DNA from: Pyrobaculum aerophilum str. IM2
Lineage (GTDB): Archaea; Thermoproteota; Thermoprotei; Thermoproteales; Thermoproteaceae
Direction: 5' to 3'
NCBI RefSeq assembly: GCF_000007225.1
Contig: NC_003364.1
Coordinates: forward strand, 510,001 to 542,000
DNA: 32,000 bases
In this document: positions 1 to 32,000 of the stretch, one piece after another
Layout: each line of letters begins with the position of its first letter
How positions within the stretch are numbered: the stretch's first letter is position 1
Made by a program: the position numbers and the translations under genes
The notes under the pieces: model-generated
Databases searched by the model: none
Told to the model about the DNA's origin: nothing
What the model saw: the letters and a program-made list of their open reading frames with translations, nothing else

Positions 1-1001
1 TGTACGAAGAGGGCTTAACCTCTAGAGATGTTGAGTCTGTTTTCTCCGTCTTAGAGCCTGGCATAAGGAAGTTGTTAGGGAAGCTGGAGTCAATCGGGTG
101 GCCTAAGAGTCACAAGCTTGAGGAGGAGCCTTACGATAAGACTAAAATGGAGGCTGCAATTAGGGAAGTTCTTGAATTAGTCGGCTACCCCAAGGGCAGG
201 TTTAGAATAGACATTTCGCCTCATCCATTTACCATCGGCATTACGACGCCCTTTGATGTGAGAATTACCGTGAGGTACAGGGGAGTGGACTTTAAAGAGC
301 CGCTTTTCTCGGCGTTGCACGAATACGGCCATGCCCTTTACGAGCTGAACGTAGACGAGTCTCTGGCCATGACGCCGGTGGGAACCGGCGTGTCGCTCGG
401 AGTTCACGAGTCCCAATCCCGATTTATGGAGAACGTAATAGGTAGGAGCAGGGAGTTTGTTGAAAAAATAGCGCCCATACTGCGGAAGCACCTCGACTTC
501 CTCTCGAAATATGGAAACGACGACTTGTTTTACTACTTCAACGTGGTTAGGCCGAGTTTAATACGTACAGAAGCCGATGAAGTTACGTATAATTTACATA
601 TCTTACTGCGGTATAAGCTGGAGCGCTTAATGATCACAGGCGAGGTGAAGGTTAACCAGTTGCCGGAGCTTTGGAATAGCGAAATGGAACGTCTCCTGGG
701 CGTGAGGCCGAAAAACGACGCGGAGGGGGTTCTGCAAGACGTCCACTGGAGCCACGGCTCAATAGGCTACTTCCCGACGTACACCCTGGGCAATGTGGTG
801 GCCGCAATGATTTACTATAAACATGGGAGAATACGGAGTTTAGTAGCCGAGGGCAATATAACGGCCATTAAGGAATATCTCAGAGAGAAGATACATAAAT
901 GGGGTAGCGTCTACCCGCCAAAAGAGCTCCTGATGCGGAGTTTCGGCGAGGCTTACAATGCCGAATACCTCGTTAAATACCTAGAGGAGAAGTATAGTTA
1001 A
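1..1001 (+). CDS. M32 (carboxypeptidase Taq-like) metallocarboxypeptidase, C-terminal part; the 5' end lies outside the window
   Basis: The frame of ORF 72..1001 stays open back to base 3 (YEEGLTSRDVESVFSVLEPGIRK...), so the window edge truncates the gene. It has the HEYGHALYE zinc-binding HExxH, HESQSRF, and the IRTEADEVTYNLHILLRYKLE block typical of M32. Confidence 0.9.
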   Translation, partial: YEEGLTSRDVESVFSVLEPGIRKLLGKLESIGWPKSHKLEEEPYDKTKMEAAIREVLELVGYPKGRFRIDISPHPFTIGITTPFDVRITVRYRGVDFKEPLFSALHEYGHALYELNVDESLAMTPVGTGVSLGVHESQSRFMENVIGRSREFVEKIAPILRKHLDFLSKYGNDDLFYYFNVVRPSLIRTEADEVTYNLHILLRYKLERLMITGEVKVNQLPELWNSEMERLLGVRPKNDAEGVLQDVHWSHGSIGYFPTYTLGNVVAAMIYYKHGRIRSLVAEGNITAIKEYLREKIHKWGSVYPPKELLMRSFGEAYNAEYLVKYLEEKYS

Positions 1002-1636
1002 CACACGTTGCACAAGCGGGAGAGCGCACTGCACATATCAACTCCCTTTTTAAAGCCGTCTTCCCTACGCATAAAAGTCCCCCACGCCAACTCGTAATCC
1101 TCTATTACAACGCTTTTTAACATATCCTCAATAGGGGGGGTGTACTCTCTTATTAAACCAGCGCCTCTGGCCAGTTGTATGACGTAGTTATTCAGCCCCA
1201 CTCTCGCTCTAAACAATACGTAACTCGCCGCGTCGCAATTGTCGCGGAGTTTGATAACTCTACCGTCAAAATACAGCGGCCGGCCTAATTTTGCCGTAAG
1301 CTCGGCCGAGGCTTGCGAGGCCAACACGCTGATAATCTTAAACGTCCTGCCGCCATAAGGGGCCGCTCTGAAAAATAAGAGGTTTATCTCGTCGCTAACT
1401 ACGTGGACGTAATCAGCCCCCTGGGTCAGCGCCAGCGATTTAGCCACTTCCACAAGCGCGTTGTGTACAAGGCGGCTCCTCGGCGGAGGGAAGTCCTTAA
1501 GCCTCTTCCCGAATCCCACGCCGTCTAGCCTCACCGCGAAGGGGACAGTTGCGGGCTCGCACACAGCCTCTCTTTCTCTAAACCTCATTTCAAGCAGACG
1601 GGGGTTCTCGGCGATTAGCCTCTTTAAGAAATCCAC
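998..1636 (-). CDS. thg1: tRNA(His) guanylyltransferase, Thg1-like protein
   Basis: The N-terminal block VRLDGVGFGKRLKDF followed by VVSDEINLLFF matches the Thg1 palm-domain signature (RxDGxxF ... SDEhS). At 212 aa it has the size of archaeal Thg1-like proteins. It converges on the M32 gene with a 4-nt overlap. Confidence 0.8.
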   Translation of the reverse strand: MDFLKRLIAENPRLLEMRFREREAVCEPATVPFAVRLDGVGFGKRLKDFPPPRSRLVHNALVEVAKSLALTQGADYVHVVSDEINLLFFRAAPYGGRTFKIISVLASQASAELTAKLGRPLYFDGRVIKLRDNCDAASYVLFRARVGLNNYVIQLARGAGLIREYTPPIEDMLKSVVIEDYELAWGTFMRREDGFKKGVDMCSALSRLCNVC

Positions 1637-1676
1637 GAGTAATGTTATTTTTTAAAAATGGAATGCAGAGCCGGAT

Positions 1677-2144
1677 GTGAAGTACAAATTTAGAAACGTC
1701 GTGCTTGGGGGGACCTTCGACACCCTACACTCAGGCCACGTCAAGCTGTTAGCCACGGCCACTCTAATAGGAGACAGGATTTTAATAGGGCTTACAAGCG
1801 ACTCCTTTGCCTCTACTTATAAACAGTATAAGGTGAGGCCCTTCTCTGTGAGGCTTGCCAATTTGAGGAATTTAATGAGCCTAATAGCGCCCGAGCGGGA
1901 GGTGGCGTACGTTGAAATTCACGACCCGTACGGCCCCGCCGTCTTTGACCCCAGGTTAGAGGCAATTGTGGCCAGCATAGAGACCGCCCCCCGCGCCCTT
2001 CAAATAAACGACGAGAGGGCGAAGAGAGGCCTTAGGCCAATGGAGGTTTTTATTATTTCCACGGTTAGAGACGGCTACGGCCACACGCTCTCCTCTACGT
2101 ATATCCGCAGAGTCTTAGAGAGACCCGAGTCTAAGCAGAGCTAA
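1677..2144 (+). CDS. Phosphopantetheine adenylyltransferase (archaeal/eukaryotic type cytidylyltransferase fold)
   Basis: GGTFDTLHSGHVKLL carries the (T/H)xGH nucleotidyltransferase motif, and LSSTYIRR is the C-terminal ISSTxIR-like motif. The protein is 155 aa with a GTG start. Confidence 0.8.
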   Translation: MKYKFRNVVLGGTFDTLHSGHVKLLATATLIGDRILIGLTSDSFASTYKQYKVRPFSVRLANLRNLMSLIAPEREVAYVEIHDPYGPAVFDPRLEAIVASIETAPRALQINDERAKRGLRPMEVFIISTVRDGYGHTLSSTYIRRVLERPESKQS

Positions 2145-3434
2145 CTCGCGGTACGTCTCCGCCGCTTTGTCGCAGTTATTCACGCAGAGCGTGGGCCCTG
2201 CCAGTAAGTCAATACGGCGGAACTCAGCCCCTCTCTCTTTCAGGAATTTAAACACGTCTGTGTAAATAATCTCTGAGTGGCTGTAGTCGCGGAATACAAC
2301 GAGGTAGTTATAGACTGTAGACCAAGCCTCGTAAGGGCTGTCCGCGGGGGGCAGGCCGTAGTCCTCCAGCCTCACGGCCGGTTGTGGCGGCTTAATTTTC
2401 GCGAGCCTCTTGGCGAGATCGGCGACGTAGAGAATGTTCTCCATCTCTGCGTGCGTATCTGAGGGGCTGTGGTAAAAGCTCCATGTATCTCTAAGCGACG
2501 AGATTGTCACAGAGGGTAAGCCCCACCTCTCGTAATGGACGCTGTCGAAATAAGCCTCTGGGCTCTCCACTGGCCCCAAGCCCTTTAAAAACTCGTGTAA
2601 ATAAGGCATTGCGTACATTCTCGGAGTGCCCACGCCCACAACGTCTATATTAACCAAGGGCGTCGGCTTCCACCTCTTGAAGTAATTAAGAGAGCCCCAA
2701 GCCCAGTAGAAAGAGGGCACGTGGGGCCCCACCCCCTCCTCGGCTGTGAAGAGCCCCAAGGCGATGGGCGTATCGTCTGCAACAAGTTCAGTAAACGCCA
2801 AGATGGCGGCCTCCAGGCCGGCGCAATTATCAGTGGCGCCGGCTAGCCAGTGATCCCAGTGGGCTGATATCATAGGCGTGTTTTCAAAACTATTAAACGC
2901 TATGAGACTGTAACTATACGTAACGCGCGACTTGACGTCTATTATTAGCCTAGCTCTTTTGCCAACATACTCTCCAGCGTTTTCAAAACTGGCCACTGGC
3001 ACAGGCGTAGGCGCAGAGTCCAGCTTATAGCCGTACTCCCCAGTTACGACAATGCGGCGCGCGGGCTTGCCCGTAAATACCACGGCCTGGGCCCCTCGCC
3101 GTGCGGCGTCAATAACTACATACTTAGCGTCGTCCACGTCTTGTGGAAACTCTGCAACTGCTATATTGCCCTCAACGTCGCCGTTTATGGGGACAAGCCT
3201 CCCCTCTATAGACGCAGAGTTGGAATAAGGCATTGCTAAGCCCGTTATTCTCTCATCGCCTATCTCCAGCCGCGTCTCTACATCTTCCCACGCCAATACC
3301 TCCACTGGAGATAGGTGGAACCAAACTCTTGGGGCGTCTAAAAAGGCGATAAGCCACTGCAAAAACTCCCTCTCTCCAGGCCCCCCGGCTATTAAATCTT
3401 TATAAGCCACGCACTTCTTAAAAACCTCAGCCAT
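2115..3434 (-). CDS. M28-family metallopeptidase with PA-like insert
   Basis: AHWDHWLAGATDNCAGLEAAILAF supplies His/Asp metal ligands plus a DNxxG block. FTAEEGVG supplies the EE pair. GNIAVAEF...AARRGAQAVVFTG resembles a protease-associated domain. Confidence 0.7.
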   Translation of the reverse strand: MAEVFKKCVAYKDLIAGGPGEREFLQWLIAFLDAPRVWFHLSPVEVLAWEDVETRLEIGDERITGLAMPYSNSASIEGRLVPINGDVEGNIAVAEFPQDVDDAKYVVIDAARRGAQAVVFTGKPARRIVVTGEYGYKLDSAPTPVPVASFENAGEYVGKRARLIIDVKSRVTYSYSLIAFNSFENTPMISAHWDHWLAGATDNCAGLEAAILAFTELVADDTPIALGLFTAEEGVGPHVPSFYWAWGSLNYFKRWKPTPLVNIDVVGVGTPRMYAMPYLHEFLKGLGPVESPEAYFDSVHYERWGLPSVTISSLRDTWSFYHSPSDTHAEMENILYVADLAKRLAKIKPPQPAVRLEDYGLPPADSPYEAWSTVYNYLVVFRDYSHSEIIYTDVFKFLKERGAEFRRIDLLAGPTLCVNNCDKAAETYRELALLRLGSL

Positions 3435-3450
3435 AAGTCAGCGCTTTTAA

Positions 3451-3798
3451 TTAAAGGCTCTCCACGCTGTAAATATTTAGTTTATCTAAAATACGGTCTA
3501 GCTTACTATTTATCTCGGCTAGAAGCTTTGCCACATCTCCCGTCTGCGCCGCCTGCAAGCTCTCTATTGTTTTTTTCAACTCTTTAACCACATCTATAAG
3601 GGCATCTAGCCTTTGGAAAGCCCTCATAACATTATCGAGGTCGTTTTTAACCTCGTCGAGTTTTTGCATATTTAAATAAGTGGCCAAGATGATTAATTCC
3701 TGTATGCTGTCCACTTTCTTCTTTTTCTCAAATTTATTGAGAGTCTCTACAGCGAGGGTTCTCACTGCGGACTCCACTCTTTTAACTAACTCGCTCAC
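3451..3798 (-). CDS. Hypothetical coiled-coil protein (115 aa), probable short paralogue of the 21732..22307 product
   Basis: The ORF is clean with heptad-like L/I/V spacing throughout. Its N-terminal KKKKVDSIQELIILATYL resembles EGKKLSTEDIFLLYLGTI of the 191-aa protein. A TATA-like AT-rich stretch lies just upstream at 3800-3825 on the minus strand. Confidence 0.6.
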   Translation of the reverse strand: MSELVKRVESAVRTLAVETLNKFEKKKKVDSIQELIILATYLNMQKLDEVKNDLDNVMRAFQRLDALIDVVKELKKTIESLQAAQTGDVAKLLAEINSKLDRILDKLNIYSVESL

Positions 3799-3917
3799 AA
3801 AAGGTTTATTTTAATACAATTAAAAATATGGCGGTTAGTGATGAGGGGATCGATGGAGGGAAATGTGACGACGGAAGAGACGACCTGATACTTATAAATG
3901 TCAATTGTCGATTAGGC

Positions 3918-4196
3918 GTGAAAAGAATTGTGGTGAGGGCTAGGGGTGAGTTGAACGTGCCAGGCGTGCCCATACTGAGGATCTTAAAAGGCGAGGCCCT
4001 TCGGAATAGCGTAACTGGCGAAGCGCGCCTCGAGGGGGATACTCTATACGCAGTCTTAGAGGGGCCGGACGAGTCTGTGGAGAGGCTCTTAAAATTCTTG
4101 CCAATGGCGTCTCCCGCTATAAAAATTAGAGAAATGCAAATTAGAGAAGAGGACTACACAGGCAAATACCACGGCTTTAAGATAACGCCCTCTTAG
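3918..4196 (+). CDS. Acylphosphatase-like domain protein (about 92 aa from GTG 3918; the ORF track extends it to ATG 3828)
   Basis: VKRIVVRARGE...GEALRNSVTGEARLEGDTLYAVLEGPDESVERLLKFL...HGFKI follows the beta-alpha-beta-beta-alpha-beta layout and length of acylphosphatase/HypF-N domains, but the canonical VxGxVQGVxFR loop is not conserved. The first 30 codons of the longer ORF (MAVSDEGIDGGKCDDGRDD...) look non-protein-like. Confidence 0.45.
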   Translation: MKRIVVRARGELNVPGVPILRILKGEALRNSVTGEARLEGDTLYAVLEGPDESVERLLKFLPMASPAIKIREMQIREEDYTGKYHGFKITPS

Positions 4197-4986
4197 CCCG
4201 CCTCAAAAGGAGGTCTACCTCTTTTACCACCTCTCTACTCTCTTCAACCTCCTGCGCCGTCTGTTGCGCCTCTCCTTTAAGCCCTTTGATGAGACTAGAC
4301 ATGGCGGTTTTAAACACTTGAGCCGTGGAGGGGCATTCAATTGATATGTAAAATCGCCGTCTAGCTCTCAGCGCCTCGCCCAATTTATGGAAAAAGGCCT
4401 CCGAGGCGAAGAAATACCCGACTGGGTCTCTGCGGTGTATATCAAACCCCAGTTGCAACATCACTGGCCCCTCAACTGCGTCTAATATGAAATCTAATAC
4501 CTTGTGAAAGCTCCTATCACCTGCGCCGGGAGGCAACGGGAAGGCGACGACGTTATATCCCCTCTTGGCTAAGTACCGATAAGAGGGCCCATCCGCCCCT
4601 CCATATACTAAGAATAGGGGGAATTTGTGTTCTAAGTGGAACTCCCATGTGCCCCAAGGGAAGTGCCTATCTACGCTCACGACTGCCGCGCCGAGGCGTT
4701 TAGCTATATACGCGCTTGCGTTAAAAAACCCGCCGCGCGGCGAGTGTAAGCCGACGTTAATAGTGCCTCCGACGTAAATAATAGCCCTTTCTCTTTTCAA
4801 AGCCTCTTCGGCCACGGCTACGGCGGCTAGCACCTCGGACTCCCGCCTCCTCGCCTCTTTAATGAATATATCGCTGTGAATCTCTCTGACAACATCCCAC
4901 GTGCCCAGCCCATAAACTACCTCCGCCCCTGCCTCTTTTAGGCTTTGTGACACCCAATCTGAGAAGTCCGCGTGTATGAGGAGCAC
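4177..4986 (-). CDS. Histone-deacetylase/arginase-fold protein, divergent and short (269 aa)
   Basis: GGFFNASAYIAKRLG resembles GFCxxNNxAIA. VSVDRHFPWGTW resembles DxDxHHGxGT. LQLGFDIHRRDPVG resembles GFDxHxxDPLG. The Zn-ligand positions (D, H, D) appear retained, while the catalytic His-His pair region is altered (LHSPRGG). Confidence 0.55.
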   Translation of the reverse strand: MLLIHADFSDWVSQSLKEAGAEVVYGLGTWDVVREIHSDIFIKEARRRESEVLAAVAVAEEALKRERAIIYVGGTINVGLHSPRGGFFNASAYIAKRLGAAVVSVDRHFPWGTWEFHLEHKFPLFLVYGGADGPSYRYLAKRGYNVVAFPLPPGAGDRSFHKVLDFILDAVEGPVMLQLGFDIHRRDPVGYFFASEAFFHKLGEALRARRRFYISIECPSTAQVFKTAMSSLIKGLKGEAQQTAQEVEESREVVKEVDLLLRRAKRALS

Positions 4987-5090
4987 GGGGGTTTATAAAG
5001 CTATTAATAAAACATTTAAACTGGGCAAGAGTTTTACTCGGCTAATAGGTGACGACTTGAACCCGGCCGGAGCGGTGAAGAGAGACCCGC

Positions 5091-6035
5091 ATGGGTCCTG
5101 TGGAAATAAATAAATACACCCTTCTTCACGGGCTCAATGGAGGGGTTTATGAACTAGAGGAAAGGCTCTACTCCTTGTTAAACGAGAGGGCTAAGTTTAA
5201 CGTCCCCCCTCTTATAAACGGGGTCTTAGCGCCAATTATAGCCTCTGAGGTTTCCAAAAGGCATAAGCCGGTAGTAGCCTATCTAGGGCCTGAAAAGTCG
5301 TTTACATGGGAAGCGGCCGCCGCGTTGTTTCCGCAAGGGGATTTAATGCCGTGTAAATCAATATCCGAGGTATTCGACAAAGTGGAGAGCCGCGCGGCTG
5401 ATTACGGCGTAGTGCCTTTTATTAACAGCCTCGAGGGGCCGGTGGGGGAGACTATAGACATGCTCGCCACTCACAATTTAAACATTGTGACAATGGGAGA
5501 GATGCGAATTACTTTATGTATTGCGAAAAAGGGGGCGCCTAGAGTGATTTACACGCATCCCCACGCCGCGGCTCAAGCTAGAAGGGCAGTGGCGGCTTTA
5601 GGAGCCCATGTGGTGTATACGAACTCCACCTCCGAGGCTGTAAAGGAGTTTGAGAAGTGCGAAAGAGACTGCGCCGTGTTAGCCTCGCCCAAGGCTTTAG
5701 AAGCCGTGGAGAGGACATGCGGCGTAGAAGACGGGGAGAGTTACACGAGGTTTGCAGTAATATCGCGGGCCGGGAGGGAGTCCGGCGAGCGCGCCGTTTT
5801 GATCTTCGCAGTTCCCAACGTGGCAGGCGCGCTTTATAAAGCGCTGGGGCCGATAGCCAATAGGGGGATAAACATGACGCTTATATACTCGCGGCCAACG
5901 CGCCTATCGCCGTGGGATTACTACTTCGTCGTGGAGGTTGAAGCAGGTGAGGGGCTTGATGACGCTGTGGAGGAGATGAAGCGGTATACCACAATGCTAA
6001 AAGTGGCGGGCAGGTACAACGTAATTAGAATTTAA
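5091..6035 (+). CDS. pheA: Prephenate dehydratase with C-terminal ACT domain
   Basis: VAYLGPEKSFTWEAA, YGVVPFINSLEGPVGETID and TRFAVIS are followed by an ACT-like region, LIFAVPNVAGALYKALGPIANRGINMTLIYSRPT. Confidence 0.9.
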   Translation: MGPVEINKYTLLHGLNGGVYELEERLYSLLNERAKFNVPPLINGVLAPIIASEVSKRHKPVVAYLGPEKSFTWEAAAALFPQGDLMPCKSISEVFDKVESRAADYGVVPFINSLEGPVGETIDMLATHNLNIVTMGEMRITLCIAKKGAPRVIYTHPHAAAQARRAVAALGAHVVYTNSTSEAVKEFEKCERDCAVLASPKALEAVERTCGVEDGESYTRFAVISRAGRESGERAVLIFAVPNVAGALYKALGPIANRGINMTLIYSRPTRLSPWDYYFVVEVEAGEGLDDAVEEMKRYTTMLKVAGRYNVIRI

Positions 6036-8139
6036 CCAGTTGTCTAGCCTGTTCAATTATTGACTCGGCTAGTTTTTCGCCGAAGCCCGGGAGAGACGCT
6101 ATTTCTCTCACAGAGGCTCTGGCGATATCTCTCAGAGTCCTAAAGCCGAAGTTGTACAAAATCCTCGCGCGCACTCTGCCCACGCCCCTCAAGGCAGTTA
6201 CTAGCTCAAGCAACTCCTCTCTCACGCCGTATATAACGCGGGCTGTCACTTTTTCTAAATTGCGACGATGCCCCTCAAGCCCGATCATCCCGGCGAGTTT
6301 AGCCGCGGCGTTTCCAAGCCAGTCAAATAGGTCGAGATATACGCGCAAATCGCCAGGGGCTACCTCAAACCGCTCGTATATTTTGTCCTCATCCTCTTCC
6401 TCAATCCACGCCCTCAACATGGCCACAGTCTTCACAATTTCTTCAAACTCCTCGTCTTCTTCCACGTCTAACGCCGAAAGCACCTCCTCGGCAATCTCCC
6501 TACTCGCCTTACCCCGCCTAACTCTTGGGAAGTCCGGCGCAGTTAATACAATGTATAAATAGGCGGACACCGCCTCTTTCCGCATTGATTTTAACAAGCC
6601 TATATACCTAGCCGCAGTCTCTGGGTCTAGGTAGAGCCTAGCCACTTGCCTCCCCAGCTCTGTGGCGTATACTAACTCCCCGTCCCGCTCCATAAATCCC
6701 CATTTTATAAGCTCGTCGACGGCGCTTGCCACTTTAGATCTTAACAGCGCTGTTTTTAGAGAGGTCTTCACTTGGTGGTAGCCAAGGGTATTTGAGAAGA
6801 AGTCCACTAACTCGTCTATAGACTTGGCGTAGCCGCCCCCCACGGCGCCTAAGACATGAGATCTAAGATTAGGCGCCGAGAGTATATGCGATTTGACGTC
6901 CTCTACGCGCCCCCTTAAATACCTCTCCATTAAGTAATCCACCTCGCCTCTGCTCCTAGCAACAATAACAGCCTCGCCATAGGGGTCCATGCCCGGCCTC
7001 CCGGCGCGGCCAGCCATTTGTCTATACTCTAACACTGGGATCTCCTCCCTGCCCAATACTGGGTCAAACCTCTCGTAGTCGGCAATAACAACCCGCCTCG
7101 CGGGGAGGTTAACCCCGGCGGCCAGCGTGGTGGTGGACACCACCACTTTTATCACCCCCCTCCTAAAGCCCTCTTCCACAAGCCTCCTGACCTCCAGCTC
7201 TAAGCCTGCGTTGTGAAAAGCAACGCCCCTAGCGATTAGATCGGCCAGCTCCCTGCCAATTATCTTACTGGTTGAGGCGTTTATAACTTCATTGGCTAAG
7301 GACTGGGCCTCGGCGGGGTTTATGAGCCTGGCTGGGTGCGCCGCCACGGCCTGGGCGATGGCCTTTGCGATGCGCACAGTGGACGACCTGCTGTTTGTAA
7401 AAACAAGCGCTTGCCCCCCGCCCGCCACGGCGTCAATGGCCAGGGCTATTTCGGCCTCACCGCTGCCCAGGGATTTTTTAGAGCCGTCTGCGAAATAAAT
7501 CTTGCCGCCGTAATAAACCCCCTCTCTAAGAGGAACAGGCCGCCAGCTGGAGGACACGAGCCTCGCTCCCAACCAGCTGGCAACCTCCTCGGCGTTTCCC
7601 ACAGTGGCGCTGAGGCCTATAAACTGAGTTCTCAAGCCCAAGTGCCTCACTTTGGCGATAATAGACTCCAAGACAGGCCCCCGCTTCGGATCGCCTAGGT
7701 AGTGGATCTCATCTACTACAACCAGGCCCACTGAGCCCAGCCAGCTCGGCCTGTGGCGGAGGAGGCTGTCCAGTTTTTCATACGTCACTACCACAACGTC
7801 ATATTCATAAAGCCTCTTGTCCTCAGAGTCGAAATCCCCCGTGGAAATCCCTACTCTGGCCAATTTGCCGTAGTAGGAGAAGTGGAGTAGCTTTTCTTGC
7901 GCCAAGGCCTTAAGCGGCACTGCATAAAGGGCCATTTTGCCCTCCAAGGCGGTCTTGACAGAGGCCACTTCTGCCAATAACGACTTGCCGGAGGCAGTGG
8001 CCGTGCACAACAAGAGATTTACCCCGTCGAAAATTCCAGCCTTTACGGCCTCCACCTGCGGGGGGAACAACTCCCTAACTCCCCTCTCCTTCAAGACTGC
8101 TATAAGCCTGGCGTCAAGAGGCAGTTCGGAGACGTCCAC
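6025..8139 (-). CDS. hel308: Hel308/Hjm Ski2-like DNA helicase
   Basis: Walker A is CTATASGKS, the DEIH box is VVVDEIHYLGD, the SAT motif is LSATVGN, and motif VI is YRQMAGRAGRPG. The C-terminus has an HhH-like region (ASLPGFGEKLAESI). The protein is 704 aa. Confidence 0.9.
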   Translation of the reverse strand: MDVSELPLDARLIAVLKERGVRELFPPQVEAVKAGIFDGVNLLLCTATASGKSLLAEVASVKTALEGKMALYAVPLKALAQEKLLHFSYYGKLARVGISTGDFDSEDKRLYEYDVVVVTYEKLDSLLRHRPSWLGSVGLVVVDEIHYLGDPKRGPVLESIIAKVRHLGLRTQFIGLSATVGNAEEVASWLGARLVSSSWRPVPLREGVYYGGKIYFADGSKKSLGSGEAEIALAIDAVAGGGQALVFTNSRSSTVRIAKAIAQAVAAHPARLINPAEAQSLANEVINASTSKIIGRELADLIARGVAFHNAGLELEVRRLVEEGFRRGVIKVVVSTTTLAAGVNLPARRVVIADYERFDPVLGREEIPVLEYRQMAGRAGRPGMDPYGEAVIVARSRGEVDYLMERYLRGRVEDVKSHILSAPNLRSHVLGAVGGGYAKSIDELVDFFSNTLGYHQVKTSLKTALLRSKVASAVDELIKWGFMERDGELVYATELGRQVARLYLDPETAARYIGLLKSMRKEAVSAYLYIVLTAPDFPRVRRGKASREIAEEVLSALDVEEDEEFEEIVKTVAMLRAWIEEEDEDKIYERFEVAPGDLRVYLDLFDWLGNAAAKLAGMIGLEGHRRNLEKVTARVIYGVREELLELVTALRGVGRVRARILYNFGFRTLRDIARASVREIASLPGFGEKLAESIIEQARQLVKF

Positions 8140-8172
8140 ATCGCATCAACACTAAAGACATAAAAACCCTCC

Positions 8173-8602
8173 TCAGACGCAAAGCTCGTGGACGTACACC
8201 ACGTCGACTAACCCCCTTGCGTATTGCCACAGCTCTACATCATAAGTCACTAACGGTAAGCCCGTCCGCCTAGCCGCCTCTACTAAAGAGATGCTGACGA
8301 GATCTAAAGGCGCTGGGGCTGGATATCGCCACTTCGGCCGCCAGAGCTGTTTAATTGAACGGCGGCCAGCGCGTGTGTGTATATACATGTGGCCACCCCT
8401 GCGCCGTAATGCCTTGTAGAGCCTCAGCGATGGCGAAAGAGGCGGTGTACAGCCCAGTCGTGCTTACAGCTAGCAATATACAGTTCCATACCTCGCTTTC
8501 AATCCCGGCGTCTTCGCCGAGCTCAACAGCTTGAGGCAAAGCCCCTTGTAATAAAATACGCACTGTAAGAATGCCAGCGTTAACTCCTTTGTAAATATCC
8601 AC
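8173..8602 (-). pseudogene. PIN-domain (VapC-like) gene split into two frames
   Basis: The downstream ORF ends with a typical PIN C-terminus: DLVSISLVEAARRTGLPLVTYDVELW (Dxxhh..A...g..LvT.D). The upstream ORF (83 aa) plus the downstream ORF (71 aa) together give PIN-domain size. The two frames overlap at 8351-8388, across a gtgtgtgtatata tract at 8373-8385. Confidence 0.5.
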
Positions 8603-8870
8603 AGTTACAACGGCCTTTTACCTACCTGGGAGGCACCCCCAACACGGCCGAGATATAGACATAATATATCTCCACCCTCCACGTGCCGTTGTTTCTCTCA
8701 GCCTTAATAACTCTAAAATTTGGCGGCAGATACCGCCACTTGTTGCAAATAGCTCTTAATTCTCACGGCCGTTACACTCCGCCTTTAAAGGTTGCACATG
8801 TCAATATGCGACGCGGTTAAAAAGCTTGTATTACCTTTTATAGCTTTTTAACTGGGGCTGTGGTTTATAT

Positions 8871-10913
8871 GTGTCTCTTGAAATTGAGTTGGATCTCCTC
8901 CGCGACAAGTTCAGAGAGCTGGTGACTAGCAACGAGAAGATATCAGACGAGGTGATTAACATTATCATACAGAGGAAGAGATCCCTTGAAGTGGACTTCC
9001 ACGACATTTTAATGTTCGACAAGTCGCTGGCAGACTTAGTCGTAGAGAGGCCTAAGCTAGTGCTACCAGAGGCGGACAAGGTAGTTAGAGAGATAGTGGA
9101 AGAGAAAGACCCCGAGACGGCAAAGGCGCTTAAACGCTTTTACTTCAGAGTGAGGGGCTCCCCCCTGTCTGTCTCCCTGAGGAAACTGAGGTCTGAGTAT
9201 ATAGGGAGGTTGATAAAAATAGAGGGGATTGTCACTAGACAGACGCCGCCTAAACACTTCCTCTACAAGGCTCTGTATAGATGTACACAATGCGGCTACG
9301 AGATAGAGCTGTTGCAAGAATTAGAGCGCCACGTAGAGCCGCCGGCCAAGTGCCCCAGATGCGGCGCATCTAAAAGCTTCACGCTGGTCACAGAGCTCTC
9401 TCAATACATCGACTGGCAGAAAGTCATCGTCCAGGAGAGGCCCGAGGATCTTCCCCCAGGCCAGTTGCCTAGAAGCGTGGAGGTGGTCTTACTAGACGAC
9501 TTAGTGGACACGGTGAAGCCCGGCGACATAATCTCACTAACTGGAGTCGTGGATTTGACTCTAAGCGAGTTGAAAAAAGGCAGGCCCCCTATTGTCACCT
9601 CTTACATACAGGGCGTGCACGTTGATACAATGAATAAAGAGCTCGTCGAGGAGATAACTAAAGAGGACGAGCAGAAAATTCTAGAAATTTCGAGGAGGCC
9701 CGACGTGAGGGAGTTAATAATAAGATCCATAGCCCCCTCTATATACGGCTACGAGGAGGTGAAAGAGGCAGTGGCCTGCCTCCTCTTTGGCGGAAATGAA
9801 ATAGTATACCCCGACGGGGTGAGGGTGAGGGGGGATATAAACATACTCCTAATCGGCGACCCCGGCACTGCCAAGTCGCAGTTGTTAAAATTCGTGGCGA
9901 AAATCGCGCCGCGCGCTGTCTACACAACTGGGAAGGGCTCCTCAGCCGCCGGCCTCACAGCCGCCGTGGTGAGGGATAAGCTCACTGGGGAGTTCTACTT
10001 AGAGGCCGGCGCCCTAGTCCTCGCAGATAAAGGCGTTGCGGTAATAGACGAAATAGACAAAATGGACGCCAAGGACAGAGTGGCCCTCCACGAGGCCATG
10101 GAACAAAACACCGTCTCAATCAGCAAGGCGGGTATAGTCGCCACTCTCAACGCCAGGGCTGCAGTGCTGGCGGCGGCAAACCCAGCCTTCGGCAGATACC
10201 TCCCCAACAGAACAGTGGCGGAGAACATAGACCTCCCCGTCTCTCTCCTCAGCCGCTTCGACCTTATATTTGTAATTAGAGACGAGCCCAGGGAGGAGTT
10301 CGACTCGGCGGTCGCCGGCCACATATTAGATCTCCACTCAGGGAAAACCCCAGAGGCCTTCCGAGACGTCTTGAGGCCCGACTTCCTTAGGAAATACATC
10401 ATGTACGCCAGGAGGTACGTGAGGCCGATCCTAAGCGAAGAGGCCAAGGAGAGGATAAAGGCCTTCTACCTAGAGATGAGAAAAAGGTACCAGGGCCCGG
10501 GCACAGCCATCGCCATAACAGCCAGACAGCTAGAGGCGTTAATACGCCTCACAACCGCAGAGGCAAAAATGAGGCTGTCCCCAATAGCCGCAGCCGAAGA
10601 CGCGGAGAGGGCCATAAGGCTTTACCTCGCCTTCCTTAAGTCCGTGGGAATAGACATAGAATCGGGCGCGATAGACATAGACGCAATAATAACCGGCGTG
10701 CCCGCGTCGAGGAGAGAGGCCTATATAAAAGTAGTTGAGCTCTTGAAAAAACTAGAAGAGGCGGAAAGAGGCCCGGTCAAAATAGACCGCCTAAAAGCAG
10801 AGGCCGAAAAGCTGGGAATCCCGCCAGCGGAGGTGCAGAGAATAGTAGAGCTGTTAATACGCAACGGCGAGGCCTACACGCCGCGCCCGGGCTATATCAA
10901 GCGGGTGGGATAA
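8871..10913 (+). CDS. mcm: MCM replicative helicase
   Basis: The Zn ribbon is CTQCGYE...CPRCGAS, Walker A is GDPGTAKSQ, Walker B is VIDEIDKM, and the arginine finger is SRFDLIF. The C-terminus is wHTH-like. The protein is 680 aa with a GTG start. Confidence 0.95.
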   Translation: MSLEIELDLLRDKFRELVTSNEKISDEVINIIIQRKRSLEVDFHDILMFDKSLADLVVERPKLVLPEADKVVREIVEEKDPETAKALKRFYFRVRGSPLSVSLRKLRSEYIGRLIKIEGIVTRQTPPKHFLYKALYRCTQCGYEIELLQELERHVEPPAKCPRCGASKSFTLVTELSQYIDWQKVIVQERPEDLPPGQLPRSVEVVLLDDLVDTVKPGDIISLTGVVDLTLSELKKGRPPIVTSYIQGVHVDTMNKELVEEITKEDEQKILEISRRPDVRELIIRSIAPSIYGYEEVKEAVACLLFGGNEIVYPDGVRVRGDINILLIGDPGTAKSQLLKFVAKIAPRAVYTTGKGSSAAGLTAAVVRDKLTGEFYLEAGALVLADKGVAVIDEIDKMDAKDRVALHEAMEQNTVSISKAGIVATLNARAAVLAAANPAFGRYLPNRTVAENIDLPVSLLSRFDLIFVIRDEPREEFDSAVAGHILDLHSGKTPEAFRDVLRPDFLRKYIMYARRYVRPILSEEAKERIKAFYLEMRKRYQGPGTAIAITARQLEALIRLTTAEAKMRLSPIAAAEDAERAIRLYLAFLKSVGIDIESGAIDIDAIITGVPASRREAYIKVVELLKKLEEAERGPVKIDRLKAEAEKLGIPPAEVQRIVELLIRNGEAYTPRPGYIKRVG

Positions 10914-10968
10914 GCATAGATCCCGCCTACGCGCAGAAAACTTTAATTTACTCACGACGGGGATAAAC

Positions 10969-11430
10969 GTGTCTATAGCTATCTCAGCGCCAGTAGCTGA
11001 GGCGTTGAGAAAGGCGGCAGGAGATAAGGATATTGAGGAGTTTCTAGTTGAGCTACTCTCAGCCAGGCTAGACCCCCCTGAGCGAGTTCAACTCTACCTC
11101 AAGCTACATGAGAAATACTTGAGAGAGGCGGAGGATCTCTACGCGAGAGGCGATCTCCTGCAAGCTGGGGAGAAGTACTGGGGGGCGGCGACTGCGTTGC
11201 TTAACGCTATTGCCGAGAGGCGGGGCTGGGAACATTACAGCCACCGGGACTACAACGTCATAATTAGAAGGCTTTACGAGGAGACTGGGGATAAAGAACT
11301 GGTAATTGGCTTCAGAATGGCGGAGGGCTTACACGCCAACTTCTACCACAACTACATGGGGCCTAAGGACTTCCAATTACACAGAGAGGCTGCACTCAAG
11401 CTGATAGAGAAGCTCAAATCACTTCTCTAA
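10969..11430 (+). CDS. PaREP1-family protein (HEPN-clan helical domain)
   Basis: HEKYLREAEDLYARGDLLQAGEKYWGAATALLNAIAERRGWEHYSH...GLHANFYHNYM matches my recollection of the Pyrobaculum PaREP1/PaREP8 family consensus. It contains an Rx4H string (RRGWEH). Confidence 0.65.
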   Translation: MSIAISAPVAEALRKAAGDKDIEEFLVELLSARLDPPERVQLYLKLHEKYLREAEDLYARGDLLQAGEKYWGAATALLNAIAERRGWEHYSHRDYNVIIRRLYEETGDKELVIGFRMAEGLHANFYHNYMGPKDFQLHREAALKLIEKLKSLL

Positions 11431-11738
11431 GCCGCCTTAAACAAGCCAGGCTAACTACAGAGCGAGAACGTAGCGGCGCTGTTGGAGACGGAATAACGGG
11501 AAGAGGGGCTTCACAATATACGTGAGACGCAAAATTGCGCTCAGGGCTATGCCGGCAACCCGTCGCCGCAAGTACACGCATGGCGCTGGATGAGGACGGC
11601 CTACTGGATTTCGGGTAGAGCCTAAATTCGCCTGCGGATTACCCCAGTCAGTTACTCAAGCGGAGGCTCAAGGCGCTGAGAAAAGGCAGAATTTTTCAAT
11701 ACACACGGCAAGGCCCAAGCTCGGAAGGTAAAACGCGT

Positions 11739-11756
11739 AAAATAAATATAGATAAA
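11739..11756 (+). promoter_or_regulatory. TATA-like box upstream of ORF 11769 and the HEPN-MNT pair
   Basis: aaaataaatatagataaa is centred about 22 nt upstream of GTG 11769, the spacing expected for a leaderless archaeal transcript. Confidence 0.4.
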
Positions 11757-11768
11757 GGATGGACACTC

Positions 11769-12077
11769 GTGACACTTCAGTCTCCTCTTCGGATAGAGAT
11801 CGCCGTCAGCAGAGGGAGGCGTACGCCTATGGCTGAGGGCGCGTCTGTGCGCCTAGCGGCTTACTTCGAAAAAGACGCGCTTGAGAAAGTCAGCTTCATA
11901 GAGGCAAGTGAAAGAGACGCCGTTTCCCTAAACGCCGTTGCTGAAAGGGCGGAGCGGAAATGCCGCAGTCCGCCCAGGAAAGCAATACAAACTGAGCTTC
12001 CGCTTAAATTTCCGCCAGAAATCCCCTGCCGAGACATCGTGAAAAAACTGGCGTCGCCGTACCAAGACCCAAGTTAA
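11769..12077 (+). CDS. Hypothetical 102-aa protein, or the untranslated 5' part of the HEPN-MNT transcript
   Basis: The GTG start sits at leaderless distance from a strong TATA-like box, and the stop lies immediately before the HEPN start codon (12079). I recognise no motif, so coding status is uncertain. Confidence 0.3.
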   Translation: MTLQSPLRIEIAVSRGRRTPMAEGASVRLAAYFEKDALEKVSFIEASERDAVSLNAVAERAERKCRSPPRKAIQTELPLKFPPEIPCRDIVKKLASPYQDPS

Positions 12078-12078
12078 T

Positions 12079-12456
12079 ATGGGCAGAGAAGAGGTGGAAA
12101 TATTGGGAGCCCGCCTATTTTTAGAAGTAGCTAGAGAAGACCTAAGGGCAGGCAGATACGACCTCGCGGCTTTTCACAGCGAGCAAGCCGCACAACTCGC
12201 GTTGAAATACCTGCTGGCCTCTACTATTGGCCACTATCCCCATACCCACTCTCTAGAAGTGTTATTTAAATTAGCTAAGGCCGTGAGAGAGGACGTTTGG
12301 AGGCTTTACGAGGAAAATAGAATGGCGTTTGAGGTAATGGAAGACGCCTATCTAGGCGGGAGGTACCTCCCCAGAAGATATGCAAAAGAGGTGGCGGAGC
12401 ACCTAGTGGAATTAGCCGGGAGAGTCGTAGAGCTATGTGCCTCCAGTACCTCCTAG
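12079..12456 (+). CDS. HEPN-domain protein, partner of the adjacent minimal nucleotidyltransferase
   Basis: AAFHSEQAAQLALKYLLASTIGHYPHTHSLEVLF and EDAYLGGRYLP are the two conserved HEPN blocks (A.e.alKa.l...G...ktH.L..L and Y..sRYp). It overlaps the downstream MNT gene by 22 nt. Confidence 0.8.
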   Translation: MGREEVEILGARLFLEVAREDLRAGRYDLAAFHSEQAAQLALKYLLASTIGHYPHTHSLEVLFKLAKAVREDVWRLYEENRMAFEVMEDAYLGGRYLPRRYAKEVAEHLVELAGRVVELCASSTS

Positions 12457-12773
12457 CAAGAAGGCGGGTGTTAGAAAACTGGCGGGAGTACGTAGAGGCG
12501 CTATGCGCCGTAGCAAAGGCCCTGTTGGGAAAGGCGCGGGTCATTGTATTTGGAAGCGTCGCCAGAGGGGACTGGGCTCCCGACAGCGATATAGACGTCC
12601 TCATTGTCTCGCCCAACGCCCCAGACGACCCCTGGAAGCGCGCCGAGATATCCCTGACGCTGAAAGACGCCGCCGGAGAGGCCTCCTCAGTCCTCGAGCT
12701 ACACATAGTGACTCCCCGGCAGTACGAGGACTGGTATAAAAAATTCATAGACGCCGAGGTGAAAATCTGTTAA
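12435..12773 (+). CDS. Minimal nucleotidyltransferase (MNT), Pol-beta superfamily
   Basis: VIVFGSVARGDWAPDSDIDVLIV is the hG[GS]x9-13DhDh signature. At 112 aa and overlapping the HEPN gene, it fits a HEPN-MNT toxin-antitoxin-type pair. Confidence 0.85.
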   Translation: MCLQYLLARRRVLENWREYVEALCAVAKALLGKARVIVFGSVARGDWAPDSDIDVLIVSPNAPDDPWKRAEISLTLKDAAGEASSVLELHIVTPRQYEDWYKKFIDAEVKIC

Positions 12774-12781
12774 CTCTGGGT

Positions 12782-12798
12782 AAAAGATATTTAAAAAA
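12782..12798 (+). promoter_or_regulatory. TATA-like box for the Trp-repeat gene
   Basis: aaaagatatttaaaaaa is centred about 23 nt upstream of GTG 12813. Confidence 0.4.
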
Positions 12799-12812
12799 GT
12801 CGGGGTGTATAC

Positions 12813-14048
12813 GTGGCGCTGACGCCAGAGGAGAAGCGCAAATTCCTCAAGGCGCTTGAAGAAGACGAAGAGTTCAGACTGGCAGTTGCCGGGGCCATAG
12901 GACTCGGAGAGGTGTTAAAAGAGCTGAGAGATTTAAGAGCCCAGTCGGAGAGATGGCAGAGGAGGTGGAATAGGACTTGGAAAGCCTTTCTCCAGGAAAA
13001 CAACAAAAGATGGGAGGAGAACGAGAGGCGGTGGTTAGAGTGGTATGAGAACTGGAGAAAATTCCTTGAGGAAAACAGTAAGAGGTGGGAAGAGAACGAA
13101 AGGCGGTGGCAAGAATGGTATAAGACTTGGAAACAATTCCTGGAGGAGAATAACAAGCGGTGGGAGGAGAACGAGCGCAAGTGGCGCGAGTGGTATGAGA
13201 ACTGGAAACAATTCTTAGAGGAGAACAACAGAAGATGGGAGGAAAATGAAAAACGGTGGCAAGAATGGTATAAGACTTGGAAAGAGTTCCTAGAGGAAAA
13301 CAACAAAAGGTGGGAGGAGAACGAGAAGAGGTGGCAGGATTGGTACGAAACGTGGAAGAGGTTTTTAGAAGAGAACAATAAGAGGTGGGAGGAAAATGAG
13401 AGGCGGTGGTTAGAGTGGTACGAGACATGGAAAAAATTCCTAGAAGATAACAGTAGGAGATGGGAGGAGAACGAGAGGAGATGGCGCGAGTGGTACGAGA
13501 CTTGGAGAAAATTTCTGGAGGAAAACAGCAAAAGGTGGGAGGAGAATGAAAAACGGCGGCTAGAATGGTACAAGACTTGGGCAGAATTCCAAGAGGACTA
13601 TAGGAAGAGGTGGGACGAGGCCAATAAGAAGTTCCAGTGGCTCATGTCGGCTCTGGAGGATATAAGAGACGCCCTCGGCGGCGGGTTTGAGTACTACACA
13701 GCTAGAGTAGTAGAGGCGTTGCTTAAAGAAAGGGGAGTTGAATGCTCCGTGCGAGTAAACGTCGCACTTCCGGTAGACGGCTTCAAGGAAGTCGACATCT
13801 TCTGCCCACAGCCGCTGGTAGTGGGAGAGGTGTCCGTGGCCGTGAGAACGGCGGAGGAGGCAGAGGGGCTTATAGAACAGCTCAGGAGGTCAGTACAAGC
13901 CGCCGAGAAGCTCACTGGGTCAAAGACGTATGTGAAAGTGCTGGCCGTAGAGTTCGCCTCACAAGAGGCGGCAGAGCGGCTGAAAAAGCTGGCTGAGGAA
14001 GAAGGGGCGCTTTTAATACTAGGCAGAGAGTACCCCCGCCCGTACTGA
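12813..14048 (+). CDS. Trp-rich 25-residue tandem-repeat protein with a C-terminal restriction-endonuclease-like (PD-(D/E)xK-like) domain
   Basis: The 411-aa ORF has 36 Trp, counted from the translation. The core is eight full and two degenerate copies of FLEENNKRWEENERRWxEWYxTWKx. The N-terminus is LTPEEKRKFLKALEEDEEFRLAVAGAIGL. The C-terminal roughly 130 aa (FKEVDIF...VVGEVSVAV...KVLAVEF...GALLILG) has the strand pattern of a nuclease-fold domain, with Ser at the Lys position. Confidence 0.85.
   Translation: MALTPEEKRKFLKALEEDEEFRLAVAGAIGLGEVLKELRDLRAQSERWQRRWNRTWKAFLQENNKRWEENERRWLEWYENWRKFLEENSKRWEENERRWQEWYKTWKQFLEENNKRWEENERKWREWYENWKQFLEENNRRWEENEKRWQEWYKTWKEFLEENNKRWEENEKRWQDWYETWKRFLEENNKRWEENERRWLEWYETWKKFLEDNSRRWEENERRWREWYETWRKFLEENSKRWEENEKRRLEWYKTWAEFQEDYRKRWDEANKKFQWLMSALEDIRDALGGGFEYYTARVVEALLKERGVECSVRVNVALPVDGFKEVDIFCPQPLVVGEVSVAVRTAEEAEGLIEQLRRSVQAAEKLTGSKTYVKVLAVEFASQEAAERLKKLAEEEGALLILGREYPRPY
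12987..13586 (+). repeat. Eight in-frame 75-bp tandem repeats (25-aa units), flanked by degenerate units at about 12912-12986 and 13587-13661
   Basis: Unit boundaries (the TTY codon of FLEEN) fall at 12987, 13062, 13137, 13212, 13287, 13362, 13437 and 13512. The copies differ mainly at synonymous or conservative sites; for example WEENE is encoded as tgggaggagaacgag, tgggaagagaacgaa and tgggaggaaaatgaa. Confidence 0.95.
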
Positions 14049-14714
14049 CGCGTCGTAGGCGCGTATAACGTCCGGAGGAAAGACGCGGTAGATCTTAGGA
14101 GAATCGCGTCGTAATTCTTCAACGCGCTGGCCCGCGACCAGATATGCTCAACACGCTACAATGTCGCAGTGCTGATCGCAATCGTGCTGGCGGAATTACA
14201 GAGCTGAGTATTACGAGGTAGCGGCAGAGCCCGCGGAGAGGTTTGGGCTAAGGCGTTACTACGCGACGATAAGAATAATAGCCTGTAAGTACTAGGCAGT
14301 GGCTTGGCATATAAAAGCGTGGGAGAGGGCTTCGCTTGCGTTGAGGAGTTTATAACGTATATAGCAGGCGCTGTAGCTGTTAAATAGCGTGGCCGAGGGG
14401 TTCAGGTAGTACTTCGCCAGAAGAAACAACGTATCACTCGTCGTTTTATTCGGCTCAGCCTTCCGCCGGGAGTACACCCGCGACGGGCTGGAAAAAACGA
14501 CTTCCAACGCCTCTTATTTGCATCCCTCAAAATGCCAATAGAGGTAGCCCCCTCAGCGACTTGCCGCCCAGGCTATGGTTCGAGGTGCTAAGATGGGGCT
14601 CACCGTGAAAGACGCCGCCCTCGCAGAGGCCAGACGGCTGGCAGTCGCCGAGACGCAGAGCTGAGTCGCTGCGCAGGCGAGGCTTTGGGCAGTGCTGGTC
14701 GGCGTTTACACCAC

Positions 14715-14726
14715 AAAATATATAAA
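14715..14726 (+). promoter_or_regulatory. TATA box of the pilin-like gene
   Basis: aaaatatataaa is centred about 26 nt upstream of ATG 14746, the spacing of a leaderless transcript. Confidence 0.5.
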
Positions 14727-14745
14727 CTAGGACGTCCACCCGCTT

Positions 14746-15168
14746 ATGCCAACCAAATTAAAAGGAATGACAAGCCTAGAAATCGCAATAATAGTGGCAA
14801 TAGTGTTAGTAATCGCAATAGCAGTAGGCTGGTACCTATACACCACATTTGCATCGGCTGGACAACAAGCATCGCTAACAGTTGTAACCGGTAATATTAC
14901 AAAAAAGACATCTAGCATTACGCTTTACCTTAGAGTTATACCTCAAGGCGGAGCATCGGTGCAAATTCAAGCTATTGAAATTGCTGGCAAATCAATAACA
15001 GCCATAAAGGTAAATAATGAGACTACTAATATAGTTACTGGTCCAGCATGGGTAACTGCAGATCTTACCAAACAAGTTGATGTGGCTGTTGGCCAAGTGC
15101 TTACTGGAAGGGTTGTACTTAGCAACGGAGCCGTAGCACCTTTCACTGTTTCAGTCTTAGCTGGATAA
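14746..15168 (+). CDS. Type IV pilin-like protein with a class III (prepilin-type) signal peptide
   Basis: The N-terminus MPTKLKG/MTSLEIAIIVAIVLVIAIAVGWYLY has a basic leader ending in KG, Glu at +5 of the predicted mature end, and a 20-residue hydrophobic helix. A beta-rich, Cys-free domain of about 100 aa follows (ITLYLRVIPQGGASVQIQAIEIAG). The gene has clearly lower GC than its flanks. Confidence 0.75.
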   Translation: MPTKLKGMTSLEIAIIVAIVLVIAIAVGWYLYTTFASAGQQASLTVVTGNITKKTSSITLYLRVIPQGGASVQIQAIEIAGKSITAIKVNNETTNIVTGPAWVTADLTKQVDVAVGQVLTGRVVLSNGAVAPFTVSVLAG

Positions 15169-15200
15169 CAGACATAGGGCTAGACATAGAAGAATTAAAA

Positions 15201-15227
15201 TATTTTTTGGTTCTTTTTTGATTTTTA
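15201..15227 (+). terminator. Oligo-T terminator region after the pilin-like gene
   Basis: Three T5-T6 runs (tattttttggttcttttttgattttta) lie 35-60 nt after the stop codon. Oligo-T tracts are the usual archaeal termination signal. Confidence 0.55.
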
Positions 15228-15826
15228 AGGGGGTTGCGAGGATTTTGGTTTCAGTTCATTTTTCTTAGTTGGTTTGTTCTTATGCATCTGTAAAGGCGTT
15301 AATATATGCTACTGGGTTCTTCTAGCCCTGTGAAGGTAGTGTGGTTGAGACAAGAGAGGCGTAAAATCGTAGTGTGCCTTTCATCGGATTTATAAGGTTA
15401 TTTCTATATAGCTGTAGCTCATAGGCATTAAGACGTGATGGTTGTCCTGGCGCAACCTGAACACAGTCTTTTATAACTTCTGCATATAGCAGTACAATAT
15501 AGGAGTTTTATATGGCTTATAATCCGACGTGTTAAAGGCGCATATTGTTACCATTTTTAAGAAGAGTAGGTGTTCTAGATTGCTATTATTGATACGCGTT
15601 CTTGGTATATGACTTTTAGGGCCAGTGGGTTAAATATCTGAAGTCTGTAAAGACTATGAAATGGTCATCTCAGGGCATTTCCATGAACAAGATTATAGGC
15701 ATTAAGGGATTTGAAAGTCGCGCACTCCTGGACACCACTTGCTACGCACATTCGTCACAAGCAGAGAAAGTAGCAATGTATTATCTACGTCGGCTATTCA
15801 AACATTTCAAAGGTGAACTGTTGACC

Positions 15827-16857
15827 ATGGCGGTTTGGAAAAAAAGTAATATGTGGAGTTGCGGTGATAGTACTATTTTTGACATCGTCATATTCGGTAG
15901 GGTTTAAGTTTCTAGACGAGGAAGTGTACATAAGGGCTGGCGCCCAGCAGTGGTCTGGGGTTCCCCCGGCATTAACAATTAATCCCGAGCATCCCCCGCT
16001 GGCCAAGTACATTATAGGCGTTGAGCCCCGCCTTGCCCCTTTATTTGCGGGAATAGCGGTTGTGTTTCTGGCGGGGTGGCTTGGCCGCTTATTGGGCAGG
16101 AGTTTTTGGCTTGTGGCTTTTAGCGTGGCCAGCGATATAGTGTTTACGGCTACTTCCCGTTTTGCGATGTTAGACGTGTTTGTCGCTTTGTTTTCTGTAT
16201 CGGCGGTTTTGTCCTACTTGCTGGGCAGGTAGTGGCTCGCCGGCGTCTTGTGGGGCGCGGCGCTTGCTTCAAAATTCACAGCCGTCTTCCCCCTGTTGGG
16301 ATTCACTGCATATCTTGCCTATAAGGACAGAGGGGCGCTGGGGCCCACGGCCGCGGGCGCCGCGCTTGCCTTTTTGGTGTCTCACGCCGTGGATATTGCC
16401 AACGGGGTCTTCCTATATCACTTTCAATTCTACTGGTGGCTTGTGTCTTTTCACAGCCATAAAAACCCGTTTGAGGGGTGGCTGATTCTTTTCACAGGGG
16501 CGCCGTGGTATGTGTACTATGCCAATCTTGTACAACGGATCTGAGGTGGTAACGGCGGTCTCCAAGCCAGGCGTATATGACGTGTTGAAGTACGAGCTTC
16601 GCATCTCCGCGGCTCCGTGGCTGGGGCATTTAGTATGGAGGGCCGTACCTGTGGAGATTATAAGAGGCCTTGTGGGAGGAGGCGCGGGACTGGGCTGGTT
16701 TCTCGCGGCGTCTTCTGCGCTAGTGGCACAGGCGGGCTGGTTTTATTGGTATTTCGCCGGCGTGGCGCTTTTCTTCCATTTATATACTCGCCGGCTTTTC
16801 GTGGCGTTGCAAATAGTCTTTATCGTCGCGCTGTATTTAGGCATGCCCCAATGTTGA
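15827..16857 (+). pseudogene. GT39/PMT-ArnT-type (phospholipid-carrier-dependent) glycosyltransferase, disrupted
   Basis: FLDEEVYIRAG...INPEHPPLAKYIIG is the DE..Y plus HPPLxKY loop-1 signature of the PMT/ArnT family. It is followed by multi-TM sequence. There is an in-frame TAG at 16230-16232, after which the sequence continues WLAGVLWGAALASKFTAVFPLLG. A frame change falls between about 16500 and 16545. The N-terminal TM helix is only joined to ATG 15827 if the A7 run at 15839-15845 is read as A6. Confidence 0.6.
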
Positions 16858-16872
16858 CGTGGAGGTTGGACC

Positions 16873-16893
16873 TTTTTTCCTATTGTGTTTTTT
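16873..16893 (+). terminator. Oligo-T tracts downstream of the glycosyltransferase remnant
   Basis: ccttttttcctattgtgttttttgcg has two T6 runs. It is followed by a TATA-like gtatatatt about 25 nt upstream of ATG 16940. Confidence 0.4.
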
Positions 16894-16939
16894 GCGTATA
16901 ACACCGTAGAGTATATATTCTGGACTATTTCTTGGGGCC

Positions 16940-19723
16940 ATGAGGCTTTGGCTTGTGGCCGTACTGGTGGCGGCATCGGCGTTGGCGTACGTCCTCCCCA
17001 CTGAGTCTCTAGATGTGTTTTACTGGGCCACTCCCAGCGCTGTGAAAATTGTGGGACTGGATGGGAGGGTGCTGTGGACTCAGCAGGCAGTTTATCCCCT
17101 AATTGCGACTGACCGCACAGGCAGGTGTTTGGCGATTGCTAACAGGCTGTATATATACGACATTTCAGTTAATATATTCGTCGTGGAAAGGAGCTTGTTC
17201 ACTACTGTGGAGTTATCTCCTCAATTAGTAGAAACGTTGGCCCAGTATGGCATTAGATTGCCCCAGGAAATTCCTGTGGTGTTGAACTTGTCGTTGCCGT
17301 TGCCTCCCGTAATTCTCGCATCTGTGTATAAAACGACGGTGGTCTCTCTCCACACGCCTTACGGCTACCCCCACTGGGCTATTAACCTTGGCCCACGGGC
17401 AAATGTAACTGCCATAGCCACTAATTGTGAATATGTAGTTGCTGCGACTATATTCGGCGAGGTGTATGTAGTTAGAGACGGCAGAATTGTAGATCAATTT
17501 TTTATAGATCCCCTAGGCGCCGTGCCCAGAGCCGCCATGAATAGACAGCCCCTAGATCCGCCGATTACGGCTCTCACGATAATTAACAATACAGTATACG
17601 TGGGGACTTTAACAGGCGATATATACCGCTTTAAATTGCCGACTGAGGCGGAACTCCGATCGGGCAGATTTGACAGGGGCTTTACCAGACTGGGCTCATG
17701 CGGAGGCCCTGTTTATGGCTTATATACAAATCCGACGGGAGATCCCATAGCCCTCTGTTTTGTCAAGAGGGAGAGGCCATACGTGGTAATATATCCGTAC
17801 GGCTTGACTTTCGCTGATCCCGTCTTGATCACATACGGCATTGACACTCCCCGCCTTGTGTCTGCAGTTAGTCAAGACGGGCGTTGGGTATTTGTCGCAG
17901 TGAATAACGAGATTATAGGAATTAGAGACGGAAGAGTCGCCCTCAAATTGCGAACCCCCGCAACTCCCAGCGCAATTGCCTCGTCTTGGAACGGCTCTGT
18001 CGTAGCAGTGGGCACGCTCGCAGGCCACTTCTACTTATTTAAAGACGGAATTCCTACAGTCAGGACGGATCCCATTTCTACTCAGCTTTTGTTGAGAGCT
18101 GTGAGGGGCAACGCCACTGGCAACTTTACTATAAGAGAGGCGTTAATAAGCGTCAAGCCCGTTACGTCAGTCGCAGTTTCTTTTGACGGCCAAGTGGCGG
18201 CTTTAGAGTATTGGGACAGCGTCTACGTGTTATACACCGCGAGGCTTCCATACGTCGTAGATGCGCCGAGTGACTGCCTGCCTCTAGAGGCGGCAGTGGT
18301 CGCTGCTGGCTCAAAGATTACTTATATATATACGCTGAATAAAAGCGGAGTCCTCTACGTGCCTTATGGAGAAGTGGTCATATATCCGTTGTATCGATAT
18401 CTGGGAGATGTGAGGTGTAAACCTGAGCGGAACTTCACTCTAACTATATTCGGCGACGTGGCAGAGCCGTTAGTGTTTAGATACTTTAAACAGTTCAGAG
18501 TATATAGGCAGCCCGCAGAGCTGGTAAGCGGTCCCGACTGGGCCTCCGGGCCTACTCGCTTCTCTGCCGCACTTACGCCGAGTATACAAGTACAAGTCAG
18601 CATCGAGACTATTCCGGCTCTCGCCGATAGGCTGGCCAGACTACAGAGCCTTGTCCTGGGGAGGATTAGAGCCGTTATAGACTCGTGGGAAGTTGACGGC
18701 AAGAGGACTGGCGCCGGATTCAGCTTTATAACAGTGGACGTACAAAAGCCCACTGTTGTGAAGGCTGTGTACAGAGTAGAGGCTCCTGACACAGTATCTG
18801 AGGATGAGTACGGCATAAACCTCGTGGACATAGTGGTGTACGACTCTTTTGGAAATATCATCGACGTAGGGCGTAGGCCGCTGTTCAGCGTCTATCCAGT
18901 GGTTGTAGTTGCCAGGTATACTCCTTCATTTCTCGTGACGGCAGGGAGGGGGGCTACAGTAAATGGCACAGACCAACTCTGGGCTGAGTATCAGTCAGTA
19001 GTAGTGTTTCGTGCAACACCCGTTATAGAATACGGCAATGGAACGCGTGAAGTGTTTGCTAAGTGGCTGGAAACAGGCGAGACGAGCCCGGAGATTAAGC
19101 TCACAGTAACCGGACCCGTCAAGAGAACCCCTGTATATGTAAAGCAGTACTTAGTGAGCGCCTCCCCGCCGGCTAGATTTGAGGGCGTCGCGGGAAACGC
19201 CACTTGGGTTGAGGCGGGAAAGTCCGTGAGGGTATCTATCCCTGCAGTGTTAGCAGAGCAAGGTAGCGTGAGAACTGCCTTTAAGAACTGGGTTGTAAAC
19301 GGCATTCCAAACGCCACGTTAAATAATCCGGTACAAGATTTCGTCGTTAAAGCCCCCCTAAATATCACTTATCAAGTCAAGAGGCAGTATTTAGTGATTC
19401 TGACGTCGCGCTTCGGCGTAGTCCCGCAGAGCATGTGGGTTGACGAGGGGAGCACAGTGGCCGTTGTGCCTAATCCAACTAGCGTGTGGTCGCCGCCTCC
19501 TCTACACTACGTATTTGTCGGCTGGAGGGATGTTTCCACAGGCGTTGTTTATTCATATCCGCAGTTGCCAGTTGCCTACGGCCCCATGACACTAGAGGCC
19601 GTGTGGGCTATAGATCCCATTCCGCTGGTGCTTATCGCCGGCGCCGCCGCGGGCGCGGTTGCGTTAATATGGTTCTTAAGGCGGAGGAGGCTGGCCCGGC
19701 TGATGGCCGAGGTGGCGGAGTAG
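16940..19723 (+). CDS. Large secreted, C-terminally membrane-anchored surface protein: beta-propeller-like N-terminal half plus three B-repeat-like modules
   Basis: The Sec-type signal is MRLWLVAVLVAASALA/YV. Propeller-blade-like strings recur (VVAATIFGEVYVVRDG, VYVGTLTGDIYRF, VFVAVNNEIIGIRDG, VVAVGTLAGHFYLFKDG, QVAALEYWDSVYVLY). Three units of about 75 aa follow with the pattern Y/FLV...G...W.E.G..V...F..W. The C-terminal TM helix is IPLVLIAGAAAGAVALIWFL, followed by RRRRLAR. NxS/T sequons are numerous. Confidence 0.8.
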   Translation: MRLWLVAVLVAASALAYVLPTESLDVFYWATPSAVKIVGLDGRVLWTQQAVYPLIATDRTGRCLAIANRLYIYDISVNIFVVERSLFTTVELSPQLVETLAQYGIRLPQEIPVVLNLSLPLPPVILASVYKTTVVSLHTPYGYPHWAINLGPRANVTAIATNCEYVVAATIFGEVYVVRDGRIVDQFFIDPLGAVPRAAMNRQPLDPPITALTIINNTVYVGTLTGDIYRFKLPTEAELRSGRFDRGFTRLGSCGGPVYGLYTNPTGDPIALCFVKRERPYVVIYPYGLTFADPVLITYGIDTPRLVSAVSQDGRWVFVAVNNEIIGIRDGRVALKLRTPATPSAIASSWNGSVVAVGTLAGHFYLFKDGIPTVRTDPISTQLLLRAVRGNATGNFTIREALISVKPVTSVAVSFDGQVAALEYWDSVYVLYTARLPYVVDAPSDCLPLEAAVVAAGSKITYIYTLNKSGVLYVPYGEVVIYPLYRYLGDVRCKPERNFTLTIFGDVAEPLVFRYFKQFRVYRQPAELVSGPDWASGPTRFSAALTPSIQVQVSIETIPALADRLARLQSLVLGRIRAVIDSWEVDGKRTGAGFSFITVDVQKPTVVKAVYRVEAPDTVSEDEYGINLVDIVVYDSFGNIIDVGRRPLFSVYPVVVVARYTPSFLVTAGRGATVNGTDQLWAEYQSVVVFRATPVIEYGNGTREVFAKWLETGETSPEIKLTVTGPVKRTPVYVKQYLVSASPPARFEGVAGNATWVEAGKSVRVSIPAVLAEQGSVRTAFKNWVVNGIPNATLNNPVQDFVVKAPLNITYQVKRQYLVILTSRFGVVPQSMWVDEGSTVAVVPNPTSVWSPPPLHYVFVGWRDVSTGVVYSYPQLPVAYGPMTLEAVWAIDPIPLVLIAGAAAGAVALIWFLRRRRLARLMAEVAE

Positions 19724-19748
19724 TTTTAAACTGCGTTGTAAATCTTAC

Positions 19749-20757
19749 GTGTTTATTAACAAAGAGGCTGAGTTGCAGTGGGTGAGGGAATACGCAAGGA
19801 GGAGCCACGCGACGCCGTTTGTAATTTACGGACCTGAGGGGTGCGGCAAAACTGCGCTGGCCCTAGAGGCGGTGAGGCGTTTTTCCAGCTGGTACGCCGG
19901 GGGAATTGCCCTTTATATTGACGGCAAAGCCCGAAGGGCGGCTGAGGCAGTTAAGAGCAATGTAAACATAGGCGATGTGTTGGCAGAGGTGGGCGGTTTG
20001 GCGGGATCTGTGGGCAGATCGGCGGCGCGCCTCGCCGTATGGCTATTGGGCAAAATAGTGGAGAAAATCGCGGAGAGGTTTGCGCCTATGAACATATTAG
20101 TAGTAGACGAGCTGTTTTCAGCTGTGGGAGTTAGCGAAGGCGCCTTGGCGGTGAAGTACGCCAAGGAGCTGGGAGACCGCGTGTTGAGGTCTAAAAAGGC
20201 CGAGTTGGGAGAGATTCCAAAGCCTCTCGCAGAAGCCTCCGTGTCTTACTTAATATTCTCCTCTGAGGGCTCTTCTAGACGCGAGCTCTCTAGACACAAC
20301 TGGGCACACATAGCGCTAATGTGGAATATGGGTGAGAGGGGGTTTCAACAGCTTGGCGAAATTCTCGGCGCGCCGGACTTCTCCGCGGCTTGGAGGCTCT
20401 GCGGGGGACAACCCCCGTTGCCTTTTCCAATTAGCAGAGCTGGACTGGGACGCGGAAAAATTCCTAACTCTAATCGCCTCTTCTAGGCGGATGGGCTGGG
20501 TTGTGGCTGAAGTTGCCGGGAGGGGTTTTGCGGACGTGTTGAGAGAGGCTGTGGAAAACCCCGACGTGTTGGCCGAGCCGCAGGGCCTGGAGTTGGCGCG
20601 GTTTTTAGAAAATAGGAACTTTGTAATAGAGCTGTCGCCTATAGTTATAGGCCAAGCGCCTCGGCCCGATGACGAGTTGGGCGTTGGGCGGCGGTACGCG
20701 TGGCAAACGCCCGCGCTTAGAGACGCCGTTAAAATGGCGTTGGAAGGGCGAGTATAG
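19749..20757 (+). pseudogene. Archaeal ATPase (Arch_ATPase/AAA-type), frameshifted at a G5 run
   Basis: FINKEAELQWVREY...VIYGPEGCGKTALA gives Walker A and NILVVDELF gives Walker B. The reading frame changes at gcgggggacaaccccc (G5 at 20403-20407). Frame 0 gives WRLCGGQPPLPF and then stops at 20486. The +1 frame gives (A)GDNPRCLFQLAELDWD... and runs to 20757, matching the GGxP..l helical region of this family. Confidence 0.65.
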
Positions 20758-21718
20758 TCCTGATAGTGCGTATTAATTGCGCGTTCACCTCCTCCGTGCC
20801 TATAGTTATCCTCACATATCCCGGGCCGAGGCGCGCCTCCTCGTCTCTCACCCAGACGCCGTATTTCCGCAACGCCTGGGCGAAGCCCGGCGGGCCTCTG
20901 GCCAGTATAAAATTGGCGTATGTGGGCCAGGTCTTAACTCCTAGGCGCGACAGCTCTTCTTTTAAATACCGGGCCCCCTCGCGTATTTGCCTCACCACCT
21001 CGGCCACATAATCTCTCTTGTAGAGGGCGGCCCTGGCCGCGGCAAGCGACGGGAGGGACACTCGGAATCTCACAGTGTTGTAGTGAATTCTCCAGCCCCG
21101 GCCGGCTATTACAGGAGTGACGCGGAGCCCCGCGAGGAGGAAGGCCTTTGACATCGTCCTCACGACGGCCAAATTGGGCCAAGACTCCACTAAATTCGCA
21201 ACAGTGGCCCCCGAGAATTCAAAATAAGCCTCGTCGATTATAGTAGGCTTGCCCAGGGCGAGAACCTCCTCCACCTCCACCGGCTTTAAAAGCAGTTGCC
21301 CCGTGGGGTTGTTCGGGTTGTCTAAATAAACGGCGTCTGCCCTCCTGGCGGCGTCTAAAAACTCCGCGAGATCTAGGCGGAATTCCTCTCCCCTCAGCGG
21401 CGTTTTGACTAGAGAGGCGCCGTGGAACTGCGCCTGGTCTTCAAAGAGGAAATACGTGGGGCTCGGCACGGCCACCGCCCGGGCCGTCCTCAAAAGAGGC
21501 TCAAAGAAGTCGTCAGCCCCTGGGAAGAGCCACACATACTTCGGGTCAACGCCGGCGTATTCGGCGTAGAGCCCCCTCACCTCGTCGTAGAGAGCGGCCG
21601 GCTGGTACCAATTGCTCACCGCGAGGGCCTGCGCCGCCGCCTCTACCACGTGGCTGGGCGGAGGGATTGGAACTTCATTTTGATCAAGTTTGAGAACGCC
21701 GGCTGGGGGAGGGAGCAT
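20729..21718 (-). CDS. hisC: Histidinol-phosphate aminotransferase
   Basis: LDQNEVP, DNPNNPTGQ and MSKAFLLAGLRV (PLP-binding Lys) form the class II aminotransferase pattern. The protein is 329 aa. Confidence 0.85.
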   Translation of the reverse strand: MLPPPAGVLKLDQNEVPIPPPSHVVEAAAQALAVSNWYQPAALYDEVRGLYAEYAGVDPKYVWLFPGADDFFEPLLRTARAVAVPSPTYFLFEDQAQFHGASLVKTPLRGEEFRLDLAEFLDAARRADAVYLDNPNNPTGQLLLKPVEVEEVLALGKPTIIDEAYFEFSGATVANLVESWPNLAVVRTMSKAFLLAGLRVTPVIAGRGWRIHYNTVRFRVSLPSLAAARAALYKRDYVAEVVRQIREGARYLKEELSRLGVKTWPTYANFILARGPPGFAQALRKYGVWVRDEEARLGPGYVRITIGTEEVNAQLIRTIRTILALPTPF

Positions 21719-21731
21719 GTCTGTAGAGTAA

Positions 21732-22307
21732 TTATTGCCGCTGTGATGTCAGAAGTTGTCGTATTTCTAACATTAGCTGATATACCGCGTCTATCCTCTT
21801 GTTTGTCTCGTCAATCTTCAGAACTAACGTCTTGGTAATCTCGTCTATCCTCCTGTTAGTATCGTCTATTCTCTTGTTCAACTCTTGGAATATTTCAAGC
21901 ATTTTTTGAGACATCTCTACCATTCTCTGATTTGTCTCGTCAATTCTCTTGTTAGTGGAGTCAATCCTTTGGCTTAACACGTTGTTTATTTCGCCAATTC
22001 TCTTGTTTGTCTCATCTACTTTCTGGAGAAGCATCTTAGTAGTTTCACCAATTCTTATGTTTACTTGGTCTATTCTCTTGTTTGCCTCGTCTATTCTCTG
22101 GCTGAGAGTTTTGTTTACTTCGTCTATTTTCTGCTCTAGTCTGGCTATTTCCGTCCGCGCGCCTTTTAATTCCTCTACTATTGTGCCGAGGTAGAGGAGG
22201 AATATGTCCTCTGTGGATAGCTTCTTACCCTCTTTAATTTTCCCGTAGGTGTGTTCTACCGCCGTCTTCAAGGCGTCGTAGGCAATGGAAGAAATTTCGC
22301 CAGACAC
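21732..22307 (-). CDS. Coiled-coil repeat protein (191 aa) built from RIDETNK heptads with 11-residue insert units
   Basis: The string KIDEVNKTLSQ RIDEANK RIDQVNI RIGETTKMLLQ KVDETNK RIGEINNVLSQ RIDSTNK RIDETNQ ... RIDDTNR RIDEITKTLVL KIDETNK RIDAVY shows the repeat structure. The repeats are visible in the DNA as recurrent ctcttgtttgtctcgtc-like strings. The N-terminal roughly 55 aa are non-repetitive. Confidence 0.7.
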   Translation of the reverse strand: MSGEISSIAYDALKTAVEHTYGKIKEGKKLSTEDIFLLYLGTIVEELKGARTEIARLEQKIDEVNKTLSQRIDEANKRIDQVNIRIGETTKMLLQKVDETNKRIGEINNVLSQRIDSTNKRIDETNQRMVEMSQKMLEIFQELNKRIDDTNRRIDEITKTLVLKIDETNKRIDAVYQLMLEIRQLLTSQRQ

Positions 22308-22337
22308 AGAACACTTCGTCCATGTCTATATATGCTT

Positions 22338-23783
22338 TCAGCCCGCCACTAGCCCGTCGTCGGCAACGCCTAGGGGCGCCCCCAGGGGCTTGCACATGTA
22401 GGGGCCGCACCTCTCGTAGCCAAGCTTGCGGTAGTACTCCCTCACCCCCACTCCGGAGATAACGGCGATTTTCAACGCGCCGAATTCCCCAGCTATTTCC
22501 TCCGCCAGTCTCATGAGCTCTCTGCCCATGCCTGAGTGTTGCCACCAAATGCCCTGCTTCCCCACTGGCACGGCGGGGCCGTAGACGTGTAGCTCTCTCA
22601 CTAACGCCGCCTTGTACAGCTCAGGCCTGTGCGGTCTATTTGGAATTCTCAGCCGCAGTATTGCGTATAGAGTATCATCGGGGCCGACGGCCTCGAGAAA
22701 TATCTCCAAGCCCCCTGATGCCTCGTATTCTGTTTTCTTTACCTCAACGGGGCCGGGCTGAATGGGCACGTTGTTGGCCAGCTTTATGCCCACTTCTCTA
22801 CACCTAATCTCCTGGCACTTAAGACCCAATCTCTCCATGTGTTTCAACACTATTTGCCGCATATTGCCCCACCTGGGCCCGTCGAGGACGTGGTGGAGTG
22901 GGATGTCTCTGCCAAACCTCATTACTCTGACCCAGCGGGGGATAGATGCGTATATTTTAGCTAGAAGCTCTAGCCAAGTCTCTTCGTCGTAGCTTTTATA
23001 AAGACCGCGACGCCAGTCTTCAGAAAGCTCTGTATTTGGCACGACGTAGAGGGGGTATATTTTCACGCAGTCGGGCATGTAGCTGGGATTGGAGAAAATC
23101 TCCCTAACCATTTCCAAATCGCGGTCTGGGTCGCTCCCGGGGAGGCCCGGCATTACGTGGTAACACACCTTATACGCCGAGTCTTTAAGAATCGCCGTTG
23201 CCTCAACGACCTCAGCCGCGCCGTGTCCCCTCTTCACTTTTTGCAACACGTCGTCGTAAATAGATTGAACGCCCAGCTCTACCCTCGTCACGCCGAGTTT
23301 AAGGAGGAAGTCCACCTCGGCCTTGTTTATAAAGTCCGGCCGGGTCTCCACGGTTAACGCCACCATGCGGAGCTCTGCAGTTTCGTTTCTGATCTGCTCA
23401 GCCTCTAAATTAGGCGTTGGGTCGGCTGAAGAGGTCCAGTGGGGGAAGTCGTTAAGCGCTTTGTATATATTTGCCACAAACCACTCCCGGTAGCCACGCG
23501 GCAAGGCGCTGAAGGTTCCGCCCATTATCACAGCCTCTATTTTAGAGGGAGTGTGGCCGTTTTCAATATAAACTTTTATCCTCCCCGCCGTTTGTAAGTA
23601 GGGGTCGTACCTATTCCTCTTGGCCCGGAGCACAACGGGGCTGTCCGGCATGTAAGACTTAGGGGCGTCCGCCGAGGAGGGGCAGAAGGTGCACCGCCCG
23701 GGGCAGGGGAAGGGCTGTGTCATTAGCGCAACTACGTGGACTCCGCTCGCCATTCTAATAAAGCGGAGGGGCTTCTCCATCAT
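22338..23783 (-). CDS. elp3: Elp3-family radical-SAM/GNAT tRNA modification enzyme
   Basis: The radical-SAM cluster is CPGRCTFCPS, and the GNAT region is WWQHSGMGRELMRLAEEIA. I prefer the ATGATG start at 23783 (MMEKPLRF...), which has a weak TATA-like tttattac about 20 nt upstream, over the ORF-track start at 23828. Confidence 0.9.
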   Translation of the reverse strand: MMEKPLRFIRMASGVHVVALMTQPFPCPGRCTFCPSSADAPKSYMPDSPVVLRAKRNRYDPYLQTAGRIKVYIENGHTPSKIEAVIMGGTFSALPRGYREWFVANIYKALNDFPHWTSSADPTPNLEAEQIRNETAELRMVALTVETRPDFINKAEVDFLLKLGVTRVELGVQSIYDDVLQKVKRGHGAAEVVEATAILKDSAYKVCYHVMPGLPGSDPDRDLEMVREIFSNPSYMPDCVKIYPLYVVPNTELSEDWRRGLYKSYDEETWLELLAKIYASIPRWVRVMRFGRDIPLHHVLDGPRWGNMRQIVLKHMERLGLKCQEIRCREVGIKLANNVPIQPGPVEVKKTEYEASGGLEIFLEAVGPDDTLYAILRLRIPNRPHRPELYKAALVRELHVYGPAVPVGKQGIWWQHSGMGRELMRLAEEIAGEFGALKIAVISGVGVREYYRKLGYERCGPYMCKPLGAPLGVADDGLVAG

Positions 23784-23899
23784 AGCGCCGACTTGTAATA
23801 AACTGGTTGCGTAGCGTGGACTCCGCATACAAAATCAGCCAGGGCGGCCACGGACGTATTGCGTTATCCAAATTTATAAACCTATTATGCTTAACTAAC

Positions 23900-24094
23900 G
23901 TGGGTAGGATTAGGCGCTTTCCGCGGGAGGTGGCCGAGGAGAGGCTGGAGAGGATAATTATAATGGCGGTCGAAATGGGGAAAAACGTAGTGTGGCTTTC
24001 CGACGACGTTTTTACGCTAAAAAGCCTAGAGCCGCATAAGAGGTATAGGGCTAGGCCAGTGGGCGGCGCCTACGTAGTTGATGAGCTCTTGTAG
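23900..24094 (+). CDS. Small hypothetical protein (about 64 aa), first gene of an overlapping four-gene cluster
   Basis: A TATA-like aaatttataaacc at 23868-23880 sits about 25 nt upstream of GTG 23900 (VGRIRRFPREVAEERLERIII...). The ORF overlaps the next gene by 17 nt. I recognise no motif. Confidence 0.35.
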   Translation: MGRIRRFPREVAEERLERIIIMAVEMGKNVVWLSDDVFTLKSLEPHKRYRARPVGGAYVVDELL

Positions 24095-24620
24095 CCCAGC
24101 CCTCTCCCTGCTGGCGGAGCTGAACAGAGAGGTGGAGAGCCGCCAGCTGGGGAGAGTGGTTATTGTTGGAGGCTTTGCAGTTGAGCTCTACAGCGGGGGC
24201 GCCTACAGAACTGGCGACATCGACTTTGTGCTAGATACCTACAAGCCGGAAGAGGCTCGGAGAGTTTTCGAAGAGCTAGCCGAGAGTAGGGGATGGCGGA
24301 GAGTTTCGAGAACTTATGAGGGGCCTGGCGCGCTTTTTCTAGACCTCGTGGGTTATGAGTACATAGGCCGCGTCAAAGTATTAGAAATATGCGGAGGAAA
24401 GGTATACGTCCAATCTCCAGAGGACGCTATTGTTTCAAGCTTAAATGCGTGTGTATACTGGAACTCTCCGGGGGACTGCGAAAGAGCCGTTGCTGTGTTA
24501 GCCGCACAACAGGGGCACATTGACTGGGGCTATTTAGTTGCATTGGCAGAGAGAAACGGAGTATTGTCGAAATTAAACGAGCTTAAGCACGTGGTAGAAG
24601 AGGCGTTATGTGGGCGCTAG
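24078..24620 (+). CDS. Pol-beta-superfamily nucleotidyltransferase-fold protein with a helical C-terminal domain
   Basis: VVIVGGFAVELYSGGAYRTGDIDFVLD fits hG[GS]x9-13DhDh. At 180 aa, its architecture resembles stand-alone NTases of AbiEii/DUF6036-type toxin-antitoxin modules. That family assignment is an inference. Confidence 0.55.
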   Translation: MMSSCSPALSLLAELNREVESRQLGRVVIVGGFAVELYSGGAYRTGDIDFVLDTYKPEEARRVFEELAESRGWRRVSRTYEGPGALFLDLVGYEYIGRVKVLEICGGKVYVQSPEDAIVSSLNACVYWNSPGDCERAVAVLAAQQGHIDWGYLVALAERNGVLSKLNELKHVVEEALCGR

Positions 24621-24895
24621 TGGCGCTAATTATCGCGACCGTAGCCGTCTTGTACTTAGCTTTTAAAGCCTTTAGGCCGTATAAGAGGTCTGTGAGGGAG
24701 GAGGCGGCGCTTGAAGCCGCGGTTTTAGCAGAGCTCGCCAAGGGGCCTGCTGATTTGAGCTCCCTTGCCTCTAGAATAGGGGCTGACGAGCTTCTAGTGG
24801 CGTCGGTATTGGCGAAGTTAGTTAGAGAGGGCTTAGTGAAACGAGTCGAGGAGGGAGATGTCGTAAAGTATGTATGGAGTGGGCGAAGAGAGTGA
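24608..24895 (+). CDS. Membrane-anchored winged-helix (MarR/ArsR-like) protein
   Basis: The N-terminal TM helix is WALVALIIATVAVLYLAF. It is followed by LAELAKGPADLSSLASRIGADELLVASVLAKLVREGLVKRVEEGDVVKYVW, which has an HTH-plus-wing pattern. It overlaps both neighbours (13 and 22 nt). Confidence 0.5.
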   Translation: MWALVALIIATVAVLYLAFKAFRPYKRSVREEAALEAAVLAELAKGPADLSSLASRIGADELLVASVLAKLVREGLVKRVEEGDVVKYVWSGRRE

Positions 24896-25428
24896 GAGAC
24901 GCGTACTTGGCCATAGGGGATGAGTACGAGAGGACGAGGAGGAGGCCGTTGCCAGTGGCGGATTTGGGGAGATTTGGCGAGAGGGCGCTCGACATAGGGT
25001 CAGGTAGGGGGGCCCAGCCCCTTTACTTAGAACACGAACATAAATACGTGGTGCACTGCGATTTACACAGAAGGCTAACCCCCGGCGGAGACTCAGTGGA
25101 GTGCGAGGCCACAATGCTCCCGTTTAGAGACGGCGCATTTGACGTGGCATATTTAATAGCCGTAATACACCACATGCCGCCTGAGGTTGCGTCAATTGCG
25201 TTGAGAAACGCCAGGAGAGTCGCAAAGAGAGTTGTAATAACAACGTGGGCTGTGGCAAAAGGCCGCCAAGTGGGACCTAAATTGTGGGTCGTGCCATGGG
25301 GAAAGAAGGCTTTACGCTACTACTTCCACTATACACACTACGATCTGGCCAAAATGTTGCCAACCATGCCTCTTGCAATGGGAATACTTAAGAGAGGAAA
25401 TCAAATAAATTATTTTGTACTACTATGA
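24874..25428 (+). CDS. Class I SAM-dependent methyltransferase
   Basis: ALDIGSGRGA is motif I, and LPFRDGAFDVAYLIAVIHHM is a Methyltransf_11-type block. The protein is 184 aa. Confidence 0.8.
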   Translation: MEWAKRVRDAYLAIGDEYERTRRRPLPVADLGRFGERALDIGSGRGAQPLYLEHEHKYVVHCDLHRRLTPGGDSVECEATMLPFRDGAFDVAYLIAVIHHMPPEVASIALRNARRVAKRVVITTWAVAKGRQVGPKLWVVPWGKKALRYYFHYTHYDLAKMLPTMPLAMGILKRGNQINYFVLL

Positions 25429-25956
25429 TCCAACAATAAACTGTACTTTCCTAACAGTATAGGGGCTCGGCATTGCCCACTTAACGTAACAACCCGCCCT
25501 TGTGAGATTGACCACATCTCCCACTCTGCAGTTGTACGATTCCCCAAGATCTGCGTATATCTGAACATAGCCCTCGGGCTTGTAGAGGGCCGAAATATTA
25601 TAAACTGCCTTAGAAATGTCGACATAGGCGCTCGCACGCCCTCTGTATGCCTCAAAGCTTATGTATACCACTAAGACGCCCTGCTCGTTGCGTATTGTTA
25701 TTGCGTAGTAAAACGCATCAAACGGCGGTGAGTAGTAAGGCAGAGATATCTGTTGCGTGAAACTATAAACGCCGGAAATAGATGCCGTCGAGGCTCCCAC
25801 GCGGAGCTGGTTGACCACAGAGGCCAGCAAAGCCTCTGCGGCCGCCTTTGCTTCCTCTTCGAAAACAATCTGTGCTTGTGTGTTGACAATCCATGCAATA
25901 ATTACTGACAGAATACCCACGAATGCCATTGAAACGGCTACTTGAAGGGCGTTCAT
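25423..25956 (-). CDS. Pilin-like operon, gene 5: 177-aa protein with an N-terminal hydrophobic helix
   Basis: MNALQVAVSMAFVGILSVIIAWIV is followed by an ectodomain with 2 Cys. Its ATG overlaps the upstream stop as ATGA (25953-25956). Confidence 0.7.
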   Translation of the reverse strand: MNALQVAVSMAFVGILSVIIAWIVNTQAQIVFEEEAKAAAEALLASVVNQLRVGASTASISGVYSFTQQISLPYYSPPFDAFYYAITIRNEQGVLVVYISFEAYRGRASAYVDISKAVYNISALYKPEGYVQIYADLGESYNCRVGDVVNLTRAGCYVKWAMPSPYTVRKVQFIVGS

Positions 25957-26549
25957 CTTAATTCTATAACAACGGGAATTACAACGACAGTGGAGGTATC
26001 TCCAGTATTAAAATTACATTGATCCGCTGAGTATGTCTTTGGTGAGTACACTGCGTAGTAAATGCCCACGCCTAGGGCTCCCTGGGAGGCTGTGTATGTA
26101 ATATTTAACACTACGGCTATATTGCCATATCTGACTATGCGCGGGGCCAGCGACACGGAAGTCCCCCACCCGTTTATTGCAATGGGAGGCTCCGGAGCGT
26201 CTACAAGGCTCCTCCACCTAGTTCCTCTGTAGAGTCCGAAGAGAGATAAATATGGTGATTTATATGTAAGCGTTGTGTTATAAACAGGGGCTCCGTTGCA
26301 CTGGCCCAATGTGGTAGTGGAGTAGGTCAATTCTCCAAATCTCAGTTGGGGCATATTCACAATTTTCTGCGCATAAGCAGCGCCCATGTCCGATTCAATA
26401 GAATCGGCAAGTACATTCAGAAAAGCCACAGCGGCCCTCGCCTCTGCTAATGCCTGGTATTGGTAAATTTGCCACATTATGGCTGGCACCGCGGCAAATA
26501 TGGCGATGAGGACAAAGGCGGTTAGTATCAGTGTTTCCAGGGACGTCAT
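25953..26549 (-). CDS. Pilin-like operon, gene 4: 198-aa protein starting directly with MTSLE plus a hydrophobic helix
   Basis: MTSLETLILTAFVLIAIFAAV begins with the same five residues as the predicted mature end of the 14746 pilin. The protein has 2 Cys and several NxT sequons. There is an ATGA overlap at 26546-26549. The in-frame upstream sequence hits TAG seven codons before the ATG. Confidence 0.7.
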   Translation of the reverse strand: MTSLETLILTAFVLIAIFAAVPAIMWQIYQYQALAEARAAVAFLNVLADSIESDMGAAYAQKIVNMPQLRFGELTYSTTTLGQCNGAPVYNTTLTYKSPYLSLFGLYRGTRWRSLVDAPEPPIAINGWGTSVSLAPRIVRYGNIAVVLNITYTASQGALGVGIYYAVYSPKTYSADQCNFNTGDTSTVVVIPVVIELR

Positions 26550-27727
26550 GGGTACAGCCAGTTGAGTCTATTGGCGGCCAAGGCGTTATTTAGCGCCTGG
26601 GGGCAATTCGTGAGGTTAAGCCAGCCGCGGGGGTGGACAATCCAGTAAGTAGTTGAGGGCGTTTTTAACACGGTGACGTTGTGGGAGGCTTGATATTTAA
26701 CATAGGCCCCTGTAGTGTTGTATAACACTACAGGGGCCGCATTTCTAGTGTTGTCAATAGAACACCACCCATTACCCACCCTATAGACGCCGCAACCACT
26801 ACTACACCCGCTGTCGTATATGCCGGGCTTTGGCGTGTCTCGGGGCGGTATGTACAGGGGTATGTTTCCCACATAAACCTTTATTACATACTCCCCAGCT
26901 ATATTGTTAATCTTATACACAGCGCTGTACTCAGTATAATTCACAAGGTCGAAATCTGCGCGGCCTAGGCTGTAACCAATGGCGTCGCTGGTAAAAGATC
27001 TGGAGAGTACGTAAAAGTCCGCGGCCCAGGCATACGGCCTAGATACTGTAATATTAATGCATTGAACCGTTGCGGGACAGTAGTTATCTATGCCGAGCAC
27101 TCTGACTAGCACTCTAAACTCCTTAGTTGCATTGAGGTTAGATAGTGCAAGGAGCGAGACGTCCACAATTACAGAGACGCGGTAGCCAGCTTCATAGGTC
27201 TTGTTGGGGAGGACTACCGTGAACTTATTTGCTTGTAGCAGAGCCCCTTGATTTATAAAAAACACGCCTTGGCTAGTTGACGTGCCATTGGGAGGCTTAG
27301 AGATCCACACTGCTACTGCAGTTCTGTCACCCCTTGCGGCAATGGTTTTGCAACCTGACAGAGACCCCGGAATCTCCGCGTTTAGGCCTAGCGCCGCTCT
27401 GTTTAATACAAAAAACTGCATTGCCTTGTTCACCGCCGCCGAGGTTTTAACGACTTGAGGCCCCTGACAATAACTACTTGACGTAGTTAGCAGCAGAGCA
27501 TACAGTGCCACGTTTTCTGTGTAATTCAACAGCGCGACGAGGCCTATGTAGTCTACATACGATGTAATAACCTCCACCGCCTTTGAGACGTCTCTTGAGA
27601 ATACTCCATACGCGGCTCTGACGCCTCCAAAACCGGGCGATGAAGATGACACTGACTGGAGTATTAAAACTACGGTAATGGCTACTGCGATTATAACTGC
27701 AGTTAATAGAATTACCTGGCCCCTCAT
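26546..27727 (-). CDS. Pilin-like operon, gene 3: 393-aa protein with an MRG/Q class III-type N-terminus
   Basis: MRGQVILLTAVIIAVAITVVLILQ is followed by an ectodomain with 8 Cys and many sequons (NYT, NGT, NKT, NAT, NIT, NTT, NVT, NLT). I chose the start at ATG 27727 because it forms an ATGA overlap with the upstream stop. The ORF-track start at 27814 would overlap the upstream gene by 91 nt. Confidence 0.7.
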   Translation of the reverse strand: MRGQVILLTAVIIAVAITVVLILQSVSSSSPGFGGVRAAYGVFSRDVSKAVEVITSYVDYIGLVALLNYTENVALYALLLTTSSSYCQGPQVVKTSAAVNKAMQFFVLNRAALGLNAEIPGSLSGCKTIAARGDRTAVAVWISKPPNGTSTSQGVFFINQGALLQANKFTVVLPNKTYEAGYRVSVIVDVSLLALSNLNATKEFRVLVRVLGIDNYCPATVQCINITVSRPYAWAADFYVLSRSFTSDAIGYSLGRADFDLVNYTEYSAVYKINNIAGEYVIKVYVGNIPLYIPPRDTPKPGIYDSGCSSGCGVYRVGNGWCSIDNTRNAAPVVLYNTTGAYVKYQASHNVTVLKTPSTTYWIVHPRGWLNLTNCPQALNNALAANRLNWLYP

Positions 27728-28089
27728 GCCCACACCGCTATACATACTGTCGTTCCGTTGGGCAAAACTGTTGCCAGCGATATTGCAATTCGCGGAGAGG
27801 GCGGCGTAGTGCACACGCCATTAGTGGGCAGATAGACGTCAACAGAGGCTAAGGGATCTATAAGCGCCGCCTCCCTCCTCGCCTGCGCCACTGCTTCCTC
27901 CCAGCTATACTGTAGCCGGAAAAGGAACTCCGGGCTAGCCGCCAACCTCACTGCAAATGCCGACAGCTCAGAAACCCTCCCTCTTTCCCCCGCCTGTACT
28001 GCTATAGACGCCGGGGCCGTGTAGTTATACAGAGCGATGGTTAGAATGAGAATAAAAGCGGCGAAGGAGAGCTCAAGAACCCACCTCAT
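27724..28089 (-). CDS. Pilin-like operon, gene 2: 121-aa protein with an N-terminal hydrophobic helix
   Basis: MRWVLELSFAAFILILTIALY is followed by an ectodomain with 2 Cys. There is an ATGA overlap at 28086-28089. Confidence 0.65.
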   Translation of the reverse strand: MRWVLELSFAAFILILTIALYNYTAPASIAVQAGERGRVSELSAFAVRLAASPEFLFRLQYSWEEAVAQARREAALIDPLASVDVYLPTNGVCTTPPSPRIAISLATVLPNGTTVCIAVWA

Positions 28090-29681
28090 CTCCTAAACAC
28101 CCACAAGTCGACAATGTAGGTCACCTCGCCGGCGTCGGCCAGAGCTGAGGCGTGGGAGACTGCAAGCGCCTCGGGCCTCTTATCAGTCCACCTTTTCCAC
28201 GTGGCGAAGTGAATTTCGTAGAGCGGCGGGAGGCCCCCCGTCAGCGGCATGACAATAACATCGCGTTGCGGTATGCCGTTACATTTTGGCGGATCGCCCT
28301 GTGAGTTCCTCTCCACAGTGGCTATCAAGAACTTAGCTCTGCCTATAAAACTCCATGGTATAAGACAGGCACCGCTAGACAGAGAATCTTGGTTACACAC
28401 CTCGTTAAAGTCAACTGAAGAGCCGGGATTTATTGTGGCGCTTTGTACCAAAGGCACGGTTTTTCCACCTAGAAAGACGCCAATATAACGGAGGCCTAGA
28501 GCTGATACCCCTGGGTCGTCACAACCGCAGAGCGAAGTCGATGTTGCGCTTTGGATGAGCTTTGAGTGAACCACATACACGCCGGCGTTCTGTCTTGCCA
28601 CAAGGCCTACAAGTGATATTTGGTATGGACTGTAGTAAGTGTAGTTAGCTCCCCTCACTGCGACCCCCCTCACGTAGGCAAAGGCAAATACCGTGCCGCC
28701 TGGCACTGGGATTGCGCCTATCCCGTCATCTCCAGTCTCGCCATTAACACAAACTACCTGAGGCGCGGTTGCGGGGGCGTTTTTATCAGGCGGCTTACAC
28801 CGGCCATGAGGCTTGGTTTTTTGGGCATCAGCTTCAGCGTATATGCCTTCGCCTCTCACTACGACCCTTGTATTCGCTGGCTCTCCGCTGAGCTGGAAGT
28901 CGGGGCAGTACACATCGCCCGGATTTATAGTAATGGGAGCGGATAGTAGGTTAACGCCATTAAACTCTATAGAAGTTATAGTTGCTGGCTGCACCCCGTC
29001 GTTATACAGCGCAATGGTGAAATTCCACTTGTTGCCCTTTTTGTAATAGTACGCCCCTAGTATTTCTATGGAATACTGGGCAGTAGAGTACTGCGGCCAG
29101 TAGAAGACACAAGCGTGGTAGCTGTAAATGCCAGGCGGACTTACTCGAATAAGCGCTTGTGTATCCATGAGTTCGATGTTTATATTCAACGCAGGCCTTA
29201 TATAAATCTCCATGTCGTATTTATCCCAATCAGCGCCAAAAAGGCTCCTCAAGATCCTCTCATATACAGACGGGTCGATAGACTGTTGTTGGGGGGCTCC
29301 CCAGAGGTATATGCCGTAACCAATTTTTGTAACCGGAACGTCCTGCCCCGCTACGTTTATCCTGCACAGCGCCTCGGCGCCTACGCCCGACGCGACGGCC
29401 AGTGCTAAAAGCTTTCTGGAGTCCAGTTGCCCCGGAAGGGAGGGATCTGCCAGTCCCAAGTCTTCTACTTGGTTCAAATCGGTCCAATCGGGTGGGGATC
29501 CCGGAGTCGTTAAGATTTTTTTGAGGACTTCCTGGGCGTCTAGGTGTGTTCCCGCGACTGTTACGACTTGTTGTGTTGAAGCCGCGAAGTAGTTTGAAAG
29601 TACATAGATGCTTAGCATGAACATGGCCACAAGGGTGAATGCTACAAGCATGTCGATTGATTCCATGCCCTTCACGGACAC
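28086..29681 (-). CDS. Pilin-like operon, gene 1: 531-aa protein with a KG/M class III-type N-terminus and a large Cys-rich ectodomain
   Basis: With a GTG start the N-terminus is MSVKG/MESIDMLVAFTLVAMFMLSIYVL, which places Asp at +5 after the KG. The protein has 10 Cys. An internal string WNFTIALYNDGVQPATITSIEFNG resembles ITLYLRVIPQGGASVQIQAIEIAG of the 14746 pilin. An alternative start is ATG 29666. Confidence 0.7.
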   Translation of the reverse strand: MSVKGMESIDMLVAFTLVAMFMLSIYVLSNYFAASTQQVVTVAGTHLDAQEVLKKILTTPGSPPDWTDLNQVEDLGLADPSLPGQLDSRKLLALAVASGVGAEALCRINVAGQDVPVTKIGYGIYLWGAPQQQSIDPSVYERILRSLFGADWDKYDMEIYIRPALNINIELMDTQALIRVSPPGIYSYHACVFYWPQYSTAQYSIEILGAYYYKKGNKWNFTIALYNDGVQPATITSIEFNGVNLLSAPITINPGDVYCPDFQLSGEPANTRVVVRGEGIYAEADAQKTKPHGRCKPPDKNAPATAPQVVCVNGETGDDGIGAIPVPGGTVFAFAYVRGVAVRGANYTYYSPYQISLVGLVARQNAGVYVVHSKLIQSATSTSLCGCDDPGVSALGLRYIGVFLGGKTVPLVQSATINPGSSVDFNEVCNQDSLSSGACLIPWSFIGRAKFLIATVERNSQGDPPKCNGIPQRDVIVMPLTGGLPPLYEIHFATWKRWTDKRPEALAVSHASALADAGEVTYIVDLWVFRR

Positions 29682-29692
29682 TTTAAGTGTTC

Positions 29693-29708
29693 TTAATATT
29701 TATATTTT
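29693..29708 (-). promoter_or_regulatory. TATA-like box of the five-gene pilin-like operon
   Basis: The minus strand reads aaaatataaatattaa, 12-27 nt upstream of GTG 29681. The same 93-bp spacer carries cttaataact about 26 nt upstream of the divergent SufD-like ATG (29775). Confidence 0.45.
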
Positions 29709-29774
29709 GCTGTGCTGTTCCTGATGTACACATTAGGAAGACACGCTTAATAACTCAAGTCGGATCTTCCAATT

Positions 29775-30887
29775 ATGGATATAAAAACGGCGAGATCGCG
29801 AGGCGTCGAACTGGCTACAAAGCTTCCCTGGCAAGAAATAGCCGACTCGCCTACAATTCGGTATTACACAGACTGGTCAAAATTCGAGGGGTTTAAGGGA
29901 TTGGAAAAGCCTCAGCGCGTGCCGACATCAGCCAGCAAGTGCGAAGTAGTGGTTCTTAACGGAGCGCTTGCTAATCACGGCGTTTGTGAAGGAGTTGAGA
30001 TAGGGGTTGGGGGCGAGGTCTTTCGCCACCTCCAGATAAACAGCAAGATTTTGGCTCTTCACGCTTCTGTTTTACACGAGGCTGTGTACGTAAGAATAAG
30101 GGGACGCGTTGAGCCTCTGATTATAAAGCTTGCGGCCTTTGAGAGGGGTTTCCACATAGCTAGCCATGTAGTCCTAGACGTTGAGGAGTCGGCGGAGGGC
30201 TCTGTGATTATCTACGTTGAAAGCGGCGAGGGGGTAATGCACACAGCAGTTGTGGAGGGGGAGGTTAAGGGCTCCGTGGAGTACGTTTTAATATCCAGGG
30301 GATCGGGGCCGCAGTACGTCCACTCGTCGCTGGCAGTGGCCAAGTCCGTGGCCGCAAGGCCTCTGGCGCTAGGCGGGGTTATGAACGCCGTAAGGGAGGA
30401 GTACATAATTGGCGAGAGGGCATCCGCCGAGGTGATAGGGCTGGAGCTGGGGCTAGGGGAGAGCAGAATTGACCACGTAGTTTCTGTAATTAACGACGCG
30501 CCGGAGGGTCGGGGCTACGCGAGGCTTTATGCAGTGGCGGCTGACAAGTCCTTTGTATCTCAAAGGGCTGTGGGGAGGATAACTAAAAGGGGCGTTAGGA
30601 GTGAGAGCTCGGTAGAGGGCGTTGTGTATATAGCTGGGGAGGGCGCGGTCGCCAATACGCAGCCGGTAATATTAGTGGAGACAGGCGACGTGATGGGCGC
30701 GAGGCACTCCGCAGCTGATGCCGCCTTAGACGAGGATAAGGAGTTTTTCCTAAGGTCCAGGGGCGTTAGGAGGGAGTATCTGTCGCAGTTGTTAATGTTA
30801 AGCCTGGCCGACCAATACCTCTCTTCTCTTACTGAAAGCTCCAGGGGCTTTGTAGAGGCGGTGTTGAGATCCTTGGCGATTTTCTAG
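29775..30887 (+). CDS. sufD: SufB/SufD-family Fe-S cluster assembly protein (SufD-like by size)
   Basis: The C-terminal block GARHSAADAALDEDKEFFLRSRGVRREYLSQLL matches the SufB/D signature (H.atvg.ide..lFYL.sRGi). The central region has beta-helix-like repeats, and the protein is 370 aa. Confidence 0.7.
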   Translation: MDIKTARSRGVELATKLPWQEIADSPTIRYYTDWSKFEGFKGLEKPQRVPTSASKCEVVVLNGALANHGVCEGVEIGVGGEVFRHLQINSKILALHASVLHEAVYVRIRGRVEPLIIKLAAFERGFHIASHVVLDVEESAEGSVIIYVESGEGVMHTAVVEGEVKGSVEYVLISRGSGPQYVHSSLAVAKSVAARPLALGGVMNAVREEYIIGERASAEVIGLELGLGESRIDHVVSVINDAPEGRGYARLYAVAADKSFVSQRAVGRITKRGVRSESSVEGVVYIAGEGAVANTQPVILVETGDVMGARHSAADAALDEDKEFFLRSRGVRREYLSQLLMLSLADQYLSSLTESSRGFVEAVLRSLAIF

Positions 30888-32000
30888 CCAATCCACTCCA
30901 CGTCGTGGGGCGAGAAAAAGCCGGCAATTGCCGCGTCTAGCCCGGGAGGCTTGAGGAGATGTCTCCACTCCCCAGGCCTGGGCAAGAGAGTTCTCCTCGC
31001 CGAGTGGTCGTAAAGCCACTTTATTTGAATATGTCTAAACCTAGTGCCGCATTTGCGACACCTCCACCCCCTGCCAGTGCTCTCGAGAGAGCCCCCGCAG
31101 TATGGACACCTGGTCTTTACTCTCACATATCTGCCGAGGACGTGGGCCCGCTCTACGTAGAGGTAGAGGCCCCCCGCCCGCGGCTTCAGCCCGCCGTAGA
31201 GAACCACGTCGCACATTACGCACTTCTCCAGTTCAGTCGCCAGCTTTCCCAAGTGTCGGTACGCGACGAATACAAGCCCGTTGTCCAGCCTCCCCACGAC
31301 GTGTCTTCCTCTTATCCTCTTGGCCTCAATTACAACGCCCCTAATCTTGTAGTAAGAGTAGGGCGTTGGCTCGTTAAAAAACACGCCGTCTTCAATATGC
31401 GCGTCTACCGCTTGATTCGTCCTATATATCACCCACCCCGCGGGCCTATACCCGTGGCTCTCAAGGATGGACTTCGCGTACAAGAGGTGTTGTGGAGTTA
31501 TGCCTCTGATGCCGTAGTAAACAGGGTCGGGCCCCTTGGGCTCAATTAACACGCGCCTGCCGTCTAAGTTGTGAAATGTAAAAGGGAAGGTAAACGCCTC
31601 TATTAATTTCACAAGGCTTGGGGGTATGGGCCTCCTCTCCCCTCCTCTGTAGGCGAGAAGCTCAAAGGTTGATTTAGTGAGATCGGCCCCCACCGCCGCC
31701 ACGGCGCCTATAATGCCCCTCCCTCCCCATATTAACAAGCCGGCCCTCTGAGCCGCCGATTTGCTGACCACTTGAGTCAAGGCTATTTTATACAAAAGAC
31801 GCGCCTTCCATGGAATTTCGCCAACGGCCATTGCCACGCCGGGGTCGGTCTTGCCCTCGCGCCTTGCGTTGTTTTCAACAACGTCAATAGCCAGCTTCCA
31901 GAGCTCCTCCACGTCGCCCTCCGGCACGTTAAGCGCCAGCGACACCGCGGCGTTTCCCCTGGTCTTAAAAGGCACATTTGGATTCAGCCTAACTAAGCGG
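30884..32000 (-). CDS. tiaS: tRNA(Ile2) 2-agmatinylcytidine synthetase TiaS; the 5' end lies outside the window
   Basis: The frame stays open beyond GTG 31975 to the window edge (RLVRLNPNVPFKTRGNAAVSLAL, a conserved TiaS block). GRGIIGAVAAVGADL is present. The C-terminal Zn ribbon is CPYCGGSLESTGRGWRCRKCGTRF, followed by WRHLLKP. Confidence 0.8.
   Translation of the reverse strand, partial: RLVRLNPNVPFKTRGNAAVSLALNVPEGDVEELWKLAIDVVENNARREGKTDPGVAMAVGEIPWKARLLYKIALTQVVSKSAAQRAGLLIWGGRGIIGAVAAVGADLTKSTFELLAYRGGERRPIPPSLVKLIEAFTFPFTFHNLDGRRVLIEPKGPDPVYYGIRGITPQHLLYAKSILESHGYRPAGWVIYRTNQAVDAHIEDGVFFNEPTPYSYYKIRGVVIEAKRIRGRHVVGRLDNGLVFVAYRHLGKLATELEKCVMCDVVLYGGLKPRAGGLYLYVERAHVLGRYVRVKTRCPYCGGSLESTGRGWRCRKCGTRFRHIQIKWLYDHSARRTLLPRPGEWRHLLKPPGLDAAIAGFFSPHDVEWIG

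What the first reader, a model, noticed from the sequence alone, without database searches (positions are those of the whole stretch)
12813..14048. Tryptophan-ladder protein: ten 25-residue W-rich repeats (36 Trp in 411 aa) fused to a nuclease-fold-like C-terminal domain
The consensus unit is FLEENNKRWEENERRWxEWYxTWKx, with Trp at unit positions 9, 16, 19 and 23. Along the array the main Trp positions are spaced 7, 7, 11, 7, 7, 11 residues apart. That gives 25 residues per roughly 7 helical turns (3.57 residues per turn). If the array is helical, the Trp residues, together with F1 and Y20, line up as one continuous aromatic stripe along a highly charged helix more than 200 residues long. Asn recurs at intervening core-like positions. 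The copies differ mostly at synonymous or conservative codons, so the array is old and under purifying selection rather than a recent slippage product. Trp is normally the rarest residue, and I know of no characterised repeat family with this composition. The flanks resemble archaeal proteins that pair a coiled-coil spacer with a PD-(D/E)xK-like domain (EVDIF...VVGEVSVAV, with Ser at the Lys position). The gene sits directly after a HEPN-MNT pair. A role in nucleic-acid or glycan binding, or as a defence-associated sensor or ruler, is speculation.
Basis: partly seen in the sequence, partly recalled or inferred. Interest (0 to 1): 0.7.

Follow-up and report, generated by a model that had tools for sequence, protein, structure and literature searches.

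The report
Tryptophan-core coiled-coil stalk on nuclease-fold protein
This is a real gene of a hot-spring archaeon: a very long, rod-like helical stalk whose core is built from tryptophan and asparagine, ending in a domain shaped like a DNA-cutting enzyme. It is the most extreme sampled member of an uncharacterised family (PaREP7), and its interest is mainly for protein-structure research.

Summary
ORF 12813-14048 (+) encodes 411 aa with 36 Trp (about 6 expected, P~5e-18). It holds eight clean 25-residue units plus two degenerate ones. The hydrophobic periodicity is exactly 25/7 = 3.57. Synonymous sites between units are saturated while dN is about 0.1.

The protein is not an orphan. It belongs to the PaREP7 family of Thermoproteota and is probably PAE0906 of Pyrobaculum aerophilum. 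The family has three modules: a conserved ~45-aa N-terminal head (EDEEFRLAVAG), a repetitive stalk of very variable length and type, and a C-terminal restriction-endonuclease-fold domain.

Trp occupies heptad position a and Asn position d (RWEENxK), and distant relatives use L/F/I/M instead. The "ladder" is therefore most likely the buried core of a parallel homo-oligomeric coiled coil (I favour a trimer), not an exposed binding stripe.

[quoted passage not shown] Its best fold matches are the Cdn1 and Card1 CRISPR nucleases. E293, D328 and E339 are conserved, but the motif Lys is Ser/Thr.

HEPN-MNT adjacency is real but not conserved, and no partner gene exists. Coiled coil plus PD-(D/E)xK was already described for sister families. 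What I found undescribed is the Trp/Asn core and the 8-unit array, the largest sampled. Function is untested.

The parts
12788..12795 (+). TATA-box-like TATTTAAA, 25 nt before the GTG start. It implies the gene has its own promoter and a leaderless or near-leaderless mRNA.
   Evidence: Sequence read. The in-frame stop TAA at 12792 bounds the ORF. The link to leaderless transcription in Pyrobaculum rests on general knowledge, not on a test here.
12813..14048 (+). Complete CDS, 411 aa: a PaREP7-family protein, probably PAE0906 of Pyrobaculum aerophilum.
   Evidence: The locus-tag order in the tables of PMC3388794 (PAE0885, PAE0893, PAE0906) matches the window gene order. The PAE0906 identity is inferred, not confirmed by exact look-up.
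12813..12941 (+). N-terminal head (aa 1-43) with the family signature L..LEEDEEFRLAVAG.(I/L)GLGEVL. It is predicted as two short helices (5-17, 19-28) leading into the stalk helix.
   Evidence: Found in 114 of 120 homologues. Invariant residues are L12, L15, D18, E20, F21, R22, A24, V25, G30. 253 genome loci were found with this motif. PADLOC model C3a181 matches aa 10-107 at E 7.6e-12.
12942..12986 (+). Degenerate leading partial unit (aa 44-58, QSERWQRRWNRTWKA) with W48/W52/W56 spaced 4 and 4.
12987..13586 (+). Eight 75-nt / 25-aa units (aa 59-258), consensus FLEENNKRWEENERRWxEWYxTWKx. My register is W9 a, N12 d, W16 a, W19 d, Y20 e, W23 a, F1 d, L2 e, N5 h, i.e. heptad + heptad + hendecad.
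   Evidence: TRF; unit table; periodicity 3.57; dN/dS; helical in AF2.
13587..13661 (+). Ninth, degenerate unit (aa 259-283, FQEDYRKRWDEANKKFQWLMSALED). The core positions are kept as F/W/A/F/L/M/L, which carries the stalk register into helix alpha-1 of the C-terminal domain.
   Evidence: AF2 shows a continuous helix 178-287, a break at G288-G290, then helix 292-306.
13605..14045 (+). [quoted passage not shown]
   Evidence: AF2 with a 34-sequence alignment gives pLDDT 93.2 and pTM 0.80. Foldseek against PDB: Cdn1 9u49_A E 3.7e-3, TM 0.58, prob 1.0; also Card1, ERCC1, XPF and BsoBI. In BFVD the named matches are restriction endonuclease, PD-(D/E)XK, Cas4 and HJ resolvase. 224 representative clusters carry the domain, and where the hit is full-length (>=200 aa) it lies at or near the C-terminus.
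13689..13691 (+). E293, candidate motif I Glu in helix alpha-1 (GGGFEYYTA).
   Evidence: E in 33/34 aligned homologues.
13794..13796 (+). D328, candidate motif II Asp in strand beta-2 (KEVDIFC). E326 next to it is invariant.
   Evidence: D in 33/34 and E326 in 34/34. hhalign puts it on the D of the EVD motif of PDDEXK_10-type relatives.
13827..13835 (+). E339-V-S341, motif III (D/E)xK position in strand beta-3, with Ser in place of Lys.
   Evidence: E in 34/34. Position 341 is T in 23, S in 8 and K in 3.
12079..12773 (+). Upstream HEPN (12079-12456) and MNT nucleotidyltransferase (12435-12773) pair. This is context; linkage to the PaREP7 gene is loose.
   Evidence: Pfam HEPN 5e-27 and NTP_transf_2 1e-13. 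The same pair lies in the same MCM-flanked block as the orthologue in L081 (Pyrobaculum sp. 3827-6), but there it is separated from the orthologue by two other genes. In other loci the pair is seldom adjacent.
10969..11430 (+). PaREP1 (HEPN-clade) gene 1.4 kb upstream. This is context.
   Evidence: Pfam PaREP1 1.5e-29. PaREP1 lies within 1.5 kb of close homologues in T. tenax, T. uzoniensis and P. calidifontis. The association of PaREP1/8 with MNT and REase (DUF1626) genes is noted in PMC3710099.

Best explanation
The gene encodes a three-module PaREP7-family protein.

(1) Head. A ~45-residue conserved N-terminal head opens the protein.

(2) Stalk. An uninterrupted alpha-helical stalk of about 250 residues (up to ~38 nm if fully extended) follows. 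The 25-residue unit is two heptads plus one hendecad, or equivalently three heptads plus a 4-residue stutter. This gives 3.57 residues per turn and a weakly left-handed supercoil, about one turn over the whole array. Trp, Phe, Leu, Tyr and Asn occupy the a/d/e/h seam and are buried between the chains of a parallel, in-register homo-oligomer. I favour a trimer because Asn at position d is the hallmark of trimeric stalks and a sister clade forms trimer-only beta-layers. The b, c and f positions carry Glu/Arg/Lys, and R8-E13 can form a g-e' type ion pair.

(3) C-terminal domain. A restriction-endonuclease-fold domain continues directly from the stalk through helix alpha-1. It keeps an acidic cluster (E293, D328, E339, plus E326 and D322) suited to divalent-metal binding. 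It has Ser/Thr where the canonical Lys sits. It is most likely a metal-dependent nuclease, or at least a nucleic-acid-binding module.

The stalk presents several copies of the C-terminal domain at one end and the heads at the other. The gene stands alone under its own promoter, in variable gene neighbourhoods enriched for HEPN/MNT/PaREP1 and orphan ATPases. That suggests a role in genome conflict or DNA transactions.

Shown here: gene reality, repeat anatomy, periodicity, purifying selection, family membership, modular architecture, and the predicted fold with conserved acidic residues. Inferred: burial of the Trp residues, parallel orientation, oligomer number, catalytic activity, and biological role.
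For: - Anatomy and statistics.
- Family: 267 homologues, many named PaREP7. The head motif is in 114/120 of them and in 253 genome loci across Thermoproteota.
- Heptad rule across 197 homologues: R at W-1 in 62%, N at W+3 in 51%, W at W+7 in 64%.
- Distant relatives keep the architecture but use L/F/I/M cores and other repeat lengths.
- Core positions are invariant in 8/8 units, while b/c/f positions vary.
- AF2 full length: helices 31-170 and 178-287, mean pLDDT 84.5.
- Fold matches: Cdn1, Card1, ERCC1, XPF and BsoBI in PDB; named PD-(D/E)XK, Cas4 and HJ-resolvase proteins in BFVD.
- Conserved residues: E293, D328, E339, E326.
[quoted passage not shown] Crenarchaeal PD-(D/E)XK endonucleases with N-terminal coiled-coil stalks containing nonads, which form beta-layers, are described in PMC4786415. 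N at position d is typical of trimeric autotransporter stalks (PMC13580157).
- Own promoter.
- Syntenic orthologue with a shorter stalk.
Against: - No experiment exists on any family member. No solved structure matches by sequence.
- No Pfam PD-(D/E)xK model reaches threshold. hhalign probabilities to the PDDEXK_10-type and EVK-type relatives are only 3.7% and 12.7%.
- The canonical Lys is absent (S341). In this protein the commonest basic residue of the following helix (K356 in 24/34) is Gln, so the domain might be inactive.
- The oligomeric state could not be modelled. The only full-length model is a monomer that folds back on itself at aa 165-179.
- PD-(D/E)xK enzymes are usually dimers, which argues against a trimer.
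- No conserved gene partner or CRISPR/defence context defines a function.
Confidence: 0.62

Rival explanations
1. Exposed tryptophan ladder. The array is a stable single alpha-helix (ER/K-like) and its aromatic stripe is solvent-exposed. It binds nucleic acid bases or glycans by stacking.
For: The array is 51% charged (E/R/K), resembling single-alpha-helix domains. Trp, Tyr and Phe are classic stacking residues. The C-terminal domain has a nuclease fold, so a nucleic-acid ligand is plausible.
Against: The aromatic and Asn residues follow a strict a/d/e/h seam with 3.57 periodicity. True single alpha-helices lack such a seam. Relatives with the same architecture replace Trp with L/F/I/M, which is expected for a core but not for a stacking surface. 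Asn at d and Arg at g/k with Glu at e are coiled-coil features. The AF2 monomer buries the stripe by folding back.
Confidence: 0.1
2. Intramolecular antiparallel hairpin (SMC/Rad50-like). The stalk folds back at its middle, so the N-terminal head docks next to the C-terminal nuclease-fold domain and the apex acts as a hinge.
For: The full-length AF2 monomer shows two long helices (31-170 and 178-287) joined by a break at 165-179.
Against: The break lies inside a perfect repeat unit and has pLDDT below 50. There is no hinge, Gly/Pro or CxxC sequence at that point. Monomer predictions of homo-oligomeric coiled coils commonly fold back in this way. Antiparallel pairing would put Arg opposite Arg (g-g') and Glu opposite Glu (e-e'). 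Homologues with only 4-6 heptads could not form such a hairpin.
Confidence: 0.08
3. Catalytically dead scaffold. The C-terminal domain keeps the nuclease fold but has lost activity, like the ERCC1 central domain or FAAP24. The protein would then be a structural or adaptor fibre that only binds nucleic acid or partner proteins.
For: The motif III Lys is Ser/Thr in 31/34 sequences. Position 356 is Gln in this protein. ERCC1 and FAAP24, which are inactive nuclease-like domains, appear among the fold matches. No Pfam nuclease model reaches threshold.
Against: E293, D328 and E339 are invariant or nearly so, and E326 and D322 are conserved too. Dead domains usually lose such acidic residues. In DUF1626 the same Lys-to-Thr change was interpreted as migration of the Lys to the next helix (PMC1913061). 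R345, R358, R359 and K366 are available here.
Confidence: 0.25
4. SPOR-domain protein, as NCBI names the partial copy P0001. The C-terminal region would bind peptidoglycan-like glycans.
For: Pfam SPOR scores 22.2 bits against a cut-off of 21 at aa 343-393. The NCBI name is shown.
Against: [quoted passage not shown] Homologues score below the cut-off (13.9 and 17.3 bits). No SPOR structures appear among the fold matches. Crenarchaea have no peptidoglycan (general knowledge).
Confidence: 0.02

Closest known systems
PaREP7 family of Thermoproteales (e.g. TUZN_0114, T. tenax, P. neutrophilum and P. calidifontis proteins named PaREP7)
   Same: It has full-length homology to these proteins: the same head, the same W-heptad stalk and the same C-terminal domain (E 1e-60 to 1e-106). 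The syntenic orthologue is in Pyrobaculum sp. 3827-6.
   Different: This copy has the longest stalk and the most Trp of all sampled members: 36 Trp in 411 aa, against at most 28 Trp in the others, whose full-length PaREP7-type members run 226-372 aa. It is also the only one with a regular 8-fold 25-residue super-repeat; others have at most 3 such units.
DUF3782 + PDDEXK_10 (DUF1626, PF07788) coiled-coil endonucleases of Crenarchaeota (Knizewski 2007; Hartmann 2016), which is also type III CRISPR accessory cluster C3a181 (Shah 2018)
   Same: They share the N-terminal head and W-heptad stalk (P0107, P0110; PADLOC C3a181 matches aa 10-107 at E 7.6e-12). [quoted passage not shown] The motif Lys is often Thr (PMC1913061).
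   Different: The C-terminal domain is a different family. There is no PF07788 or PF12644 hit, and hhalign probability is only 3.7%. There is no A-T-K beta-layer motif. No cas genes lie in the window.
Nuclease domains of the CARF effectors Cdn1 (9u49, 8z4i) and Card1 (6xl1)
   Same: These are the best structural matches to the C-terminal domain model: TM 0.58-0.59 over about 125 columns, rmsd 3.0-3.2 A, Foldseek probability 1.0.
   Different: Identity is only 16-21%. There is no CARF sensor domain. The E-values (3.7e-3 to 5.7e-2) indicate fold-level similarity, not family-level similarity.
[quoted passage not shown]
   Same: Both have long repetitive stalks with Asn recurring at heptad position d (PMC13580157). 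Here N12 is invariant in 8/8 units, and N follows W by +3 in 51% of the family's stalk Trp.
   Different: Position a is Trp rather than Ile/Val. This protein is cytoplasmic and archaeal, with no membrane anchor. Trimer state and anion binding are untested here.
Designed tryptophan-zipper pentamer (PDB 1T8Z, Liu et al. 2004)
   Same: It is a coiled coil with Trp in core positions (cited in PMC4619341).
   Different: In the design, Trp fills all a and d positions. Here the seam is W, N, W, W, W, F, N per 25 residues. This sequence is natural, with a 7/7/11 periodicity, and shows no sequence similarity to any PDB chain.
HsdS specificity subunits of type I restriction enzymes (coiled-coil spacer with variable tandem repeats)
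   Same: By analogy only, from my own knowledge: in HsdS a coiled-coil spacer whose repeat number varies sets a distance within a nucleic-acid enzyme complex.
   Different: There is no sequence or fold relation, and no target-recognition domains here. This was not tested.

Membership tests
PaREP7 family (Thermoproteota) | Significant full-length similarity to proteins annotated PaREP7 | tested here: met
   P0044, P0048, P0052 and P0061 (all named PaREP7) at E 3.8e-75 to 4.8e-63; 267 hits in all.
PaREP7 family (Thermoproteota) | Conserved N-terminal head motif (L..L.EDEEFR[LY]AVAG) | tested here: met
   present at aa 12-27; invariant residues D18, E20, F21, R22, A24, V25.
PaREP7 family (Thermoproteota) | C-terminal ~145-aa domain with GGGFEYYTA ... 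EVD.FC..PLVVGE motif | tested here: met
   phmmer scores of 125-305 bits against about 90 of 120 hits, and 3 more at 50-84 bits; 64% mean column identity.
PaREP7 family (Thermoproteota) | Match to Pfam PF26618 (precomputed on homologues P0004, P0047, P0049, P0063 and others) | not testable with these tools
   PF26618 did not appear when P0004 and P0049, which carry a precomputed PF26618 hit, were scanned against the local Pfam copy. I take the model to be absent from that copy; the window protein therefore has no hit to it.
PD-(D/E)xK restriction-endonuclease-like superfamily | [quoted passage not shown] | tested here: met
   Tested on a predicted model only: AF2 pLDDT 93.2 with topology H-E-E-E-H-E-H-E. 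Fold matches are to Cdn1, Card1, ERCC1, XPF and BsoBI and to viral PD-(D/E)XK, Cas4 and resolvase proteins.
PD-(D/E)xK restriction-endonuclease-like superfamily | Motif I Glu in helix alpha-1 and motif II Asp in strand beta-2 | tested here: met
   E293 in 33/34 and D328 in 33/34.
PD-(D/E)xK restriction-endonuclease-like superfamily | Motif III (D/E)-x-K in strand beta-3 | tested here: not met
   E339 is invariant, but the Lys position is S341 (T 23, S 8, K 3 of 34). The same deviation is reported for DUF1626 (PMC1913061).
PD-(D/E)xK restriction-endonuclease-like superfamily | Significant sequence or profile match to an established PD-(D/E)xK family | tested here: inconclusive
   Only sub-threshold PDDEXK_3 hits on homologues (E 0.03-0.06). 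hhalign to PDDEXK_10-type and EVK-type relatives gives E 0.012 and 0.0023, probability 3.7% and 12.7%, with motifs in register.
PD-(D/E)xK restriction-endonuclease-like superfamily | Metal-dependent phosphodiesterase activity | not testable with these tools
   Needs biochemistry.
DUF3782 / PDDEXK_10 (DUF1626) coiled-coil endonucleases; C3a181 | Pfam PF07788 and PF12644 matches | tested here: not met
   No hit at E<=1, whereas P0107 scores 1e-25 and 1.1e-22.
DUF3782 / PDDEXK_10 (DUF1626) coiled-coil endonucleases; C3a181 | Shared N-terminal head and stalk | tested here: met
   PADLOC PDLC01085 (C3a181) matches aa 10-107 at E 7.6e-12. The head is aligned with P0107, P0110 and P0118.
DUF3782 / PDDEXK_10 (DUF1626) coiled-coil endonucleases; C3a181 | Nonad beta-layer motif [aliphatic]-A-T-K-[polar]-[DE] in the stalk | tested here: not met
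   No ATK in the protein. The motif definition is from PMC4786415.
DUF3782 / PDDEXK_10 (DUF1626) coiled-coil endonucleases; C3a181 | Neighbourhood of type III CRISPR-cas genes | tested here: not met
   No cas domains among the 24 window ORFs scanned. C3a181 itself rests on only 3 members (PMC6546367).
SPOR domain (PF05036) | Score above the Pfam gathering threshold | tested here: met
   22.2 bits against 21, at aa 343-393. This is borderline; homologues score 13.9 and 17.3 bits.
SPOR domain (PF05036) | Autonomous SPOR fold | tested here: not met
   The matched stretch is alpha-2, beta-4 and alpha-3 of the larger nuclease-fold domain. No SPOR structures appear among the fold matches.
Trimeric N@d coiled coils | Asn recurrent at heptad position d | tested here: met
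   N12 in 8/8 units. W to N spacing is +3 and N to W is +4.
Trimeric N@d coiled coils | Trimeric state and anion coordination by Asn layers | not testable with these tools
   No multimer prediction or experiment was available.
Single alpha-helix (ER/K) domains | High E/K/R content without a hydrophobic seam | tested here: not met
   The array is 51% charged, but it has a strict hydrophobic seam with 3.57 periodicity.

The most novel reading that the evidence does not exclude
The RWEENxK / 25-residue stalk may be a natural coiled coil of a kind not yet seen in any structure. Its core would be built almost entirely of Trp (a) and Asn (d) layers, with a 7/7/11 periodicity. It might be a trimer with ion-binding Asn layers sandwiched between Trp triads, or a higher-order Trp zipper. 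Its rapidly changing length between orthologues (261 vs 411 aa) might tune the distance between an N-terminal head that binds a target and a cluster of nuclease-fold domains. That would make it a length-variable 'reach' element of an uncharacterised archaeal conflict or DNA-processing system linked to HEPN/MNT/PaREP1 genes.
Probability: 0.25. Interest if true: 0.7.

Novelty: new variant of a known kind. Interest (0 to 1): 0.45.

Why it matters
For coiled-coil structural biology, this would be a natural, hyperthermophilic, ~250-residue stalk whose seam is Trp/Asn/Phe rather than Leu/Ile/Val, with a rare 25/7 periodicity. I found no solved structure or paper describing such a core. It could extend the known rules for core packing, for polar N@d layers and for oligomer-state selection. 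It would also be an attractive, spectroscopically rich design scaffold.

For archaeal biology, the PaREP7 / DUF1626-like proteins form a widespread, multi-copy, fast-evolving family: 253 genome loci share the head motif, and 224 clusters at 50% identity carry this C-terminal domain. They carry nuclease-fold domains and have no known function. The extreme member here highlights stalk length as the fastest-changing feature of the family. The practical impact is limited until activity and oligomer state are measured.

Tried and rejected
- The genome scan with the C-terminal alignment failed because it has no sufficiently conserved 7-10 column stretch. I used the N-terminal head alignment instead.
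- PDB sequence searches with the C-terminal profile, the head profile, the PDDEXK_10-type profile and the array itself gave nothing significant.
- NCBIfam and PHROGs gave no meaningful hits.
- The viral contig scan found no relatives, so a viral origin was dropped.
- Rfam found no RNA family in the window.
- An exact look-up of the 411-aa protein, with V or M as first residue, found nothing in the 15-billion-protein collection. The PAE0906 identity therefore rests on locus-tag order only.
- I looked for a conserved partner gene by clustering all ORFs within 2.5 kb of 74 family loci. The best clusters were an ABC ATPase and MNT, each in only 7 loci. Iterated HEPN/MNT/PaREP1 profile searches gave the same picture. 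The idea of an obligatory HEPN-MNT-PaREP7 operon was therefore rejected.
- The 'Diadenylate cyclase' label of PADLOC model C3a181 was traced to a 3-member cluster in Shah et al. 2018. I do not regard it as informative.
- The long antisense ORFs across the array were rejected as genes. They are S/L/F-rich mirror images of the repeat.
Full report
**Observation.** The ORF at 12813-14048 (+) is real and exactly as described: GTG start, 411 aa, 36 Trp, 82 Glu, 48 Arg, 36 Lys. The other twenty large ORFs of the window contain 1.38% Trp. Only 5.7 Trp are therefore expected, and P(>=36) is about 5e-18. Tandem Repeats Finder finds a 75-nt period with 8.1 copies, 75% matches and no indels.

In protein register there are eight clean 25-residue units (aa 59-258). 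They are preceded by a degenerate partial unit (aa 44-58). They are followed by a degenerate ninth unit (aa 259-283) in which F, L, M and L replace the Trp positions. 'Ten repeats' is thus slightly generous. Twelve of the 25 positions are invariant in all eight units: F1, L2, N5, R8, W9, E10, E11, N12, E13, W19, Y20 and W23. W16 is present in 7 of 8. Variation is concentrated at positions I assign to b, c and f.

The power spectrum of hydrophobic residues peaks at 3.57 residues, which is 25/7. The units are 76% identical in both DNA and protein. Differences fall 109/106/292 on codon positions 1/2/3. dN is 0.07-0.22, while dS is saturated in 26 of 28 comparisons.

**Gene reality and identity.** The start codon is supported by orthologues that begin M-G-L-T-P-E-E-K-R-R-F-L. 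An in-frame TAA lies at 12792, and a TATA-like TATTTAAA lies at 12788-12795, 25 nt upstream. The gene therefore appears to have its own promoter rather than being the third cistron of the HEPN-MNT pair.

The window is from Pyrobaculum aerophilum. A partial protein from that species (P0001, 263 aa) is essentially identical over its whole length. The tables of Bernick et al. 2012 list PAE0885 as carboxypeptidase Taq, PAE0893 as prephenate dehydratase and PAE0906 as 'paREP7'. The window carries these genes in that order at 72-1001, 5091-6035 and 12813-14048. The gene is therefore very probably PAE0906. This is an inference, because the exact sequence was not found in the protein collection.

**Family.** A search of 5.8 billion proteins returned 267 relatives. 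Many are named PaREP7, from Pyrobaculum, Thermoproteus, Vulcanisaeta, Caldivirga, Infirmifilum and Ignisphaera. All share three modules.

- *Head.* A conserved N-terminal head (…L..L.EDEEFR[LY]AVAGLLGL…) is present in 114 of 120 hits. Using this motif I found 253 loci in genomes across Thermoproteota, often several per genome. They include Thermoproteales, Desulfurococcales, Sulfolobales, Thermofilales, Bathyarchaeia, Korarchaeia and Caldarchaeales.
- *Stalk.* A repetitive helical stalk varies enormously in length and repeat type. Examples are RWEENxK heptads, LWExQNR heptads, 14-mers such as LLEHDKRFEAIERK, 18-mers such as KLREDMNKGFARHDEE, and others.
- *C-terminal domain.* At least four kinds occur: the window type; Pfam PDDEXK_10 preceded by DUF3782 (P0107, P0110); a VDxDLL…VVEVK type (P0093, P0104); and an EIDLYG…VIGEA type. 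The PDDEXK_10 and EVK types are homologous to each other (hhalign probability 96%). The window type aligns to both with the catalytic motifs in register, but with weak statistics (probability 3.7% and 12.7%).

An exhaustive HMM search of 1.84 billion representatives found 224 clusters with the window-type domain. Where the hit is full-length (>=200 aa), the domain lies at or near the C-terminus behind a coiled-coil region.

**What the tryptophan ladder is.** Across 197 distinct homologues there are 1376 stalk Trp. Arg precedes Trp in 62% of cases. Asn follows at +3 in 51%. The next Trp follows at +7 in 64%. Since a to d is +3 and d to a is +4, Trp occupies heptad position a and Asn position d.

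The window protein's 25-residue unit is one such heptad (W9 a, N12 d), then a second heptad (W16 a, W19 d, Y20 e), then a hendecad (W23 a, F1 d, L2 e, N5 h). In other words it is three heptads plus a four-residue stutter.

With 3.571 residues per turn the supercoil stays left-handed but relaxes to about 221 residues (~330 A) per turn, against ~98 residues for pure heptads. The whole array would therefore make roughly one supercoil turn (computed with the standard 3.63 residues per turn for an undistorted helix).

Several observations indicate that the stripe is a buried seam and not a ligand-binding surface:
- Its positions are the most conserved in the unit.
- They are occupied by L/F/I/M in more distant relatives with the same architecture.
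- R8 and E13 can form the g-e' type ion pair of parallel coiled coils.
- The AF2 monomer, having no partner chains, folds the helix back on itself at an arbitrary, low-confidence point inside a perfect repeat (aa 165-179, pLDDT below 50) so as to bury the stripe.

The array is predicted helical throughout: helices 31-170 and 178-287, with pLDDT mostly 85-94.

**Oligomer state (inferred).** Asn at position d is characteristic of trimeric stalks such as those of trimeric autotransporter adhesins (PMC13580157, citing Hartmann 2009). Hartmann et al. 2016 report that the crenarchaeal PD-(D/E)XK endonucleases with DUF3782 stalks contain nonads (PMC4786415). Nonads form beta-layers, which to my knowledge occur only in trimers. 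This sister clade shares the head and W-heptads with the window protein.

I therefore favour a parallel trimer (about 0.5), over a dimer (about 0.25, which would suit a PD-(D/E)xK active dimer) or a higher-order bundle (about 0.15). The higher-order option has a precedent in the designed Trp-zipper pentamer 1T8Z. None of this could be modelled, because no multimer prediction was available.

**C-terminal domain.** AF2 with a 34-sequence alignment gives pLDDT 93.2 and pTM 0.80. [quoted passage not shown]

Foldseek against PDB ranks the type III CRISPR ancillary nucleases first: Cdn1 (9u49_A, E 3.7e-3, TM 0.58, rmsd 3.2 A, probability 1.0; 8z4i_B), and Card1 (6xl1_A) seventh. Further down the list, among unrelated folds, come the ERCC1 central domain, BsoBI, XPF-ERCC1 and FAAP24. 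In the viral library the named matches are restriction endonuclease, PD-(D/E)XK, Cas4, Holliday-junction resolvase and DUF559 proteins. E-values are modest, so this is fold-level evidence.

Conservation fits an active-site reading:
- E293 (helix alpha-1): 33/34
- D322: 31/34
- E326: 34/34
- D328 (strand beta-2): 33/34
- E339 (strand beta-3): 34/34

The canonical Lys two residues after E339 is Thr (23), Ser (8) or Lys (3); it is S341 here. Knizewski et al. [quoted passage not shown] In the window protein the commonest basic residue of that helix (K356, 24/34) is Gln, but R345, R358, R359 and K366 are nearby. Activity is plausible but unproven. An inactive, ERCC1-like binding domain remains a serious rival.

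The NCBI label 'SPOR domain-containing' for P0001 comes from a borderline Pfam hit (22.2 vs 21 bits, aa 343-393). That hit falls on alpha-2, beta-4 and alpha-3 of the nuclease fold, and I regard it as spurious.

**Genomic context.** The window is mostly housekeeping: M32 carboxypeptidase, Thg1, prephenate dehydratase, a DEAD-box/archaeal helicase, MCM, a radical-SAM enzyme, SufBD and TiaS. Between MCM and a conserved 927-aa gene lies a small variable island. It holds PaREP1 (10969-11430), HEPN (12079-12456), MNT (12435-12773) and the PaREP7 gene.

The same block exists in Pyrobaculum sp. 3827-6. Amino-acid identities there are MCM 97%, HEPN 75%, MNT 77% and the 927-aa protein 72%. The PaREP7 orthologue P0007 is only 57-68% identical and 261 aa long. 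The stalk is thus the fastest-changing part. The length difference of 150 aa equals six 25-residue units, which may be coincidence.

In eight close homologues and 74 wider loci no partner gene is conserved. MNT occurs within 2.5 kb in 7 of 74 loci, and an ABC ATPase also in 7. PaREP1 is near four close homologues. Orphan AAA_14/DUF4143 or ATPase_2 genes are near three. Two loci are purely housekeeping.

Anantharaman et al. [quoted passage not shown] The PDDEXK_10-type relatives were listed as a 3-member type III CRISPR accessory cluster, C3a181. There are no cas genes in this window. The context suggests, but does not establish, a conflict-system or mobile-island role. No relatives were found in viral contigs.

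**Comparison with what is known, and novelty.** The gene is an annotated member (paREP7) of a known but uncharacterised family. The architecture 'coiled-coil stalk plus PD-(D/E)xK domain' has been described bioinformatically for sister families.

I could not find the following described anywhere:
- the Trp-at-a / Asn-at-d heptad as the dominant stalk repeat of this family;
- the 7/7/11 super-repeat;
- this extreme case, with eight regular units, 36 Trp and 411 aa. The maxima elsewhere in my sample are three such units and 28 Trp, and other full-length PaREP7-type members run 226-372 aa.

I classify it as a new variant of a known kind. It is of moderate interest, chiefly to coiled-coil structural biology and to those studying archaeal nuclease-fold families of unknown function.

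**Limits.**
- I had no access to model coordinates to inspect active-site geometry.
- There are no expression data for this gene.
- All functional statements are inferences.

Noticed in passing
window 14746-15168 (+): A 140-aa ORF with an N-terminal hydrophobic segment (MPTKLKGMTSLEIAIIVAIVLVIAIAVGWYLY) that looks like an archaeal pilin-type signal. It has no Pfam hit and no BLASTP match to the 145-aa gene at the equivalent position in the syntenic locus L081.
   Followed up: partly
window 15864-16857 (+): Four short overlapping ORFs lie here. The first hits the PMT dolichyl-phosphate-mannose glycosyltransferase family (E 1.9e-5). This looks like a frameshifted or decayed gene.
   Followed up: partly
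window 16940-19723 (+): A 927-aa ORF with no Pfam match. It is conserved (72% identity over the 476 residues available) in Pyrobaculum sp. 3827-6 (L081).
   Followed up: partly
window 26546-27814 (-) and 28086-29681 (-): Two large ORFs (421 and 530 aa) with no Pfam family at E<=0.001.
   Followed up: no
window 12791-13573 (-) and 12874-13428 (-): Long antisense ORFs (260 and 184 aa) run across the repeat array and encode S/L/F-rich repeats. They are by-products of a purine-rich, stop-poor repeat, not genes.
   Followed up: yes
window 12813-12941 (aa 12-31): The head motif DEEFRLAVAGLLGL weakly resembles the repeat unit D.EVRLAIAGRLG of the leucine-rich-repeat-variant protein 1lrv (E 0.037). 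This is not significant and may be chance.
   Followed up: partly
L081 2728-3537 (+): In the syntenic Pyrobaculum sp. 3827-6 locus, a 269-aa membrane-anchored protein with 11-residue repeats (KIEAxxAELxx) sits between the MNT gene and the PaREP7 orthologue. It is absent from the window.
   Followed up: partly
L041 6016-6504, L044 5911-6558, L018 5992-6243: These are decayed or truncated family copies: a frameshifted window-type copy in P. oguniense, a copy in L044 (Thermoproteus sp. MAG) whose C-terminal domain is disrupted after VDVDLL, and an 83-aa stub. They suggest rapid turnover of paralogues.
   Followed up: partly
window 11431-12078: A ~650-bp stretch between PaREP1 and HEPN holds only a 102-aa GTG ORF (11769-12077) with no Pfam hit. 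Whether it is coding is unclear.
   Followed up: no
window 12813-14048 vs L081 5001-5786: The length difference between the window protein (411 aa) and its syntenic orthologue (261 aa) is exactly 150 aa, i.e. six 25-residue units. The orthologue's stalk is built from mixed 7- and 18-residue blocks, not a regular 25-mer.
   Followed up: partly

Follow-up and report, generated by a model that had tools for sequence, protein, structure and literature searches.

What are five pilin-like proteins, encoded in one compact operon, doing in a stretch of the Pyrobaculum aerophilum IM2 genome that encodes neither an ATPase nor a platform protein nor a prepilin peptidase? The window (the whole 32,000-nt stretch of DNA that was analysed) contains, by its ORF list, five successive minus-strand ORFs of 531, 121, 393, 198 and 177 aa, and a TATA-like element lies 5´ of the first of them:

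28086-29681, minus strand: gene 1 (PAE0931), 531 aa counted from a GTG start
27724-28089, minus strand: gene 2 (probably PAE0930 by numbering), 121 aa
26546-27727, minus strand: gene 3 (PAE0929), 393 aa
25953-26549, minus strand: gene 4, 198 aa
25423-25956, minus strand: gene 5, 177 aa
29693-29708, minus strand: TATA-like element AAAATATAAATATTAA, ~20-27 nt 5´ of the gene-1 GTG

All four gene junctions read TCAT on the plus strand, that is, as ATGA stop/start overlaps (28086-28089, 27724-27727, 26546-26549 and 25953-25956). Overlaps of 4 nt recur at every junction (4/4/4/4) of the orthologous clusters L002, L007 and L009, and at three of the four junctions in L001, L008 and L004. An AAAATAT[AT]-like element stands at equal spacing to gene 1 in L001, L002 and L008, with a variant form in L003, and the distance from this element to the GTG would be compatible with a leaderless or near-leaderless mRNA. 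The five-gene set is one conserved operon. Each of the proteins has a single hydrophobic segment, located at the N-terminus, and genes 1 to 5 encode 10, 2, 8, 2 and 2 Cys residues, respectively. An earlier sequence-only reading of the window had described the gene sizes and overlaps, the promoter element, the N-termini and the Cys counts, and all of these are confirmed. It had also described the ectodomains as rich in sequons, which is true of gene 3 (nine, where shuffled sequences give an expectation of 4.0; P ~0.01) and borderline for gene 2, but not true of genes 1, 4 and 5, where sequons occur at the chance level.

That reading proposed a pilin-like operon with a pilus-tip or pseudopilus role, and this is still the best interpretation, because of conserved class III motifs, switching between leader-bearing and leaderless forms, lollipop-shaped AlphaFold models and a neighboring T2SSE-type ATPase gene in Thermoproteus. 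The type IV pilin-like nature of the five proteins is thus supported, with the AlphaFold models covering genes 1 and 4. As had been noted, [KR]G directly precedes the helix in two of the proteins, the products of genes 1 and 3, and the motif is conserved in both. For gene 1, the PAE0931 annotation begins at the second Met (526 aa). The GTG that gives MSVKG is the sole in-frame start codon 5´ of the annotated Met, and this longer start, already used in the initial reading, is supported because relatives carry MRG or VRG prefixes. Read from the GTG, gene 1 encodes the leader MSVKG, a predicted mature start MESIDMLVAF and a pilin-like N-domain followed by additional beta-sandwich domains. The motif [KR]G/[MLI]ES[IF]D (also given as [KR]G/[MLI]ESIDML; the slash marks the end of the leader) is kept among gene-1 relatives, and residue +5 is D in gene 1 and E in its distant relatives, which are found in Thermoproteus and Vulcanisaeta and also include small class III proteins. 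In other archaea, complete class III proteins of ~170 aa stand alone as counterparts of the first ~140-170 residues of gene 1. Small relatives show weak full-length matches to DUF7287 (E 1e-3 to 5e-2, 13-20 bits versus a cut-off of 27), and gene 1 itself has no DUF7287 match in Pfam. Its AlphaFold model (pLDDT 78.5) consists of a 37-residue helix (residues 7-43) followed by alpha/beta and beta-sandwich domains, with a local fold match to the Sulfolobus acidocaldarius Aap pilin 8q30 (probability 1.0).

Three of the remaining pilin-like proteins have no leader in this genome. Gene 4 encodes a leaderless protein with the N-terminus MTSLETLILTAF, whose first five residues are identical to those of the mature major pilin PilA (MTSLEIAIIV). 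Its Glu5 is at least 90% conserved, both of its Cys residues are invariant among 41 aligned sequences, and no in-frame start lies upstream. Among Pyrobaculum gene-4 homologs, 17 of 43 carry an M..RRLRG leader and the remainder begin at +1, while the Thermoproteus ortholog starts MSSRRALRG/LEALE. Gene 5 is likewise leaderless, beginning MNALQVAVSMAF, with leader-bearing orthologs in Thermoproteus (MRG/ITAIE) and of the P. calidifontis type (MRG/SISTS); residue +5 is Q in gene 5 and E in the Thermoproteus ortholog. Orthologs of genes 1 (leaderless in L003 and L007), 4 and 5 switch between a class III leader and a leaderless start at +1, aligned in register. Such leader dimorphism in close relatives suggests that the mature N-terminus is what counts, as it is in pilins that assemble. 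Gene 2, a small pilin-like protein with the N-terminus MRWVLELSF and Glu at position 6, has no G/A cleavage motif, either here or in its homologs, and no in-frame start upstream. We assume the topology of the leaderless proteins from the sequons and Cys residues of their C-terminal domains, because they have no N-terminal positive charge except Arg2 of gene 2. The gene-4 model (pLDDT 89.6) shows a 53-residue helix (residues 2-54) and a beta domain of ~12 strands, for which a Foldseek search of the PDB returned no significant neighbor and no pilin or pseudopilin. A profile comparison of genes 4 and 5 gave a weak match (probability 12%).

Gene 3 starts with a canonical class III sequence, MRG/QVILLTAV, in which R2, G3 and Q4 are each at least 90% conserved among 52 sequences. 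Its +5 residue is L, not acidic, and it is the member with the greatest size variation, with orthologs of 381-1206 aa. Because it has no acidic +5 residue and is the largest, most variable member across its orthologs, we propose gene 3 as a candidate cap, possibly an adhesin subunit. The DUF7261 N-terminus is weakly matched by 45 of 52 gene-3 homologs, at 15.7 bits versus the Pfam cut-off of 27 and over the N-terminal 25 residues only.

To which pilus system might this module belong? The gene-1 HMM matches (9e-13) the first gene of a Caldivirga sp. cluster that reads L13 (179 aa, minus strand), maximal ORFs of 533/725/535/259/183 aa, and then a 984-aa ORF (minus strand). The published C. maquilingensis arCOG05475 locus reads L13, ~462/698/532/256/185 aa, and then ~970 aa (minus strand) (PMC4858521, Table S4). 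Because the two loci match gene for gene, the gene-1 family is, by sequence match and gene order, arCOG05475. Makarova, Koonin and Albers (2016, PMC4858521) predicted this family to be a minor pilin and named it the signature of subclade 4E of the Thermoproteales type IV pili, for which the component set comprises arCOG05475 together with arCOG05473, 05474, 07433/07007 and 07434/07006. The gene-1 HMM reaches across the Thermoproteales and those of genes 2-5 only Pyrobaculum and Thermoproteus, in agreement with the organism counts given in the census (14 for arCOG05475 and 9 for the others; PMC4858521). In Thermoproteus L004 and in L009, HMM matches were obtained for gene 2 (6e-8 and 6e-9, to positional counterparts), gene 3 (2e-11 and 1e-7), gene 4 (7e-24 and 1e-18) and gene 5 (1e-24 and 3e-24).

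The module had been put forward as undescribed and as unlike known archaeal pilus loci. It falls within a described system, and the claim of novelty therefore does not hold: the gene-1 family has been a predicted minor pilin since 2016, and the census already records both loci of the family in which ATPase and TadC are missing and pilins encoded away from the machinery (PMC4858521). The minor-pilin finding is real, but, given that the family is in the 2016 computational census, not new. In its passages on subclade 4E, the census offers a prediction without a mechanism and without an analysis of leaderless or cap proteins. What our analysis adds is modest: some of these pilins are naturally leaderless, and gene 3, with no acidic residue at position 5, may be a cap subunit.

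The initial impression that no pilus machinery lies nearby was incomplete. Pfam scans of the window detected none of the three machinery components (ATPase, platform protein, prepilin peptidase), but a major pilin gene had been overlooked. It is given here with a second plus-strand gene:

14746-15168, plus strand: pilA, major type IV pilin, 140 aa, MPTKLKG/MTSLEIAIIV, ortholog of the P. arsenaticum pilin (E=1e-31)
16940-19723, plus strand: 927-aa glycoprotein with a Sec signal, a beta-propeller-like region, a C-terminal TM anchor and an RRRR tail

The alignment of PilA with the P. arsenaticum pilin, whose structure in the filament was determined by cryo-EM (PDB 6W8U), begins at Met8. In P. aerophilum, pilA is ~10 kb from the five-gene module and on the opposite strand, while in the Pyrobaculum loci L001, L002 and L008 the two share a strand and pilA precedes the module by 3-5 kb. 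The mature N-termini are also alike, with MTSLE in PilA, the same five residues in gene 4, and MESID in gene 1. The five proteins probably share a filament with PilA. The 927-aa glycoprotein has 13 sequons against 3.5 expected. In L001, L002 and L008 its gene directly precedes gene 1 and runs in the same direction; no counterpart was found in the L004 and L009 clusters. It is possibly an accessory or adhesin protein, and it is uncertain whether it belongs to the system. Within 10 kb of the module, none of the Pyrobaculum loci examined has a gene for an ATPase, a platform protein or a peptidase. In Thermoproteus L004, the five homologous genes lie ~1 kb upstream of a gene for an 8-TM membrane protein, which overlaps the gene of a PF00437 (T2SSE-type) ATPase, and in L006 a small gene-1 relative adjoins T2SSE and two T2SSF genes.

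We consider it reasonably probable, on balance, that the five genes encode the minor pilins of a subclade 4E pilus with PilA as the major subunit, and their most likely function would be as the initiation or tip complex of that pilus. In favor of this reading, the census lists three clade-4 type IV pilus ATPases for P. aerophilum (PMC4858521, Table S3). It is rather unlikely that the five proteins instead form their own short pseudopilus or surface type IV filament, serving for example to secrete or capture substrates or to connect cells. Such a structure would depend on a type IV ATPase and a platform protein but would stay separate from the PilA pilus. The module is present without a nearby pilA in L004, L005, L009 and L015, archaeal class III proteins are known to act outside pili (for example, in the bindosome), and the three ATPases of P. 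aerophilum include one of the pilin-less subclade 4D (PMC4858521), all of which would suit a separate filament. However, none of the five proteins resembles a small, abundant major subunit, the Thermoproteus ATPase adjacent to the module does not have the Cys-rich N-domain described for 4D, and both the same-strand pilA close to the module in three Pyrobaculum lineages and the five N-terminal residues common to gene 4 and mature PilA point to the PilA pilus.

The leaderless starts raise another alternative, in which the proteins remain membrane-bound and uncleaved, as a pilin-like base or scaffold in the pseudo-periplasm that, much like FlaF and FlaG of the archaellum, would tie the machine to the S-layer and would not be carried out of the cell with the filament. 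Three of the five proteins are leaderless in P. aerophilum, gene 2 never has a cleavage motif, pilin-like FlaF and FlaG appear in the same 2016 census (PMC4858521), and the large C-terminally anchored glycoprotein adjoins the module in three loci. We nevertheless find a scaffold distinctly unlikely, given that close relatives exchange leader-bearing for leaderless forms while the +1 residue stays aligned, and that Pfam and NCBIfam gave no FlaF or FlaG family match for any of the five. Hardly any credence attaches to the already disfavored notion that these are ordinary signal-anchored surface glycoproteins, co-transcribed by chance and unrelated to type IV filaments. The lack of a Pfam or NCBIfam assignment and of machinery within the window would be in keeping with it, but against it stand the conservation of the class III motifs, the leader dimorphism, the lollipop AlphaFold models, the T2SSE ATPase and platform-like neighbor in Thermoproteus, the T2SSE/T2SSF genes in L006, and the fact that the gene-1 family is one already published as a pilus component.

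The data show the operon, its pilin-like architecture and class III ancestry, the identity of the family, and a linkage to pilA and to an ATPase in relatives. From these we suggest the following model for the PilA-associated minor-pilin set, in which cleavage, co-assembly, priming and location at the tip are inferences. One promoter would give one transcript, and ATGA translational coupling would favor balanced amounts of the five proteins. The N-terminal hydrophobic helix would insert each protein in the membrane, leaving a glycosylated, disulfide-bonded beta domain outside. A prepilin peptidase would take the 3-5-residue leader off the products of genes 1 and 3, while those of genes 2, 4 and 5 would need no cleavage, because the initiator Met is already position +1 of the mature pilin. 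The five helices could then bundle on the platform protein, and the complex could start PilA polymerization and end up at the distal tip, with gene 3 as the cap and an adhesive or receptor surface formed by the beta-sandwich domains grafted onto the products of genes 1 and 3. The ATPase, platform protein and peptidase would be supplied in trans from other sites in the genome.

This arrangement resembles the bacterial PilHIJK/GspHIJK complexes with PilY1/PilC (PMC10191384, PMC13533445), in which several low-abundance pilin-like proteins are encoded together, with a large adhesin-like member among them and an expected role at the start and tip of the filament. Gene 3, a large subunit without an acidic +5 residue, can be compared with GspK/PilK (PMC10191384, PMC13533445), and a cap without Glu5 and modular adhesive pilins are both part of the tip-complex paradigm (PMC10191384). 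The analogy is functional only, since there is no sequence or profile similarity and the folds are unrelated as far as tested. Membership in the bacterial GspH/I/J/K or PilV/W/X/FimU families found no support, with no Pfam or NCBIfam match at E<=1 for any of the five proteins. Gene 1, and probably gene 3, also recall the modular pilins PilB and PilC of S. sanguinis (PMC8179133, PMC10191384) in joining a pilin module to grafted beta domains, although the grafted domains are unlike those of PilB and PilC and an adhesive role here is only proposed. Archaellum FlaF/FlaG and the DUF7287 and DUF7261 proteins likewise have a pilin-like helix at the N-terminus that does not always undergo processing; the DUF7287 and DUF7261 scores all fall under the Pfam gathering thresholds.

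The closest structural reference is the Par_PilA pilus (PDB 6W8U; Wang et al., 2020, PMC7347861), work that covers the major subunit alone and whose main text makes no mention of a minor pilin, locus, operon, gene cluster or neighborhood. In Par_PilA, a 7-residue leader is cut before Met, and its unusual Glu5 has acidic counterparts in genes 1 and 4. The same work also reports an annotation that begins at the second Met, as we found for PAE0931.

The five minus-strand ORFs described by the sequence-only reading (531, 121, 393, 198 and 177 aa; genes 1 to 5) are present at 25423-29681. All four ATGA overlaps between them were verified with exact coordinates, the TATA-like box was found (AAAATATAAATATTAA, 29693-29708, ~20-27 nt upstream of the gene-1 GTG), a single hydrophobic segment stands at the N-terminus of each protein, and the Cys counts of 10, 2, 8, 2 and 2 were borne out. 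The richness in sequons claimed for the whole set holds for gene 3 (9 vs 4.0 expected, P ~0.01) and marginally for gene 2, but not for genes 1, 4 and 5. PAE0931 and PAE0929 are 100% identical to gene 1 and gene 3, respectively.

The five-gene set recurs, with its order kept and mostly with 4-nt overlaps, in P. ferrireducens (L001), P. islandicum (L002), two Pyrobaculum metagenome contigs (L007 and L008), a P. calidifontis-type contig (L009) and a Thermoproteus MAG (L004). Because order and overlaps recur in these other loci, the arrangement is, by sequence comparison, not due to chance. Gene order is altered in another Pyrobaculum metagenome contig, where gene-4 and gene-5 homologs lie ahead of genes 1-3 (L003 8808-13175). 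An AAAATAT[AT] TATA-like element is kept at an equal distance from the start in L001, L002 and L008; L003 has a variant form of it. HMMs made from the Pyrobaculum families were run on L004 and L009, where they matched the genes at the corresponding positions with E-values of 1e-24 to 9e-28 (gene 1), 6e-8 to 6e-9 (gene 2), 1e-7 to 2e-11 (gene 3), 1e-18 to 7e-24 (gene 4) and ~1e-24 (gene 5). Two strongly diverged versions of the module (L009 4288-10727 vs window 25423-29681) share one chromosomal neighbourhood, with Hel308, MCM and SufBD; the sizes are ~440-146-1146-228-187 aa in the P. calidifontis/Thermoproteus type and 531-121-393-198-177 aa in the P. aerophilum type. That Pyrobaculum lineages differ so strongly at one fixed site of the chromosome suggests that an orthologous, surface-exposed structure is evolving fast there. 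A mobile-element or viral origin of the module was rejected, given the synteny (Hel308, MCM, SufBD, TiaS) conserved at all Pyrobaculum loci.

The proposal that the five proteins are pilin-like stood up, with cleavage motifs, leader dimorphism, structure models and relatives all in agreement. Pfam and NCBIfam searches with all five proteins gave nothing above threshold, and a sequence search of PDB chains with gene 3 and with profiles of genes 4 and 5 gave nothing useful. The AlphaFold model of gene 4 (pLDDT 89.6, pTM 0.79) begins with a helix of 53 residues, after which comes an all-beta domain; a Foldseek search of this model against the PDB returned weak immunoglobulin-like matches only. In the gene-1 model (pLDDT 78.5, pTM 0.71), a helix at residues 7-43, starting just past the KG site with Met6 as +1, leads into alpha/beta and beta-sandwich domains. 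One of these domains has a local match to the Sulfolobus acidocaldarius Aap pilus subunit 8q30 (probability 1.0, 104 columns), a chain that the gene-1 sequence profile also touched weakly. Matches of the gene-1 fold to multi-domain macroglobulin/Ig proteins were discounted as generic, with very low TM-scores.

A first scan of the genome collection with the gene-1 alignment gave no confirmable relative. An exhaustive gene-1 profile search recovered relatives from Thermoproteus, Vulcanisaeta and divergent Pyrobaculum, and in addition stand-alone proteins of ~170 aa with class III starts (KGQ, RGQ, KAQ) and an SPGxPxxW...LGLA motif in common with gene 1. As read from these relatives, gene 1 is a modular pilin in which beta domains are grafted onto a pilin module. 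Whether genes 4 and 5 represent paralogous families was also considered, a claim for which the hhalign match was too weak.

Class III leaders, the short prepilin-peptidase signals that end in G or A, come and go within the families of genes 1, 4 and 5. Gene 3 starts MRG/Q, with R2, G3 and Q4 at least 90% conserved across 52 homologs. Gene 1 has KG/MESIDML, and many relatives have MRG or VRG followed by [MLI]ES[IF]DML, the leader often lying upstream of the annotated ATG. The PAE0931 annotation begins at the second Met (526 aa), and the GTG at 29681 (29666-29681, minus strand) adds MSVKG; the same truncation is seen in many database homologs, and the major pilin was likewise mis-annotated from its second Met (Wang et al., PMC7347861). 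A leader of the form M-T-(A)-R-R-(R)-L-R-G, followed by xxSLELL, is found in 17 of the 43 Pyrobaculum gene-4 homologs; the others, P. aerophilum included, start directly at MTSLE. The Thermoproteus orthologs start MSSRRALRG/LEALETAILL (gene 4) and MRG/ITAIEAALL (gene 5), and alignment to them places Met1 of P. aerophilum genes 4 and 5 on the +1 residue of the mature pilin. No in-frame start codon lies upstream of genes 2, 4 and 5 in P. aerophilum, and these are therefore truly leaderless there. Gene 1 is itself leaderless in L003 and L007, where a GTG start gives MESIDML and MELIDML, respectively. A literature search on locus tags PAE0924-0935, DUF72xx names and leaderless pilins found nothing relevant. 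This switching between leader-bearing and leaderless forms is a mildly new point.

The sequence-only reading had stated that no assembly machinery lies nearby. The ATPase, platform protein and peptidase are indeed absent, but the window does contain a major type IV pilin gene that went unmentioned:

14746-15168, plus strand: pilA, encoding a 140-aa major type IV pilin (MPTKLKG/MTSLEIAIIVAIVLV), ortholog of 6W8U

The PilA match to the Pyrobaculum arsenaticum pilin (PDB 6W8U; E=1e-31) begins at Met8, and the P. arsenaticum pilin has a 7-residue leader removed and a Glu in its N-terminal helix that is unusual among archaeal pili (Wang et al., PMC7347861). MTSLE is the first five residues of both gene 4 and mature PilA, and mature gene 1 starts MESID. 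In P. islandicum, one strand carries in contiguous order pilA, a leaderless paralog of it, an anchored glycoprotein of 846 aa and genes 1-5. Strand and relative order are the same in L001 and L008, with an extra gene intervening in L008; in P. ferrireducens the leaderless paralog comes after the large protein and other genes lie in between. This second, leaderless PilA-like gene (e.g. MSSLEVAFLLGVIVAVALGVGWWLL) adjoins pilA in L002 (6953-7354) and L008 (5734-6135), and the large protein in L001 (9556-9921). None adjoins pilA in the P. aerophilum window, where the pilA block and the module lie ~10 kb apart in opposite orientation.

No ATPase, platform protein or peptidase gene was found in the window, nor up to 10 kb away at the other Pyrobaculum loci. 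The Thermoproteus MAG has, within ~1 kb after the five-gene module, a gene for a 524-aa protein with ~8 TM segments; this gene overlaps one for a 495-aa PF00437 (T2SSE) ATPase. In an unrelated archaeal MAG (L006), a small gene-1 relative, in the company of other class III proteins, adjoins T2SSE and two T2SSF genes. Table S3 of Makarova et al. (PMC4858521) credits P. aerophilum with three type IV pilus ATPases of clade 4 and with no archaellum.

The module had been put forward as a candidate undescribed one, a claim that does not hold: a computational catalogue already contains its family, and a structure is available for the major subunit of its pilus. In the census of Makarova, Koonin and Albers (2016, PMC4858521), Thermoproteales type IV pilus systems are very diverse, the major pilins of subclade 4E (arCOG03739/03740) are mostly stand-alone genes, and the remaining secreted 4E components are minor pilins or adhesins. 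The same census describes arCOG05475 as a predicted minor pilin and 'a signature for this system', and Vulcanisaeta and Caldivirga loci with arCOG05475 and arCOG05473 homologs without ATPase or TadC. The gene-1 profile matches the gene that opens a Vulcanisaeta cluster of six genes with no ATPase nearby. Scanning with Vulcanisaeta-type proteins led to a Caldivirga sp. locus, the first gene of which matches the gene-1 HMM at 9e-13. This locus comprises L13 (179 aa, minus strand), maximal ORFs of 533, 725, 535, 259 and 183 aa, and a 984-aa ORF (minus strand). Its gene sizes and flanks reproduce the C. maquilingensis rows of Table S4 (PMC4858521), which give L13, arCOG05475 (~462 aa), arCOG10501 to arCOG10504 (~698, 532, 256 and 185 aa) and, at the far end, a ~970-aa gene (minus strand). 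Through this chain from Vulcanisaeta to Caldivirga to those Table S4 rows, the gene 1 family is identified as arCOG05475. The census lists arCOG05475 in 14 organisms, every Thermoproteales in the set, and the other 4E pilin arCOGs in 9 (7 Pyrobaculum and 2 Thermoproteus), a count with which the reach of the genes 2-5 HMMs agrees. The Table S4 rows used here are those of organisms other than P. aerophilum, and genes 2-5 are accordingly placed in specific arCOGs by inference. A 2026 preprint again describes the 4E locus as split between machinery genes and distant pilin genes, and connects the P. arsenaticum filament with this system. The module is thus a member of a catalogued system.

To our knowledge, the start of assembly and the tip composition of archaeal type IV pili are essentially unstudied. 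Filaments in bacteria rely on minor pilins complexed at the tip. The P. arsenaticum pilus is a receptor for the virus PFV2. The operon is a compact, conserved candidate for the role of an archaeal tip complex, and its alternation of leader-bearing with leaderless forms is a natural way to test if a pilin must have its leader cleaved to be incorporated. The best-supported reading of genes 1-5 is a putative minor-pilin complex of the PilA (4E) pilus, so the tip module first proposed seems right in kind. In bacteria, assembly begins from a tip-located minor-pilin complex with a cap subunit that lacks Glu5, and modular pilins bear adhesive domains (PMC10191384); by analogy, genes 1-5 may encode an archaeal counterpart. 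The residues at position +5 are as follows:

PilA: E
gene 1: D or E
gene 2: E at position 6
gene 3: L, in the consensus and every ortholog inspected
gene 4: E
gene 5: Q (E in Thermoproteus)

No other member is as prone to glycosylation, or varies as much in size (381 to 1206 aa), as gene 3. Lacking an acidic +5, sequon-rich and size-variable, it fits a candidate cap or adhesin, and a cap candidate without an acidic +5 would be a second mildly new point. In this minor-pilin reading, ATGA translational coupling would tend to keep the five proteins in balanced amounts. No peptidase would be needed by the leaderless members, because mature PilA itself begins with Met; a protein starting Met-Thr-Ser-Leu-Glu therefore has an N-terminus of the processed-pilin kind.

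That the operon encodes an archaeal initiation/tip complex, built partly of naturally leaderless, peptidase-independent pilins plus a large variable cap, is a possibility we advance tentatively. In such a complex, four subunits would carry an acidic or polar residue at 5 or 6 and the cap would lack one, and leader gain and loss would flip freely among close relatives. With the initiator Met occupying +1, its leaderless pilins would enter the filament without prepilin-peptidase processing. It is unlikely that, in place of a minor-pilin complex of the PilA pilus, the five proteins form a separate pseudopilus-like filament, and quite unlikely that they are an uncleaved, FlaF/FlaG-like scaffold at the base. 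That they are unrelated anchored glycoproteins is very improbable.

The window holds other features around pilA:

12813-14048, plus strand: 411-aa repeat protein with eight tandem 25-aa (75-nt) repeats
15864-16232, 16248-16544 and 16510-16857 (15864-16857), plus strand: polytopic membrane protein fragments in three frames, between pilA and the 927-aa gene
16940-19723, plus strand: 927-aa protein; Sec-type signal, weak beta-propeller signature, TM segment and RRRR tail at the C-terminus

The 927-aa protein has 13 N-glycosylation sequons vs 3.5 expected, had no match among PDB sequences, and could be an adhesin or S-layer-like protein. In L001, L002 and L008 a protein of this type is encoded directly upstream of genes 1-5, on their strand; the clusters of Thermoproteus and of the P. 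calidifontis type lack it. The membrane protein at 15864-16857, with no Pfam match, is intact as a single 354-aa gene in P. ferrireducens (L001 5034-6098); the P. aerophilum copy is probably a pseudogene broken by frameshifts. The repeats of the 411-aa protein, of the type NNKRWEENERRWxEWYxTWKxFLEE, are the probable cause of the strong skew in GC and AT at 13-14 kb; its much shorter P. ferrireducens relative (268 aa, L001 2275-3081) has the N-terminal sequence and repeat motif in common. An overlapping HEPN/nucleotidyltransferase gene pair (12079-12773, plus strand) and a PaREP1 family gene (10969-11430, plus strand), typical Pyrobaculum accessory genes, lie between MCM and the pilin region.
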